64,000 bases of DNA from the NCBI RefSeq assembly GCF_000737315.1, contig NZ_JMCB01000003.1, positions 806,001-870,000 of the forward strand, in the 5' to 3' direction. The notes beneath the pieces were generated by a model. It ran no database searches. It was not told the origin of the DNA and saw only the letters and a program-made list of their open reading frames with translations. Of this stretch, positions 1 to 64,000 are shown piece after piece. This DNA is from Hyalangium minutum. Lineage in GTDB: Bacteria; Myxococcota; Myxococcia; Myxococcales; Myxococcaceae. A program made the translations under genes and the position numbers. Position 1 is the first letter of the stretch. Every line of letters starts with the position of its first letter.

Positions 1-1148
1 GTCTTGATGCCGAGCTTCGTCACGAACTCCTGAGCGATCTTCTCCTGCTGCGCCCGGGACACGGTGAAGCCCAGCTTGCGCTGCACCACCAGCGCGATGT
101 TCTCCCGCACGGACATGTCGGGGATGATCCCGTCCGCCTTGCGGTCCTCGGGGAGGAACGCCATGCCCTGATCGATGGCCTGACGGGGGCTCTTGGGCTG
201 AAAGCCGTTCACCGTGCCGCGGGTTGGATGATCGGCGCCAAAGAGCAGCCGAGCCGCCTCCGTGCGCCCCGAGCCCAGCAAGCCCGCGAACCCGACCACC
301 TCACCTGCGTGCACCGTCAGATCAAAGGGCTCCACGCCCCGGCGGCCCAGCCCCTGAGCGGTGACGACGGCGGGGCCCTTGCTCTCGGGGCTGCCGTGAA
401 GCGCCGGCTCCACCTCTTCGGGGACCTTGCCGAGCATCTGGGAGACCATCTCCAGGCGCGACAGCTTCGAGGCCTCATACGTCCCCACGAGCGTGCCGTT
501 GCGCAGCACGGTGATCCGGTCGCTGACGCGGTACACCTGCTCGATGAAGTGGGTGACGAAGATGATGCCCAGACCGCGCGCCTTGAGCCTCTCGATGATG
601 CCGAGCAGCACCTCGGTCTCGTGGCTGTCCAGGCTCGAGGTGGGCTCGTCCATGATGATGAGGCGGGCCTCGGTCTGCACCGCGCGGGCAATGGCCACCA
701 GTTGCTGCACGGCAGCAGACATGGTGCCCAGCGGCTGATCCACCGGCACCTTCAGATCGAAGGTGCCGAGGATCTCCTCGGCCTTGCGGCGCATGGCGTG
801 CCAGTCGATGCCGAACCACTTCCGGGGCGCGCGGCCGAGGAACAGGTTCTCCGCCACCGTCAGCGTGGGGATGAGGTTGAGCTCCTGGTAGATGGTGCTC
901 ATGCCCTTCTTCTGGGCATCCCCTGGAGAGGTAGGCCGAAAGTCCTTGCCCTCGAAGGTGATCGTCCCGCCGTCGCGCGGGTAGACCCCGGTGAGGAGCT
1001 TGATCAGCGTCGACTTGCCGGCGCCGTTCTGCCCCATGAGGGCGTGTACTTCGCCCGCACGAACATCGAGGTCCACACCGGCGAGGGCGTGGACCCCGGG
1101 GAAGCGCTTCTGAACGCCTCGAACGACGAGGAGCGGCTCAGTACTCAC
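1..1148 (-). CDS. Sugar ABC transporter ATP-binding protein (YtfR/RbsA-like, two NBDs); 3' end runs off the window
   Basis: Own translation from GTG at 1148 (overlaps stop of the binding-protein gene): MSTEPLLVVRGVQKRFPGVHAL...GQNGAGKSTLIK (Walker A)...IIMDEPTSSLD (Walker B)...GLLGSGRTE...FLPEDRKADG. Not in the ORF track because it lacks a stop in the window. Confidence 0.93.
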   Translation of the reverse strand, partial: MSTEPLLVVRGVQKRFPGVHALAGVDLDVRAGEVHALMGQNGAGKSTLIKLLTGVYPRDGGTITFEGKDFRPTSPGDAQKKGMSTIYQELNLIPTLTVAENLFLGRAPRKWFGIDWHAMRRKAEEILGTFDLKVPVDQPLGTMSAAVQQLVAIARAVQTEARLIIMDEPTSSLDSHETEVLLGIIERLKARGLGIIFVTHFIEQVYRVSDRITVLRNGTLVGTYEASKLSRLEMVSQMLGKVPEEVEPALHGSPESKGPAVVTAQGLGRRGVEPFDLTVHAGEVVGFAGLLGSGRTEAARLLFGADHPTRGTVNGFQPKSPRQAIDQGMAFLPEDRKADGIIPDMSVRENIALVVQRKLGFTVSRAQQEKIAQEFVTKLGIK

Positions 1149-2124
1149 GAGTGCCGATAACCTGCGCGGCGTTGGCCTGCTCGAAGAGCTGGTCCTTGTT
1201 CTGGATGAACTTGGGGAGCTTCTCGCCCTTGCGGACGCGGTCGATCGTGTCGAACACGAGGGGCCCCATCAGCGGGTTGCACTCGACGGTGGCGTTGAGC
1301 TTACCGGCGACCATGGCCTCGAAGGCGGCCTTCACGGCGTCCACGGAGATGACGATGACGTCCTTACCAGGGTTCATGCCGGCCTCCTCGAGCGCCTGGA
1401 TGGCGCCCAGGGCCATGTCGTCATTGTGGGCATAGACAGCCTGGATGTTCTTGCCGTCCGACTTGATGAAGGCCTCCATGACCTCCTTGCCCTTGGCGCG
1501 GGTGAAGTCGCCGCTCTGGCTCTTGACGATCTTCATGTCCGGGTTCTTGGCGAGGATCTCCTCGAAGCCCTTCTTGCGGTCGATGGCCGGGGCGGAGCCG
1601 GTGGTGCCCTGGAGTTCGTAGATGTTGGCCTTGGCGTTCGTCTTCTTGGCGAGCCACTCGGCGGCCATGCGGCCCTCCTCGACGAAGTCGCTGGCGATGA
1701 GCGTGGTGTAGAGGCTGTCGTCGCTGACCTTGACGCCGCGGTCCACGAGGATCACGGGAATGTTGGCATCCTTGGCCTGCTGGAGGACGGCGTCCCAGCC
1801 GGTCTCCACGACGGGGGCCAGCACGATGGCGTCCACCTTCTGCGCGATGAACGAGGTGAGCGCCTGGATCTGCTGGGCCTGCTTGCCCTGGGCGTCGGCG
1901 AACTTCAGATCGACGCCGCGCTTGGCGGCCTCGCCCTGGATGGACTTGGTCTCGGCCGTGCGCCAGGCGCTCTCGGCGCCCACTTGAGAGAAGCCGACGA
2001 CGAGCTTCTTCTCAGCGGCGGGAGCCGCGGCGGTGGAGCCACCCGAGGGCTGCTCAGCCTTGTCCGAGGACTGCTTGCTACAGCCAACCAGCGCCACCAG
2101 GGCAACCGCGATCATCCATCTCAT
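1138..2124 (-). CDS. ytfQ: Sugar ABC transporter substrate-binding lipoprotein, YtfQ (galactofuranose-binding)-like
   Basis: ATG at 2124, signal peptide with lipobox LVGC; motifs VGFSQVGAESAWRTAET, PVILVDR, SDFVEEG, HNDDMALGA, ATVECNP typical of YtfQ-type Peripla_BP proteins. Confidence 0.85.
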   Translation of the reverse strand: MRWMIAVALVALVGCSKQSSDKAEQPSGGSTAAAPAAEKKLVVGFSQVGAESAWRTAETKSIQGEAAKRGVDLKFADAQGKQAQQIQALTSFIAQKVDAIVLAPVVETGWDAVLQQAKDANIPVILVDRGVKVSDDSLYTTLIASDFVEEGRMAAEWLAKKTNAKANIYELQGTTGSAPAIDRKKGFEEILAKNPDMKIVKSQSGDFTRAKGKEVMEAFIKSDGKNIQAVYAHNDDMALGAIQALEEAGMNPGKDVIVISVDAVKAAFEAMVAGKLNATVECNPLMGPLVFDTIDRVRKGEKLPKFIQNKDQLFEQANAAQVIGTREY

Positions 2125-2241
2125 GGGGGTCTCTCCAGACGGGAACGGCGAACTCTCCTCACGGGAGCCGCCGGGTGCGATGAAAACCAGTGCTCTATAT
2201 GCAATCCGCCGTGTGCGGGCCAACTCGCGGCCCGCCGCGGA

Positions 2242-4110
2242 CTAGTTCTTCAGCTCGTAGACGCGGACATAGTCGAAGGTGGCGGTGAAGCCAGGGCCCG
2301 CCAGCGACACCAGGCCCATCTTGGCGCCTGTCCCCAGTTTGTGCGTCCACGTCCCTGCGCGGCTCCAGGAGGTGCCATTGCGACTGGAGTACGCCGTGAA
2401 GTGCTCCTCCTGGCCCACGATGCGCCGGGCGATCCGCAGCCACACCGTCTCCTCCGCGGGGCCACCAAAGGTTTCGCCATAGCGCGGGTAGCCGGCAGGC
2501 ACGTCCGGGCCCACCTCCTTGGCGAAAGCAATCTGCCGCGTCTCCCAGTAGGAGACCTCGCTCAGCTTGACGTAGTTGTCCTCGTCACTGTGCAGAAGAA
2601 TCCCTGCCTGGCGGTAGTTGAAGCAGCAGCTGGTCGGCGGCAGGTCGAGCGTGAGCTTCGTCTCCACGAGGTAGTTACCCGTGGGCGCCGTCTCCCAGAG
2701 GATCGAGGCATTGTCGCTGTCCACATAGAGGTCTGCGTCCTGCGTGTCGAAGCGGAAGGCGCCGTTGGCTACCGCGAACTTGTCAGCGGCCGGAGCGCGC
2801 ACCCAGTTCCACTTCCCATCGAGCGCGGTGCCATCGAACTCGTCCGAGGCGGAGGGGATAATGGCTCCGGGCTCATCCTGCATCACGACGGACACCGCGT
2901 ACCGGCTCTTGGTGCCCGTCAGCGCGGCGGGCGCGGCCTGCTCGGCGTCCGAGGAGCCCTGGCCACCGCGCACCACGGGCCACTCCTCCACCCAGTCCAG
3001 CGCATCCATCAACACCTGGCGCTTGGTGAGCATCCCCCCACCCGTGTCGGGAGCCAGATAGGGGCTGTTCTTGTCGATGCCGTGATACAGGACCCAGTCC
3101 TGGCCACCGAAGTCCGTGATGAGGGTGTTGTGGCCCGTCCCTACCCAGCGGTTGCCATTCATGCTCAGCACTGGGGTACCGCCCACGCGGTTCGTCGTGA
3201 GACGCACGCCCTCGCGGTCGACAAAGGGCCCCCAGGGATCCTTGGAGCGTCCGGCGAAGACGCCGTAGCCCGTGAGCGGGCCATTGCAACAATTCGCGGA
3301 GGACGCCAGCAGGTAATAGTAGTCGCCGTGTTTGATGACACTGGCGGCCTCGTAGCGATTGGCGACGGTGACCTCGACCTGGCTGTAGGGATCTGAGATC
3401 AGGCCATCCTCCGAGAGCTCACGCACCGAGATGCCGCCGTAATAGCTCCCGTAATAAATGTATTTCTTTCCAGTGTCGGTGATGAGCACCTCGGGATCAA
3501 TCACCCACCGCTTGGACTCACCACAGCAGGGCGCCTCATGGGTTTCCACGGCAGGCTTTGCCGCCTGGGTCCACGGTCCCAGCGGGCTGTTGCTGGTGGC
3601 GACGCCGATGGCGCTGCGATCGATCTGCTGGTCTGAGTTCCGGATCTCCACCATGGAGTAATACAGATAATATTTGCCACCGAAGAAGACGATCTCCGGC
3701 GCCCACATGTCAGGGTTTGCGAAATCCTTTGCCCAATCCGGGACCACGGAGAAGGCGTCTCCCACGTAGGTCCAGTCGACCAGGTTGGCCGACTTCAGCA
3801 TGGGAATGAGATGTTGTTTGTATTTGCCCTCGGCATCCTTGTCCTGATCATTCAGGGGATCGGAGGTGCAGTACATGTACCAGTTCGCATCCCCCTCCTG
3901 CTGCCCACGGATGACGGTGGGATCGGCGCAGTTCTCGAGCAGGCCGCTCGGGGGGAGGGTGAGCTTCAGGGGGTTGGTAAAGCGCTGGTCGACAAGCGTG
4001 GGCTCGGGCGTGGGAGGGGGATTCTCGGGCGGCTTCTCTTCTTCCCCGCAGGCCGTGGCGAACACCAATGCGAGCATTGGGAGCAGCGCTCCCCTCCGGC
4101 TCCAACGCAT
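2242..4110 (-). CDS. GH43 glycoside hydrolase lipoprotein with C-terminal beta-sandwich domain
   Basis: Lipobox FATAC; GH43 motifs CADP, WAPE, IDP, YEAA, GTGHN; C-terminal DEFDGTALDGKWNWVR beta-xylosidase-type module. ATG at 4110 chosen (GTG at 4116 possible). Confidence 0.88.
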   Translation of the reverse strand: MRWSRRGALLPMLALVFATACGEEEKPPENPPPTPEPTLVDQRFTNPLKLTLPPSGLLENCADPTVIRGQQEGDANWYMYCTSDPLNDQDKDAEGKYKQHLIPMLKSANLVDWTYVGDAFSVVPDWAKDFANPDMWAPEIVFFGGKYYLYYSMVEIRNSDQQIDRSAIGVATSNSPLGPWTQAAKPAVETHEAPCCGESKRWVIDPEVLITDTGKKYIYYGSYYGGISVRELSEDGLISDPYSQVEVTVANRYEAASVIKHGDYYYLLASSANCCNGPLTGYGVFAGRSKDPWGPFVDREGVRLTTNRVGGTPVLSMNGNRWVGTGHNTLITDFGGQDWVLYHGIDKNSPYLAPDTGGGMLTKRQVLMDALDWVEEWPVVRGGQGSSDAEQAAPAALTGTKSRYAVSVVMQDEPGAIIPSASDEFDGTALDGKWNWVRAPAADKFAVANGAFRFDTQDADLYVDSDNASILWETAPTGNYLVETKLTLDLPPTSCCFNYRQAGILLHSDEDNYVKLSEVSYWETRQIAFAKEVGPDVPAGYPRYGETFGGPAEETVWLRIARRIVGQEEHFTAYSSRNGTSWSRAGTWTHKLGTGAKMGLVSLAGPGFTATFDYVRVYELKN

Positions 4111-4247
4111 GTCCACTTCCCCTTTTGGGTCGATGTAACGGTAGGGCGGACTTGTCTTACAGGGAGACAGAGTGTGTCAAGGCCGACAACGCAAGCCTGC
4201 ATGCCGTGACGCGTATTTTCCTGGACCCAGGTCCCATGTCCAATGCA

Positions 4248-4292
4248 TTGCGTCAAGGATTTATGTTCGCTGCTCGACAGAAATTGACGCAA
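4248..4292. promoter_or_regulatory. Perfect 9-bp inverted repeat TTGCGTCAA-N27-TTGACGCAA in the divergent GH43 intergenic region (operator or back-to-back -35 elements)
   Basis: ttgcgtcaa at 4248-4256 and ttgacgcaa at 4284-4292 are exact reverse complements; lies in an AT-richer divergent promoter region. Confidence 0.45.
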
Positions 4293-4396
4293 AGACATAA
4301 CATGGCTCATCTTTTTACACTGCCTGTATGGGTTCGGTTGGATTGACCATTGAATCTTTGGCGCCGTAGGCTGCCGCCCCCCAACCGAGGTGCCCT

Positions 4397-6004
4397 ATGC
4401 GCGCACGCCGCGTATTGCTTTCCACCGCCCTGTTCTCGCTGTCTCTGCTGGCAGCGCTCTCTGCTTCGAGTTGCACGGAAGACAAGCAGCCCCCCGTCGA
4501 GAATCCACCCGAGCAGCCTCCCCCACCGCCTCCTCCGCTGCAGATCACGAACCCGGTGCTGCCCGGCGACTACGCGGATCCGTCGGTGGTGCGCGTAGGA
4601 GATGAGTACTGGGCGTCGGCGACGTCGTCGGAGTGGGCGCCGCAGTTCCCATTGCTGAAATCGAGAGACCTGCTCAACTGGGAGCAGGTGGGCCACATCT
4701 TCCAGACGCCGCCGGAGTGGTCCGAGGCCAACTACTGGGCCCCGGAGCTGGTGGTCGACCAGGGCCGCACCTTCGTTATCTACACGGCGAAGAAGAAGGG
4801 AGGGCCGCTGTGCGTAGGCGTGGCGACGGCTCCGTCGGTCTCGGGGCCGTATACCGATCGCGGTCCGCTCGTGTGCCAGGAGCTGGGCTCGATCGACGGT
4901 GCGATGATCCGCGACGAGAACAACAAGCTGTACCTGGTATGGAAGGAGGACGGGAACAGCCGGGGATTGCCAACGCCCTTCTGGGCGCAGCCCCTGTCCG
5001 AGGACGGCACGCAGCTGGTCGGCGAGAAGAAGGCCATCCTGATGAATGACGTGCCGTGGGAGGGGCAGCTCATCGAGGGACCGCACCTCATCAAGCGCAA
5101 CGGCTGGTTCTACGTCTTCTACGCGGGCGCGGGCTGCTGCGGGAAGGGCTGCAACTATGGAGTGGGTGTGGCGCGCTCGAAGAAGCTGCTCGACGGATGG
5201 GAGAAGAATCCGCTCAACCCCATCATGAAGAACAACGAGTCGTTCAAGTGCCCGGGCCACGGCAGCGTGGTGACGGACACGCTGGGTCGGGACTACTTCC
5301 TGTACCACGCCTATCGCGTCACGGACTCCGTGTACGCGGGCCGACAGGGCGTGTTGGATCAGATCACGTGGGGTGAGGACGGCTGGCCGACGATCAACTC
5401 GCGACGGGGCGTGGGCGGGCAGGTGCTGGCGAAGCCGCCAGCCTGGAGCGATGAGTTCACCACGGAGATGATGACGCAGGGCTGGCAGTGGCCGAACGGG
5501 CGCAAGCCGATGACGAGCATCTCCAACGGCGTGCTGACGCTGGCGCCTCCGGCCGATCGCGCCATGGACATGATGGGCGGGGTCCTGGCCCGCTCCTCCC
5601 CTTCGGGCAATTACACGGCCGTGGCAATCCTGGACCGGACGGGGCTCGGAGCGGAGACGGCGGCGGGGCTGTCGGCTTTTGGCGATCCTGAGAACGCCAT
5701 CGTCGTCGCCCTGCGTGGGCCCAAGGTGGAGCTGTGGCGCCGCCAGGGCAACGCCCAGCAACTGGTCACCACCGTGGATGCTCCGGCGGCGGGGGATACG
5801 CTGCACCTGCGAGTGACGGCACGAACGGGCTACCTGTTCCAGTTCGCAGTGAGCCCGGATGGGAGCACGTGGACGAACGTGGGCGGCGATCAGAACGGCG
5901 AGTTCCTACCGCCGTGGGATCGCGCCGTGCGCGTGGCGCTCACGGTGGGCGGTGCGGCGGGGGCTTCGGCCCGCTTCGACTCGTTGCGCATCACCCCTGA
6001 ATAG
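4397..6004 (+). CDS. GH43 glycoside hydrolase lipoprotein (beta-xylosidase/arabinofuranosidase/galactofuranosidase family)
   Basis: Signal peptide with Cys (SASSC), Pro-rich linker, YADPS, WAPE, SIDG, IEGP, PGHGS motifs, C-terminal GH43_C-like domain (WSDEF...WQWP). Confidence 0.9.
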   Translation: MRARRVLLSTALFSLSLLAALSASSCTEDKQPPVENPPEQPPPPPPPLQITNPVLPGDYADPSVVRVGDEYWASATSSEWAPQFPLLKSRDLLNWEQVGHIFQTPPEWSEANYWAPELVVDQGRTFVIYTAKKKGGPLCVGVATAPSVSGPYTDRGPLVCQELGSIDGAMIRDENNKLYLVWKEDGNSRGLPTPFWAQPLSEDGTQLVGEKKAILMNDVPWEGQLIEGPHLIKRNGWFYVFYAGAGCCGKGCNYGVGVARSKKLLDGWEKNPLNPIMKNNESFKCPGHGSVVTDTLGRDYFLYHAYRVTDSVYAGRQGVLDQITWGEDGWPTINSRRGVGGQVLAKPPAWSDEFTTEMMTQGWQWPNGRKPMTSISNGVLTLAPPADRAMDMMGGVLARSSPSGNYTAVAILDRTGLGAETAAGLSAFGDPENAIVVALRGPKVELWRRQGNAQQLVTTVDAPAAGDTLHLRVTARTGYLFQFAVSPDGSTWTNVGGDQNGEFLPPWDRAVRVALTVGGAAGASARFDSLRITPE

Positions 6005-6018
6005 GCCAAAAGGGCTGT

Positions 6019-7125
6019 GTGAGCCCTTCCTTCCAGGATCTGTTCGGACATCCCCCGGAGGTCGAAGCCGAGGCCCCCGGGCGGGTGAACCTGATCGGCG
6101 AGCACACCGACTACAACGGTGGCTACGTCCTGCCAATGGCCATCCCGCAGCAGACGCAGGTTGCGCTGCGGAGGCGCGCGGACAAGCGAGTGCGCGCCTT
6201 CAGCGTGAACACGAGCCGGTCCGGAGAGATCCTCGAGTACGAGCTGGGCCAGGAGTCCGTTGGAAAGCACTGGCTCGACTATGTGAAGGGGGTCACACAG
6301 GTGCTCCAGCGCGAGGGCCACGCGCTGACGGGATTCGAGATCTGGATTTCGTCGGAAGTTCCGCTGGGGAGCGGGCTGTCCTCGAGTGCATCGCTGGACG
6401 TGGCCATCCTCCGGGCGCTGCGCGAGCTGTTCTCGCTGCCGGTGGAGGACGTTCCGCTCGCGATCCTGGGACAGAAGGTCGAGAACGACTTCGTCGGCGC
6501 ACCCGTGGGCATCATGGATCCGATGGCTGTCCATCTTGCTGACCAGGGGATGGCGCTCTTCCTCGACACCCGGCTCATGCGCTTCGAGCGGGTGCCCTTG
6601 CCGCGCGCACTGGATCCCATCGTCATCAACTCGGGGGTGGCGCACAACCACGCCGCGGGCGACTACCGCGTCCGCCGCGCGGAGTGCGAGCAAGCTGCGG
6701 CCCTTCTGGGAGTCCAGCAGCTGCGGGATCTGTCCACGGTGGATCTGCTCCGGGCCGAGAAACTGCCAGCACCGCTGGGCCAGCGCGTTCGTCACGTGGT
6801 CACGGAGAATGCCCGGGTGCTTGCCGCCGTCCAGGCCCTGCGCTCCGAGGAGCTCGACCGCCTGGGAAATCTCTTCTACGCCTCGCATGACTCCCAGCGC
6901 CGCGACTACGAGGTCTCAGTCCCTGAGATCGATCTGCTCGTGGACATTGCCAAGGAGGACGCGGACGTCTACGGCGCGAGGCTTACAGGCGGTGGCTTTG
7001 GCGGCTCCGTGGTCATGCTGGCCAAGGCTGGCACGGGTTCCGACGCGGCTGCTCGGATTGCTGAGATTTACGCGAAACGCTCGGGACAGCGGCCCTCTGT
7101 TCTCGTTCCACAGGCCCACAGCTGA
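6019..7125 (+). CDS. galK: Galactokinase
   Basis: PGRVNLIGEHTDYNGG galactokinase signature, VPLGSGLSSSAS GHMP ATP motif, GARLTGGGFGG. Confidence 0.96.
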   Translation: MSPSFQDLFGHPPEVEAEAPGRVNLIGEHTDYNGGYVLPMAIPQQTQVALRRRADKRVRAFSVNTSRSGEILEYELGQESVGKHWLDYVKGVTQVLQREGHALTGFEIWISSEVPLGSGLSSSASLDVAILRALRELFSLPVEDVPLAILGQKVENDFVGAPVGIMDPMAVHLADQGMALFLDTRLMRFERVPLPRALDPIVINSGVAHNHAAGDYRVRRAECEQAAALLGVQQLRDLSTVDLLRAEKLPAPLGQRVRHVVTENARVLAAVQALRSEELDRLGNLFYASHDSQRRDYEVSVPEIDLLVDIAKEDADVYGARLTGGGFGGSVVMLAKAGTGSDAAARIAEIYAKRSGQRPSVLVPQAHS

Positions 7126-7196
7126 GGGACCCACAGGTCGCGGGTCCCTCGCTGCGGGGCGGGTCCCCCCGTCGGCTGACGGGTCCGCCCGCCCCG
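7124..7196. terminator. Twin GC-rich hairpins between convergent galK and M24 genes
   Basis: gagggaccc(7124-7132)/gggtccctc(7142-7150) perfect 9 bp; cggggcggg(7155-7163)/cccgccccg(7188-7196) with inner cccgtc/gacggg; no U-tract. Confidence 0.5.
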
Positions 7197-7220
7197 GCGT
7201 CCCGCTCTCTCAGGTGACGT

Positions 7221-8333
7221 TCAGCGCACCAGCAGATCAGGCCTCGCTCGGCCCTCCACGGTGAACGTCGGCCACCGCGGATCCACCGTGAGGATCTCCA
7301 GGTCTCCTCCCTCCGTCAGCACCACCGTGTCCTCGATCTTCGCCCCAGGCAACGACGGGTTCCAGGCCATCGCGTTGCTCGGCTGCAGCACCACCTTCGA
7401 CCCTGGCACCGCCACATCGTCACGCGACAGGTAACCGCACGAGCCCCCTTGATGGTGGTACGCCTCCGCCCCCGGATGCCCACTGGCTCGGTAGGCCTCC
7501 ACCATCGCGCTGTAGACCTGCCCCAGGGTCACTCCGGCCCTCGATGCATGGAAGGCTGCTGCTTCGACTCGCGCTACGTCCGCCGCCAACCGGCGCTCCT
7601 CCGCTGTCGGCTCCCGGAAGTAGACGAACCGGGTCAGGTTCGCGAACAGCCCGTGCCGACGCCCGCAGAAGACCAGCATGGCTCGAGCTCCCAGCCGCTC
7701 ATGACTCGCTGTCGCGTGCCGGTGCAACGGCAGCCGCCGCTCCTCCCCCACCAACGTCAACGCCGGGTGGATGCCCCTCGCCCAGAGCGCCTCGGCCCCA
7801 GCCCCCGCGAGCTGCCAGCCCGTCCACTCCGGCTTCGCTTCCCGCAGCACCTCCGTCATCGCCTCCGCCGCGTCTCTCCCCAACGCCCGGTACCGCTCCA
7901 GCTCCTGGGGAAGCAGGGAGTGCCTCGCGTCCACCAGCTCCCCTGGCAGCGGTACCTCTTGCCCCGAAGGCCGATCCGAGGCCACCACGCCCCCTCCCCG
8001 CTTCTCCTCCACGAACGCCTCGCGCTGCCCGCGCTCCGTCCATGGGCACGACCACACCCTCAGCCCCCGCGGCACCTCCTCCTGCTCCATCCGCGCCGCC
8101 TCGATGGCGTCCGTCAACACCCACGCCGACGCACGGGTGATGAGCACCTCGGCCACCCCCGCGTCCGTCGCCAGCAGCACCACGTTCGACCCACCACAGG
8201 TCGCCCACGCGAACCAGTCCACCCCTCGCAGCCGCACCGCGCTCAGGCCGTGCTGCTCCATGATGGCCCTCACCCGCGCCAGCTTCACCTCGAGCTCCGA
8301 CGCCCCTCCCTCCTGCTTCTTCAGCGAGTTCAC
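7221..8333 (-). CDS. M24 (pita-bread fold) family protein, Xaa-Pro peptidase/creatinase-like
   Basis: GTG at 8333 overlaps the stop of the upstream gene (GTGA); motifs [24 protein letters not shown]. Confidence 0.8.
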
Positions 8334-9445
8334 TGCGAATCGCCTCCCTTGGCTGGCATCTGCAACCGCTCGCGCAGCCGCGGAACCACGAGCTGCAGAT
8401 CCTCGGGCGCCTTCACCGGCTCGAAGCGGGACGTCTTCGCATCCTGCCGAGGCACCTCGATGAACGCCACCGAGAGGAACGGCTTCCCGTCGGCTCCGAC
8501 CAACGTGCTCGCCTCTCCCGTGATCTGCTCGATCTGCAGCACCTCCTGCCCCTCCACCTTCTTCTTCGCGATCCGGTAGGGAACCTCGATCTCCTTCTCC
8601 AGAAGCGCCTGCAGCGTGAACGCGAGGTTGTTCGTCGAGATCAACGCGTGCTTCTTCGAGTCGACATGCTCGATGAGCTGGAGGTGATTCCCGATGCGGA
8701 CCGGCGCCGCTCCCGTATCCAGCGTCCCCTGCGTGTTGGCCCGAGGCGTCACCTCCACCGTCATCTCGCAGGCCAGCTTCACGTGAAGCCCGATGATCAA
8801 TGGATCCAGCGTCGCTCCCAGGTTGTCGACGTTGGAGAAGAACACATGGCGCACGCCTCTCCGGCGCAGTTGCTCCCCCGCCCCCGTCTCTCGAAGCGCC
8901 CGGAAGAAGTCTCCGTGTCCCGACGGCGCGAAGGACAGCTGCCCGTCCGCTCCCCGGAACAGCTCCCAGTTGGGCGTCAGCCGCGGCAGCATCCGCTGGC
9001 GGAACAGCACCACCTGCTTCTCCCAACCGTGCTGCTTGACGAAGTCCTCGATCGCCTCATGGCTCAACGGCGACGTCATCATCGCCACCGGCACGGTGGC
9101 GCCATAGCGCTCGCCCACCTGCCGGAAGTTCTCCATCCGCAGATCCAGGAAGGTGCGCCCATCGAGGACCGGCGACAGTGCCTTCACTCCACCACCAAAG
9201 CGGGTGGCCGCACCTCCTACCAGGATGACGACAGAAACCTCTCCTCGCCGTAGGGCCTCCTCCCCCAACCGCACGCACTCCGCATGGAGCGGTGTCCCGG
9301 GCTGAGGCATGGACTGGAGATCTGTGGCAGCCAATGGCTGCGGTTCCGCCGGACGATCCGTGGGAGCCTTGCGCTGGGCCTCCTCCCGGAGCCGAGTCAC
9401 CAACTTCTCGAACCGCGCCGCGTCGAAGCCTTCGGTCTCATTCAT
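8330..9445 (-). CDS. UDPGP-family UTP--hexose-1-phosphate uridylyltransferase (eukaryote-like UGP/USP type)
   Basis: [14 protein letters not shown] nucleotide-binding loop, [24 protein letters not shown]; ATG at 9445. Confidence 0.85.
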
Positions 9446-9495
9446 GAGCGCGAGCTTACTAGCCGTCGGCCCGAACGCCTTCAACCTCTACGGGC

Positions 9496-10398
9496 TCAGA
9501 GCGTGCGTGAGAGCACGAACGCCGCAGCCACGGAGAGCGCCCCTGCCGCCGAGAAGAACCCCCAGGCCCTGCGCGCCAACTGCTGCCCCGTGCCCGTCCC
9601 CTCGGTCCCGAGCACCAGCATCGCCGGCCCCCCCTGCTTCCCGCGCAGAACATACGAGCCCGGCGCGGGCCCGCGCTGCAGTGCGCCCACCACAAGGCAC
9701 GGCTCCCCGAGCTTCCCCACGCGCTCGTAGGAGAACACCTCCTCCACCGGCTTGCCCTGAACGAGCTCACCGGCCTCCGGCTCCACCAGCCGCGGATCCG
9801 TCTGGCACCGCAGCACGCGCACCGGCGCCAGCATCGTGGAAGGAGAGAAGCTCACCGCCGCCTCCGCCTTCTCACCACGCACCGTGATCAGCAGCGAATA
9901 CCCCTTCTCCTGCGAGATCAGTGAACCCTTGCGCCCCTGGTCTCCCGTGGCGCGCAGCTCCGCTTCATAGAAGGCGCACACCACCCCGCCCGGAGACGTC
10001 ACCGGCTCACTTGCCCCGAGCCGCCCCCGGTACACACCCCATCCGGGCTCTTGCCCCGCGCGCAGTTCCGCGATGGCCTCATCAATGCTCTTCGGCGCCG
10101 AGCCCCTCAGCACATCCGCACGCAGCCGGGCCCGTGACCCCAGGAGCGCCAACCCGGCCGCTAACCCCAGCAGCCCGAGCCCCATGCCCCGGCCCGCCAC
10201 ATCCGAGGACACTGTCAGCGCCGCGGGCACGGAGTCGGTGACCATTGCCAGGAAGACGGCCCCCAAGAGGCCGAACCAGACCAGCGGGAGGCGGGGCATG
10301 AACTGATGCGCATCCTTACGGCCAAACGCGAACGCCACCCCCACGAGCCCGATCAGTGCCGCACCGAACAGCGGCCCCAGCATCATCCGGACGTCCAT
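9496..10398 (-). CDS. Membrane protein of unknown function (3 N-terminal TM helices, soluble domain, C-terminal TM)
   Basis: ATG at 10398 (MDVRMMLGPLFGAALIG); hydrophobic segments; GC3-rich codon pattern. Confidence 0.75.
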   Translation of the reverse strand: MDVRMMLGPLFGAALIGLVGVAFAFGRKDAHQFMPRLPLVWFGLLGAVFLAMVTDSVPAALTVSSDVAGRGMGLGLLGLAAGLALLGSRARLRADVLRGSAPKSIDEAIAELRAGQEPGWGVYRGRLGASEPVTSPGGVVCAFYEAELRATGDQGRKGSLISQEKGYSLLITVRGEKAEAAVSFSPSTMLAPVRVLRCQTDPRLVEPEAGELVQGKPVEEVFSYERVGKLGEPCLVVGALQRGPAPGSYVLRGKQGGPAMLVLGTEGTGTGQQLARRAWGFFSAAGALSVAAAFVLSRTL

Positions 10399-10520
10399 CC
10401 CATCCCCCGCAGCTGAAGGCGTGCCGCCCCAGGCACACGCCTGCCCGTCGAGGGTGGGGATGCTCGAAGTCCCCGGCAAGGGCACCCGGGCAGCGGACCG
10501 GGCTCGGGGCGTCGCCCACT

Positions 10521-10543
10521 GGACCTTCCCGGGCGGGAGGTCC
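10521..10543 (-). terminator. Hairpin immediately after the kinase stop codon
   Basis: ggacct-tcccg-gg-cggga-ggtcc imperfect inverted repeat 3 bp past the stop at 10546. Confidence 0.35.
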
Positions 10544-10545
10544 GT

Positions 10546-12666
10546 TCACTCCTGGGCGCCGGCGACCTTGCGCTTCGGCCGATCTACCAGCATGCCCTGG
10601 ACCGTCAGGTGGCTGAAGTTGCACTCCAGGTTGCGGCAGCCGAGGGCCACCTTGCCGGCGCGCCCCTCCAGCCCGTGCAGCATCTTGTAGGCGAAGCGCA
10701 CGTTGTTCACGAACGCCTCCGCCATCACGCCGTTCTTCCTGCGCTTCAGCTGCAGGCGGACTTTGAAGGGGCCCTTCGCGGGCACCGGCATCTCGTCCGC
10801 CGTGAGGTTTTCCAGGTCCTGGGAGCTGTTGCCCACCACCTCTTCGCCATCCTCTTGGATGTAGCGCCAGGACAGGCGCATGCCCACGTCCGGAATGGCG
10901 AACGCGGACACCTGCAGATCCCTGATCCGGTACGTCAGCTCGCCGAAGTGCTGGGCATCGGGCTCTTCCAGGTAGCCCGGCCCGAGCGAGCGCACGTCCA
11001 TCTCCACCTCGGCGGTGAAGTCGTCACTGGAGAAGTATCGGTGCGCCACGTACGTGCGAGGCAGAAAGCGACCCTTGGGGCCCAGCTCGCTGCCGCCCTG
11101 CTGCACGCGCAGCGTCCCCTTCTCCAGGCGCCACGTGCCGGACCAGGCGTTCATCTCCTCCTCGCCCGGCACGAAGTCCACCGTCAGCTTGGAGAGCCCT
11201 TCCACCTTCTCGGACTTCTCCAGTTGAGAGGTGGCGTACAGCTCCGTGTCCGTGTTCGCGGGCCACGGCTTCTTGCCGGGCTTCACCGCGATGCCCGACG
11301 TGCCAATGGTAATGCCGCCCTTCTCCCCGCCTCCCACGTGAAGCTCCACCGTCCCGAACACCAGGCGCACGCCCGCAGCCAGGAGGATGAGCCCGCCCAC
11401 CACGGACAGTCCCGTGCGCACGCTGCGCCAGCCCGTGTGGAGCCGCTTCGCCACGGAGCTCGCCGCCGACTTTTCAGGCTTCGCGCCCGGCGAAGAACCG
11501 GGCGCCAGTGCCGGCCCCGAGCCCGAAGCGCCCAGCACCGCCTCGAGTGCCGCGCACACCTCACCCGCCGTCGCGTAGCGCGCATCCGGCTCATTCTCCA
11601 GCAGCCGGGCCACCACCTCATCCACGCGCGGATCCAGCCCCTGCACGCGCTCGGAGGGCATACGAAAACGGCCCACCGGCAGCTCCCCAGTGAGCACCTC
11701 GTAGGCCATGACCCCCAGCGAGAACAGATCCGCGCGCCCATCCACGTTCTTGGCATCCCGCCGCTGCTCGGGAGCCATGTAGTTGAGCGTCCCCATGGCC
11801 ACCGCCGTGGCCGTGAGGTTCAGCCGCGAGTCCGGGCGCCGGATCCCCGCCAGCCCGAAGTCCGCCACCTTCGCGTGGCCCCGGGCGTCCACCAGGATGT
11901 TCTCCGGCTTCAGATCGCGGTGGATGATCCCCTTCTCGTGCGCGTACTCGATGGCGCGCGACACCTGCAGGAGGACGCGCAGTCCCTGCTGCGCCGAGGG
12001 CCGGTTCAACCCCAGCAGCTCGCGCAGGGAGCGGCCCTCCACGTACTCCATGGCGAAGTAGTAGTGCTCGCCCGCCACCCCGCGATCGATGATCTGGATG
12101 ATGTTGGGGTGGCTGAGCGCCGCCAGCGCCGTGGCCTCCTTCTCGAAGCGCGTGACGAACTCGGGATCCTTGGCCAGCCGCGGCGGCAGCAGCTTCACCG
12201 CCACCGTGCGCTCCAGCGACCGCTGGCGCGCCAGCCACACCTCGCCCATGCCTCCCCGCCCCAGCACCTCGAGCAGTTCGTAGCCCGGCAGCTCCACCTT
12301 GCCCTGCGAGACGAACGTCCCGCCCAGGTCCACCTCCGTGGACCGCCGGGGCGACTCCTCCACCTCGGAGGCTCGCATCACCGTGGCCGAGCTGACGTCC
12401 AACTCCACCATCAGCGGCCCGCTCGGCGGCGCCACGCCTCCGCCCGGCGTCGTCGGGAGCGCCTCTTGCGGCGAGGGAACCCCACCGCCGGCCGAGGGCA
12501 GCTGCATGGCCACCATCTCAGGCATCGTCGGACGCGAGCCCACCGTGGAGACGGCGTTGCGGCGCACCTCGAAGCGGATGCCGCAGCGGCACAGCAGACG
12601 CTGGCCGCTCACGTACACACTCACATCGTGCGTGCGCGCGCAGTTGGGGCAAGCCTGGGTGATCAT
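10546..12666 (-). CDS. Ser/Thr protein kinase with N-terminal zinc ribbon, TM helix and C-terminal extracytoplasmic beta-sandwich-like domain
   Basis: CPNC...CRCG; LGRGGMGEV, VAVK, HRDLKPENIL, DFG, GTLNYMAPEQ; TM segment near GLSVVGGLILLAAGVRLVF. Confidence 0.93.
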   Translation of the reverse strand: MITQACPNCARTHDVSVYVSGQRLLCRCGIRFEVRRNAVSTVGSRPTMPEMVAMQLPSAGGGVPSPQEALPTTPGGGVAPPSGPLMVELDVSSATVMRASEVEESPRRSTEVDLGGTFVSQGKVELPGYELLEVLGRGGMGEVWLARQRSLERTVAVKLLPPRLAKDPEFVTRFEKEATALAALSHPNIIQIIDRGVAGEHYYFAMEYVEGRSLRELLGLNRPSAQQGLRVLLQVSRAIEYAHEKGIIHRDLKPENILVDARGHAKVADFGLAGIRRPDSRLNLTATAVAMGTLNYMAPEQRRDAKNVDGRADLFSLGVMAYEVLTGELPVGRFRMPSERVQGLDPRVDEVVARLLENEPDARYATAGEVCAALEAVLGASGSGPALAPGSSPGAKPEKSAASSVAKRLHTGWRSVRTGLSVVGGLILLAAGVRLVFGTVELHVGGGEKGGITIGTSGIAVKPGKKPWPANTDTELYATSQLEKSEKVEGLSKLTVDFVPGEEEMNAWSGTWRLEKGTLRVQQGGSELGPKGRFLPRTYVAHRYFSSDDFTAEVEMDVRSLGPGYLEEPDAQHFGELTYRIRDLQVSAFAIPDVGMRLSWRYIQEDGEEVVGNSSQDLENLTADEMPVPAKGPFKVRLQLKRRKNGVMAEAFVNNVRFAYKMLHGLEGRAGKVALGCRNLECNFSHLTVQGMLVDRPKRKVAGAQE

Positions 12667-14309
12667 GCGTCACGGACAACGGTGCGCTCCGAGCCCGTGA
12701 CTCGGAACGTCTTGACACCCTTCTCCCGGCCCTTCACCTGCATCACCGGGAGCTCTTGCGCGAAGAACCCGGGCCCAGCCTTCTCGATCGTCGTCCCCGT
12801 GGCCAGCAGCTCCCCGGACTTGGCCAGGCCGCACAGGCGCGAGGCCGTGTTCACCGTGTCGCCAATGGCGGTGAACTCGTGGCGCTCCACGCTGCCCATG
12901 TAGCCCACGACCGCCTGGCCGGTGTTGATGCCGATGCCCACCTCGATGGGCTTCTTGCCCTGGGACTTGCGCTTCTCGTTCAGCTCGTCCACCGCGTCCA
13001 TCATCTCCAGCGCCGCCTGCAGCGCGCGCGCCGGATCGTCCGGGTGGGTCAGCGGAGGGCCCCACACGGCCATCACGCAGTCGCCGATGAACTTGTCCAG
13101 GTTGCCCTCGTGGCGGAACACCACGTTGGCCATGGCGGTGAAGAACTCGTTGAGCATCTCCACCACTGCCTGCGGAGACTCGTTCTCCGCCAGCGTGGTA
13201 AAGCCACGGATGTCCGCGAACAGGCACGAGACTTCCGCCATCTTGCTCTGCGCCAAGCCCTCGGTCTCACCCTTGATCACCGCGTCCGCCACCGCCTTGG
13301 ACAGGAAGCGGCTGAGCTCGGCACGGGTAATGGCCTCGGCGCGGATCTGCTCGGCCAGCGCCACGTTCTCCAGGGCGATACCCGCCTGCGCGGCGATGCC
13401 CGTGAGGATCGCCAGGTCGTTCTCGGAGAAGGCGTTGATGCGCTGGCGGCTGTCCAGGAACAGCACTGCCTTGATGGCGCCGTTGACGGTCAGCGGCACC
13501 GCCATGGCGGAGCGGATGCCCTGCGCCACGATGCTCTCGGCGGCCGAGAAGCGCTCGTCGATGACGGCGTCCGCGGTGAGCACCGCCTTGCCCGTCTCCA
13601 CCACGCGCCGCAGCACCGTGTCCGACAGCACCACATTCATCGCCCGGCCCTGGCGGTGGTGCACCACCTCGGTCTCGAAGGTGCCGTCCGACTGGGGCGT
13701 GAGGATGACGCCGTTGTCCGCGGGCAGCAGATCGAACGCCACCCCGAGGATCTGATCGAACAGCTCTTGCTGCGTGCTGGCCAGGCTCACCTGACGGTGG
13801 AACTCGTGGGCGATGCGCAGCTTCTCGTAGTCGCGGCGCAGGGCCTCCATGTCGCTCAGCTCGCCCGCGGGGCGGAAGTTCTGCGGGCCCTGGTCCATCT
13901 GCGCCAGGAACGCCGGCACCGAGCGCGGGTTGGCCACCACCGTCACCCCGGCAGGCGCCGCCGGCACCGAGGGCGCATCCCCCGCGTGGAAGGTGAACTT
14001 GGAGCTGCCCAGGGAGATCTCATCCCCATCCCGCAGCCGCATCTCCTTCACCCGGCGCCCGTTCACGAAGGTGCCGTTGGAGGAGTTCAGGTCTCGAAGG
14101 ATGAAGTCACGCCCGGCCTGTTCGATGACGGCGTGCTCCTTGGAGACCTCGCGGTCCACCAGGCGCAGCGTGTTGGCCGGATGGCGGCCCAGCGTCGTCT
14201 TGGGCCCGAGCGGGAACTCCCCGAGCGTGCCATCCGCGAACATGCCCGTGAGGCGAGGTCCGCGCAGGGTCTTGGGCTGGGCCGGGGAAGGGACAGAAGC
14301 TTGAGTCAC
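12663..14309 (-). CDS. FHA-GAF-class III adenylyl cyclase
   Basis: FHA (LGRHPANTL...VSKEHA...DLNSSNGTFVNG), GAF (GIRSAMAVPL...LFLDS), cyclase FADIRGFT, DKFIGDCVMA, FTAIGDTVNTASRL (Lys/Thr pattern of class IIIb ATP-specific cyclases). Confidence 0.92.
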   Translation of the reverse strand: MTQASVPSPAQPKTLRGPRLTGMFADGTLGEFPLGPKTTLGRHPANTLRLVDREVSKEHAVIEQAGRDFILRDLNSSNGTFVNGRRVKEMRLRDGDEISLGSSKFTFHAGDAPSVPAAPAGVTVVANPRSVPAFLAQMDQGPQNFRPAGELSDMEALRRDYEKLRIAHEFHRQVSLASTQQELFDQILGVAFDLLPADNGVILTPQSDGTFETEVVHHRQGRAMNVVLSDTVLRRVVETGKAVLTADAVIDERFSAAESIVAQGIRSAMAVPLTVNGAIKAVLFLDSRQRINAFSENDLAILTGIAAQAGIALENVALAEQIRAEAITRAELSRFLSKAVADAVIKGETEGLAQSKMAEVSCLFADIRGFTTLAENESPQAVVEMLNEFFTAMANVVFRHEGNLDKFIGDCVMAVWGPPLTHPDDPARALQAALEMMDAVDELNEKRKSQGKKPIEVGIGINTGQAVVGYMGSVERHEFTAIGDTVNTASRLCGLAKSGELLATGTTIEKAGPGFFAQELPVMQVKGREKGVKTFRVTGSERTVVRDA

Positions 14310-14453
14310 GCGACAGACCTCACCGGTGGGACACTATCAGACGCACTCGCCCCGGGGGAACGGCTGCTGGACCGGCCCCTCTCCGCCCCCCCACATGCCC
14401 GAGCAACCGGGCAGACTCAACAGGTATTCGAGAAATCTCCTAGGGTTATCGGC

Positions 14454-15389
14454 CTAAAGCGCCTGAGGTTGCGGGGCTTGCGGGGCCTGCTCCACCGGCC
14501 GCTGGGGCGCCGGATTCCGGAAGGCGATGCCCACCGACGGGTAGAGGGTGACGCCCCCCAGGTTCCTTCTCTGTCCGAACACCTCGGGCTTGCAGAAGTT
14601 ATAACCGCCCGTGATCTCGGCGAAGACGTGGACGTACTTGTAGCCCAGCGAGACGCCGAAGGTGGAGCCGACGAACTCGCTCTTCACCCGGGCCGGCAGG
14701 CCCACGTCGAACCCCGTCACGTCCTTCCCCTGGTCGGCGAAGTTGATGAGCTTCTCGTCCAGCTTGGTGCGGCTGAGGACGTACTTGGGAGCGGCGTAGA
14801 GCCGGAGGATGTCGCCGAAGTCCGTGCTGACATAGAGCGGGATCTCCACGTCCCAGCGGGAGAAGTCGTCGATCTGGACGATCTCCAGCACGTCCAGCAC
14901 CGGGCTCTTGAAGAGGTGGCGGGAGCCCGCCAGCCCGAGCGCCACGTCGAAGGAACGGCGCTGATTCTCGGGCACCTCGGGCCCGTCTCCGGCGTGGACG
15001 AAGCGCACCTTGGTATCCAGGCGCCAGGAGATGCCGCTGTAACGCAGGCCCACATCCCAGTCGTCCGCCAGGCCCGCGCGAAGCGCGAACTCATGGACCA
15101 CGCCCGGGGGAGCCACGGCCAGGGCGAGGCCCGCCGAGAGAATCTGCTGCTGCTGCTCCTGCGTGAGGTTGACCTTCTCGCCGTTCTCGACCTGCTTCTT
15201 GAGGCGTTTGCCCTCCTGGATGGCGATGTCCACCACGTCGACGATCTGCCCGGCGGGGACGAAGGCGCCTGCTCCCAGGGAGACTTGGAACTGCCCCCGC
15301 GTCAGCGGCTTCGCCGTCTGCAGGGTGGAGAGGTTGGAGGCACAGCCCGTCACCAGAGCCAACGCGAGCAGCGGAGGAAGGTATCGCAT
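14454..15389 (-). CDS. Lipoprotein, possible outer-membrane beta-barrel-like protein
   Basis: ATG at 15389; lipobox VTGC; alternating beta-strand patterns (WDVGLRYS, FGVSLGY, YPSVGIAF). Confidence 0.75.
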   Translation of the reverse strand: MRYLPPLLALALVTGCASNLSTLQTAKPLTRGQFQVSLGAGAFVPAGQIVDVVDIAIQEGKRLKKQVENGEKVNLTQEQQQQILSAGLALAVAPPGVVHEFALRAGLADDWDVGLRYSGISWRLDTKVRFVHAGDGPEVPENQRRSFDVALGLAGSRHLFKSPVLDVLEIVQIDDFSRWDVEIPLYVSTDFGDILRLYAAPKYVLSRTKLDEKLINFADQGKDVTGFDVGLPARVKSEFVGSTFGVSLGYKYVHVFAEITGGYNFCKPEVFGQRRNLGGVTLYPSVGIAFRNPAPQRPVEQAPQAPQPQAL

Positions 15390-15453
15390 GGGCTCGAACG
15401 TTATGTGCTTCCAGGCTCTGTTGTCAGGGGGCTTCAACTGCTAAGGGAGCCGC

Positions 15454-17004
15454 GTGCGAATCAAGCAAAAGCCCGAGGACTTCTCCGTCAAGGAGTCCTA
15501 CCGTTTCGATGAAGTCCCCAGTGGGCGCTACCGCGTCTACCTCATGGACAAGCAGAAGCTGTCCACCTTCGATGCGGTGGACCGCATCCGCGACGCGTTC
15601 GGCCTGAAGCCGGGCTCCATCAGCTTCTGCGGCCTCAAGGACAAGCAGGGCCGCACCGAGCAGCTGATCGCCGTGGAAGCGGCGGACGTGGACGTGCAGG
15701 AGCCCAACCTTCGCCTGAAGTACCTGGGGCGCACGGACAAGCCCCTGTCTGCCGCCAACATCACCTCCAACCGCTTCGCCGTCACCGTGCGCTCGCTGGA
15801 GGAGTCCACCCTGGGCCCGCTCAACGTGGCCGCCGCCGAGGTGAACCGCCTGGGCGTGGTGAACTACTTCGACAGCCAGCGCTTCGGCTCGCTCAAGCAC
15901 GGCCAGGGCTTCATCGCCAAGGATCTCATCCGCGGCGACTTCGAGGCCGCGCTGAAGAATTACTTCGCCAAGCCCTCGGAGCTGGACCGGTCCGAGGACG
16001 CCAAGGTGAAGCAGTTCTGGCGGGAGAACTGGGGCCGCTGGGACGCGCGCGTGCCCTTCGAGGGCTCCAAGAAGTACCACCGCATCCTGCGCAGCCTGCG
16101 CGACCACCCGGACGACTATCTGCGCGCCTTCCTGCAGATCGACGCGGACTACCGGGCGATGCTGCTGTTCACCTTCCAGAGCTACCTGTGGAACGAGGGC
16201 GTGCGGCGCTACCTGCAGCTGCTGCTGCCGCGTGAGCACCTCTTCCCCCTGCGCTACCAGGCCGGCACGCTGCTGTTCCACCGCGAGGCCAGCCCCGAGG
16301 TGCTGCGCATCCTGCGCGAGGCCACCTTCCCGCTGCTCGCGCCGGACTCCACCTTCAAGGATCCCAAGGTGGAGGAGGCCGCGAACTGGGCGCTCGGGCG
16401 CGAGAAGATCACGCTCAAGGACCTGGCCATCCAGAAGTCGCGGCTGCTCTACTTCCGGCACGAGGAGCGCCCCGTGCTGAGCTTCCCGCACAAGCTGGTG
16501 CTCGGGCGGCCCATGCCGGACGAGCTCAACCGGGGCTCCATCAAGGTGAACGTCGCCTTCACCCTGCCCCCCGGCGCCTACGCCACGCTCGTGGTGAAGC
16601 GGCTGTTCCACTTCTCCTGGCGCGAGGACACCGCCGACGAGATCCGCGCCAGCCAGCGCCCCCGGCTCACGGAGACGCTCGAGCGCGAGTCCTCTCAGGC
16701 CCCTGGCCGGCGTCCTCGCGGCGATTCGGAGCGGAGCGCTCCCGCGCCCCGGAAGTACGGGGCCCTGGAGTTCGGGGGTCCTGCCAAGCGGTCTCAAGGA
16801 GCCCCCGAGCGCGGCGCGGGTGGGCGCTCCAGGACTGCCGAGGCGTCCCCGCAGACTCGCGAGCCAGCCCCCGCCCAGACGCCCGCCGAGCCCCGCCCAC
16901 CGCCTCCGGGCTTCCGGGAGCAACAGCGCGCCAAGAAGGAGGCCAAGGCCCAGGCCCGCAAGGACATGGCGGCCAAGCCTTCGAAATCACAGAAGAAAAA
17001 GTAG
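15454..17004 (+). CDS. truD: tRNA pseudouridine(13) synthase TruD with charged C-terminal extension
   Basis: IKQKPEDFSVKE, FCGLKDKQGRTEQ (catalytic Asp), NYFDSQRFG, FQSYLWN, FTLPPGAYAT. Confidence 0.93.
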   Translation: MRIKQKPEDFSVKESYRFDEVPSGRYRVYLMDKQKLSTFDAVDRIRDAFGLKPGSISFCGLKDKQGRTEQLIAVEAADVDVQEPNLRLKYLGRTDKPLSAANITSNRFAVTVRSLEESTLGPLNVAAAEVNRLGVVNYFDSQRFGSLKHGQGFIAKDLIRGDFEAALKNYFAKPSELDRSEDAKVKQFWRENWGRWDARVPFEGSKKYHRILRSLRDHPDDYLRAFLQIDADYRAMLLFTFQSYLWNEGVRRYLQLLLPREHLFPLRYQAGTLLFHREASPEVLRILREATFPLLAPDSTFKDPKVEEAANWALGREKITLKDLAIQKSRLLYFRHEERPVLSFPHKLVLGRPMPDELNRGSIKVNVAFTLPPGAYATLVVKRLFHFSWREDTADEIRASQRPRLTETLERESSQAPGRRPRGDSERSAPAPRKYGALEFGGPAKRSQGAPERGAGGRSRTAEASPQTREPAPAQTPAEPRPPPPGFREQQRAKKEAKAQARKDMAAKPSKSQKKK

Positions 17005-17075
17005 GAAACCCGGGTGGGCGAAAATAGGCTCACCCCTGGGCGCAATGGGGGGACCCATGCTGCGTAGACCAGGGC

Positions 17076-17699
17076 GTGAACGCACTCACACTCAACCCCC
17101 TTGGGGATCTCGTCCAGGCCATCGGGTCACTGATGGCTGAGGAGGCCCCATCGCTTCCTTGGAAGGCGGACGTGCAGGCCGCCCGCCGGGGTGACCCGAA
17201 CGCCTTCGAGGCCTTGGTGCGCAGCGTCCAGCGCCCGGTCTACGGTCTGGCGCTCCGGCTGCTCAACAGCGAGGCGGAGGCGGCCGAGGTCGCCCAGGAG
17301 GCCTTCCTGCGCGCCTACCAGAACCTGCACCGCTATGATGAGGGCCGGCCGTTCGATCTGTGGGTAATGGCCATCACCCGCAACCTGTGCCTAGACCTGC
17401 TGCGGCGTCGCACCAAGGTGCGCACCGAGGAACTGGAGCCCATGAAAGAGGTGCTCCCCAGCAATGAGGCCTCCCTGGAAGAAGGCGCGATCGCGCGCCA
17501 GGAGCGCCAGTCGCTCGAGGAGGCCATGGCCACCCTGTCCGCCGATGACCGGGAAGTGCTGGCGCTCTATTACGTACAGAAGCGGACCACGAAGGAGATC
17601 GCCCAGATTCTCGGCTGCGCGCCTGGCACCATCATGGCGCGCCTGTTCCGGGCCCGGGAGAAGCTCCGCAAGAAGATGACAACGGAGGAGCCCACATGA
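17076..17699 (+). CDS. ECF RNA polymerase sigma factor
   Basis: sigma2 AEVAQEAFLRAY...WVMAITRNLCLD; sigma4 TTKEIAQILGCAPGTIMARLFRAR. Start could be ATG 17133. Confidence 0.93.
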   Translation: MNALTLNPLGDLVQAIGSLMAEEAPSLPWKADVQAARRGDPNAFEALVRSVQRPVYGLALRLLNSEAEAAEVAQEAFLRAYQNLHRYDEGRPFDLWVMAITRNLCLDLLRRRTKVRTEELEPMKEVLPSNEASLEEGAIARQERQSLEEAMATLSADDREVLALYYVQKRTTKEIAQILGCAPGTIMARLFRAREKLRKKMTTEEPT

Positions 17700-18199
17700 C
17701 TCCGAACCCGTGCCCGGATCTTGAGGTGCTGTTCACCGAGCTGGAGGCCGGCAAGGGCCCCGCGCTGGATCACGCCGCCACCTGCCCGCTGTGCAGCGCC
17801 GTCCTCGAGGAGCACCGCCAGCTGGAGAAGGATCTCTACCGGCTGGCCGATCCGCTCCCGCCTCCCACCCTGGTGGCCAACGTCATGGCGCGGGTGGCCA
17901 CCGAGCCCACGCCTCTGCGACGCGAGCTGTGGGCGGGCATTCCCATCCTCGCGGCGTCGCTCCTGGTGGGGCTGGGATTGCTGATCACCAATGATCGGGC
18001 GCTGTCCCGGCTGGGCTCGGCGCTGGCGGCGCTGTTCACGGATGGCCGGGTGCTGCTGCAGGGGCTCTCTAGCGGCGCGAACGCGATCTGGAACACCGCG
18101 GCCGCTCCGGTGGCCGGCATCCTCGTTCTCTTGCTGATCGTCTCCCTGTCGGGCCTCAAGCGGCTCGTAGGCGATGGCCCGAACCCTTCGCAGGCGTGA
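17696..18199 (+). CDS. ZAS-type anti-sigma factor with C-terminal TM helices
   Basis: HAATCPLC (HxxxCxxC); 4-bp overlap with the sigma gene; two hydrophobic segments. Confidence 0.85.
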   Translation: MTPNPCPDLEVLFTELEAGKGPALDHAATCPLCSAVLEEHRQLEKDLYRLADPLPPPTLVANVMARVATEPTPLRRELWAGIPILAASLLVGLGLLITNDRALSRLGSALAALFTDGRVLLQGLSSGANAIWNTAAAPVAGILVLLLIVSLSGLKRLVGDGPNPSQA

Positions 18200-18206
18200 G
18201 TGCACC

Positions 18207-19703
18207 ATGATGAAGATCACCGCCCGACTGCTCCTGCCCACCTTGCTGCTCGGCGCCACCGTGGCACTCGCGGCTGAGACTCCCACCCCTGCCCCCACCC
18301 AGGACCCGGCCGCCGAGGATGTGAAGACCATCACCGTGGCCTTCCGTGGCCCGCTCCGGGACGCGATCAAGCGCATCGCCGAGGATGGCGGCATCAATGT
18401 CGTGGCCACCGGCGAGCTGGATACCGCGGTGGAGGTGCACCTCAAGGGCGTCACCGCTGAGCAGGCGCTGCGCACCATCGCTCGGACGTACTCGCTGCGC
18501 CTGGATCAGGATGGCTCCATCTTCACGCTGCGCCCCATGACGGCAGCGGAGAAGGAGGCGGCCAGCGCGGGTACGGCTGCCGCCACGCCTGCCCCAAGCC
18601 CGGGGCCTGGGCCGATGGATGTGCCGCCCGTGCCGCCCATGCCTCCTGTGGCCGTGGCGCCGCTCGCGCCGCCCGCGCCGCCCGCGCCGCCTTCGGTGTC
18701 GGAGGATGCAGAGGAAGAGATGGACACCAGCGAGATCCGGGATCGGGTTCGGCGGGAGGTTCGCAAGACGCAGCGCCGGAACAAGGGCGAGCGGGACGTG
18801 GTGGCCCGAGGCCACTCGCTGGAGGTGAAGGAGAACGACAGCGTGCACAACGCCGTGGTCTACGGCGGCAACCTCGTGGTGAAGGGGCACGTCGAAGAGA
18901 CCGCGGTGGCCTTCAGCGGCAATCTGGACGTCTACGGCACCATCGAAGGCGATGCGAGCGCCTTCAACGGCAACGTCGTGTTGCACCCGGGCTCGGCGGT
19001 GATGGGCAACGTTTCGGCTATCGGCGGGACTGTGGTCCGCAATGATGACGCGCACGTGGAGGGCGCCATCGAGTCCTTCGGCGGCGGCAACGTGGGCAAG
19101 GTCGTCGCGGGCCAGGTGAAGGACACGCTCAAGAAGGAGTTCCGCAAGAAGGACAAGCATGCGGACTCCGACGACGAGCAGGAGGAAGAGGAGGATCGCA
19201 ACGGAGGCGGTCTGCCGTGGTTCTTCATCAAGTTCGCCGCGCTCTTCGGGCTCGGCTTCCTGGGGCAGCTCTTCTTCCCCACGCGCATGAAGGAGCTGTC
19301 GACGGAGCTCAAGGCCCAGCCCATGAAGAGCGCGCTGGTGGGCTTCCTGGGCGCCGTGGCGCTGGTGCCCATCACCCTGGTGCTGACGATCACCATCATC
19401 GGCATCCCGGTGGCGGCGGCCCTGGTGCTGGTGGCGGCGCTGGCGGCCATCCTCGGGTTCACCGCGGTGGCGAGTGAGATTGGCTTGAAGGTGCCGGTGA
19501 TGAGGGGCCGGAAGACGCAGGCGGTGGTGCTGGCGCTGGGACTGCTCATCCTCCTGACCCTGACTTCGCTGCCCGTGCTCGGCTGGCTGGTGGCGATTCC
19601 GACGGCGCTGATGGGCTTCGGGGCCGCGCTCCTCACCCGGTTCGGCAATCGGCTCCGTGGCTTCCCAGAGCCGCTGTCGTCCCGCGACACCCTCGGGGTC
19701 TGA
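18207..19703 (+). CDS. Signal peptide + STN-like domain + polymer-forming (bactofilin-like) beta-helix + multi-TM membrane protein
   Basis: Signal peptide; ITVAFRGPLRDAIKRIAEDGGINVV...VHLKGVTAEQALRTIA (STN/secretin-N-like); GNLVVKGHV/GNLDVYGTIEGD/GNVVL repeats; about 5 C-terminal TM segments. Confidence 0.8.
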   Translation: MMKITARLLLPTLLLGATVALAAETPTPAPTQDPAAEDVKTITVAFRGPLRDAIKRIAEDGGINVVATGELDTAVEVHLKGVTAEQALRTIARTYSLRLDQDGSIFTLRPMTAAEKEAASAGTAAATPAPSPGPGPMDVPPVPPMPPVAVAPLAPPAPPAPPSVSEDAEEEMDTSEIRDRVRREVRKTQRRNKGERDVVARGHSLEVKENDSVHNAVVYGGNLVVKGHVEETAVAFSGNLDVYGTIEGDASAFNGNVVLHPGSAVMGNVSAIGGTVVRNDDAHVEGAIESFGGGNVGKVVAGQVKDTLKKEFRKKDKHADSDDEQEEEEDRNGGGLPWFFIKFAALFGLGFLGQLFFPTRMKELSTELKAQPMKSALVGFLGAVALVPITLVLTITIIGIPVAAALVLVAALAAILGFTAVASEIGLKVPVMRGRKTQAVVLALGLLILLTLTSLPVLGWLVAIPTALMGFGAALLTRFGNRLRGFPEPLSSRDTLGV

Positions 19704-19728
19704 GAAACACGCTCTGAGCCATAGTCCC

Positions 19729-19770
19729 AAGGGGGGCGGGTCCGCACACCGGACCGCCCCCTTCGTGTTT
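19729..19770 (+). terminator. Probable intrinsic terminator of the ECF operon
   Basis: aaggggggcgggtccg-cacac-cggaccgcccccctt-type stem with bulges, followed by a T-rich run. Confidence 0.5.
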
Positions 19771-19846
19771 TCGGCGCTTGGGCCGCTCGCAGCGCTTGCC
19801 TCAGTGCGACAAACCTCTACGCCTGCTGCAAGAGGAGGAGCCTGCC

Positions 19847-20419
19847 ATGCGCCAGCAACCCGGAAACACCGTGATGGCCAAGGCATTCACGCTCCTGGTG
19901 CTCACGACAATGGTCGGGAGTTGTATCCCCCGAGCCAGAGCCTGGAAGGAGCCAGTCCAGTGGCCGAACGATTACTCCGACAAGAACGTCGTGCCTTTCA
20001 TGGAGGCCGGCGCGGCGCTCGCCGCTGCGGCAGCCGTACGCGAAATGGTGCGGACCAACCCATTTCCACGGCTCTTCGAGGGCTGCTCCAGCCCTGAGCA
20101 GGGACTGGATGTCGCCGTCTATCGTGGCCCCACTGCTGGGCTGTTCTATGTGCTGGTGGATCAGCGCTTTGACCGATGCGGAGGACCTCGCGTCCGCGTG
20201 CTCGATGGGTGGTACGAGTACGCGGTCACTCCGCAAGGCGAGGTCATCGCCGAGAGCCCGGCTTCAGCAGGTGAAGAGACATCGCTACCTCCTGACGCTC
20301 ATCCACCCGCGCCTTCGGACGTGGGGCCTCCTCCTCCCACGCCACCGAACCCACCGGCACCCAGTGTGGATGCTGGCACTGTCACCTCCGCCTCTGCTGC
20401 CGAGGACTCAACTCTCTGA
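19847..20419 (+). CDS. Hypothetical exported/lipoprotein with Pro-rich tail
   Basis: Strong SD gaggaggag before ATG 19847; hydrophobic segment ending VGSC; two further Cys (EGC, DRCG). Confidence 0.65.
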   Translation: MRQQPGNTVMAKAFTLLVLTTMVGSCIPRARAWKEPVQWPNDYSDKNVVPFMEAGAALAAAAAVREMVRTNPFPRLFEGCSSPEQGLDVAVYRGPTAGLFYVLVDQRFDRCGGPRVRVLDGWYEYAVTPQGEVIAESPASAGEETSLPPDAHPPAPSDVGPPPPTPPNPPAPSVDAGTVTSASAAEDSTL

Positions 20420-20436
20420 CCCAGGAAACGGCTGCG

Positions 20437-20805
20437 TCAGGGGTTCGTCATCACCTCGAAGAGGTGGCCGTTGGGGTCCACAAAGTAGAGGCCCTGAGCC
20501 GCAAGCGGGTGGCTCGTCTTCAGATTGTCCGGCGTTCGCGGATCGTCCCCGTAGGGGATGCTCTTCGCCTGGAGGCGGCGGAGAATGCCCGCGAACTCCG
20601 CATCGTCGACTCGGAAGGCCAGGTGGTGGCCCTCAATGGGCTGCTCCGAGCGGATGAAGTCGAGCGTGAGTGCGCTGTTCACCCGCACCGGGGCGAAGTG
20701 CCGGTCGGGCCCCTCGTACCTCAGGCCCATCACCTCGGCGAAGAAGCGCGCCGAGCCCTCATGGTCTCGTGCCGGCAAGACCGTATGATCCAAAACGATC
20801 GCCAC
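20437..20805 (-). CDS. VOC (glyoxalase/bleomycin resistance) family protein
   Basis: GTG at 20805 with SD GGAGG; LDHTV, HHLAFRV, LYFVDPNGHLFEV. Confidence 0.9.
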   Translation of the reverse strand: MAIVLDHTVLPARDHEGSARFFAEVMGLRYEGPDRHFAPVRVNSALTLDFIRSEQPIEGHHLAFRVDDAEFAGILRRLQAKSIPYGDDPRTPDNLKTSHPLAAQGLYFVDPNGHLFEVMTNP

Positions 20806-21019
20806 GTCCGCCTCCAAGGCTTGTTGCGAGAGTCCGAGACGCTGTCACGGGCTCGAAATACTGTCAGCTGCGCGCTTCGAGCGAGCGCCTGACGCGCCGC
20901 GCCAGCCCTCCTCGAAGCTGCCGTAGGGCGTGCCATCACCCGGGCTGCTGTCCGCCGGTGACAACTCCTCCCCGTGTCCTTTGACTGCCCCCGGCCGGTA
21001 GGCGAAGTTCTGCGAACCC

Positions 21020-22362
21020 ATGCGACGCATCCCTGATGCCTCTCCCCGCGGCCGCGCCATCACCGTGGACCTCGAGGGCGAAGCCCTCCCCGCCGTCGAG
21101 GGCGAGCCCGTGGCGTGCTCCCTCCTCGCCGCCGGTGAGGACGTCCTCGCCCGCTCCATCAAGTACCACCGGCCCCGTAGCGCCTACTGCTTCGCCGCCG
21201 CCTGCTCTCAATGCCTCATGCGCGTGGACGGCCTGCCCAACGTCTACACCTGCCGCACCCCCGCCCGCGCCGGCATGAAGCTCGAGCGCCAGAACGCCTT
21301 CCCCTCCGCCAAGGTGGACCTCTTCGGCACCATCGACTGGTTCTTCCCTCGGGGCCTCGACCACCACGAGATGTTCGCCGGCGTCCCCGTCGCCGAGCAG
21401 GTCATGGCCAAGGTCACCCGGCAGCTCGCCGGGCTCGGGCTCCTGCCCGCCCAGGAGGCTCCTCCGCGCCTCCCCGCCCGCTCCCTCCGCGCGCGCGTTG
21501 CCATCGTCGGAGGAGGTGCCGCGGGGCTCGGCGCCGCGAAGGTGCTGGCCGAGCGGGGTATCTCTTTTGTCCTCCTCGAGCGCGAGGAGCGCGTGGGCGG
21601 CCGGCTGACCCGGGGCGCGCCGCTGAAGGACGATCCCACCGTTCCGAACGTGGCCTCCTTCCCAAAGGGCAGCGTCCTCACCCGCGCCCACGCCATCGGC
21701 CTCTACAATGATGAGGGAGGGCGCTTCCTGGCCGCCATCGCGATGGAGCCCGAGGGCCTGCGTCTCCTGCAGATCCGCGCGGACCGGTTCCTGCTCGCGC
21801 CCGGTGGCCATCCAGGGCTCCTGCCCTTCGAGAACAATGATCTGCCCGGCGTCTACGCGGGCCGCGCTGCCAGCCTGCTCCTGCGTGAGCACGGCGTCGC
21901 TCCCGAGGCTGCGGCGCTGGTCGGCTGGGGCCCCGAGCTTCATGCCCTGGCCCATCTGATGGAGGCGAACGGCACGAAGGTGGTCGCGGTGGCGGACCTG
22001 CGAGGCCCCTTGCCCCCCGACGCGCACCCCACCGCCTCCGTGGGCAGCGAGCCCAAGGCCCATGGCCTCAAGCGGATCGGAGCCTTCAGCTTCATGCGCG
22101 ACACCGGCAAGCGGAAGAAGGTGGACTGCGACGCGGTGCTCGTCTCGATTCCCACCAGCCCCAGCTTCGAGCTGGCCCGGCAGGGCGGCGCGGCCGTGAG
22201 CTTCGACGCGGACCGAGGCCTCTTCGTGGTGGAGGCCCAGGCGAACGGGAGCACCGCGGCTCCGGATCTGTTCGTCGCGGGAGACATCACCGGTGGTGGA
22301 ACAGCAAAGGAGGCCATGGCCGCGGGTGCCCGCGCCGCCGAGGCGCTCCTGGGAGGTCTGTC

Positions 22363-22366
<4 letters not shown>
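21020..22366 (+). CDS. [2Fe-2S]/FAD oxidoreductase, sarcosine oxidase/proline dehydrogenase alpha-like subunit
   Basis: SIKYHRPRSAYCFAAACSQCLMRVDG...C (Fer2_4); GGGAAGL Rossmann motif; PFENNDLPG; FVAGDITG. Confidence 0.85.
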
Positions 22367-23850
<1,484 letters not shown>

Positions 23851-23863
23851 GCACTACAGGGTT

Positions 23864-23888
23864 CCCCTGTTCTGAACCAGGACAGGGG
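23864..23888 (+). terminator. 11-bp hairpin 14 bp after the oxidoreductase operon
   Basis: cccctgttctg-aac-caggacagggg (one G-T pair); no U-tract. Confidence 0.5.
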
Positions 23889-24074
23889 CGCCCCCTCGCC
23901 CGTCCGAAATGGCAACATCGGCGCGCTTATGGGTAAAAGCAGGAACTCTCAGGGAAAGCAGCCCGGACTGTTCAGGCTCTTTACATTTTGACCCCCCATG
24001 TCAGGGTGTTGGCTTGCTCCAGCCGCTCCTCGCAGGGTTCACCCGTTTCGAGGGATTCCAGGCCTTTACAGTCT

Positions 24075-24090
24075 TGGCACGGGACGTGCT
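24075..24090 (+). promoter_or_regulatory. sigma54 (-24/-12) promoter
   Basis: TGGCACGGGACGTGCT: TGGCACG plus GG-N10-GC exact spacing; predicts +1 near 24101. Confidence 0.7.
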
Positions 24091-24100
24091 CTACACAGGG

Positions 24101-24278
24101 CTCAGATACGTTCAGCCTGGGTGGAATCTCCAGACTGACCTCGAGGACTGGGTGAATCCCCCCACTCTGTCCCGAATCCGCTCCTTCGTTTGGAGCGAGC
24201 AGTGCCCTGGACCGGGTGAATCCCCCCACCCTGTCTTTGCTTCAGGCGGCAGCCTCCTCGGGCTGCCGCTGTTTTTTT
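24101..24278 (+). ncRNA. Candidate sigma54-dependent small RNA with two duplicated AAUCCCCC-loop hairpins
   Basis: Promoter upstream, intrinsic terminator downstream, no credible ORF; four internal hairpins including the 28-nt near-duplicates 24145-24172 and 24209-24236. Confidence 0.72.
24245..24278 (+). terminator. Rho-independent terminator with plus-strand polarity
   Basis: gcggcagcc-tcctcg-ggctgccgc followed by tg and T7 (24272-24278). Confidence 0.85.
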
Positions 24279-24281
24279 GCC

Positions 24282-25151
24282 CTACGCCAGCGACGGATTG
24301 CTCTCCAGCGCCGGGCGCGCGTTCCCGAGCAGAGCAGGCATGTCCGCTCCCGAGGGCTCCTGGAGTCCTCGCCCCACCCACCGACCCAGCGCCCGCCGCA
24401 CCGAGCGCGGAAGGCGGGGCAGCAGCGTCATCACCCAGCGGTGGCCCCAGCCCGGGTACACGAGCGGCTCACTGCGCTCGAAGCCTTCCAGGGCCGCGCG
24501 CGCGCAGCGTTCCACGGACACGTGAAAGAGGGGCGACGCTTCGGCGTGCGCTCCCTCGGCCTGGAGCGCCGCATCCAGCACGGGCCCAGGGGACACCTGC
24601 GTGACGACCACTCCCGAGCCCTCCACCTCCAGGCGCAGGGACTCCAGGAACCCATCCAGGCAGCGGCGAGTGCCGACGTAGGCCGCAGAGCCAGGGAGGA
24701 AGAGCTGGCTCGCGCCCGCGCCGATGCAGAGCAGTCCACCTTGCCCTCGCGCCAACATGGGCCCGAGCAACCTGCGAATGAGGAGCATGGGTGCCACCAC
24801 GTTGACGGTCAGCATCCGCTCGACGCTGCCCCAGCGTTGCTCCACGAAGAGGCCCTGCTCGGACGCGCTGGCCGCGCTCACGAGCACATCCACGGTGATG
24901 AAGTGCCGAGACAGCTCCGAGAGCATGTCCCCCACCTCTCCGGGCCGGGAGATGTCGCACGGGAGCAGCATGATTCCGAGCGTGGGATTGCTCGCGTGCA
25001 GCTCCTCCTGAAGCGCCTTCAGAGGCTCCAAGGCGTGGGACACGAGCACCAGGGTCCGAGCCCGGTGAGCAAGCTGGCGGGCGATCTCTCGTCCCACTCC
25101 GGAGCTGGCCCCGGTGATGAGCACGGTGCCGGAGTCGAGGGGCGGACGCAT
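24282..25151 (-). CDS. SDR family NAD(P)-dependent oxidoreductase
   Basis: ATG at 25151 with SD GGAGGAG; ITGASSGVGRE, CDIS, AYVGTRR (YxxxK-like, degenerate), VSPGPV. Confidence 0.88.
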   Translation of the reverse strand: MRPPLDSGTVLITGASSGVGREIARQLAHRARTLVLVSHALEPLKALQEELHASNPTLGIMLLPCDISRPGEVGDMLSELSRHFITVDVLVSAASASEQGLFVEQRWGSVERMLTVNVVAPMLLIRRLLGPMLARGQGGLLCIGAGASQLFLPGSAAYVGTRRCLDGFLESLRLEVEGSGVVVTQVSPGPVLDAALQAEGAHAEASPLFHVSVERCARAALEGFERSEPLVYPGWGHRWVMTLLPRLPRSVRRALGRWVGRGLQEPSGADMPALLGNARPALESNPSLA

Positions 25152-25425
25152 GAACTCCTCCAGGGGGATGGGTGAGTGGGGCCAAGGGACTCGACCGGAA
25201 AGGTAAGGCCCCCGCCACAGCCGCCGCAGCGCGGCGCCCCCTCCCCAGGAGCAGCGAGGGGAGCAGGCGCACGCAGGATCTGCACCTCCTCGAGAAGGCC
25301 CCGAAAAGTTTGCGCGTGGACACCTCCGCTCCCCCGGATGGCGGTGGCACGCTTCTTCCAAGGATCGGGGTGGCATCCACACATTGAGGGTGCTCAAGAG
25401 CAGCTCCGTACAGGAGGAACGCCTT

Positions 25426-25890
25426 ATGCCCGCGCCGTCTCGCATCCTCGTCCCGGTGGACCTGTCCGATGGTTCCCAGGCGCTCATCGACTACGCCATC
25501 CAGCTCGCCAAGCCCTTCAACGCGACCATCGAAGTGATCCACGCCTGGGAGCCTCCCCAATACGTGGCACCGGATCTGCTCGTGGCCGCGCCCGGGTGGA
25601 ACTCGCAATCGCTCGAGCAGGTCGCCGTCGATGCCGCCACCAAGGAGCTGAACAACCTGGTGTCCAAGGCGTCCGGCACGGCCACTCCCATCAAGCACCG
25701 GGTCGTCGTGGGCGAGGCCGCCTCGACCGTCCTGCGGCTCGCCGAAGAGGGCAAGCACGACCTCATCATCATGGGCACCCATGGCCGCCGCGGGCTGCCG
25801 CGCCTGCTGCTGGGCAGCGTGGCGCAGAAGATCGTCGCTCGGGCCCACTGCCCCGTGCTCACCGTCCACCTCTACGAGGCGGACAAGTAG
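25426..25890 (+). CDS. Universal stress protein
   Basis: SD aggagg; RILVPVDLS; DLIIMGTHGRRGLPRLLLGSVAQKIV. Confidence 0.95.
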   Translation: MPAPSRILVPVDLSDGSQALIDYAIQLAKPFNATIEVIHAWEPPQYVAPDLLVAAPGWNSQSLEQVAVDAATKELNNLVSKASGTATPIKHRVVVGEAASTVLRLAEEGKHDLIIMGTHGRRGLPRLLLGSVAQKIVARAHCPVLTVHLYEADK

Positions 25891-25921
25891 TCCCTGGCAC
25901 CCGGGCGGGGTGGCCCTCCCC

Positions 25922-26989
25922 CTACCCCTGCCCCTGCCCGGACACCGGGGGAGTGGGCGAGCCCGCCGCCGCGCGAGCCCGCCGCGCCTGCGTCAGCGTG
26001 GGGATGCTGAGCACGCCCATGGCGATCATCACCAGCAGCGCGCCCATCAGCTCCCGCGCATCCACGCCCCGCTCCCCCAGCCACACCGACAGCACCGCGG
26101 TGGCCAGCACTCCGGCGAGGATGCTCGAGGCGCGGTTCACCGGCACGGTGAAGGCGTTCTCCCGATGATCCAGCAGGATGAGGCCGCCGAAGATGCCGGT
26201 CCCTTGCGAGAGCAGGCCGATGCTCACCTCTTCCAGCATCCGCCCTCGGACGAAGAAGTCGGTGAAGCCCTGGCGGATGTCCGTCATCACCGAGCCCTCG
26301 CCCACGAGCGCCAGCACCGCCAGCGTGAAGACGATGGCGGGCGTGGCCACCATCTGCTCCTCCACGAAGTAGCGGATGCTCACGGCCGGATCGTCCGACT
26401 TGGCCTGGCGGCTCATAGCGCGCAGCCGGAAGAAATAGGCCAGCAGGTACACCGCCAGATCGAGCCCCGCCGCCAGGGACAGCCGCCAGTCCGCGCCCGG
26501 CCCCGTGGCCACGGCCACCGCCCCCAGGCTCAGCCCGAGCGCCACCCACGAGGGCCACTGCACCCGCCGCTGGCTCACGGCGTCCACGATGGGGGCGATC
26601 ACCAGTACGCCGCCGCGCATCAGCAGCATCATGAAGACGATGGAGGTCCCATCAAAGGTGTACGCCAGCGTCGTCGTGCCGATGATGGCACCCGAGCACA
26701 GCCCGGACAGGAATGTCCATCGCCCAGGGCTCGGCACGCTGAGCCCGAACACCGTCCGGCGGTGGGCGTAGCGCCACCAGCCCTTCACGGTGAGGAACAC
26801 GAACATGCCCACCAGGGAGGCGAGCGTGGTGGCGGGCAACAGCTCGAAGCCCGAGATGCCGCGCGTCATGCCCTGCAGCCAGCCGCTGGAGAGCGCCTTC
26901 GTCAACGCGCTGTAGGGGGCGTAGCAGGCAAAGTATCCGAAGGCATACGCCCAGATGGCCAAGTCACGCCGGTGAGAGGAGGTGTCCAC
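25922..26989 (-). CDS. Polytopic membrane protein, possibly DMT/EamA-like transporter
   Basis: GTG at 26989; about 9-10 hydrophobic segments; family assignment tentative. Confidence 0.65.
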   Translation of the reverse strand: MDTSSHRRDLAIWAYAFGYFACYAPYSALTKALSSGWLQGMTRGISGFELLPATTLASLVGMFVFLTVKGWWRYAHRRTVFGLSVPSPGRWTFLSGLCSGAIIGTTTLAYTFDGTSIVFMMLLMRGGVLVIAPIVDAVSQRRVQWPSWVALGLSLGAVAVATGPGADWRLSLAAGLDLAVYLLAYFFRLRAMSRQAKSDDPAVSIRYFVEEQMVATPAIVFTLAVLALVGEGSVMTDIRQGFTDFFVRGRMLEEVSIGLLSQGTGIFGGLILLDHRENAFTVPVNRASSILAGVLATAVLSVWLGERGVDARELMGALLVMIAMGVLSIPTLTQARRARAAAGSPTPPVSGQGQG

Positions 26990-27054
26990 GCGAGCCCTCG
27001 GGCAGGTGAAACATGATGTTTTGCAAACCCGGTGCCCTCGTCCTCCAGTCTCTC

Positions 27055-27597
27055 TCAAGGCTGCCAGGAGACGTGGACCCGGGCCTCCGGATGTGGGGCC
27101 TCCAGGACCTTCACTTCGATCTGCTTCAAGCCACAGAGCCCGAGTGTCCCGTGCACCATGCCCCTGAAGTAGCTCGGCCGCAGGGCGAAGTTGAACCACA
27201 GCTCGTAGCTCGTCGGCCCGAGCTTCTCCAGCCGCGTCTCGGTGTAGTTGTTGGCGCTCCGGAAGGTACGGCTCATGCGCTCGATGGCGCGGTGCGGGCC
27301 GATGACCCGGAGCAGCCCCTTGAGCGCTTTCCCCATCACCGTCTGCGTGGTGTAGGCCTCGATGAAGGCGCGCCCCACCTCGAAGTCCGCCTCCTGCTCG
27401 GACAGGCGAGGAAACCGCTGGCGGCCAATGAAGCCAATCAGCGAGGAGAAGACCTCCAGCGGGTAGGCAGGCTGAAGCGGCTTGCTCAGGTCGATGCCCA
27501 ACGCGTCCAGCCCCTTGATCTGCTCGGGAGGAATGGGGCGCTCCAGGGTTCGGAGCAAGCTCTCCATGGTGTGATCGAAGATGAGCTTCTCAGGCAC
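27055..27597 (-). CDS. DUF2378 family (Myxococcales-specific) protein
   Basis: LIFDHTMESLL...GIDLSKPLQPAYP...FRSANNYTE...YFRGMVHGTL pattern characteristic of the family. Confidence 0.85.
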   Translation of the reverse strand: MPEKLIFDHTMESLLRTLERPIPPEQIKGLDALGIDLSKPLQPAYPLEVFSSLIGFIGRQRFPRLSEQEADFEVGRAFIEAYTTQTVMGKALKGLLRVIGPHRAIERMSRTFRSANNYTETRLEKLGPTSYELWFNFALRPSYFRGMVHGTLGLCGLKQIEVKVLEAPHPEARVHVSWQP

Positions 27598-27662
27598 GGC
27601 GGCTCCGTATCACGTATCCCTCCCGGGAGGGATGCGCCCGGAGTGAAGCGCTCGCTCCTGAT

Positions 27663-30461
27663 TCAGCGGCCCTTGCGCTTCGCCGGGCGCTTCACCACGG
27701 GAGCCGGCTTGGGAGCCTCCACCTCGTGCACGCCGAGCCACGTGGTGATCTCCGCCACCTCATCCGGCTTCTCCAGCTTCTTGTACTCCTCGCGGACCCG
27801 CTCGGCTTCCTGGCGCGCTTCGTTCTGCTGGCCGACTTCCCAGAGAGCCTTGGCCAGGCCGAACCCCGTCTCTGCCAGCCCCTCGGGTTCAGCGTCCTTG
27901 TAGGCCAGCGCCTTGCGCAGCGGCTCCAGGGAGTCCTGAGCCCTGCCCGCGGCCAGCAGCGCCTGCCCCACCCCATCGTAGGAGTACTGCAGATCCGGGT
28001 GGTCCTCGCCGAGCGCCTTGCGCTTGATCGCCAGGGCCTCGTTGAAGGTCTTCACGGCCTCGTCGTAGCGCTTGAGCGCGATCAGGCCCATGCCCAGCTC
28101 GTCCAGGGTGTCCGCCACCGCTGGGTGCTCGGGGCCCTGCGTCGCCTTGCGCACCTCGAGCGCTTGCTGCACGTGCTCCTGGGCCTTCTCCAGATCGCCG
28201 CTCTCGCGGTACGCCGTGGCGAGCATGGTGTGGCGAGTCGCCACCTCCGGGTGCTGCTTGCCCTTTGCCGCCTCGGTCTGCTGCAGCGACTGGGTGAACA
28301 GCTGGATGGCCTGCGGGTACTCCGCCATGCGCAGCGCCGCCAGCCCCAGGCCATGCGACACCTTCGCGCGCTTCGGATCATCCGGTCCCAGGTTGGCGTC
28401 CACCAGGGCCCGAGCCTTCTCGAAGTAGTCCCGCGACTCTTGGTAGCGGCCCCGCTGCAGCGCCACGTAGCCCAGGTTCCCCATCAGATCGATCGCCAGC
28501 GCCGGCTCGCCGCCCACGCGCTTGAGGATCGCCACCGCCACCTGGCCCCACCGCTCGGCCTCCTGCGGATGGCCGTTGTTCACGAGCGTGAAGATGAGCT
28601 TGGTCAGCACCTCCAGCCGGATCCGATCTGACCGGCTCGCCTCGGCGGTGTCGAAGGCCTGCTCCAGTTGGTGGATGCCGTCCTCCGACTGCCCGCTCTG
28701 CTGCAGCAGCCAGCCCAGGTGGTAGCCCAGCTCCGCCTGCAGCGGCGGGTACGTGGTGGCCACCACCTCGGGCTCGAGCTTCTTCGCCAGCTCCACGCCC
28801 GCCTTGTACCGGCCCGCATCGTGGAGCGCCTTCACCTCGGCCACCCGTCCGCCGAGCTGCTCGACGGCCGTCTTCTTCGCCGGATCCGCCGGCAGGGGCG
28901 GCTGCTCCGCCAGCGTCGCGATGTCCTGGCACGGCTGCAGCGAGGGCAGCGCCGAGGCCGCGTCCACCGCCTTCTCCACCACCTTGCCATCCGCCTCGGT
29001 CAGCAGGCTCGCCAACGCTCCGAGATCCTTGCGGCGCCGATCCAGGCACACCATGCGCATGGAGAGCAGTTCCTCCGTCTGCTCGCCGCGCACGCGGGTG
29101 GCCTCGCAGGCCTCGGTGTGCATGCCCGCCCAAGAGCGCGCATACCCATCCAGCAGGTTCACCACCTTGGCCGCCGCCTCCGCCGCGAAGGGCTTGCCCG
29201 TCGCCGTGAAGGCCGCCTGAAGCTTCTGGTGCGCCTCGGGCCCCCACACGGAGGCCACCAGCGCGTCCGAGCCCGCGCACACCCGGCTCTGCTGATACGC
29301 GTACCCGCCCACGCCTGCCGCCGCCAGCGCCAGCGCGCCCACCGCAGCGATCGCCCCGCGCCGCTGCCCCCGCCGCTGCTGCTGCGAGAGCGCCTCGAGC
29401 AGCGCCTCCATGGAGGGGAACCGATCCTCCGGGTTCAGCGCCAGCCCGCGCATCACCGCACGGCGCACCCACACGGGGACCTTCGCGTCCGCGGGAGGCT
29501 CGCGCGCCGCCGTGGTGTGCGGCAGCTTGCGAATGCCCTCGGCTGTGCCGCGCTCCGTGCCCCGCGAGCTCTCCGCCGCCGTCTTGGCCACCTGCCGGGG
29601 CTCGAAGGGACGCTTGCGGAACAGCGCCCAGTACAGCGAGGCACAGAACGCGAACTGGTCCGCGCGCGCATCCACCTCGGTGCCCAGGTACTGCTCGGGC
29701 GGCATGTACTGTGGCGTGCCCATGATGAGGCTGCTCTCGGGCAGCGCCAGGGCGATGGGCTCACTCCGATCGTCGATGCCCTCCAGGTCCCCGCTCAGGG
29801 CCTGCTCCTCGGCCTCGGCCACCTGGGCGAGCCGGGCCAGACCGAAGTCCAGCACGCACACGCGGTGGTTCTCGCCGATGAGCACGTTGGAGGGCTTGAA
29901 GTCCCGGTGCACCAGCCCGGCCTTGTGAGCGGCCACGAGCCCCTGGCCGGCCTCCACGAAGACGCGGAGGATCTCCGGCACCGTGTGCTGCTCCTTGCGG
30001 ATCCACGTGCTCAGCGTGCGGCCCTGGATGAACTCCATGGCCACGAACACCTGGTTGCCGTAGGTGCCCACGTCATAGACGGAGATGACGTTGGGGTGGG
30101 AGATGCGGGCCATGGCCTGGGCCTCGCGCAGCATCCACGCGCGCGAGCTGTTCCCATCCGGCGTCTGCTTGTCCGGCCGCAGCAGCTTCAGCGCGACCTT
30201 GCGATCCAGGTCCGGATCATAGGCCGAGTACACCACGCCCATGCCGCCCTGCCCCAGGGGCTTGAGCAGCACGTAGCGCTCGATGCTGGTGCCACGCTCG
30301 AGCTCGAACGACTCCTGCGGGCCCCCATCCGTGGGCTGGGAGGGAATGGACGGGGATGGAGAAGGCCGGGACCGGGAGGCGTGGCCACGCGCCTCACGGG
30401 TGGGCAGATCGGTATCGATGCTCTTCGGCGGAACGCGGGGTTCGGTCTTCGAGTCCTCCAT
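27663..30461 (-). CDS. Ser/Thr protein kinase with TM helix and TPR repeats
   Basis: [40 protein letters not shown]; [19 protein letters not shown]; repeated GxxHPxVA TPR linkers. Confidence 0.95.
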
Positions 30462-30493
30462 GGCTCGGGCATCCTAGGGCAGGCCGCTGGGCC

Positions 30494-31618
30494 CTAGAAG
30501 GCATCCCCAGTGGACTTCTTGCCGATGCCCGGGTCCTTCTTGTCCGCCGTCTTCACCTGATCCAGGACGGCCTTGTCCTTGTCGGAGGTGCTCTTCTCCA
30601 GCTGGGCGAGCGTCTCGTACGCGCCCTTGTCCCCGCTGGCCTTGCGCTCGCGCAGCTCGGCGGCCGCCTCGTTCACGTCACGATCCTCGGCCACCACGGG
30701 CGCCACGGACGGCTCCGCCTGCGCGTCCGTGCTCTTGCCGTAGCGCAGGTTGATCTCGAACTGGTTGCGCTGCTCGTTCGCCTCCATCACCTCGTTGCGC
30801 TCGTCGGTCTCGGGCTCCTTGAAGCTCGTGTCCACGCCCTCGAAGACGTCCTGGGTCACCGAGAAGGCATCCGGGTTGGGCGCCTTGGTGATGGTGGGCT
30901 TCAGGGCTCGAGCCTCGGCGCCCTCGAACACATCCACCGGGGCCGCCGGAGCCTCCGCGCGCTGGGCCGCCGCGGGAGCGGGGGCTGTGGTGGTGGACGC
31001 AGTGGGCGAGGTCCGCTGGGCCTCGGCCGGGCTGGCCACGGGGATGAGCATGCCGCCATCCGGCGGCGCCTTGAGAACGGCCTCGCGCAGCTGGTCCGGG
31101 GTGACGACGTAGGACTTCTTCGCCAGCGGATCCGAGACGTTGTAGTTGCCGTCCTTCGTCTTGCCCTGAATGAGGACGTAGTGCGCGTTGTCCGGATCCA
31201 CGCCCTTGGCATCGGACGCGCGGACCTGAGCGATGACCTTGTGGCCCTGGTCCAGGTGCGCGTTCAGCTCGCTATCGTCGTAGTCGGCCCCGAGCGCCTC
31301 GCCCGCAGGCGGCACGTCCGCGCGCTTGAGCATCTTGGCGATGCCGTCCGCGTCCACGCCGTCCTTGGTAACGAGGCCCTTGCCCAGCTGCTGGATGAGC
31401 TTGGCGTCGCTGATCCCGCTCATGTTGCCGTGGCCCCGGGCGAGCATGGCGACCACGGCCGGGCCACAGTTGTAGGCGCCGTTGGCGTAGTCCTTGCCCG
31501 CGCCGTTGGGGCGCAGCTGGTTGATGTGCGGGATGTTCTGCCAGCCGCCCAGGTTGGTCCTGGGCTGGGTGGAGGTGAGCCTGGACAGCTCGGAGAATGA
31601 AGGGAGACGGATGCTCAT
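30494..31618 (-). CDS. C39-like (papain-fold) peptidase-domain protein, paralog 1
   Basis: NQL..., YNCGPAVVAM (Cys), AHYVLIQG (His), SDP (Asp); no signal peptide; C-terminus KDPGIGKKSTGDAF. Confidence 0.75.
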   Translation of the reverse strand: MSIRLPSFSELSRLTSTQPRTNLGGWQNIPHINQLRPNGAGKDYANGAYNCGPAVVAMLARGHGNMSGISDAKLIQQLGKGLVTKDGVDADGIAKMLKRADVPPAGEALGADYDDSELNAHLDQGHKVIAQVRASDAKGVDPDNAHYVLIQGKTKDGNYNVSDPLAKKSYVVTPDQLREAVLKAPPDGGMLIPVASPAEAQRTSPTASTTTAPAPAAAQRAEAPAAPVDVFEGAEARALKPTITKAPNPDAFSVTQDVFEGVDTSFKEPETDERNEVMEANEQRNQFEINLRYGKSTDAQAEPSVAPVVAEDRDVNEAAAELRERKASGDKGAYETLAQLEKSTSDKDKAVLDQVKTADKKDPGIGKKSTGDAF

Positions 31619-31645
31619 GATTCAAGACCTTCGTGCTTCAAGGAG

Positions 31646-32977
31646 TTAGAAAGCATCCCCGGACATCTTCTTGCCAATGCCGGGATCCTTCAGATCCGAC
31701 TGCTGCACCACCGCCAGGATCTGCTGATCCCTTTTGGAGGTGCTGTTCTCGAGCACGGCCAGCTCGTCGTAGACGCTGGCGTCGCCCTGAGCCTTGCGCT
31801 TGAGCAGGTCCTGGGCGGCCTCGTTGACGCTCCGGTTCTCGGTGGACGACTGGCGCCTGCCCGAGCTCCGGCGGCCGTGCGAGTAGCTGACGTCCAGGTT
31901 GTAGTGGTTGCGGCGCTCGTTGGACTCCAGGCGCTTGTCCTGGCTGCGCTGCGTGGGCTTCTTGAACTCGGTGTCCACGCCCTTGAGCACGTCATCCGAG
32001 GCCGTGAAGGCCTGCTCGCTGGGCTCGTCCGCGGGAACCGGAGGGGCCGTGGGCGTCCGGGAAGCGGAGATGGCGCCCAGCGTCGCCGGGGACAGCGTCG
32101 TCGGGGCCAGCGTCTTCGGGAGCTGGACGGCCGGCATCTCCGCCAGCGTGGGCACGCGGGGAGCCAGGGTGGCCGGGATCTCCGTCAGCGAGGGCCTTCG
32201 GCCGGGACCAAAGGCGTCGGCCGCGAGCTCCTGCTGGGTTGTCGTCCGCCGGGGCGCCACCGCGGGCAGCGCGGTCTGGGTGGGCTTGCGGACAGCAGGC
32301 TCCACGAGCGGCCGAGCCGCAGGGGCCGTGACTTCCGCCGCAGGCTCGGAGGGCGCCTTGAGGGCGGCCTTGGCCTCGGCCGGGCTGGAGACGGGGATCA
32401 GCATGCCGCCATCGGGAGGGGCCTTGGTGACGGCCTTCTTCAGCTGCTCCGGCGAGGCGACATAGGTCCGGTTGGCGAGCGGATCATTGACGATGTAGTT
32501 GCCGCGCGGAGTCATCCCCTGAATGAGGACGTAGTGGGCATTGCCCTTGTCCTTGGCATCGCGATCCGTGGTGCGCACCTGGGCAATGAGCATGTGTCCC
32601 TGGCTCAGGTGCTGCTTCACGTCGGCATCGCTGTAGTTGGCGCCCAGCGCATCCCCCGCCAGCGGGACGTCGGCGCGCTCCAGCATTTGCGCCACGCCCT
32701 GGGGGTCGGTCCCCTTCTCGGTGACGATGTCCTGCCCGAGGGCCTGGATGAGCTGCGCGTCGTTGAGATCCCCCAGCTTTCCATGGCCGCGGGCCAGCAT
32801 GGCCACCACGGCAGGCGCGCAGTTGTACGCCCCGTTCACATAGTTCTGGTCGGCGCCCCGAGGATGCAGTTGGTTGATGTGGGGGATGGGCTGCCAACCC
32901 TGGGAGGACGCCGCAGCGCTCAGACCCGTCGACGGGGTCCGAGGCTGCGTGGACTGGGTACGAAGGGAGATGGACAT
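31646..32977 (-). CDS. C39-like (papain-fold) peptidase-domain protein, paralog 2
   Basis: YNCAPAVVAMLARGHG, AHYVLIQG, NDP; C-terminus KDPGIGKKMSGDAF; long Pro/Ala/Thr linker. Confidence 0.75.
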   Translation of the reverse strand: MSISLRTQSTQPRTPSTGLSAAASSQGWQPIPHINQLHPRGADQNYVNGAYNCAPAVVAMLARGHGKLGDLNDAQLIQALGQDIVTEKGTDPQGVAQMLERADVPLAGDALGANYSDADVKQHLSQGHMLIAQVRTTDRDAKDKGNAHYVLIQGMTPRGNYIVNDPLANRTYVASPEQLKKAVTKAPPDGGMLIPVSSPAEAKAALKAPSEPAAEVTAPAARPLVEPAVRKPTQTALPAVAPRRTTTQQELAADAFGPGRRPSLTEIPATLAPRVPTLAEMPAVQLPKTLAPTTLSPATLGAISASRTPTAPPVPADEPSEQAFTASDDVLKGVDTEFKKPTQRSQDKRLESNERRNHYNLDVSYSHGRRSSGRRQSSTENRSVNEAAQDLLKRKAQGDASVYDELAVLENSTSKRDQQILAVVQQSDLKDPGIGKKMSGDAF

Positions 32978-33066
32978 AAGTTCGGAACCTTCGGCCGATC
33001 TGCTGCCTCATCTCTTTTTTCGGAGAATGTGCGGAAAAGTTTCCTACCCCCTGCGTTTTCTCGACC

Positions 33067-33846
33067 TCAGGCCGCGCGGGCGCCCTCTTTCTCCCCCTGG
33101 CCCGCGCTCGACAGGGGCACCAGGGAGGCCCTCAGTGCCAGGATCTGCTCGCGGGCCAGGCCCTTGAGGCGCTCCACGTCCGCCAGCGTCATACCCTGGG
33201 TGGAAATGGGGGTACCCACCGTCACCAGGGCCCGAGAGCGCGCAAACCGCCAGGAATGCTTGGGAAGGGCCTTCCGCGTGCCGCTCACCGCGATGGGTAG
33301 CACGTCCGACCCTGTCTCGATGGCCAGCCGGAACGCCCCGTCCTTGAAGGGCAGCAGTTCCTCCGTCTTCGAGCGGGTGCCCTCCGGGAAGATCATCACC
33401 GGCATGCCCTTGGCCAGCCACTTGGCGCACTGCGCCATGGCGCCCTTGGCGGACCCCTGATCGCCTCGGGTGACGGGGATGTCCCCAGCCAGCCACATGC
33501 TCCAGCCCACCGCGGGGATCTTGAAGAGGCTGGCCTTGCCCAGCCACTTCATCTCCCAGGGCAGGAAGGAGATGAGGAAGGGGTCGGCGTTGGACTCGTG
33601 GTTGCTGACCACCACGGTGCGGTTGGGCTTGCGCATGCGCTCGGGCACCGGGCCGTGCACCGCGAAGTCCCAGTACGGGGTGAGCTTCGAGGACACCACG
33701 GCGACCAGCCGGAAGCACCGCCCGGTGATGACCTTGCGGCGGTCGAAGGGCCAGGTGACGACCGCGAGGGCCAACTGGATGAAGAAGCCCACCAGGGACA
33801 TCAGGCCGATCTCAAACCACGTCCAGATCGAAAGAAGAGCGTTCAT
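33067..33846 (-). CDS. 1-acyl-sn-glycerol-3-phosphate acyltransferase (lysophospholipid acyltransferase) family
   Basis: ATG at 33846; NHESNAD (HxxxxD), IFPEGTRS, FKDGAFRLA. Confidence 0.92.
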   Translation of the reverse strand: MNALLSIWTWFEIGLMSLVGFFIQLALAVVTWPFDRRKVITGRCFRLVAVVSSKLTPYWDFAVHGPVPERMRKPNRTVVVSNHESNADPFLISFLPWEMKWLGKASLFKIPAVGWSMWLAGDIPVTRGDQGSAKGAMAQCAKWLAKGMPVMIFPEGTRSKTEELLPFKDGAFRLAIETGSDVLPIAVSGTRKALPKHSWRFARSRALVTVGTPISTQGMTLADVERLKGLAREQILALRASLVPLSSAGQGEKEGARAA

Positions 33847-33860
33847 GCGCGGAGAGCCAG

Positions 33861-34643
33861 TTACCGGATCTTCGGATCCAGGTCCACGCTCACCGGACAA
33901 TGGTCCGACCCGAACACCTCCGGGTGGATGGCCGCGCGCTTCACGAAGGGCATGGCCCCGTGCGAGGCCAGCACGTAGTCCAGCCGCCAGCCGATGTTGC
34001 GCGCCCGCGCGTCCAGCCGCTGCGTCCACCAGGAGTAGTGCCCGCCGCCCTTGTGGAAGTGCCGGAAGGTGTCCACCCAGCCGGCGCGGATCCATCGGTC
34101 GAACTCCTCGCGCTCCTCGGGGCGGAAGCCGCTCGTCTCGCGGTTGTCCTTGGGCCGAGCCAGATCGATGTCCTGGTGGGCGGTGTTGAAGTCGCCCAGG
34201 ACGAGGATGCGCTCCCCGTCCCGGCGCGCCTTCTCCAGCCGCTCGAAGAGCCGCTGGTAGAAGTCCAGCTTGAAGGGGATGCGGCTGTTGTCCCGGTTCT
34301 TCCCGTTGCCGTTGGGGAAGTAGCCGTTGACGATCGTCAGCCGCCCGAAGCGCGCCACCTGCAGGCGTCCCTCCGCGTCCACCTCCTTGAGCCCGAGCGT
34401 CGTCTCCACGTCATCCGGCTCGTCGCGGGCGAAGAGGCCCACGCCGCTGTAGCCGGGGCGCTCGGCGGCCACGAAGTGGGTGCGCCAGCGCTTGTGGGAG
34501 CGCAGCTCCTCGGGAAGCTGCTCCGGGCGGGCACGCACCTCCTGCACCCCTACCACGTTGGCCCGAGCCCCGGTGAGCCAGCGCTCGAACCCCTTCTTGT
34601 GGACCGACCTCAGTCCATTCACGTTCCAGGAGACGACTCGCAC
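33861..34643 (-). CDS. xth: Exodeoxyribonuclease III (AP endonuclease)
   Basis: SWNVNGLRS, VQEVRA, GYFPNG, GDFNTAH, GWRLDY, GSDHCPV. Confidence 0.96.
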   Translation of the reverse strand: MRVVSWNVNGLRSVHKKGFERWLTGARANVVGVQEVRARPEQLPEELRSHKRWRTHFVAAERPGYSGVGLFARDEPDDVETTLGLKEVDAEGRLQVARFGRLTIVNGYFPNGNGKNRDNSRIPFKLDFYQRLFERLEKARRDGERILVLGDFNTAHQDIDLARPKDNRETSGFRPEEREEFDRWIRAGWVDTFRHFHKGGGHYSWWTQRLDARARNIGWRLDYVLASHGAMPFVKRAAIHPEVFGSDHCPVSVDLDPKIR

Positions 34644-34700
34644 ACCCTACTTATGGCGTAGGGGCGCTCGGAAAATCCAGTCGAAATCCCAGGCCGGGTC

Positions 34701-35645
34701 TCAGGGAGCCATGGAGGCGGGCTCGAGCCCCTGCTCTACGAGGAAGACCCGGACGGCGTCGGCGATCTCGCTCCCCGCCTCCACCAGCCCGGCGTGGCCC
34801 GCATCCGTCACCAGCAGCCACTGCGCGTGGGGCAGCGCCCGCCGCATCTGCTCCATGTCGCTGAGCGGGACGATCAGATCGTTGGCCGCTACGATGAGCT
34901 GCGTGGGCACCCGGACGGAGGGCAGCACGTCCCACGCGTCCCCCTCCATGAGCCCCTGGAGCGTCTTCCAGTAGGCCTCGGGGCTCATGCGGCGCAGGGA
35001 GAAGAAGAACTCGGTGAGATCGTCCCTCGGGGCACGCGCTCGCAGCGTCCCCGTCAGCCGGCCCGCAGGATAGGCGAGCGGGCTGGCCAGGAAGGCCCTC
35101 ACCATCGGGGAGATCACGGGGATGACCGGCGCGGCGGCGTCCACGGTCTGCTTCATCAGGGCAAACCCGAGCCGCGCCACGCGCCCCCGCCTCCACGAGC
35201 CCGTAGCCCCCGCCGCGCCCGCGATGAGCGTCATGGCGGGCACCAGCTCCGGCCTCCGGCGGTAGAGCTCCAGGACGATGCGCACGCCCATCGAGAAGGC
35301 AATGTGGTGCGGAGGCCGCCCGTTGCCCAGGCGCATCATCTCCTCGGTGACGCGCTCCAGATCGTCCACCTGGGCCTGGACGGAGTAGTCCCCGTTCCGC
35401 GCCTCGTCGCTGTGCCCATGGCCCCGGTAGTTCCAGTGCACCACCCGGTGGTCCTGCTCCAAGTTGGCCACGATGTGGCGCCAGAAGTTCTCCGAGGTGC
35501 CAATCCCGTTGCTCAGCAGCACCGGGGGCCGGCTGGCCATCTCCTCCTCGACGCGCTCCTCGGGCAGCTCTCCACTGTGCGTGTGGTAAGCGACCCGGGT
35601 GCCATCCGGTGCGGTGACGAAGCGAGTGACGCGGCGGTAGGGCAT
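34701..35645 (-). CDS. Alpha/beta fold hydrolase
   Basis: ATG at 35645; LLSNGIG, WNYRGHGHS, AFSMG nucleophile elbow, DAGHAG. Confidence 0.88.
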   Translation of the reverse strand: MPYRRVTRFVTAPDGTRVAYHTHSGELPEERVEEEMASRPPVLLSNGIGTSENFWRHIVANLEQDHRVVHWNYRGHGHSDEARNGDYSVQAQVDDLERVTEEMMRLGNGRPPHHIAFSMGVRIVLELYRRRPELVPAMTLIAGAAGATGSWRRGRVARLGFALMKQTVDAAAPVIPVISPMVRAFLASPLAYPAGRLTGTLRARAPRDDLTEFFFSLRRMSPEAYWKTLQGLMEGDAWDVLPSVRVPTQLIVAANDLIVPLSDMEQMRRALPHAQWLLVTDAGHAGLVEAGSEIADAVRVFLVEQGLEPASMAP

Positions 35646-35756
35646 AAGCCAAGGAATACATGGGGAGCCTCGCTTGGACCTGCAAGCTCCCCTGCCCGCC
35701 CACCGTGCACCCGCAGACCGCTGGACGGCGGGGCCTCGGGCACCGAGAGTGTGCTC

Positions 35757-36749
35757 ATGAGCACTTCTCCCCCATCGCTTGCTCCCTGGCTCACGCCCCG
35801 GCCCGAAGGCCAGGCGCTGCGGCCCGTGCTCTCTCTGGGGACGATGAACTTCGGCAAGCGCACCCCTGCCGCCGAGGCCCGCCGCATCGTCGACCGGGCG
35901 CTGGAGCGGGGCGTGCGTTTCTTCGACACGGCCAACGTGTACGGCAACGGCGAATCGGAGCGCATCCTGGGCCAGGCGCTGCGAGGCCGCCGCGATCAGG
36001 TGGGGCTGGCGACCAAGGTGGGGCTCGCGCGAGTGCAGGGACGGCCCGAGGGCCTGTCCGCGGCACGCGTGGAGCAAGCCCTGGAGGAGAGCCTGGAGCG
36101 CCTGGGCACCGGCTTCGTGGATCTCTTCTACCTGCACCAGCCGGATCCCGCGACGCCCTTCGAGGACACACTGGAAGGCGTGGGCCGCGTGCTGCGCTCG
36201 GGGAAGGCGCGCCAGTGGGGCGTGTCCAACTTCGCCGCGTGGCAGATCCTGGAGCTGAACCTGCTCTGTGACGCGCGAGGCCTGCCACGCCCGGCCGTCT
36301 CCCAGGTGATCTACAACGTGCTCGTGCGGCAGATCGAGCTGGAGTACCTCCCCTTCACCCGCCGCCATCCGCTCCACACCACCGTGTACAACCCGCTCGC
36401 GGGAGGAGTGCTCACGGGCCGCTATGCGCCAGGGGTTCCCCTGCCCTCGGACTCACGACTGAGCTCCAACAAGATGTACCAGGGGCGCTACGGCTCCGGC
36501 CGGTTGCTGGAGCAGGTAGATGCCCTGCGCGCCATTGCCGAGGACGAGGGCATGGATCTGGTGACGCTGGCCTATGCGTGGCTGGCGGGTCGGCCCGGGG
36601 TGGACTCGGTGCTCGTGGGCCCTGGCTCGGTGGAGCACCTGGACGCAGCGCTCGAGGCCTGGAGCCACCCCCTGTCCCCCGAGGCGCTCTCGCGAATCGA
36701 CGCGCTTCACCAGGCGTTCCTGGGCACGGACGCCCGATATGCGAGGTAG
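35757..36749 (+). CDS. Aldo/keto reductase
   Basis: LGTMNFG, FDTANVYGNGESE, LATK, DLFYLHQPD, GVSNF, YNPLAGGVLTG. Confidence 0.94.
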   Translation: MSTSPPSLAPWLTPRPEGQALRPVLSLGTMNFGKRTPAAEARRIVDRALERGVRFFDTANVYGNGESERILGQALRGRRDQVGLATKVGLARVQGRPEGLSAARVEQALEESLERLGTGFVDLFYLHQPDPATPFEDTLEGVGRVLRSGKARQWGVSNFAAWQILELNLLCDARGLPRPAVSQVIYNVLVRQIELEYLPFTRRHPLHTTVYNPLAGGVLTGRYAPGVPLPSDSRLSSNKMYQGRYGSGRLLEQVDALRAIAEDEGMDLVTLAYAWLAGRPGVDSVLVGPGSVEHLDAALEAWSHPLSPEALSRIDALHQAFLGTDARYAR

Positions 36750-36755
36750 CGGATC

Positions 36756-37580
36756 GTGCTGCGCGTAGCCCCTGACAGTGTGGATGTGGACTCGGCGCTC
36801 GCCCACTACGCCGAGCACGGCTATGCCCGGCTGGGCGTGCTCCTGGACGAGGAGGGCCTGGCCGCCCTGCGCGAGCGCACGGACGATCTGATGCTCGGCC
36901 GCGTCACGTACCCAGGGCTCTTCTTCCAACTGGACGCGCCCACCGGCCGCTACGAGGACGCGCCGCTGGGGCTGGGCTGGCAGGGCCCGTCGCTGGACTA
37001 CCGCAAGCTGGAGAAGCTGGAGCTGGATCCGCGCTTCCGCGCGTGGCTGGAGAACCCGCTCTTCGAGCGCATCGCCCGTGCCGTCATCCCCGGCGACATC
37101 GTCATCTACCGCGCCATCCTCTTCCACAAGGGACAGGCGGGCGGCAGCAACCTCCCGTGGCACCAGGATGGGGGCAAGCTCTGGGGCATCACCCAGGAGC
37201 CCGAGTTGCAGCTCTGGACGGCGCTCGACGACGCGCCCGAGCAAGGCGGCTGTCTGGAGGTGGTGCCCGGCAGCCATCGAGGCGGGCTCGTCACCTCCTT
37301 GGGCGGCGTCATCCCCCCGGATCGCGTGGACGAGGCCCATGCCGAAGAGCGCCGGCTCCTCCTCCCCGCCAAGGCCGGCGAGGTGTTCCTCGTGCACAAC
37401 CATGTCTGGCACCGCTCAGGCCCCAGCCGCACCGGGCAACGGCGCCGCGCCTTCTCGGTCTGCTACATGAGCGCGCAGACGCGGTGCGTGCGGAAGAAGA
37501 AGGCCCCGCGCGTCTTCACGCCCGTCTTCCGGCACGGTGCGGGAAGCACAGCTCCGGGGAGCACAGGCCCCACGGAGTGA
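36756..37580 (+). CDS. Phytanoyl-CoA dioxygenase (PhyH) family Fe(II)/2OG enzyme
   Basis: PWHQDG (HxD), WTALDD, VVPGSH, VWHRSG (distal His), RRAFS. Confidence 0.92.
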   Translation: MLRVAPDSVDVDSALAHYAEHGYARLGVLLDEEGLAALRERTDDLMLGRVTYPGLFFQLDAPTGRYEDAPLGLGWQGPSLDYRKLEKLELDPRFRAWLENPLFERIARAVIPGDIVIYRAILFHKGQAGGSNLPWHQDGGKLWGITQEPELQLWTALDDAPEQGGCLEVVPGSHRGGLVTSLGGVIPPDRVDEAHAEERRLLLPAKAGEVFLVHNHVWHRSGPSRTGQRRRAFSVCYMSAQTRCVRKKKAPRVFTPVFRHGAGSTAPGSTGPTE

Positions 37581-37608
37581 GTGAGCACGGCGCCGGGTCC
37601 CGCCAGGC

Positions 37609-40074
37609 TCAGGTCTCGGAGGTGGTCGAGTGCTGCGCGCCACCGCCTCCTTGGAGCGCCTCGTGAGGCAGCGGGACGGGCGTGAGGCGGGCCGACCGGA
37701 ACCCTCGGGCCGTGGGGAAGATGATCCGGAACGTCGTGCCCTGGCCCGCCTGGCTCTCCACGGAGATCTCTCCCCCGCAGCGGGTGATGATGCCCTGGCA
37801 CACGAACAGCCCGAGCCCCGTGCCCACCCCCACCGGCTTGGTGGTGAAGAACGGATCGAAGATGCGCGAGCGCATCTCCGGAGGAATGCCTCCCCCTGTG
37901 TCGTGCACCTCGACGATCACGTGCCCTTGCACGGTGCGCAGCTTGATGCGGATCTCGTTCTGCTCTGCCTGCCCGGCTGGAATGGCCTGCGCGGCGTTGA
38001 TCAGCAGGTTGAGGAAGACCTGCCCCAGCCGCCCCTCGCTGCCCTCGACCGGCGGAACCTCCACGAAGTCCCGCACCAGGCGGGCGCGCGTGCGCAGCTC
38101 CGCCCGGGCGATGGTGATGGCGGACTCGATCACGTTCTGCAGGTTGACGGGCGTGGGCACGTCATCGTCCGCGCGCGAGAACGTCTTCAGATCGGCCACG
38201 ATCTGCCGCACCTTGTTGGCGCCCATGGCCGCCTCGCGCAGCACCTCCTCCATCTCCACCACCCGCCCCAAGGGCAGCTCTCCCGCCAGCGTCCGCAGCT
38301 CGTTGGCCAGGTACGACAGGTTGGCGATGACGAAGGTCAGCGGGTTGTTGATCTCGTGCGCCACGCCGGCCGCCAGCGTGCCCATGGCCACCAGCCGATC
38401 CGACAGCACCAGCCGCGCCTGCATCTGCTTGCGATCGGTGAGATCGCGTGCGCTCACCACGGTGGAGGGCTCTCCGTGGAACAGCACACTCAGGCAGCTC
38501 ACCTCGGCCGTCATCACCCGGCCGTTGCGCTGCACGAAGCGCAGCTCGCTCGCCCCCGAGCGCACCTGATCGGGCGCCACGTCCAGCAGGCCCGCCGCCA
38601 TCTCCCGATCCTCGGGGTGCACGTACTGGAGCACCCGCGAGCCCACCAGCTCGGAGGCGGGCAGTCCCAGGAAGCGCATCGCGGACGGATTCACGAAGAG
38701 GAGCGGCCCGCCCCGGTGCACGAAGAGGGCCTCTGGCGAGCCTTCAATGAGCGCGCGGAAGCTCTCCTCGGAGCGCCGCAGCGCCGCCTCGGCCCGCTTG
38801 CGCTCGGTGATGTCGAGGGCCACCGCGCCCAGGAAGCACCGCCCCGCCCCATCCTTCACGGGGAAGCGGTAGATGAGCCAGTGGCGGCAGGTGCCATCCG
38901 GCGCGGGGATGATGGCCTCGGTCATCGTGCACTGCCCGGACTGGAGCACCTCCTGATCGCACTGGCGGACGTACTCCACAGCCTCGCCCGCCATCAGGTC
39001 GCGATCCGCGACGTCGCGCAGCTCCACGCCCTCCAGCTTATAGAAGCGCCGGTAGGGCTCGTTGGCCCAGACGCGCCGGCCCTCGGCATCCTTCATATAG
39101 GCCAGCGCCGGGCCGTTGTTCATGAAGGAGGAGAACAGGTCCTGCGTCTCCTGCAGCGCCGTGAGTGCCGCGGCGCGCTCGGCGGCCAGGGCCTGCTTGG
39201 CCTCATACTCGGAGGCATTCGCCATGGCCGCGCCGAGCAGGCCGGCCAGCAGCTCCATGGTCCGCGCCTCCCGCTCCGAGAACGAGCGCGGCTGCGCGGA
39301 GAGGATGTTGAGCACTCCCGTCACCCGGAGCCCATGCCGCAGCGGCACGGTGATCATCGATCGGATGCCGATCTGCCGCGTGGCCTGCCGGTTCACCCGC
39401 TCATCCAGGTCGGTGTCCACCGAGTGCAACACCTCGCCGCGCAGCACGCTCGAGCCCGTCAGGCTCTTCTCCACGGGCAGCCGGAAGCCCTGGAAGTGCT
39501 CCACGCACCCAACAGCGACGCGGTACACCACCTCCTCGCCCTCGAGGATCCCCACCGCCGACCCGTCCGCGCCACACAGCACCCGCGCCTGCTCGCAGAT
39601 GCGCCGCATCACCCGCTGCGGCTCCAGCCCCGCCTGCATGATGTCGCTCTGGAGCTGGATGATGTCCGCCAGCCGGGCCAGCTCGCCGCCGCCGCGCTCG
39701 CGCACGAACTGCGCGGAGTCGGAACACCGGCGCGCCAGCAGCGTCAGCCGGGCCTTCACCTCGGCGGACACGTAGGGGGCCACCAGGTACTCGTCCACGC
39801 CCGCAGCCACCAGTGGGGCCAGCGCCTCCTCCTCGTGCGACGAGGCCAGGCCCAGCAGCAACAACCCGGGCGGAGCACTGGCGCGCAGCCGCTCCAGCCA
39901 CCGCGCGTCCACGGCCAGCCGCGCCGCCTCCACGCCCAGCACGTCCACGGGCTCTCGCGCCAACCTCTTCCCTGCCTCGGTTGGGTCTGCTTCGACCTCA
40001 ACGGAGTGCCCCCACCGGCTCATCTGCGCGATGAGCGCCCGGTCTGGGTCAGAGGTGACGAGGAGCATTCTCAT
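37609..40074 (-). CDS. Cytoplasmic sensor histidine kinase: pseudo-receiver-GAF-PAS-PAS-HisKA-HATPase
   Basis: GVAHEINNPL H-box, QVFLNLLINA N-box, DTGGG, FDPFFTTK, GTGLGL; GAF (IRSMITVPL); two PAS (PALAYMKD, YVHPED). Confidence 0.93.
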   Translation of the reverse strand: MRMLLVTSDPDRALIAQMSRWGHSVEVEADPTEAGKRLAREPVDVLGVEAARLAVDARWLERLRASAPPGLLLLGLASSHEEEALAPLVAAGVDEYLVAPYVSAEVKARLTLLARRCSDSAQFVRERGGGELARLADIIQLQSDIMQAGLEPQRVMRRICEQARVLCGADGSAVGILEGEEVVYRVAVGCVEHFQGFRLPVEKSLTGSSVLRGEVLHSVDTDLDERVNRQATRQIGIRSMITVPLRHGLRVTGVLNILSAQPRSFSEREARTMELLAGLLGAAMANASEYEAKQALAAERAAALTALQETQDLFSSFMNNGPALAYMKDAEGRRVWANEPYRRFYKLEGVELRDVADRDLMAGEAVEYVRQCDQEVLQSGQCTMTEAIIPAPDGTCRHWLIYRFPVKDGAGRCFLGAVALDITERKRAEAALRRSEESFRALIEGSPEALFVHRGGPLLFVNPSAMRFLGLPASELVGSRVLQYVHPEDREMAAGLLDVAPDQVRSGASELRFVQRNGRVMTAEVSCLSVLFHGEPSTVVSARDLTDRKQMQARLVLSDRLVAMGTLAAGVAHEINNPLTFVIANLSYLANELRTLAGELPLGRVVEMEEVLREAAMGANKVRQIVADLKTFSRADDDVPTPVNLQNVIESAITIARAELRTRARLVRDFVEVPPVEGSEGRLGQVFLNLLINAAQAIPAGQAEQNEIRIKLRTVQGHVIVEVHDTGGGIPPEMRSRIFDPFFTTKPVGVGTGLGLFVCQGIITRCGGEISVESQAGQGTTFRIIFPTARGFRSARLTPVPLPHEALQGGGGAQHSTTSET

Positions 40075-40168
40075 TTTCAGGCGCTTTGAAACTCAACTGT
40101 TACAAACACCTGAGATTATTTTGGTTGTTCATAGAAAATGTCTACTTCAATACGTTTCACGTTGAGTC

Positions 40169-40975
40169 ATGTCGGTTGATATGCTCCCGGGCGTGACAGG
40201 TACCCTTGGCGTCCTGGTCGCTGAGCAACCGCATTACCTGCCGTGGCTGGACTTCTATGAGCAGGTGGCGCGAGCAGGCAGGCTGCTGATCCTGGACAAC
40301 GTGCAGTGGCTGCGGAGGGGCTGGCAGCGGAGGACGCGGGTGGCGCTGCCGCACCACGTGCCGACGCCGGAGCCCTCGGAGCCCGGATTCCAGTGGCTCA
40401 CCATTCCGCTGGAGGGAGCGCACCGGGACAGCCTGATCTCGGAGCTGGCGGTGGACACGGAGCAGCCGTGGGCACGCAAGCACCTGCAGACGCTCATCAC
40501 ACTCTATGGCGGGCGGCCGTACTTCCGCAGCCAGGTGCTCCCCCGGCTGGAACCCTTCTATGCGGAGGCAGCACAGGCCCGAGGGCCCGGCTCGTTGCTG
40601 CGCACGCTGATCGCCAGCATGGCGGTGTTCTACGAGCCGCTGGGGCTGGCTCCCAAGGTGGTCCTGGCCTCCACGCTGGAGCGCCCGCATCCGGACAAGA
40701 CGGGGCGGCTGGCGGGGTACTGCGTGCAGCTGGGCGCGGACACGTACTACTCGGGGACGGGCTCGACGCTGTACCTGAAGCCGGCGCTGTTCCGGGAGGT
40801 GGGGGTGCGGCTGCTGTGGCAGCGCTTCCGCTATCCGGAGTACCCCCGGGGGCGCGAGGGCCGCTTCGTGCACGGCCTGTCCATCGTGGACGTGCTGTCC
40901 AACGTGCCGGCAGAGCAGGTTCGCGAGTGGCTGAAGCCCTCACCCTGGGGCCCCTTCGCTCCGCCAGCGGGGTGA
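40169..40975 (+). CDS. WbqC-like family protein
   Basis: EQPHYLPWLDFY, LDNVQW...WQRRTR, WLTIP, YPEY...FVHGLSIVDVL. Confidence 0.88.
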   Translation: MSVDMLPGVTGTLGVLVAEQPHYLPWLDFYEQVARAGRLLILDNVQWLRRGWQRRTRVALPHHVPTPEPSEPGFQWLTIPLEGAHRDSLISELAVDTEQPWARKHLQTLITLYGGRPYFRSQVLPRLEPFYAEAAQARGPGSLLRTLIASMAVFYEPLGLAPKVVLASTLERPHPDKTGRLAGYCVQLGADTYYSGTGSTLYLKPALFREVGVRLLWQRFRYPEYPRGREGRFVHGLSIVDVLSNVPAEQVREWLKPSPWGPFAPPAG

Positions 40976-40999
40976 GACAGGGGACGCTCGGTGGGGCGG

Positions 41000-42676
41000 C
41001 TACGGCGCCTTACCGACAGAGGCCATGGTGGTGCGCTCGGAGGTGTCCTTGTCGAAGCGCACGAAGTAGCTGCGCACGGCGCGGTCCAGGAGCACCGGGT
41101 TGAGCTGGGGAGGAATGCCCAGGTAGTTGGCCATGTCGATCACCTGATCGAGCAAGTCACGCGGCTGGCAGGCGGCGAAGAGGCGGCCCACGGAGCGGTA
41201 GTGCTTCTCGACGAGGTACTCGACCATGTCCGGGTCGTACGGCACGCCGCGCTTGCGGCACATGATCTCGAAGATCTCGAAGAACTGATTCTCGTCCGGC
41301 CGCTGCACCTCGAGCTTGTAGCGCACGCGGCGCAGGAAGGCGTCGTCCACCAGATCCGAGGGATCCAGGTTGGTGGAGAAGGCGGCGAACACGTCGAAGG
41401 GCACCTGCACCTTCTTGCCAGTGTGCAGGGTGATGTTGTCCACGTCGCTCTCGAGCGGGACGATCCACCGGTTGAGGATGTCCACCGGAGAGGCCTTCTG
41501 GCGTCCGAAGTCGTCGATGAGTAGCATGCCGTTCATCGCCTTCATCTGGAACGAGGCCTCGTAGTACTTCACCTCGGGCGAGTAGACGAGATCGAGCATC
41601 TCCAGCGTGAGCTCGCCGCCCACCACCACCAGGGGGCGCTTGATGCGGACCCAGCGCCTGTCATACGTGGCGGCGCCCGGCTCATCCTCGACGGCCTTGT
41701 GAAGGATGTCATCGTACACACGCACGATGAAGTCATCGATCATGATGGCGTAAGGGATGAAGATGTCCCCCTCGAAGCAATTGACCATGCACTGGCAGAT
41801 GGCCGTCTTGCCGTTGCCGGGGGGACCGTAGAAGAAGATGGCACGCCCGGAGTTCATGGCCGGACCGATGCCGTCGAAGATGTAGTCGCGGATGCTCAGG
41901 TCGCCGAACTTGTCCTCCATGCGGGCGCGGGTGATGCGGTTGCCACGGACGGTCTGCTTGCGGACGGCGTAGACCCAGTCCTGGATGGGGATGGGGGCGG
42001 GACCGTTGTAGCGGTTGCGATCGAGGATCTGCCGCATCAGCTCGGTGGCGAACGAGGTGAGCTGGTAGATCATGGTGGAGCGGCCCACGCCCGAGGAGCC
42101 GCCACCGCGGATGTCCAGGTACTTCTGGCGGCGCAGGCCCTCGATCACCTCGTCGACGATGGCGGAGGGCAGCCTGAGGCGGTTGGCGATGTCCATGCCC
42201 CGCATCTCGCCGGCGAAGAAGACGGCCTTGAGGATGAGCTCCTCCACCATGGCCACGTTGAGGCCGGCTTCCTCGATGGTGCGCGGCTGAGAGGGCCAGA
42301 AGCTTCGCTGGGCGGGGGGCGCGGAGGGCTCGAGGGCGCGGCGCTGCTGGGTGGCCATGCGGCGCTCGGGCGCGGGCGGCGGCCCGGCGGCCGGAAGGGT
42401 GCGGCGATCCGGGCCAGGGTACTGGGGCGCGGGGCCGGAGCGCCGATCGGGGCCGGCGTACTGGGTGGCGGCCCGGCCATGGGTGACATCCTCGGGAGGC
42501 GGCGCCGGGGGCACGGCGGCAACCATGCCGGTAGCGCCCTTGGGGCGCGGAGGCGCGGCCAGCGGGGGAGCTGGAGCCTTGGGCGTCTCGACCGGGGTGA
42601 CGTTGCGGTCCAGGTCGGTTTGATGCTCGGGGGGCGCGAAACCGGGAGGAGTTCCTGGCCTCTTGAACTCAGACAT
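41000..42676 (-). CDS. AAA-family ATPase with Pro-rich N-terminal extension and winged-helix segment
   Basis: FYGPPGNGKT Walker A, LLIDDFGRQ Walker B, FSTNLDP sensor, AFLRRVRYK Arg finger. Confidence 0.88.
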   Translation of the reverse strand: MSEFKRPGTPPGFAPPEHQTDLDRNVTPVETPKAPAPPLAAPPRPKGATGMVAAVPPAPPPEDVTHGRAATQYAGPDRRSGPAPQYPGPDRRTLPAAGPPPAPERRMATQQRRALEPSAPPAQRSFWPSQPRTIEEAGLNVAMVEELILKAVFFAGEMRGMDIANRLRLPSAIVDEVIEGLRRQKYLDIRGGGSSGVGRSTMIYQLTSFATELMRQILDRNRYNGPAPIPIQDWVYAVRKQTVRGNRITRARMEDKFGDLSIRDYIFDGIGPAMNSGRAIFFYGPPGNGKTAICQCMVNCFEGDIFIPYAIMIDDFIVRVYDDILHKAVEDEPGAATYDRRWVRIKRPLVVVGGELTLEMLDLVYSPEVKYYEASFQMKAMNGMLLIDDFGRQKASPVDILNRWIVPLESDVDNITLHTGKKVQVPFDVFAAFSTNLDPSDLVDDAFLRRVRYKLEVQRPDENQFFEIFEIMCRKRGVPYDPDMVEYLVEKHYRSVGRLFAACQPRDLLDQVIDMANYLGIPPQLNPVLLDRAVRSYFVRFDKDTSERTTMASVGKAP

Positions 42677-42789
42677 GGACCCAGCCTAGCGCACTCCCTG
42701 GTTTTTCTCCCCTTCCCGCCCGTGGGGAGGCCCAGGAGGGGATCAGAAGGGCACAGCGTCCTTGCATGGGGGGTGGTAGCTTTGGGGGT

Positions 42790-44448
42790 ATGAGCTTCCT
42801 CCAGGATCCTCCCCGTCTCGGGAATCAGTACGACGACGACGCCCTGCTGCAGAGCTACCTTGCCCGCCAGCTCCCCGAGGAGCTTCGGCGCTCCGTGACA
42901 GAAGAGTTACGGGAGCTGGGCGAGCTGAGCGGAAAGTACTTCTACGAGTTCCAGCTCCGGGATCGGCTGAACGAGCCGGAGCTGACGCAGTGGGACGCGT
43001 GGGGCAAGCGGGTGGACCGGATCGAGGTGTCGCCGCTGTGGAAGGAGGCGGAGGCACTCGCGGCGCGGCGGGGTCTGGTGGCGGTGGCATATGAGCAGAA
43101 GAGCGCCGAGCTGAGCCGGGTGCACCAGTTCGCGTTGAACTACGTGGTGCAGCCCTCGCTGGACGTGTACTCGTGCCCGCTGGCGATGACGGACGGAGCA
43201 GCGAGGACGCTGCTCTCGCTGGGGAACCAAGAGCTGATCGCGCGTGCCCTACCCCACCTCACCTCGCGGGATCCGGCAACGTTCTGGACGTCGGGCCAGT
43301 GGATGACCGAGCGGACGGGCGGCTCGGACGTGGGGCTGACGCAGACGGTGGCCAAGCAGTCGCCGGAGGGCTGGCGGCTGTACGGGACGAAATGGTTCAC
43401 GTCGGCGACGACGTCGCAGATGGCGCTGACGCTGGCCCGGCCGGAGGGCAATGGGCCAGGGGGTAAGGGACTGGCGCTGTTCTTCGTGGAGACGCGCAAG
43501 GCGGACGGGATGCTGAACGGCATCCTGATCAACCGGCTGAAGGACAAGCTGGGGACGCGCAAGGTGCCGACGGCGGAGCTGACGCTGGACGGCACGCTGG
43601 CGATACCGGTGGCGGGGCTGGCGGACGGCATCAAGAACATGGCGTGGATGCTGAACGTGACGCGCACGTGGAACGCGATGGGTTGCGCGTGGGCGATGCG
43701 GCGGGCGATGGCGCTGTCGAAGGACTACGCCACGCGGCGGGTCCAGTTCGGGGCGAAGCTCGCGGAGAAGCCGCTGCACGTGGACACGCTGGCGGGGCTG
43801 GAGGCGGAGACGCACGGGGCGTTCCTGATGGCCTTCCGGGCGGCGGAGTTGCTGGGGCGGATGGAGGCGAAGGTGGCGAGCGAGGAGGAACTGCTCCTGC
43901 AGCGGCTGGTGACGCCTCTGGCGAAGCTGACGACGGGCAAGCAGGCGGTGGCGGCGACATCCGAGGCGGTGGAGGGCTTCGGCGGTGCGGGGTACGTGGA
44001 GGACACGGGGCTGCCGCGGTTGCTGGCGGACGCGCAGGTGATGAGCATCTGGGAGGGAACGACGAACGTGCTCTCGCTCGATGCGCTGCGGGCGCTGGCG
44101 AAGGAAGGGACGCTGGACGTCTTCCACGCGGATGTGGAGCGGAGGCTGGCGGCGGCGAAGGACTCCCGGCTGAAGCCGTGCGTGAAGGCAGTGGAGGAGT
44201 CGCTGGAGCACGCACGGAGCTGGGTGGCGGGCTCGCTGGCGAACCCGGTGGGACTGGAGGCGGGGGCGCGGCGCTTCGCGCTGACGCTGGGACGGACGCT
44301 GGAGCTGGCGATGCTGGTGGAGCACGCGCAGTGGAGCCTGGACCACGGCCATGGGCCGAAGGTCCTGGCCGCGGCCCGGCGGTTCACGCGCCATGGCGTG
44401 GATCAGATCACGGACATGGACCTGGACGACTCACGCCTGCTGGCTTGA
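42790..44448 (+). CDS. Acyl-CoA dehydrogenase family protein (AidB-like)
   Basis: CPLAMTDGA, GQWMTERTGGSD, GTKWFTS, RLKDKLGT, GGAGYVED, IWEGTTN. Confidence 0.92.
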   Translation: MSFLQDPPRLGNQYDDDALLQSYLARQLPEELRRSVTEELRELGELSGKYFYEFQLRDRLNEPELTQWDAWGKRVDRIEVSPLWKEAEALAARRGLVAVAYEQKSAELSRVHQFALNYVVQPSLDVYSCPLAMTDGAARTLLSLGNQELIARALPHLTSRDPATFWTSGQWMTERTGGSDVGLTQTVAKQSPEGWRLYGTKWFTSATTSQMALTLARPEGNGPGGKGLALFFVETRKADGMLNGILINRLKDKLGTRKVPTAELTLDGTLAIPVAGLADGIKNMAWMLNVTRTWNAMGCAWAMRRAMALSKDYATRRVQFGAKLAEKPLHVDTLAGLEAETHGAFLMAFRAAELLGRMEAKVASEEELLLQRLVTPLAKLTTGKQAVAATSEAVEGFGGAGYVEDTGLPRLLADAQVMSIWEGTTNVLSLDALRALAKEGTLDVFHADVERRLAAAKDSRLKPCVKAVEESLEHARSWVAGSLANPVGLEAGARRFALTLGRTLELAMLVEHAQWSLDHGHGPKVLAAARRFTRHGVDQITDMDLDDSRLLA

Positions 44449-45313
44449 GGTAGCCGTCTCTCGGGCGTTTCGCGGCCCAGCTCGCTTCCGCAGCGTTCAA
44501 GTGCTCCTGCAGGAGCGCATTGATCCTCTCCGGAAGCTGCAAGGTCACCCCATGGGAGCCATCGGGGATCTCGACATATCGAGCCCCGGGAATGCCAGCG
44601 GCCAGGGCTCGCCCTCCGACGGGAGGAGCGACGCGATCATGCGAGGCGCTCACGACAAGGGTGGGAATGCTCGCCAACCCACTCAGGAAGGGGGTGGCAT
44701 CGGCACGGCGCATGGCGCCCATCTGCCGCAGCGCTACCGGGGGCTGCTCGGCGAGGTCGTGACTGAACAGCTCTGCGAGACGCTCGGCCAACGCGTCCCG
44801 ATCCACACCGGCCAGCGCATCGGAAGGCAGCACGAGCTCAAGAAATGCGTGGCGCCGCATGCGGCGTGTCCCGAGTCGAGTACGAAGCCCAGCCCAAATG
44901 ATCCAGGGCGTCGGCCGAGTGGGAATCGCCCCCGAGGGAAAAGTGCACATCAGCGCAAGGCTCCGCACACGAGTCCGTGCTTTGTGCGCGAGGTAAAGTG
45001 CCACCAACCCTCCCAGGGAATGCCCCATCACATGCGCGCTTTGCCACCCCTGCGCATCCATGAGCACGAGCACATCCTCGGCCATGAGTTCAACCGTGAG
45101 TGCCCCACTCAGCGGCTGACTCTCGCCGAACCCACGATTATCGAGGCACAGGCAACGGAAGCTCGCCCCTAGCGCCTCGACCTGAGGCCTCCACCCAGCA
45201 GCGCCGATGCCGATGCCGTGGATCATCACCACCGGCGGCCCATTCCCCTCCGCGAACCAGCTCAGGGAGCAACCACGATGCAGCGTCGTCTGACGGGTGG
45301 ACAGAAGACCCAT
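44408..45313 (-). CDS. Alpha/beta fold hydrolase
   Basis: MIHGIG, DNRGFGES, GHSLGG, DRV, SHG; 3' end overlaps the convergent acyl-CoA dehydrogenase gene by 41 bp. Confidence 0.85.
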   Translation of the reverse strand: MGLLSTRQTTLHRGCSLSWFAEGNGPPVVMIHGIGIGAAGWRPQVEALGASFRCLCLDNRGFGESQPLSGALTVELMAEDVLVLMDAQGWQSAHVMGHSLGGLVALYLAHKARTRVRSLALMCTFPSGAIPTRPTPWIIWAGLRTRLGTRRMRRHAFLELVLPSDALAGVDRDALAERLAELFSHDLAEQPPVALRQMGAMRRADATPFLSGLASIPTLVVSASHDRVAPPVGGRALAAGIPGARYVEIPDGSHGVTLQLPERINALLQEHLNAAEASWAAKRPRDGYLKPAGVSRPGPCP

Positions 45314-45361
45314 ATGTGCTCCAAGAGGCTCATCCCAAGACAGCCTCTGCAGCCAGCATCC

Positions 45362-46522
45362 TTATCCATCTTTCGCCCAGGGAGAAACCTCAGCGTGAGC
45401 AAGCGCATCCGCGCCCATGTCCTCGGCGGATACCCCGCGGTCGCGATGGTCTTCAGGAAACCGATGGTGGCAGCATGGCCTGTCCACCTCCCGCCCGCGC
45501 GGCGAAGCCCCCCCTGTCGGCCGCGTTTGGCACGAACCTGTCGGACAAGCAGACCGACTCGCGCAAACTGGTCCCGACAGTTCCCCCTTCACGGCAGTCG
45601 TGGGCTCCGGCGGCGTCCCCTCGGGTGGTTCTCCTGCGAAGGTCGCTGGCGCCCCGCTCAGGGTAGGCTCGAGAATCGACTTCTCAGCGCAGGCTGGCTC
45701 AGCCTCGAAGTCTGGAAACACTTCGTTTGAAACTGTCGCTGCGTCCGGCGACGCCGGACTCGCAGAAGCATCGGGAGGGGTAGCTGTCTTGTCACGGGTT
45801 TCGGGAGCTGGTGTGAGGCGGCTGAGAAGGCGCTCGTCACATGCCTTCAACAGGGCCGGCAGGTCCCGCCGAACCGCCTGCGCATCCCGCTCGCCCAGGG
45901 CATGAAACGCGCACATGGCCCACTGGTACATGGCCTTGGCATCCAGGTGTGGCACCAGCTTTCCAGCCATGCCCCCAAAGGACTTCTCCAAGGACTGGAC
46001 GAGCAGGAAGTGGCCGGGGCGCACCGCCACGCAAGCCGCCAGGCGCAACAACTCGAACTCCCGCTCCACCCACTGCCGGGCCTCTGGCTTCCAGCGCGTG
46101 TCCTCGGCCAGAGCGAAGCAAGCGTCGATCAACGGGGCCAATTCCCTCTCGGAGGCGTGCTCGCAGCATGCGGCCAGCAGTTCCACGGCCGTTTCCCGCT
46201 TCAATGAGAGATATCCCTCCAGCAGCCGCAGTCTCTCGGGATGGGCTGGCCCAATGTCATGCAGCGCCACACTCAGGTTCTCGAGCGTGATCGCAACATC
46301 CAGCCTCGCAGCCCGGTTCCTGCGTCCGGGGTGTTGCACCACCACCCCTCGTGCGGCCAGCTGCTTCAGCGCCTCCCGGACCGTACTCCGTGAGACACCG
46401 TAGGACTTCGCCAGCATTTGCTCCGAGGGGAGACTTCCATCTTTGGGCAATCTTCCCTGTGAGATCGTTCGCTCGAGATCTTCCGCGATGCGCGCCACGA
46501 ATCCCTGCGGTTCCAACACCAT
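45362..46522 (-). CDS. GntR family transcriptional regulator with long low-complexity tail
   Basis: ATG at 46522; LPSEQMLAKSYGVSRSTVREALKQL wHTH. Confidence 0.88.
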   Translation of the reverse strand: MVLEPQGFVARIAEDLERTISQGRLPKDGSLPSEQMLAKSYGVSRSTVREALKQLAARGVVVQHPGRRNRAARLDVAITLENLSVALHDIGPAHPERLRLLEGYLSLKRETAVELLAACCEHASERELAPLIDACFALAEDTRWKPEARQWVEREFELLRLAACVAVRPGHFLLVQSLEKSFGGMAGKLVPHLDAKAMYQWAMCAFHALGERDAQAVRRDLPALLKACDERLLSRLTPAPETRDKTATPPDASASPASPDAATVSNEVFPDFEAEPACAEKSILEPTLSGAPATFAGEPPEGTPPEPTTAVKGELSGPVCASRSACPTGSCQTRPTGGASPRGREVDRPCCHHRFPEDHRDRGVSAEDMGADALAHAEVSPWAKDG

Positions 46523-46588
46523 CCACCACCCTCCTCGTTGCAGAGGGTGTGCATCAAAGCACAAGGGGCTGACATCAACGGGCAGGTC

Positions 46589-48244
46589 CTATGCCGATGG
46601 CTTTGCCGCTGACCGCTGCCGGAACAGCGCCTGAACCGCCAACAGCACCAGACCCAGGACGAGCGCCGTGCGACCGAACCAGTCTCCCCATGCCACCATC
46701 AAGGTCCACACGTGCTCAGACGGAGGCACTGTCATCACCACCCCCGCCCGCTGGCCGGTCTGCACCTCGCTGACGATCTCTCCCGTCGGGCTGATGAAGG
46801 CCGAGATGCCCGAGTTCGTCGCTCGCACCTGAGGCAGCCGCGTCTCGATGCTCCGGAACGCCGCCAGCCGCAGGTGCAGCTTCGGCCCCGCCGACGTCCC
46901 AAACCAGGAGTCGTTCGAGATCGTCACGATGAGATCCGCGCCTTTGCGCACCGCCTCCGCGACGTAGCCTGGAAAGATGGCCTCGTAGCAGATGAGGGGC
47001 GCCACCTTCAGCACTCTCCCGCCTCGCAGCGGGAAGACGAACGATTGAGGCCCCGGCCCCCGCTTCCACGTCCCCAACCACGGCAGCAGCCCACGCACCC
47101 GGGGCGTGTCCAGCAGCTCGGGGACATACTCTGTTAGCGGGAACAGCATCGTCTTGCGGTAGACCCCGAGTTCCAGCCGCTTCTCCTCCGCATCTCCCAC
47201 GGGGCCCAGGAACATCGCCGCGTTGAACTCGCGATCTTGCTCCAGGTCGTAAGCCCCAAAGATGAGCGGCATCTGGTTCTCGCCGACAAACTGCGCGAGT
47301 TCCTGATCGAACTCCTCGCCCTCCGGGCTCTTCGGCGAGCCGAACGTCGTCGGATATACCGTCTCCGGCCACACGATCAGATCCGGCTTAGGCTCCTTCA
47401 TCAGCTCGCGGGACAGCTCGTAGTGCGTGTCGAGGATCTTCCGGACTGCGTCGTACGTTCCCAGTTCCTCCCTCAGCTTCGCGTAGTCCGTGATGTTGGC
47501 CTGCACCACTCCCACCGAGAGCGCTGGACCAGACCGCATCAGCGCGCTCACCTGCTGGTACCGGAAAGCCCCATACCCGGTGAGCCCTCCCACCATGGCC
47601 ACCAGAACCGCGACAGGCGTGCGCAACACCCTCGCTCCAGGCCACTTCCACCCTCGTGCCGCGAAGGACTTCAGCGCCGCCAGAACACACTCGCTGCCCA
47701 AGATCAGGAGCACCGTGAGCCCGTGTGCCCCTGCGATGTCGGCCCCCTGCCGCTGCCACGCAGAGCTGTAGAGGCCTTGGCCCAGCGTGTCCGAGAACAG
47801 CTTCGGCCACGCCCACTCCGTGCCCACATAGACCAGAGCCCCCACCAGCCCCACACGCAGGAAGGCCCCCTCCGGAACCCACCGCCGCGCCAAGTACCGA
47901 GCCAGTGCCGCGGTGATGAACTGGGGCTGCAGAATCGGCGCGCACAGCAGTAGGACCAGCCAGTACGCCCACGCCGAAGACGAGCGCGCATATCCCTGCA
48001 ACGCATCCGCAAACCAGCCGAAGATCACCGCGGTGAAGACGACGCTCAGCAACAGCCCCGCTGCCAGGGCCTGACGCACCGTCCTGACTCGATCCAGCAC
48101 CGCCAGCCAGGGGACCAGTGCCACCCAGCATGCCCAGACCCAGGCCACTTCCATCCGCCCGAAGAGCCATACCAACAACGAGGTTGCCACCGCCCCGAGG
48201 AACATCTCCCCGGACCGCCGCCCCACCGACACCTCTGTGTTCAT
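46589..48244 (-). CDS. lnt: Apolipoprotein N-acyltransferase
   Basis: Multiple TM helices plus nitrilase domain with triad WPET (E), YRK (K), ICYE (C); SNDSWFG, RATNSGIS. Confidence 0.92.
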   Translation of the reverse strand: MNTEVSVGRRSGEMFLGAVATSLLVWLFGRMEVAWVWACWVALVPWLAVLDRVRTVRQALAAGLLLSVVFTAVIFGWFADALQGYARSSSAWAYWLVLLLCAPILQPQFITAALARYLARRWVPEGAFLRVGLVGALVYVGTEWAWPKLFSDTLGQGLYSSAWQRQGADIAGAHGLTVLLILGSECVLAALKSFAARGWKWPGARVLRTPVAVLVAMVGGLTGYGAFRYQQVSALMRSGPALSVGVVQANITDYAKLREELGTYDAVRKILDTHYELSRELMKEPKPDLIVWPETVYPTTFGSPKSPEGEEFDQELAQFVGENQMPLIFGAYDLEQDREFNAAMFLGPVGDAEEKRLELGVYRKTMLFPLTEYVPELLDTPRVRGLLPWLGTWKRGPGPQSFVFPLRGGRVLKVAPLICYEAIFPGYVAEAVRKGADLIVTISNDSWFGTSAGPKLHLRLAAFRSIETRLPQVRATNSGISAFISPTGEIVSEVQTGQRAGVVMTVPPSEHVWTLMVAWGDWFGRTALVLGLVLLAVQALFRQRSAAKPSA

Positions 48245-48912
48245 GGCTTCTGCTCCGCCTGCTCCAGGTGCTCGGGATCCAGCATCTGCACGGGCAATCC
48301 TGGCGGCGCCAGCTCCGGCGGGACAATGCCGTTCTCCGTCACCTTCATGGGCTGGCCATTCGCGTCCAGCGGCGGCTTGTCCGGGCTGAACATCAGGATC
48401 GCAGGCAACTGCTCGCCGTCATCTGTCGCCTGGTAGTGCCGGACGTAGCCCGGAGGGAGCTCGAAGTCCTCCGGAACGATGATCCCCTTCTTGATCGGAT
48501 CCGACCCATGCGCCGGGAACAGCATCATCCCCGTAGGCGCCTCCCCGGGCTTGGGCATCTCGTAGAGGCCTTCGGGGAGCTGCTCGAGCACCTCTTCCGG
48601 CACCGCCTCCAGTTGCTCCTGCATGTGCTTGGGGAGCTCTTGTTTCACGGCTGGCTTCGCGGGCCTCGCCACGGGGCGCACGGGAGCGGGTGCCGGGCGC
48701 TCCATCGGTGGAGGCTCGTTCACCGGCAGCTCCGGCAGGCTCTCCACCTCGGGCTTGTCGAAGAACAGCCACGCGCTCAGCCCCAAGCCAATGCACGTGA
48801 TGGCGATCCCCAGCCCGAGCACCCACGTGGCGCCACCCGCGCGCCGTTGCTCGACCCGGACGATACCATCGCTGTCGACGCGCCGCTCTGGGGCCGGGGA
48901 TTGCTCCGGCAT
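48241..48912 (-). CDS. Hypothetical single-pass membrane protein, translationally coupled to lnt
   Basis: One TM segment, Pro-rich linker, conserved-looking core GIIVPEDFELPPGYVRHYQATDDG; 4-bp overlap with lnt. Confidence 0.75.
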   Translation of the reverse strand: MPEQSPAPERRVDSDGIVRVEQRRAGGATWVLGLGIAITCIGLGLSAWLFFDKPEVESLPELPVNEPPPMERPAPAPVRPVARPAKPAVKQELPKHMQEQLEAVPEEVLEQLPEGLYEMPKPGEAPTGMMLFPAHGSDPIKKGIIVPEDFELPPGYVRHYQATDDGEQLPAILMFSPDKPPLDANGQPMKVTENGIVPPELAPPGLPVQMLDPEHLEQAEQKP

Positions 48913-49009
48913 GCTCGCTCGTGACCTCCAGGCTCCGTATAGTACCGGCCCCTCTCACCGAGGCCAACTCACCCTCCCCAGGCGCTCCCGCCTCTCACCC
49001 GACGAATCC

Positions 49010-49912
49010 ATGCACGCCGCCGCCGAGCCCGCCCCTCCCCCTGGCCCTGGCGAAGACGCCGCGCCCCGCTTCCACGTCCACGCCTGGCGGCCTGCCCTCC
49101 GGCTCCTCGCCGCAACCGCCCAGCTCCTCAGCGCGAGCAACCTGCTCTACCTCGGGGCACTCTCCCTGTTGGGCATCCTCGAGGGCTTGGATCCTCCGTC
49201 TCCCTTCCAGATGCTGGTGCAACTGGCGGTGTTCTCGCTGCTGCCGCTCGTGCTCGTGTGGATGCTGCGGCGCTTCACGGCCTCCACCCTGCTCGTGGAG
49301 CCGGCCCGGCTCGTGCTCCAGTCGCGCACCGCCCGGTTCGAGATCCCGCGAGAGTCCGTCACGGGCGTCGAGCCCTGGAAGCTGCCCCTCCCCGGCTCGG
49401 GTCTGGTCCTGCGCATGAAGTCCGGACGCCGGTTCCAGTACCACCTCCAGGTGGCGGCCCCCGTTCCTCTGCTCAACGCGCTGGGCGCCTCGGTGCCCTC
49501 ATCCGCGCCCGCCGCCGAGCACCCCAGCTCCCGGTTCGGCCAGGCCCGGCATGACTGGCGGCGGCGCCTCCTGGACAAGCCCGCCTTCAAGTTCGGGCTG
49601 ATCCCGCTCGTGCCCACCGGCATCATGTTCCGTGCGCACCAGTACATCACCTTCGGCGGGCTGTTCGGCGAGTACGACATGTTCGGGCTCGCCGCCTACC
49701 TGCGGACCTTCGCGCTCTATTGGGTCAGCTTCACCACCGGCTTGCTGCTGTACGCCGGCTTCTGGCGGTTCGCCGCCGAGCTCCTCGCGTTCGCGATGAC
49801 TTGGCTGCTCCCCTCGCGCGCTCGCGGCATCCGGCTCGCCGCGGAGTGGCTGTGCCGCCTCATGTACTACGTGGCCGTCCCCGCGCTCATCGCCTGGCGC
49901 TTCCTGGGCTGA
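49010..49912 (+). CDS. Hypothetical polytopic membrane protein (PH-like central segment)
   Basis: ATG at 49010; about 5 hydrophobic segments; GC3-biased coding. Confidence 0.7.
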   Translation: MHAAAEPAPPPGPGEDAAPRFHVHAWRPALRLLAATAQLLSASNLLYLGALSLLGILEGLDPPSPFQMLVQLAVFSLLPLVLVWMLRRFTASTLLVEPARLVLQSRTARFEIPRESVTGVEPWKLPLPGSGLVLRMKSGRRFQYHLQVAAPVPLLNALGASVPSSAPAAEHPSSRFGQARHDWRRRLLDKPAFKFGLIPLVPTGIMFRAHQYITFGGLFGEYDMFGLAAYLRTFALYWVSFTTGLLLYAGFWRFAAELLAFAMTWLLPSRARGIRLAAEWLCRLMYYVAVPALIAWRFLG

Positions 49913-50011
49913 GCCCCTCCCGCAAAGCAAAGGGCGCGTCCCCCTCCCGCAGGAGCAGAGACGCGCCCAGGTGTCACCACGCCCAGAGCGTGGCGTCACC
50001 GCTTCACATCA

Positions 50012-51085
50012 TCACGGCGTGGCCGGGTTGTAGGTCGAGATGGACCAGCCCGTCCGCTCGTGGCCCGAGCGGTTCCACTGCGGGTTCTTGCCACCCACGA
50101 TCTGCGCCGAGGTGAAGTCCGGCGCCGCCGAGCCCGAGCCCGTGCCGATGGTGGACAGGTAGTAGGTCTGGTGCGTGTCGTCCGACTGCAGGTAGTCGTA
50201 GCTGGTGCTCGCGTTCACGTACTTCGTGTTGGAGTCGCGCAGGGTCGACTTCAGCGAGACGATGCGGGCCACGTAGTCGGCCTCGGACTCACCCGCGCGC
50301 CAGCGGATCGCGTCCACGTCGTTCTGGCCGTCGCCGTTGGAGTCGTAGTCACTCCCCATGCTCTCGGCGAAGGCGTCCGCGCACTTGAAGCCGTACGTCG
50401 CCGCCAGGTTGCACGTACGCCAGTTGCTCTTGGCCAGGTACGGCAGGAACTTGTCGCGCCGGTTCACCGACGCCCCGGTGCTCGCGTCCTTGCAGCTGGT
50501 CTGCACGTTGTCCGCGTTGTAGCCCGGGTAGTAGATGTTCATGACGATCTTGGCCTTGGCGGTGGTGGCGTACGTGTTGATCGCCTGCATCGCCTTCTCC
50601 GTGTAGGACGAACAATTGGCGAGCGCCGTGTCCAGGCCGGCATAGCTGCACGTGCCCGTCTGATCCTTGAACGCGCTGCGCGCCTGCAGGTAGTCGTTGC
50701 CGCACATCTCGAACACCACCGCGCGCACATTGCTGGCCTGCATGTACGACTTCTCGGAGATGATCTTGTTGTTGTAGATGTCGTCGGCCTTGGCGCCCGA
50801 CTTGGTGCGGCGCACCACCTCGATGTTCGCGTTCCACGCGTTGCCCAGGTACTCGCCGCTCACGTAGGGCGAGGCGCGGCGGGCCACGCTGAACAGGCTG
50901 CCGTTGTAACCGGCGAAGATCGAGTCACCGTACGCCACCACGCGGTACGTGCTCGTCGCGCCACTGCGGTTGATGGTCCAGCTGGTGTTCTGGTTGATGG
51001 TGCTCGCGGCCGCAGTGCCGCTCACCACAGTGGCTGCCAGCGCGCATGCAGCGGTCGCACCACGCAAAGTGAAACGAGGGGACAT
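50012..51085 (-). CDS. Secreted SGNH/GDSL hydrolase
   Basis: SD aaggagg; signal peptide; YGDSIFAG (block I), CGND (block III), DDTH (block V). Confidence 0.88.
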   Translation of the reverse strand: MSPRFTLRGATAACALAATVVSGTAAASTINQNTSWTINRSGATSTYRVVAYGDSIFAGYNGSLFSVARRASPYVSGEYLGNAWNANIEVVRRTKSGAKADDIYNNKIISEKSYMQASNVRAVVFEMCGNDYLQARSAFKDQTGTCSYAGLDTALANCSSYTEKAMQAINTYATTAKAKIVMNIYYPGYNADNVQTSCKDASTGASVNRRDKFLPYLAKSNWRTCNLAATYGFKCADAFAESMGSDYDSNGDGQNDVDAIRWRAGESEADYVARIVSLKSTLRDSNTKYVNASTSYDYLQSDDTHQTYYLSTIGTGSGSAAPDFTSAQIVGGKNPQWNRSGHERTGWSISTYNPATP

Positions 51086-51090
51086 GGACT

Positions 51091-51122
51091 GCCTCCTTAA
51101 GGCTCCCGGGGGATTGGGAGGC
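51091..51122 (-). promoter_or_regulatory. 5'-UTR element with two mutually exclusive pairings over the SD; one exposes an AAUCCCCC loop
   Basis: mRNA reads gc-CUCCC-AAUCCCCC-GGGAG-ccuuaa-GGAGGC-aguccAUG; GCCUCC can alternatively pair with the SD GGAGGC. Confidence 0.45.
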
Positions 51123-51239
51123 GCGCAGGGTACAGACAGCCCACTTTGGATTTCTAGGGAAAAGCCCACTAGCACCGATAAACAGCAAGCAACGCACTGC
51201 GCCAACACAGGGTTTAGCAAGTCGCAGCTACGCGGCGCG

Positions 51240-54200
51240 TTAACCCAGCAACCCCTGCAACGCTGTTACGCGTTGCGTCTTCACGTTGAGCACCTTTCCC
51301 GTGCGCTCCAGCACGCCCTCTCCCACGATGAAGAGGGCGCCGTGGATGTCCCGGCGGCAACGCTCGTACACGTCGGGGGGCACCACGAGGTTGGCGATGC
51401 CCGTCTCGTCCTCCAGCGAGATGAAGCACATGCCCTTCGCGGTAGGAGGCCGCTGTCGGGTAATCAACATGCCCCCCACGGCCACACGCCGCCCCGAGGC
51501 CACGCGCTGGAGCCCCTCGGCGGACACCGCGCCCAGCTTGCGCAGCGCCGGCCGCAGCAGCTCCAGCGGGTGCTTCTCCAGCGAGACGCCCACCGTCTCG
51601 AAGTCCGCCTCCACCCGCTCGGCCACGCTCATGGGCGGCAGCTCCACCTGCGTGCCGTCCATGGGCAACCCGAAGAACAGATCGTCCTCGTCCAACGGGC
51701 CCAGCGCCTGGATCTCCCACAGCGCCTGCCTCCGCGAGCCGCTGATCGAGGCCAGCGCTCCCGCCAGCGCCAGCCGCGTCAGCTCGTGCCGGGCGATGCG
51801 GGCTCGCCGCGCCAGCTCGCCCACGCTGCCGTAGCCCTGGCCGCGAGCGGCCGCCACACGCCGCCCCGCCGACTCGTTCAGTCCTCGCACCATGCGCAGG
51901 CCCAGCCGCAGCACCCCACCCTCCTCCAGCGTGCAGTCCCAGTCCGAGCACCGCGCGTCCACCGGCCGCACCTCCACCCCGTGCCGCTTCGCGTCCGCCA
52001 CCAGCGTGTGCGGCGCGTAGAAGCCCATGGGCTGCGAGTTGAGCAGCGCCGCGCAGAAGGCCTGCGGGTAGTGGTACTTCAGCCACGAGGACGCATACGC
52101 GATCAGCGCGAACGACGCCGAGTGGGACTCGGGGAAGCCGTAGTGGGCGAAGCCGCGGAACTGCTCGAAGAGCTGCGCCATGTACTCCTGTGAGTAGCCC
52201 CGCTTCACCCCACCCTCCACGAAGCGGATGCGGTAGGGCTCCAGCAGCTGCTCGGCCCGCTTGTGCCCCAGCGCCCGCCGCAGCCCGTCCGCCTCGCCCG
52301 CCGTGAAGCCTCCCGCCACCATGGCCAGCTTCATCGCCTGCTCCTGGAAGAGCGGCACGCCCAGGGTCTTCTCGAGGATGGCTCGCACCTCGGGCGTCGG
52401 GTACGTGGGCACCTCCTTGCCGTCCCGCCGCCGCAGGTACGGGTGCACCATGTTGCCGACAATGGGCCCCGGGCGGATGAGCGCGATCTCGACCACCAGA
52501 TCATAGAAGGTGCGCGGCTTGAGCCTCGGCAGCATGCTCATCTGCGCCCGGCTCTCGATCTGGAACACGCCCACCGTGTCCGCATCGCACAGCATGTCGT
52601 AGACTTGGGGGTCCTCCGGCGGAATCGTCGCCAGCGACAGCTCCCGGCCAAAGTGCTCGCGGATGTACCTCAGGCACTTGGCCACCGCCGTCAGCATGCC
52701 CAGCGCCAGCAGGTCCACCTTCAGCAAGCCCAGCGCGTTGGTGTCATCCTTCTCCCACTGGATGACCGTGCGGCCCTTCATCGCCGCGTTCTCCACCGGC
52801 ACCAGGTCCACCAGCGGCTCTCGCGTAATGACGAAGCCGCCCACGTGGATGGAGAGGTGGCGCGGGAAGCCCTCGATCTCCTGCGCCAGCGTCAGCGTCT
52901 GCCCCACCCGGCGATCGAACGCGGAGAGCCCCGCCTCGGCCAGCACCTCGGGCGTAACGTCAAACCCGTAGGCCGACGCCACCTTGGAGAGCCGATCCAC
53001 CTGATCCAGCGACAGTCCCAGCCCCTTGCCCACTTCGCGCAGCGCCAGCCGGCCCCGGTAGCAGATCACCTCGCAGACCATGCCCGCACGGTGACGGCCG
53101 TGCTTCTCGTAGACGTACTGGAGCACTTCCTCGCGGCGCTCGTGCTCGAAGTCCACGTCGATGTCCGGCGGCTCCTTGCGCTCCATGCTCAGGAAGCGCT
53201 CGAAGAGCAGCCCCATCCGCACCGGATCGATCGCCGTGATCTGCAGCGCGTAGCAGACCGCCGAGTTCGCCGCGCTCCCGCGCCCCTGGCACAGGATCCC
53301 TCGGTTGCGCGCGAAGTGGACGATGTCCCAGAGCGCCAGGAAGTAGCCCGGAAAGTCCAGTGCCTCGATGAGCGTCAGCTCGTGGTCGATCTGCTTGCGT
53401 ACCTCGGGCGGCACTCCGCCCGGGTAGCGCACCCCGAGCCCCTCCTCCGTCAACACTCGCAGGTGCTCCATCGCCGTGCGCCCCGGCGGCAGATCCTCCT
53501 CCGAGAAGTGGTAGCGCAGCTCATCCAGCGTCGCGTGGCAGCGGTTGGCGATCTCCAGCGTGCGCTCCAGCACCTCGGGGCGATCCCGGAACAGCCGCGC
53601 CATCTCCGCTGGGGACTTCAAGGTGCGCTCGGCGTTGGGCAGCAGCTTCGTGCCCGCCTTGTCCACCGTCGTCTTGTGCCGGACGCACGTGAGCACGTCC
53701 TGCAGCGGCTGGCGGCGCCGGTGGTGCGTGTGCACATCGTTGTGCGCGCACAGGGGCACGTTGAGCGTGCGCGCCAGGGCCTCGGCCTGGGCCTCGCGGG
53801 CCTTGTCCCCCGCGGACAGCGTGCGGCACAGCCCCACGTAGAAGCGCCCCGCGAAGGCCTCGGCCAACGGCGCCACCTGCTCCGCGGGAGCCGGGTTCGG
53901 CAGCAGTGCAATCAGCCCTTCGGAACGCTCGGCCACCGCGCGCCACGGCAACCCCGCCTCGCCCTTCGGGTGTGACATCCGGCTGGCGGAGACCAGCCGG
54001 CACAAGTTCGCGTATCCGCCCGCGTCCATCGCGTAGACGATCACCGGCGGCGCATCCATCAGCGTGAGCTCGGTGGCCAGCAGCAGCTTGATGCCGTGCT
54101 CCTTGGCCGCCAGGTGTGCCTTCACCACGCCGTACAGCCCGTCCGCGTCCGTCAGCGCCAGGGCCTGCATCCCCAGCCGCGCAGCCGTGGCCACGAGCTC

Positions 54201-54263
54201 CTCCGGGTGCGAGGCCCCTCGGAGAAAGGTGAAGTTGGATCGGCAGACCAGCTCGGCGTACAC
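51240..54263 (-). CDS. dnaE2: Error-prone DNA polymerase III alpha subunit
   Basis: YAELVCRSNFTFLRGASHPEEL (PHP), GRGSAANS, PPDIDVDF, FPRHLSIHVGG, KVDLLALGML, YGFPESH, LNSQPMGFY, EDETG OB fold. Confidence 0.96.
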   Translation of the reverse strand: MYAELVCRSNFTFLRGASHPEELVATAARLGMQALALTDADGLYGVVKAHLAAKEHGIKLLLATELTLMDAPPVIVYAMDAGGYANLCRLVSASRMSHPKGEAGLPWRAVAERSEGLIALLPNPAPAEQVAPLAEAFAGRFYVGLCRTLSAGDKAREAQAEALARTLNVPLCAHNDVHTHHRRRQPLQDVLTCVRHKTTVDKAGTKLLPNAERTLKSPAEMARLFRDRPEVLERTLEIANRCHATLDELRYHFSEEDLPPGRTAMEHLRVLTEEGLGVRYPGGVPPEVRKQIDHELTLIEALDFPGYFLALWDIVHFARNRGILCQGRGSAANSAVCYALQITAIDPVRMGLLFERFLSMERKEPPDIDVDFEHERREEVLQYVYEKHGRHRAGMVCEVICYRGRLALREVGKGLGLSLDQVDRLSKVASAYGFDVTPEVLAEAGLSAFDRRVGQTLTLAQEIEGFPRHLSIHVGGFVITREPLVDLVPVENAAMKGRTVIQWEKDDTNALGLLKVDLLALGMLTAVAKCLRYIREHFGRELSLATIPPEDPQVYDMLCDADTVGVFQIESRAQMSMLPRLKPRTFYDLVVEIALIRPGPIVGNMVHPYLRRRDGKEVPTYPTPEVRAILEKTLGVPLFQEQAMKLAMVAGGFTAGEADGLRRALGHKRAEQLLEPYRIRFVEGGVKRGYSQEYMAQLFEQFRGFAHYGFPESHSASFALIAYASSWLKYHYPQAFCAALLNSQPMGFYAPHTLVADAKRHGVEVRPVDARCSDWDCTLEEGGVLRLGLRMVRGLNESAGRRVAAARGQGYGSVGELARRARIARHELTRLALAGALASISGSRRQALWEIQALGPLDEDDLFFGLPMDGTQVELPPMSVAERVEADFETVGVSLEKHPLELLRPALRKLGAVSAEGLQRVASGRRVAVGGMLITRQRPPTAKGMCFISLEDETGIANLVVPPDVYERCRRDIHGALFIVGEGVLERTGKVLNVKTQRVTALQGLLG

Positions 54264-54275
54264 GCCCCCAACTTA

Positions 54276-54291
54276 CTGGACGCACGTTCAG
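54276..54291. promoter_or_regulatory. LexA (SOS) box upstream of dnaE2
   Basis: CTGGACGCACGTTCAG (CTG-N10-CAG); 14 of 17 positions match the M. xanthus LexA consensus CTRHAMRYBYGTTCAGS; 12 bp from the start codon. Confidence 0.7.
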
Positions 54292-54459
54292 AGCGCAGCC
54301 AGGATTGCTCAGGAAACGTCGGATCTCGGGGAGAACCGGGCCCGTCCGATTCCTTGTCCGGTTTCCGAGCCTGGGATCGGCCCGGGGGGTATTGATGAGG
54401 CGCCAGTGGGGAGGCCGGTTTGACAGGACGCCGAGCCCACTGCCAAACAGGAGCCCGAT

Positions 54460-54948
54460 ATGGATCTGACTCCCACCGATTGGCAGCTGTGGATCGCCGC
54501 AGCCCTGGTGTTTGGCGGCCTGGAGATCAAGCTCTCGGGGTTCGTCACGCTCTGGTTCGCGGTGGGCGCGCTGACCTCGGCGCTCGCGGCGGCCTTGGGC
54601 CTGGGGATCAACGTTCAGCTGGTCCTCTTCACGGTGGTGTCCGTGGCTCTGTTCTCCGCGTCCCGGACGATCTTCAAGCGAGCGTTCATGCGCACGGCCA
54701 GCCCCCTGAAGCTCGGCGTGGAGGCCATGATCGGCCAGGAGGCCTTGGTCACCGAGGCGCTGTCGGACCCGCACGGAGGTACTGTGCGCATCAACGGCGA
54801 GTTGTGGACGGCGCGCTCGCTGGCGGGCCCGGTGGCCGAGGGCGAGCGCGTCACGGTCGAACAGGTGGAAGGTTTGAAGCTGTGGGTGCGGCGCCCCTCC
54901 GCGTCGCTCGAGGTTTCCGCGCAGAAGAAGAAAGAGAGAGTGTCATGA
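54460..54948 (+). CDS. NfeD family protein
   Basis: Three N-terminal TM helices plus OB fold GTVRINGELWTARS...VEQVEGLKLWV; coupled to the SPFH gene. Confidence 0.92.
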   Translation: MDLTPTDWQLWIAAALVFGGLEIKLSGFVTLWFAVGALTSALAAALGLGINVQLVLFTVVSVALFSASRTIFKRAFMRTASPLKLGVEAMIGQEALVTEALSDPHGGTVRINGELWTARSLAGPVAEGERVTVEQVEGLKLWVRRPSASLEVSAQKKKERVS

Positions 54949-56018
54949 CGTTCATGACGGTGCTGTTCATCGTCGCGGCGCTGGTAGCAGGCTTTGCCCT
55001 CATCACCGGTATCCGCATCGTCCCCCAGGCCAAGGTGATGGTGGTGGAGCGGCTGGGCCGGTTCCACCACGTGGCGCACAGCGGTCTGAACATCCTGATC
55101 CCGTTCCTGGACAGCCCGCGCGCCTTCGAGATGCGCACCGGCAACCGCTTCTCCCGCAGCAACCTGGTGGATCTGCGCGAGCAGGTCATGGGCTTCGAGA
55201 CCGTGCAGGTCATCACCCATGACAACGTGAACATGGAGGTGGGCTCGGTCATCTATTACCAGGTCGTCGATCCGGCCAAGGCGCTCTACGCGGTGGAGAA
55301 CCTGGCGCTGGCCATCGAGCAGCTGACGATGACGAACCTGCGCAACATCATGGGCGGGCTGACGCTGGACCAGACGCTCACCAGCCGCGAGACGGTGAAC
55401 AGCAAGCTGCGCATGGTGCTGGACGAAGCCACGGAGAAGTGGGGCGTGAAGGTGACGCGGGTGGAGCTGCGCGAGATCGAGCCGCCGGGCGCCATCAAGG
55501 ACGCCATGGCCAAGCAGATGACGGCCGAGCGCGAGCGCCGCGCCGAGGTGACGAAGGCCGAGGGCGACAAGGCCGCGGCCATCCTCCAGGCGGAGGGCGA
55601 GAAGATCTCGCGGATCCTCCGCGCCGAGGCGGAGCGCGACGCGGAGGTGGCTCGCGCCGAGGGCCACAAGCGCGCGGTGGTGCTGGAGGCCGAGGCCAAG
55701 GCCGAGGCCACGCGCCTGGTGTTCGAGGCGGTGCACGAGGGCCGCGCCACCCCCGAGGTGCTCGCGCTGCGCTACCTGGAGACGCTGCAGGAGCTGGGCA
55801 AGGGCACCAACAAGGTGTTCGTGCCGTACGAGGCCAGCGTGGCCCTGGGCAGCGTGGGCATGCTCAAGGAGCTGTTCGCCAAGGAGGGCGACGCGGATGG
55901 CGCGACGCTGAAGACCAAGCCCTCGGCGGCGGCCCTGAGCGCGCAGGCCATCGCGCGCAACGCGGCGCAGCCGGTGCCCGTGCGCCGCAGCCCGCCGTCG
56001 CTGCCCCAGGACGAGTAA
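54945..56018 (+). CDS. SPFH/stomatin (QmcA-like) protein
   Basis: VVERLGRF, VITHDNV, TLRNIMG-like MTNLRNIMGGLTLDQTL, WGVKVTRVE, MAKQMTAERERRA. Confidence 0.95.
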   Translation: MTFMTVLFIVAALVAGFALITGIRIVPQAKVMVVERLGRFHHVAHSGLNILIPFLDSPRAFEMRTGNRFSRSNLVDLREQVMGFETVQVITHDNVNMEVGSVIYYQVVDPAKALYAVENLALAIEQLTMTNLRNIMGGLTLDQTLTSRETVNSKLRMVLDEATEKWGVKVTRVELREIEPPGAIKDAMAKQMTAERERRAEVTKAEGDKAAAILQAEGEKISRILRAEAERDAEVARAEGHKRAVVLEAEAKAEATRLVFEAVHEGRATPEVLALRYLETLQELGKGTNKVFVPYEASVALGSVGMLKELFAKEGDADGATLKTKPSAAALSAQAIARNAAQPVPVRRSPPSLPQDE

Positions 56019-56057
56019 CCCCCATCGCTCCGGGTGCTGTCTCCCGGAGCGGTGCCC

Positions 56058-56087
56058 CCGCCCCTCGCTCAGCCGAGGGGCGGTTTT
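56058..56087 (+). terminator. Intrinsic terminator after nfeD-SPFH
   Basis: ccgcccctcg-ctcagc-cgaggggcgg perfect 10-bp stem followed by tttt. Confidence 0.7.
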
Positions 56088-56099
56088 GCTTTGGGCTCC

Positions 56100-57284
56100 A
56101 TGGCTTCCTCTCCCCGCCCCTCCCTGAAGGCCCTCACGGGGGTCCGCTTCCTGGCGGCCCTGCACGTGGTGGCCTTCCACTACTTCCCGCGCCAGGGCAC
56201 CCCCGAGTGGTTCCAGCGCTTCCTGGAGGGAGGACCTAGCAGCGTCACCCTCTTCTTCATCCTGTCAGGGTTCATCCTCGCCTACAGCTACCTGGGCGCG
56301 GAGGAGACCGTCCGCGTCGAGCCCCGCGCGTTCTGGGCCGCGCGCTTTGCCCGCGTGTACCCGGTCTATGTGCTCGGGCTGGTGCTGATGACGCCGCCCC
56401 TGTTGGACTTCCTGATCCGGGCCGCAGGCGGGTTCACGCAGGAGGTGCTCTGGAAGCTCTCCAGCACGGGCGCGGCGGTCTTCACGCTCACGCAGGCCTG
56501 GGCTCCGCCGGTGGCGTGCGTCTGGAATTGCCCCGGCTGGTCCCTGTCGGTCGAGGCCTTCTTCTATCTGCTCTTCCCGCTGCTCTGCGTGCCCGTGGTC
56601 CGCGCGGGACAGCGCGGGCTGTGGGCCTCCGCCGCGGCGATGCTCGGAGTGACGGCGGTCACGAGCTTCCTGTGGCTCCTCGTGGATCAGTGGAGCGCCG
56701 CGAGCCCTGCCCCGCTCCTGGGAGCGGAGACATGGAAGCAGGTCGCAGCGTACAACCCGCTCCTCCGGCTGCCGCAGTTCCTCCTGGGCGTGGTGCTGGG
56801 CCGGCTCTTCTCACAGCGCGTCAACGCGGGCCAGGGCATGGGCCCTGCTGCCTCCGTGCAGGCCGTGGTGGCTGCCGTGACGTCACTGGCGATCTTCGTC
56901 GCGCCGTGGGCCGGGGCCGCACTCGCCTTCAAGGAGCTGGCGCTGATGCCCGCCTTCGCGCTCCTCATCTGGGGACTCGCGGACGGGCGCGGACCCTTGG
57001 CCCGGGTGCTGGAGCAGTCCTGGGCCGTCCGCCTGGGCGAGGCCAGCTACGCGCTCTACATCCTCCACCCTCCGATGGGCTTCTACGTCCGGCTGCTGGA
57101 CCATCGTCTCGGGCCGGGGCTCGCCACGTCCTCTCCGAGGAGCTTCTTCGCCGTCTACGTGGCGCTGTCGATCCTCGTCTCGCTGGCGGTGTTCTTCTGG
57201 CTGGAGGAGCCCGCCCGCCGCTGGCTGCGCTCACGGCTGTCCCGCAGGGCTCCTGTCTCCACTCCCTCCGTGTCCCCCACCTGA
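56100..57284 (+). CDS. Acyltransferase family 3 (OafA/YrhL-like) membrane O-acyltransferase
   Basis: LTGVRFLAALHVVAFH, FFILSGF, RFARVYP, WSLSVEAFFY, GEASYALYILH. Confidence 0.92.
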   Translation: MASSPRPSLKALTGVRFLAALHVVAFHYFPRQGTPEWFQRFLEGGPSSVTLFFILSGFILAYSYLGAEETVRVEPRAFWAARFARVYPVYVLGLVLMTPPLLDFLIRAAGGFTQEVLWKLSSTGAAVFTLTQAWAPPVACVWNCPGWSLSVEAFFYLLFPLLCVPVVRAGQRGLWASAAAMLGVTAVTSFLWLLVDQWSAASPAPLLGAETWKQVAAYNPLLRLPQFLLGVVLGRLFSQRVNAGQGMGPAASVQAVVAAVTSLAIFVAPWAGAALAFKELALMPAFALLIWGLADGRGPLARVLEQSWAVRLGEASYALYILHPPMGFYVRLLDHRLGPGLATSSPRSFFAVYVALSILVSLAVFFWLEEPARRWLRSRLSRRAPVSTPSVSPT

Positions 57285-57374
57285 GGCGCCTCAGGCCCGA
57301 CAGGTGAAGCATCGGGAACCGAATCCGCCCAGCGGTGTCTGAGCAGCTGAACACCGCAGTTGGGAGGGACACCG

Positions 57375-57740
57375 ATGTCTGACTTCTTCGTCGCGGGCGG
57401 TTGGGGCATGTATCCTACGCTGTTGGCCGGACTGGGGCTCCTGGTGGCCAGCATCCTCTACGCCCGGAACCCGGACCGGCGGTATGTGCCACTGATGCTG
57501 TCACTGGGCGTGTTCACGCTGATCGCTGGAGGGCTCGGCTTCGTCACGGGGCTGATGGTCTGTCTGAGGAACTACAGCGGCGAAGCGGCCGGTCAGACTC
57601 CCATCCTCATCGCCTATGGCTTAGAGGAGTCGCTGCACAACATCGTCCTGGCGCTGCTCTTGAGCATGCTCGCGGCGCTGTTCGCCTCGGTGGGAGCATG
57701 GCGGCTGTCGCGCCAGTTGCAGGCGGCTCCCGCGCGGTAG
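57375..57740 (+). CDS. Small 3-TM membrane protein (short MotA/TolQ/ExbB-like)
   Basis: SD ggagg; FFVAGGWGMYP start; three hydrophobic helices. Confidence 0.75.
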   Translation: MSDFFVAGGWGMYPTLLAGLGLLVASILYARNPDRRYVPLMLSLGVFTLIAGGLGFVTGLMVCLRNYSGEAAGQTPILIAYGLEESLHNIVLALLLSMLAALFASVGAWRLSRQLQAAPAR

Positions 57741-57771
57741 AGCGCGGGGAATCCGTCTCCACAGCGGGGGG

Positions 57772-57800
57772 TTGCAGGAAAAACGGCTCGGGCCTATATC
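57772..57800 (+). promoter_or_regulatory. sigma70-type promoter of the ABC-F leader
   Basis: TTGCAG-N17-TATATC. Confidence 0.5.
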
Positions 57801-57838
57801 TGGGCCCGTCGTTCCCTGCGCGAGGTCCAGCAACGCCA

Positions 57839-57856
57839 ATGAAGCTGAACGCCTGA
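57839..57856 (+). CDS. Putative leader peptide MKLNA of the ABC-F gene
   Basis: atg aag ctg aac gcc tga; gaggt about 11 nt upstream; its last codons pair with the ABC-F SD. Confidence 0.4.
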   Translation: MKLNA

Positions 57857-57920
57857 AATCCGCGGCCCTAGAGCCTTCCCAAGCGCCGAGCCCTGCTCGG
57901 CCGGATTCAGGAGTTCCTTC

Positions 57921-59423
57921 ATGTCATCCCTTCGCGCGCACGGCGTTTCCTTTTCCTATTCGGATGCTGTCTCCCTGCTCACCGGCGTGGAGTTCCACCT
58001 CTCGCCTGGCTGGACAGGGCTCGTCGGAGCCAACGGCGCCGGCAAGTCCACCCTGCTGCGGCTGCTCTCCGGAGCGCTGAAGCCCAGCGAGGGCCACTTC
58101 CAGTATGAGCCTCGCGAGCCCGTCATCTGTCTCTGTCCGCAGAGCGTGGAGACACTGAGCCCGGAGATCTCCGCGTTCGCAGACGCGTGGGACGCGGTGT
58201 CCCGGCGAGTGCTCGGGCAGCTCGGGTTGGATCCGGGGGCGTTGGAGCGCTGGCCCACGCTGTCCCCTGGAGAGCGCAAGCGGTGGCAGATCGGCGCGGC
58301 GCTCGCGGCCGAGCCGGACGTGCTGCTGCTGGACGAGCCTACCAACCACCTGGACGCAGAGGCGCGAGGGTGGCTCCTCTCCGCGCTGCGCCGGTTCCGG
58401 GGCGTGGGCATCGTGGTGTCGCACGATCGAACGGTGCTGGAGGAGCTGACGTCCTCGACGCTGCGGGTCCATGCGGGCGAGGCGCGGCTGTGGCCCGGTG
58501 CGTACTCGGCGGCGCGCGAGTGCTGGGAGACCGAGCGTGAGGGGCAGAATGCAGCCCGGGAGCAAGCGAAGGATCAACACCGGCGGCTGGCGCAGCGGCT
58601 CGATCAGACGCGCCGCGAGCAGCAGTCCGCGGCGCTCGCGCGCAACGCGGGCCGGCGCATGAAGGACAAGAACGACAACGACGCGCGCTCCATGGGAGCG
58701 AAGGTGGTGGCCGGCTGGGCGGAGGCGGGGCTTGGAAACAAGGTGAGCGTGCTGCGGCGAGAGACGGAGCGAGCGGAGGAGGCGATCGGGGAGTTCCAGG
58801 TGGACAAGACGGTGGGGCGCTCGGTCTTCGTGGACTACGTGCGCTCTCCGAACCCGTGGTTGTTCACGCTGGAGAACGAGCCGCTGCGCGCAGGGGACGT
58901 GGAGCTGATGGGGCCGCTCACGCTATCGGTGGGCCGGGAGAGCCGCATCCGCATCGAGGGCCCCAACGGCGCGGGGAAGACAACGCTGCTGAGGGCCTTG
59001 CTGACACACGCGCGGGTGCCGCTGGAGCGGGTGCTGTACCTGCCGCAGGACGTGGGAGAGGAGGAGGCCGCGGCGGCGCTGGAGACGGTGCGAGGCCTGG
59101 CGCCCGAGGAAAAGGGCCGCGTGCTGTCGCTGGTGGCGGCGCTGGGAGTGGATCCAGAACGGCTGTTGGCCTCGGAGCAGCCCTCACCGGGAGAGGTGCG
59201 CAAGCTGCTAATCGCCCAGGGATTGGGGCAGCATGCGTGGGCGCTCGTGCTGGACGAGCCGACGAACCACCTGGATCTGCCCTCGATCGAGCGCCTGGAG
59301 GCGGCCCTGCGGGACTACCCGGGAGCGCTGCTGTTGGTGACGCACGACACGCACTTCGCGCGCCGGTGCACTACGGAGCGGTGGCTCGTGGAGGGGGGCA
59401 CGATCACCGCCTCCACGGAGTAA
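57921..59423 (+). CDS. ABC-F family ATPase (ribosome-associated, possible antibiotic-resistance ABC-F)
   Basis: Two NBDs (GANGAGKST, LLLDEPTNHLD; GPNGAGKTT, LVLDEPTNHLD), no TM domain, long coiled-coil inter-NBD linker. Confidence 0.92.
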   Translation: MSSLRAHGVSFSYSDAVSLLTGVEFHLSPGWTGLVGANGAGKSTLLRLLSGALKPSEGHFQYEPREPVICLCPQSVETLSPEISAFADAWDAVSRRVLGQLGLDPGALERWPTLSPGERKRWQIGAALAAEPDVLLLDEPTNHLDAEARGWLLSALRRFRGVGIVVSHDRTVLEELTSSTLRVHAGEARLWPGAYSAARECWETEREGQNAAREQAKDQHRRLAQRLDQTRREQQSAALARNAGRRMKDKNDNDARSMGAKVVAGWAEAGLGNKVSVLRRETERAEEAIGEFQVDKTVGRSVFVDYVRSPNPWLFTLENEPLRAGDVELMGPLTLSVGRESRIRIEGPNGAGKTTLLRALLTHARVPLERVLYLPQDVGEEEAAAALETVRGLAPEEKGRVLSLVAALGVDPERLLASEQPSPGEVRKLLIAQGLGQHAWALVLDEPTNHLDLPSIERLEAALRDYPGALLLVTHDTHFARRCTTERWLVEGGTITASTE

Positions 59424-59445
59424 ACCGGCTCCCACGGACGTCCTC

Positions 59446-60420
59446 TCACGGCAGCTGCTCAGTGGCTCCGGACTCCACCAACTGGCTCCATACCGAGGGC
59501 TTGTCCACCTTCAGCCCTCCCTGCCCCACCTGAATGAGCCGCTCGTCCTGAGCCTTGCGGTACACCCTCGGCGGCGAGGACGGCTGCTTCGGATCGCTGT
59601 CCTTCGCCGTGATCTGCTCCGCCACCCGGATCCCATCCGGCGCCACCGTCAGCGCGGAGGTGTACTCGTACTTGCGCATCCACCGGCTCGGCAGCGGCTG
59701 CGTCGCCGTGCGGCTCAGCGCGATGTTCGCCGCCTGCATGCATTTGCCGTCCGGCCCGGCCAGCGTCTCCGCCACGAACCTGTTGCCCCGCAGCGGCATC
59801 AGCCGCACGGACCGCTGGCACTGCTTCTTCTCCTCCTCGCCCCAGCAGCGCTCCCCGTCCACCAGCAGCACCTCCACGCCTCCAATGCGCTCCAGGCGTA
59901 GCCGCGCGCTCTTCGGAAATGCCTTCAACGTCCCAAGCGCCCGCACCGCCAGCCCGCGCGGCGTGGCCTCCACCAGCGCCACCGGCCCTACCGCCTCCCC
60001 ATTCGAGAACCGCCGGACCACCGCCCACACCAGCTTCAGGTCCAGCCGCATCTCGGTGATGATCATCTCCTCCACCGTCAGCGGCTGCAGCGGCAGCGGG
60101 TTGCCCGCCTGCGACACCTCGGTGCAGTCCCCCGGCGCTGGATCCTGGAAGAGGATCGGCGTGCCCATGCAGTCCGTGGGCGGCTGGGACACCTTACCCG
60201 TCGACGGATCGTACCCATTGATCAGCAGTTGGAAGAGCGCCTCCGGCTTCCACACCGCCGGAGAGATCACCTTCATCGTCGCCGGCAGCTCCGAGAAGCA
60301 CAGCGCCCGAACCACTGGCTCGCGCACCGGCGCCTCGTGCTTGCACCCCGCCACCGCCACCACCAGCGCCACCGCCAGCCACTGAAGGGCGTGGCCCCCG
60401 CGAATCCCTGCGCGCGTCAT
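59446..60420 (-). CDS. Cys-containing lipoprotein of unknown function, coupled to tagH
   Basis: ATG at 60420 overlaps the tagH stop (ATGA); lipobox VAGC; several paired Cys. Confidence 0.75.
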   Translation of the reverse strand: MTRAGIRGGHALQWLAVALVVAVAGCKHEAPVREPVVRALCFSELPATMKVISPAVWKPEALFQLLINGYDPSTGKVSQPPTDCMGTPILFQDPAPGDCTEVSQAGNPLPLQPLTVEEMIITEMRLDLKLVWAVVRRFSNGEAVGPVALVEATPRGLAVRALGTLKAFPKSARLRLERIGGVEVLLVDGERCWGEEEKKQCQRSVRLMPLRGNRFVAETLAGPDGKCMQAANIALSRTATQPLPSRWMRKYEYTSALTVAPDGIRVAEQITAKDSDPKQPSSPPRVYRKAQDERLIQVGQGGLKVDKPSVWSQLVESGATEQLP

Positions 60421-62045
60421 GACTCCGCTTCCTCCTCCGAGCCACCGTCCAGCGTGTCGCTCGCGTCCCCGCTTCCCTTGTTCGCCGCGTCGCCGACAAT
60501 GGCCAGGTAGGCCTTGGCGAACTCGGGCCCGAACAGAACGGCCGTCAGCTCCCGCTCCTCCTCCAGGAAGGCCCGGTGCTGCTCCGTGTACTTCTCCCAC
60601 TTCTTCACCAGGTTGAAGGGCCACACGCCCCCAATCCCCTTGCCCAGGAGCTCCGGATCCAGCCGCTGCAAGAGCCCCTTCACGCCCTCGCGCATACCGT
60701 TGAGCAGCGCGATCTGGTGGATCATCACGTCCACGAACCCGCCCATCAGCTCCTGCACCCGATTGGCGCTCTCCGGCACCTTGAAGTCCAAGAGGTAGCG
60801 CAGCAGCTCACGCGTGCTCCGCATCCGCGTCAGCGGGTTCTGGTCGTTCGTCACGGGCACCGCCATCTGCTGGCCGAACTGATCGTGCCCCTGCCGCAGC
60901 TCGATGAAGGCGCGGGCGAACGTCTCCAGCAGCTCCGCCATGTGCTCCAGGAAGCGCTGCATGTCCGCCTCGGTCTGCAGCCCTCGGTTATCGGACAGGT
61001 ACGAGCGCACGAAGCGGTTCAGCAGCTCGCGCGACACCATGTCCAGCCGGTTCCCCTGCCCCGCAGCCGCCGCCAGAGCCCCCGGGCCTGCCGTGACGGG
61101 CTCCGGGTTGACGGGGCGCCCTACGTTCTTGGCGATCTCCTGGAACATGGGCTCCTGCGCCATCTCCGGCATGCGCCGCTGAAGCTGGGCGATGAGCTGG
61201 CCGCGATCCTGCTCCGGCAGCGTGTCCACGCCCTTGGCCAGCCCCTGGTGCAGCATCTTCCAGGCGGTGCGGTAGGCGTTGTAGAGCGGCACCAGCTGCT
61301 GAATGGTGTTCTGCAGCGCCGCTGCCCCGCCCGGAGCCTGGGGCAGCACCTGCACGTTGCTCACGGTGCCGCGCCGGCGCCCCGTCACCTGCACCAGCGC
61401 GGGCGGCGGAATGGGCTTGCGAGGCTGGGGCGCATCCCCCTCCTGCTCGCTGACCGTGTGCAGCTCCAGGTTGGTGGCCTCGTCGACCGTGTCCTCCTGC
61501 AGCGCCGGGGCAATGATGGTGCGCGGCTGTTGGCCGGTGACTTCCTCCTGCGCGGCCTCCTGCTCCAGCAGCGCGTCCAGGCTGGGCAGCATCGCGGTGC
61601 GCTGCTCCTGCTTGCGCTCCTGGATAGGGGTGGGCTTGAAGCTGAGGGCCTCGGGCTTGATGCCACCCTCGTTCATGATATCGGCCAGCGCGCGGAACTG
61701 CGTCTGGCGGGACGAGGTGTCCTTCTGCGCCTTGGCGTCCCGCGAGAACTCGAACGCCACCGAGCCGATCGTCACTTGCATGCCCGGCTTGATCTGCGCT
61801 GGGACGTTCTTCTCGATGCGCTTGCCCGCGACGACGACGCCGTTGGTGGAGCCCAGATCCACGACGGAGATGGAGCCCTTGTCGAAGCGCACCAGCGCGT
61901 GAAACAGCGAAACGAAGGGCCGGGGGATGGGGATGTCGTTGAGCTGGTTCCGGCCGATGCGCACCGGCGACGAGGTGAAGACGTACTGCTTCTCCAGCGG
62001 CGGGTGGGACTCGACGTCCTTGATGCGGATCACCAGGGGAAGCAT
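60417..62045 (-). CDS. tagH: Type VI secretion system-associated FHA domain protein (TagH/Fha)
   Basis: N-terminal FHA (IGRNQLNDIPI...VSLFHA...DLGSTNG); C-terminal QNPL...HQIALLNGMREGVKGLLQRLDP region typical of T6SS Fha; adjacent to clpV. Confidence 0.85.
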   Translation of the reverse strand: MLPLVIRIKDVESHPPLEKQYVFTSSPVRIGRNQLNDIPIPRPFVSLFHALVRFDKGSISVVDLGSTNGVVVAGKRIEKNVPAQIKPGMQVTIGSVAFEFSRDAKAQKDTSSRQTQFRALADIMNEGGIKPEALSFKPTPIQERKQEQRTAMLPSLDALLEQEAAQEEVTGQQPRTIIAPALQEDTVDEATNLELHTVSEQEGDAPQPRKPIPPPALVQVTGRRRGTVSNVQVLPQAPGGAAALQNTIQQLVPLYNAYRTAWKMLHQGLAKGVDTLPEQDRGQLIAQLQRRMPEMAQEPMFQEIAKNVGRPVNPEPVTAGPGALAAAAGQGNRLDMVSRELLNRFVRSYLSDNRGLQTEADMQRFLEHMAELLETFARAFIELRQGHDQFGQQMAVPVTNDQNPLTRMRSTRELLRYLLDFKVPESANRVQELMGGFVDVMIHQIALLNGMREGVKGLLQRLDPELLGKGIGGVWPFNLVKKWEKYTEQHRAFLEEERELTAVLFGPEFAKAYLAIVGDAANKGSGDASDTLDGGSEEEAES

Positions 62046-62060
62046 GAACCTTCTCCTACC

Positions 62061-62098
62061 AAAAAAAGGGGCCTCCGGTTCCCCGGGGCCCCCTTTTT
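62061..62098 (-). terminator. Intrinsic (bidirectional-looking) terminator between clpV and tagH
   Basis: A7-ggggcc-t-ccgg-ttcc-ccgg-ggcccc-c-T5; the minus-strand RNA has a GGAA tetraloop and U7 tail. Confidence 0.7.
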
Positions 62099-62129
62099 AC
62101 GCGCCCTGTAGGGTCCTGTCCCCCCTTTC

Positions 62130-64000
62130 TTACGCCTGGGAGAAGGCCAGATCCCACTCCCCGCTGGGGCTGAGCCCCACAGTGAGGTGGGTAGGCGTGG
62201 CCCCGCTTGCCAGCTGCTCGAGCAGCTCACGCGACAGCTGCGGCATGAGCGAGGCGCGCATCACGTGGTCCACGTTGCGCGCGCCCGAGTCCATGTCCGT
62301 GCACCGGCGGGCGAACTCCTCGATGACCTCCGGGGCGAACTCCGTCTTGATGCGGTGGGAGGTGTGCAGGCGCCCCGCCAGGGAGTTGAGCTTCATCACC
62401 GCGATGTCCTTGAGGATCTCGCGCGAGATGGGGACGTAGGGCACCACGCTCATGCGGGCCAGGAGCGCGGGCTTGAAGTGCTTGGTGAGCACCGGCTTGA
62501 TGGCGTCGCGCACGGCGTCCACGGCGGGAGGCTCGGGGGCCTGGAACATCTGGGTGATGACGTCCGTGGCCAGGTTGCTGGTGAGGATGATGACGGTGTT
62601 CTTGAAGTCCACCGTGCGGCCCTCGCCGTCGTTGAGTACGCCCTTATCGAACACCTGGTAGAAGAGGTTCAGCACCTCGGGGTCGGCCTTCTCGCACTCG
62701 TCCAGGAGCACCACGGAGTACGGGCGCTGGCGCACGGCCTCCGTGAGCATGCCACCCTCGCCGTAGCCCACGTAGCCCGGCGGCGAGCCGATGAGGCGCG
62801 ACACCGTGTGCTTCTCCTGGAACTCGGACATGTTGATGGTGGTGAGGAAGCGCTCGCCGCCGTAGAGAGCATCCGCCAGGGCCAGGGCCGTCTCCGTCTT
62901 GCCCACGCCGCTGGTGCCCACGAAGAGCAGCACGCCGATGGGGGTGTTCGGGTTGCGGATGCCCGCCGTGGAGGCGCGCACCGTCTCGGCCACCGTCTTC
63001 AGCGCCATCTCCTGGCCGCGCACGCGCGACCGGAGCGTCTCCTCCAGGTTCAGCACCGCCTGGAGCGAGGAGCTGCGCATCTTGCCCACGGGGATGCCCG
63101 TCCAGCCGGCCACCACCCGGGCCACCACGTCCGTGTCCACATCCGAGTGGACCATGGGGGACTCACCCCCCAGGCGCTTGAGGTGCTCGCGAGCCTCCTC
63201 CAGCTTGGCCTTGAGCTTCTCCTTCTCGCCGGCGTCCTTGGCGGCGTCCGTCTCGGCCTGGGCCTTCTTCAGCCCATCCACGGCGGCGCGCTGCTCCTCC
63301 CACTTGGCGCGCAGCGTGGCCACCTGATCCTGCACGGCCTTCAGGCGCTCCTCTACGGGGACGCCATCCTCAGGGGGCGGCTTCTGGCCCGAGGCCAGCT
63401 CGCGCTCGCGGGAGGCCTTCTCGCTCTCCAGCGAGGCCAGCTTCGCCTCCAGCTCCACCAGCTCGTCCGGGCGGGCGCTCTGCTCCAGCTTCACGCGCGC
63501 GGCGGCCGTGTCGAGCAGGTCCACCGCCTTGTCCGGCAGCAGGCGGCCGGAGATGTAGCGGTGCGACAGCTCCACCGCCGCGACGATGGCCTCCTCGCGA
63601 ATGCTCACGCCGTGGGCCTTCTCGTACACGGGGCGCAGGCCGCGGATCATCAGCACCGCGTCCTGCTGCGAGGGCTCCTCCACCTTCACCGGCTGGAAGC
63701 GGCGCTCCAGGGCGGGATCCTTCTCGAAGTACTTCTTGTACTCGGACCAGGTGGTGGCGGCCACAGTGCGCAGCTCACCGCGCGCCAGCTCGGGCTTGAG
63801 CAGGTTCGCCGCGTCGCCGCCGCCCTGAGGGCCACCCGCGCCGATCAGCGTGTGCGCCTCGTCGATGAAGAGGATGATCGGCTTGGGCGAGGCCTTCACC
63901 TCGGAGATGACGGCCTTGAGGCGGTTCTCGAACTCGCCCTTCACGCCCGCGCCCGCCTGCAGCAGGCCCAGGTCCAGCCCGAGCAGCTCGAAGTTCTTCA
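62130..64000 (-). CDS. tssH: Type VI secretion ATPase TssH/ClpV; 5' part outside the window
   Basis: [21 protein letters not shown] (ClpV-type signature, read from 63990 leftward), [48 protein letters not shown]. Confidence 0.93.

Follow-up and report, generated by a model that had tools for sequence, protein, structure and literature searches.

This locus raises the question of what a sigma54-type promoter and an intrinsic terminator serve when no protein-coding gene lies between them. In the window analysed here, i.e., the whole 64-kb stretch of Hyalangium minutum DNA, both elements are found downstream of an operon of two oxidoreductase genes, which encode a Fer2_4/FAD protein and then a DAO-type protein, and upstream of a short-chain dehydrogenase (SDR) gene on the opposite strand. 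The convergent orientation of the SDR gene, noted in a preliminary description of this DNA, is borne out, and its stop codon (24282-24284) lies 3 nt past the U-tail of the unit. The true SDR start is probably internal to the open reading frame, and the proteins of relatives are 271-291 aa long. The FAD oxidoreductase of the window shares 90-92% identity with proteins from soil metagenome-assembled genomes (MAGs) and 82-83% with those of Archangium and Myxococcus. The preliminary description had placed a stand-alone noncoding unit in this intergenic region, running from its own promoter through a series of hairpins to a terminator. All of these elements are present in the sequence at the positions given in Table 1, and the unit as a whole is kept in related genomes. 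The sequence makes it very likely that the locus is a genuine gene for a small regulatory RNA, so far undescribed, in a group of soil myxobacteria.

Table 1. Features of the predicted small RNA locus and its flanks (positions in the window).
Feature	Position	Strand	Basis or remark
FAD-dependent oxidoreductase (DAO / sarcosine-oxidase-beta-like), last gene of the upstream operon	22363..23850	+	Pfam; served as synteny anchor
Conserved palindrome CCCCTGTTC-N7-GGACAGGGG (23864-23888) and third half-site CCGTCC (23900-23906)	23864..23906	.	Cross-locus conservation
Regulatory boxes GTAAAAG (23933-23939), TGTTCAGGCTCTTTACAT (23969-23986) and CTTGCTCCAG (24014-24023)	23933..24023	+	Alignment
Sigma54-type -24/-12 promoter TGGCACGGGACGTGCT	24075..24090	+	GG-N10-GC in 8/8 sRNA loci; also in the examined protease loci (M. 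xanthus among them)
Predicted small RNA, ~178 nt	24101..24278	+	5' end placed by the typical spacing from the -12 GC
5' domain: conserved leader CAGAUACGUUCAG and SL1 (24112-24138, loop GUGGAAUCU)	24104..24138	+	
Hairpin unit 1 (SL2), GGAC-U-GGGUG / AAUCCCCC / CACUC-U-GUCC	24145..24172	+	Sequence, fold, repeat search
Unpaired GAAUCC motif and SL3 (24179-24197, CGCUCC/GGAGCG), 'SL-B' of the family	24174..24197	+	
Hairpin unit 2 (SL4), GGAC-C-GGGUG / AAUCCCCC / CACCC-U-GUCU	24209..24236	+	Sequence, fold, repeat search
Intrinsic terminator GGCGGCAGCC-UCCUCG-GGCUGCCGC and U7 tail	24245..24278	+	Terminator scan
Convergent short-chain dehydrogenase (SDR) ORF	24282..25487	-	Pfam adh_short, ORF residues 121-308

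The predicted transcript folds with a minimum free energy of -75.5 kcal/mol (z = -3.9), and none of 200 dinucleotide shuffles was as stable. SL1 comprises 8 bp plus one C.A mismatch, while the terminator consists of a hairpin at 24245-24270, the loop of which contains an anti-SD-like CCUCC, followed by T7 at 24272-24278. The pentamer GAAUC, which had been counted four times, does begin at 24124, 24154, 24174, and 24218. The 16-mer GGGTGAATCCCCCCAC is present in exactly two copies, 64 nt apart, and no further copy occurs in the window at up to two mismatches. A small-peptide gene was considered and rejected, as no open reading frame is conserved across the homologues described below. The generic features of an sRNA gene, i.e., its own promoter, no open reading frame, a stable fold, a rho-independent terminator, and conservation in relatives, are all found in the sequence.

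The -24/-12 promoter had been called exact, which is true of the GG-N10-GC spacing but slightly overstates the match to TGGCAC-N5-TTGCW, where one mismatch occurs (GTGCT for TTGCW). Such a motif is by itself not rare, with six one-mismatch matches in the window against 2.0 expected, and its weight derives from conservation in every orthologous locus examined rather than from rarity. The DNA upstream of the promoter is conserved as well. The arrangement TGTCC-N9-GGACA with a downstream CTGTCC is kept alike in loci that bear the sRNA and in loci that bear a protease gene at the same site (see below). This palindrome is what had been taken for a hairpin belonging to the upstream operon; no U-run follows it in the sequence, hence it is not a canonical terminator, and an activator-binding site is the more likely reading. 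With its position approximately 190-210 bp upstream of the promoter, it is a candidate enhancer. Further downstream, an alignment of 13 loci from at least five genera or lineages shows CTTTACA as invariant and TGCTCCA and GTAAAA as almost invariant; these boxes may represent IHF or activator sites. The sigma54 gene itself, rpoN, is essential in M. xanthus. As for the activator, no sigma54 activator signature (GAFTGA / Walker-A) was found in any frame of the 64-kb window, in agreement with the earlier remark that an nla19-type enhancer-binding-protein gene is absent here.

Conservation in related genomes was found in at least seven loci besides the window, and the family thus has at least eight distinct members, 146-240 nt in length. 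The homologues originate from Hyalangium versicolor, a Hyalangium MAG, another myxobacterial MAG, and soil metagenomes. The H. versicolor H56D21 copy (L082; contig NZ_JAHXBF010000005.1) occupies locus positions 7432-7611, with a predicted RNA start at or near GCAGAUAC. The copy in the Hyalangium MAG (L048) is identical to L130, L101 is from the other myxobacterial MAG, and L131, L132, and L133 are metagenome contigs. The closest relative is a forest-soil contig, L006, in which promoter and RNA are arranged as in the window. A scan of the genome collection with the bare 16-mer returned at least 120 matches, nearly all of them due to chance, and among the matches listed the full hairpin was present in L048, L082, and L101; the taxonomic distribution of the RNA is accordingly a lower bound.

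The homologues have in common the promoter, the upstream boxes, the hairpin in one or two copies, and the terminator. From the 5' end, the family RNA starts with a leader (N)CAGAUAC(C/G)UUCA, followed by a helix P1 (GAUACC/GGUAUC, or GAUACG/CGUAUC in L082) around a variable insert, an unpaired (G)AUCCCCC in most members, and a small hairpin GCUCC/GGAGC. The main hairpin, GGAC-n-GGGUG / AAUCCCCC / CAC-y-C-U-GUCC, then occurs once or twice, and the RNA ends with a terminator GGCGGCAGCC...GGCUGCCGCC, likewise C-rich in its loop, and a U-tail. The GGAGCG of SL3 is invariant across the family, and the 5' domains vary greatly in length between members. In every member the UCCCC(C) motifs are predicted to be unpaired, with three to five exposed per RNA, namely, the single-stranded AUCCCCC, one or two AAUCCCCC loops, and the C-rich terminator loop. 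The duplicated hairpins of which this RNA had been described as built are real in the window but specific to a sub-lineage (window, L133, and L048), most members having one copy. Compared with L133, the window lacks approximately 40 nt that contain the 3' strand of P1 (GGUAUC/CGUAUC), the first AUCCCCC motif, and the first GCUCC/GGAGC hairpin. Short of the P1 3' strand and the first C-motif, the window copy may be a decaying variant. The unit also persists next to other neighbours, the upstream gene being another one in L101 and the downstream gene, of AraC type, in L082.

Conservation within the unit is distributed in blocks, with a mean pairwise identity of 93.5% for the hairpin and 91% for the terminator stem versus roughly 51% for the linkers; the third codon positions of the neighbouring gene, at 85% identity, fall below both the hairpin and the terminator stem. 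This pattern was counted for purifying selection. A covariance model (R1; E-values rough) built on the 3' core of the family scores its members at 96-114 bits, or 80.6 bits in the case of L006, which is truncated by a contig end. In 738 kb of unrelated DNA, all with the 16-mer, background scores did not exceed 19.9 bits, or 15.6 bits for full-length matches. Two weak matches of this model, at 2496-2608 of L001/L007 (18.8 bits) and at 7500-7604 of L004 (14.4 bits), are near the chance ceiling and were given no weight.

Support for the fold from covariation is another matter. SL2 and SL4 are identical at all but 3 of their 28 nt, as had been observed, and each change had been read as preserving the structure. 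When this was tested with the homologues, however, no significant family-wide covariation was obtained. RNAalifold on the family core returned 0 compensatory pairs, and pair counts over 11 hairpin units gave four double-change pairs, a number also reached by 62 of 500 shuffles; overall, the hairpin covariation counts were matched by 40-62 of 500 shuffles and are not significant. The signal is weak because the stems are nearly invariant. Single compensatory events do occur, e.g., GGAC/GUCC to GAAC/GUUC in unit 1 of L048, changes in the outer stem, the P1 change from GAUACC/GGUAUC to GAUACG/CGUAUC in L082, and inner-stem changes in a version of the hairpin found in protease 3'UTRs (see below). 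Thermodynamics and conservation thus support the fold well, whereas covariation does not prove it; the RNA-structure evidence is overall moderate, and the conservation could in principle act at the DNA level.

Comparison with Rfam 15 gave no match at the gathering threshold in the whole window and, at E-values up to 10, chance-level matches only in the window and five homologous loci. The best sub-threshold scores in the window were those of Scr3202 (20.4 vs 52 bits) and ar7 (RF02342; 16.5 vs 60 bits), and L082 reached 20.8 bits with CcsR1 (RF02791), for which the gathering threshold is 65.3. No hit named Pxr appeared in these searches, although Rfam 15 may hold no Pxr model. Among known systems, CcsR, NfeR1, and RsaE/RoxS carry C-rich motifs, on tandem hairpins, that pair with the SD regions of many mRNAs. 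The present family resembles CcsR1-4 and NfeR1/alpha-r14 of alpha-proteobacteria and RsaE/RoxS of Firmicutes in having C-rich motifs on tandem hairpins, and shows a weak cmscan resemblance to CcsR1 (L082) and ar7 (window). It differs in the motif (AAUCCCCC versus CCUCCUCCC in CcsR/RsaE-type sRNAs), in phylum, and in its sigma54-type promoter, where those sRNAs depend on RpoHI/II or on Rex/ResD-controlled sigma-A. A reiterated loop motif on repeated hairpins, with a copy number that depends on the lineage, is also reminiscent of CsrB/RsmZ; unlike these, the present RNA has the loops AAUCCCCC, UCCUCG, and GUGGAAUCU, lacks GGA in the repeated motif, has three to five sites, and matches no such model. 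It is best described as a putative new family of sigma54-dependent C-rich-loop sRNAs of myxobacteria.

To our knowledge, Pxr, which occurs in M. xanthus and other Cystobacterineae, is the best-studied myxobacterial sRNA so far, and the present RNA is like it in having a sigma54-type promoter (here by sequence) and in ending in a terminator hairpin. The preliminary description had set the two apart, and with regard to the locus this is correct: Pxr is encoded between pxrR/nla19 (Mxan_1078) and Mxan_1079/1080 (PMC5568312), whereas the present RNA has an oxidoreductase operon on one side and an SDR or AraC gene on the other, with no pxrR/nla19 adjoining. The hairpin, however, is closer to Pxr than had been assumed. 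In a gapless alignment with SL1 of an ancestral Pxr sequence reconstructed from published primers and probe, which lacks the first 12 nt (PMC5568312), 15 of 17 nt are identical at the apex (GGUG-GU-UCCCCCC-ACCC vs GGUG-AA-UCCCCCC-ACCC) and 20 of 32 over the whole hairpin, the basal stems being unrelated. The remaining architecture differs: an SL2 of the type GGUGAGUCACC (GGUG-AGU-CACC) is absent, the terminator GGCGGCAGCC/GGCUGCCGCC is unlike Pxr SL3 (CGGCCCGGUACCC/GGGUAUCGGGCCG), which has a conserved 8-bp stem segment, there are several C-motifs instead of one, the length is 146-240 nt instead of ~108 nt, and the regulatory region is that of a protease gene. Identity as Pxr is therefore ruled out by the locus, the missing pxrR/nla19, and the missing Pxr-type SL2 and SL3. 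With regard to function, a C-to-A change in the SL1 loop abolishes Pxr activity (PMC5684412), and Pxr contacts several mRNAs near their SD sequences according to a TRIC-seq preprint (bioRxiv 10.1101/2025.09.11.675593). As for the candidate sRNAs that TRIC-seq placed near MXAN_RS24205 and RS10995 of M. xanthus, no link with the present family was evident, given where the orthologous M. xanthus locus lies and its lack of the 3'UTR module (see below).

The origin of the promoter is revealed by sister lineages. At the same intergenic site, M. xanthus, M. stipitatus, Archangium lipolyticum, strain GXIMD 01537, and several MAGs carry a gene for a Trypsin_2 lipoprotein protease of approximately 265 aa. 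The protease promoter and some 230 bp of upstream DNA align with the regulatory region of the window, and the elements common to both are TGTCC-N9-GGACA with a third CTGTCC, GTAAAA, TGTTCA-N5-CTTTACAT, TGCTCCA, and TGGCAC-N5-nTGC. By this alignment, the window promoter is the orthologue of a trypsin-like protease promoter, so it is no orphan by origin; the earlier statement that it has no protein-coding client is true in the window but does not hold for its descent. With tblastn, no remnant of the protease was detected, either in the window or in the available sequence flanking the sRNA loci. In a neighbour-joining tree of the neighbouring oxidoreductase gene (200 bootstraps), all sRNA loci form one clade (158/200), the sister group is a clade of protease-bearing MAGs, and the outgroups are all protease-bearing. 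Since the sRNA clade is nested among protease-bearing lineages, the protease state is ancestral.

The 3' part of the RNA can be followed in the same way. When scored with the covariance model, the protease 3'UTRs of L008/L009 (32.4 bits), L007 (27.6 bits), and L134 (27.4 bits) exceed the full-length chance level of at most 15.6 bits, although much of their score stems from terminator similarity. In L007 and L008/L009, which belong to the sister clade, and in L134, the match covers the full model length and lies directly after the protease stop codon. These 3'UTRs contain (A/C)AUCCCCC, as CAUCCCCC or AAUCCCCC, and then a similar terminator. L001, whose neighbouring gene has 99% identity to that of L007, is without this 3'UTR. 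A C-motif of the same kind recurs in the protease mRNAs of relatives, where it occupies the loop of a 5'UTR hairpin, the spacer between SD and AUG, and the 3'UTR. It is probable, from these similarities, that the 3' module of the RNA derives from a protease 3'UTR and that the sRNA arose from the protease mRNA after loss of the coding sequence. In the simplest scenario, a sigma54-driven protease mRNA would have gained a C-motif 3'UTR; the Hyalangium-like clade would then have lost the coding sequence, so that the promoter came to adjoin the module derived from the 3'UTR; and a 64-nt unit would have been duplicated in tandem in the sub-lineage of the window, L133, and L048. A derivation of the 5' half of the sRNA from the protease 5'UTR and first codons was also considered but is not supported, with only the short matches GAUCCCCCG and UUUGGAGC being found (p = 0.1-0.9 against shuffles), and it is retained as a bare possibility. 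Because the similarity of the 5' half is not significant, the deletion scenario is backed for the promoter and the 3' module only. The RNA is comparable to 3'UTR-derived sRNAs such as CpxQ, DapZ, SroC, MicL, and NarS in that its 3' module is, in sister lineages, a protease 3'UTR with a terminator. It differs from them in that the parental coding sequence is absent in this clade and that it forms an independent gene behind the mRNA's own promoter.

The repeated C-rich loops suggest, by analogy, that other genes are silenced when the RNA pairs with the ribosome-binding sites of their mRNAs. The reading favoured here, with moderate confidence, is that of a stand-alone noncoding sigma54-dependent sRNA of approximately 180 nt, representing an undescribed family of a Hyalangium-related Myxococcaceae clade, whose C-loops pair with ribosome-binding regions. 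An enhancer-binding protein encoded elsewhere would switch on its transcription, the same regulator controlling the protease in relatives. The RNA would act in trans without Hfq, which is absent from myxobacteria, and its C-rich loops would pair with the G-rich ribosome-binding regions of several mRNAs and block their translation. Trans-acting anti-SD pairing is favoured because of the exposed UCCC(C) motifs, the essential loop and the SD contacts of Pxr, and the lack of Hfq. When start codons in the window were crudely scanned for an adjacent GGGGGAU, no convincing target emerged.

The exposed motifs could be used in another manner. It is possible, though rather improbable, that the RNA, through its repeated AAUCCCCC/UCCCC loops, titrates an RNA-binding protein specific for loops rich in C (e.g., a KH-domain protein), as in CsrB/RsmZ, and that the same protein acts on the protease mRNA of relatives. 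The three to five exposed copies per RNA, a number raised by tandem duplication, are in line with such a sponge, and a stem and loop that are both nearly invariant fit the recognition of a shaped hairpin better than that of a simple seed. The same kind of motif in the 5'UTR loop, SD-AUG spacer, and 3'UTR of the protease mRNAs points in the same direction, but may reflect mere shared descent. Three to five sites are also few beside CsrB, CsrA-type GGA motifs are absent, and mRNA contacts have been reported for the Pxr loop, which shares this apex. Moreover, we know of no C-rich-loop-binding global regulator in myxobacteria, which likewise counts against a sponge. Protein titration and mRNA pairing alike presuppose a functional RNA, and two less likely readings dispense with it. 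The unit could be a relic, i.e., a protease mRNA minus its coding sequence, transcribed or not, that has no function and appears conserved through recent ancestry only. The ancestral protease gene at this site, the very unequal 5' domains, part of which is missing from the window copy, and the non-significant covariation would all agree with decay. Such a relic is nevertheless unlikely, given that the hairpin and terminator (93.5% and 91%) are better conserved than the synonymous sites of the neighbouring gene (85%) and far better than the linkers (~51%), that the unit outlives changes of both flanking genes, that the promoter and all upstream boxes are intact in eight sRNA lineages, and that both copies of the duplicated hairpin have been retained. 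The other reading denies an RNA gene altogether: the GGACnG...CnGTCC inverted repeats would bind or titrate, as DNA, the regulator of the upstream CTGTCC...GGACAG palindrome. The basal-stem hexamers GGACAG/CTGTCC do equal the half-sites of that palindrome, and the stems are invariant rather than covarying. However, orientation and spacing differ (GGACA-N18-TGTCC in the hairpins versus TGTCC-N9-GGACA upstream), the -24/-12 promoter faces the element at a fixed distance, and one stem change is compensatory (GGAC/GUCC to GAAC/GUUC). As the equal conservation of the AAUCCCCC loop and of the terminator with its U-tail is left unexplained as well, a DNA-level element is considered very improbable.

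Under the favoured reading of an mRNA-pairing sRNA, the likeness to Pxr acquires a broader meaning. It is tentatively proposed that the family represents a second, independent 'Pxr-type' branch, i.e., sRNAs switched by sigma54 and an enhancer-binding protein, built on a shared GGUG-NN-UCCCCCC-ACC apex, and born here from a protease mRNA. If this proposal, which is more doubtful than the sRNA assignment itself, is true, the environmental signal that formerly elicited a secreted protease now elicits a post-transcriptional regulator, and the shared apex marks a common partner, either G-rich ribosome-binding sites or a chaperone that replaces Hfq. A second sigma54-driven family with a Pxr-like apex would offer a comparative handle on the key nucleotides, the shared targets, and a possible shared chaperone. 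The most interesting aspect is that the regulatory region, and probably the 3' module too, descended from a protein-coding gene. The locus provides an unusually clean natural series for the birth of an sRNA gene, with four states: the protease gene only (M. xanthus, M. stipitatus, L001), the protease gene with a C-motif 3'UTR (L007, L008, L134), a stand-alone sRNA with one hairpin (H. versicolor, L101, L006, L131, L132), and an sRNA with a duplicated hairpin (window, L133, L048). The orthologous locus of M. xanthus, which is without the 3'UTR module, lies at approximately 4.74 Mb of CP017170, with the protease promoter at about 5560-5830 of L138, and because its regulatory DNA is orthologous to that of the sRNA, the activator can be searched for in this genetically tractable species via the protease promoter.

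The protease mRNAs of relatives, whose loci carry a trypsin-like protease gene at the position of the sRNA, contain C-rich motifs of the same kind as those found in the sRNA itself. In the 5'UTRs, these motifs are present in hairpin loops (AAUCC(A)/AUCCCC), and they also occur in spacers between the SD and the AUG, e.g., GGAG-AUCCCCCGACC-AUG. The overall similarity between the protease mRNA and the 5' part of the sRNA was not significant, despite the presence of a common 9-mer, GAUCCCCCG, in the relatives' protease mRNAs and in the 5' part of the sRNA homologues on two metagenome contigs (L131 and L132). In M. xanthus (L138), a perfect inverted repeat, CTCCGAG-N10-CTCGGAG (5770-5805), which is not found in the window, lies immediately 5' of the -24 element of the protease promoter.

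The protease 3'UTR contains a module of roughly 88 nt in the relatives' loci L007 and L008 (6551-6641). L001 lacks this module (6550-6552), although its adjacent oxidoreductase gene shares 99% identity with that of L007; gain or loss of the module is therefore rapid. Both L001 and L007 also gave a weak full-length match to the covariance model of the sRNA 3' core, 3' of the DUF8173 gene (2496-2608; 18.8 bits, barely over the chance ceiling of 15.6 bits). The matched element consists of a C-rich-loop hairpin and a terminator, and may be an unrelated terminator.

The gene order around the sRNA, i.e., window 12756-19703 and the downstream kinase gene, is kept in relatives. The spacer that separates the oxidoreductase operon from the DUF8173 gene measures 1.3 kb in the window (19703-21020) versus about 130 bp in relatives. 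Its G+C content is lower and its 213-aa ORF (19778-20419) has no Pfam match; therefore, it may represent an insertion. Besides the sRNA promoter, the window has a second sigma54-like promoter, TGGCACGCTTCTTCCA, in front of usp; an identical 16-mer also precedes usp in the relative L134 (5708-5723), and the neighbourhood may thus comprise two sigma54-controlled units.

Coordinates of C-rich motifs, neighbouring genes and the candidate usp promoter
Feature	Location	Strand	Context
C-rich motifs of protease mRNAs	L001/L008 about 5720-5760; L134 4735-4760; L138 5835-5868; L004 and L005 protease 5'UTRs		
TruD pseudouridine synthase gene	within window 12756-19703		upstream of oxidoreductase operon
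ECF sigma factor gene	window 17076-17699		upstream of oxidoreductase operon
Gene for ~167-aa protein	within window 12756-19703		upstream of oxidoreductase operon
DUF8173 protein gene	within window 12756-19703		upstream of oxidoreductase operon
Ser/Thr kinase with TPR repeats	window 27663-30461	-	
Sigma54-like promoter TGGCACGCTTCTTCCA	window 25345-25360	+	directly 5' of usp
Universal-stress-protein gene (usp)	window 25384-25890		immediately 3' of sigma54-like promoter

Lastly, the same hexamers occur, in reversed order, in the upstream palindrome at 23864-23888 (CTGTyC...GGACAG) and in the basal stems of the sRNA hairpins at 24145-24172 and 24209-24236 (GGACnG...CnGTCy), which may reflect coincidence, a trace of hairpin origin, or a DNA-binding site common to both.
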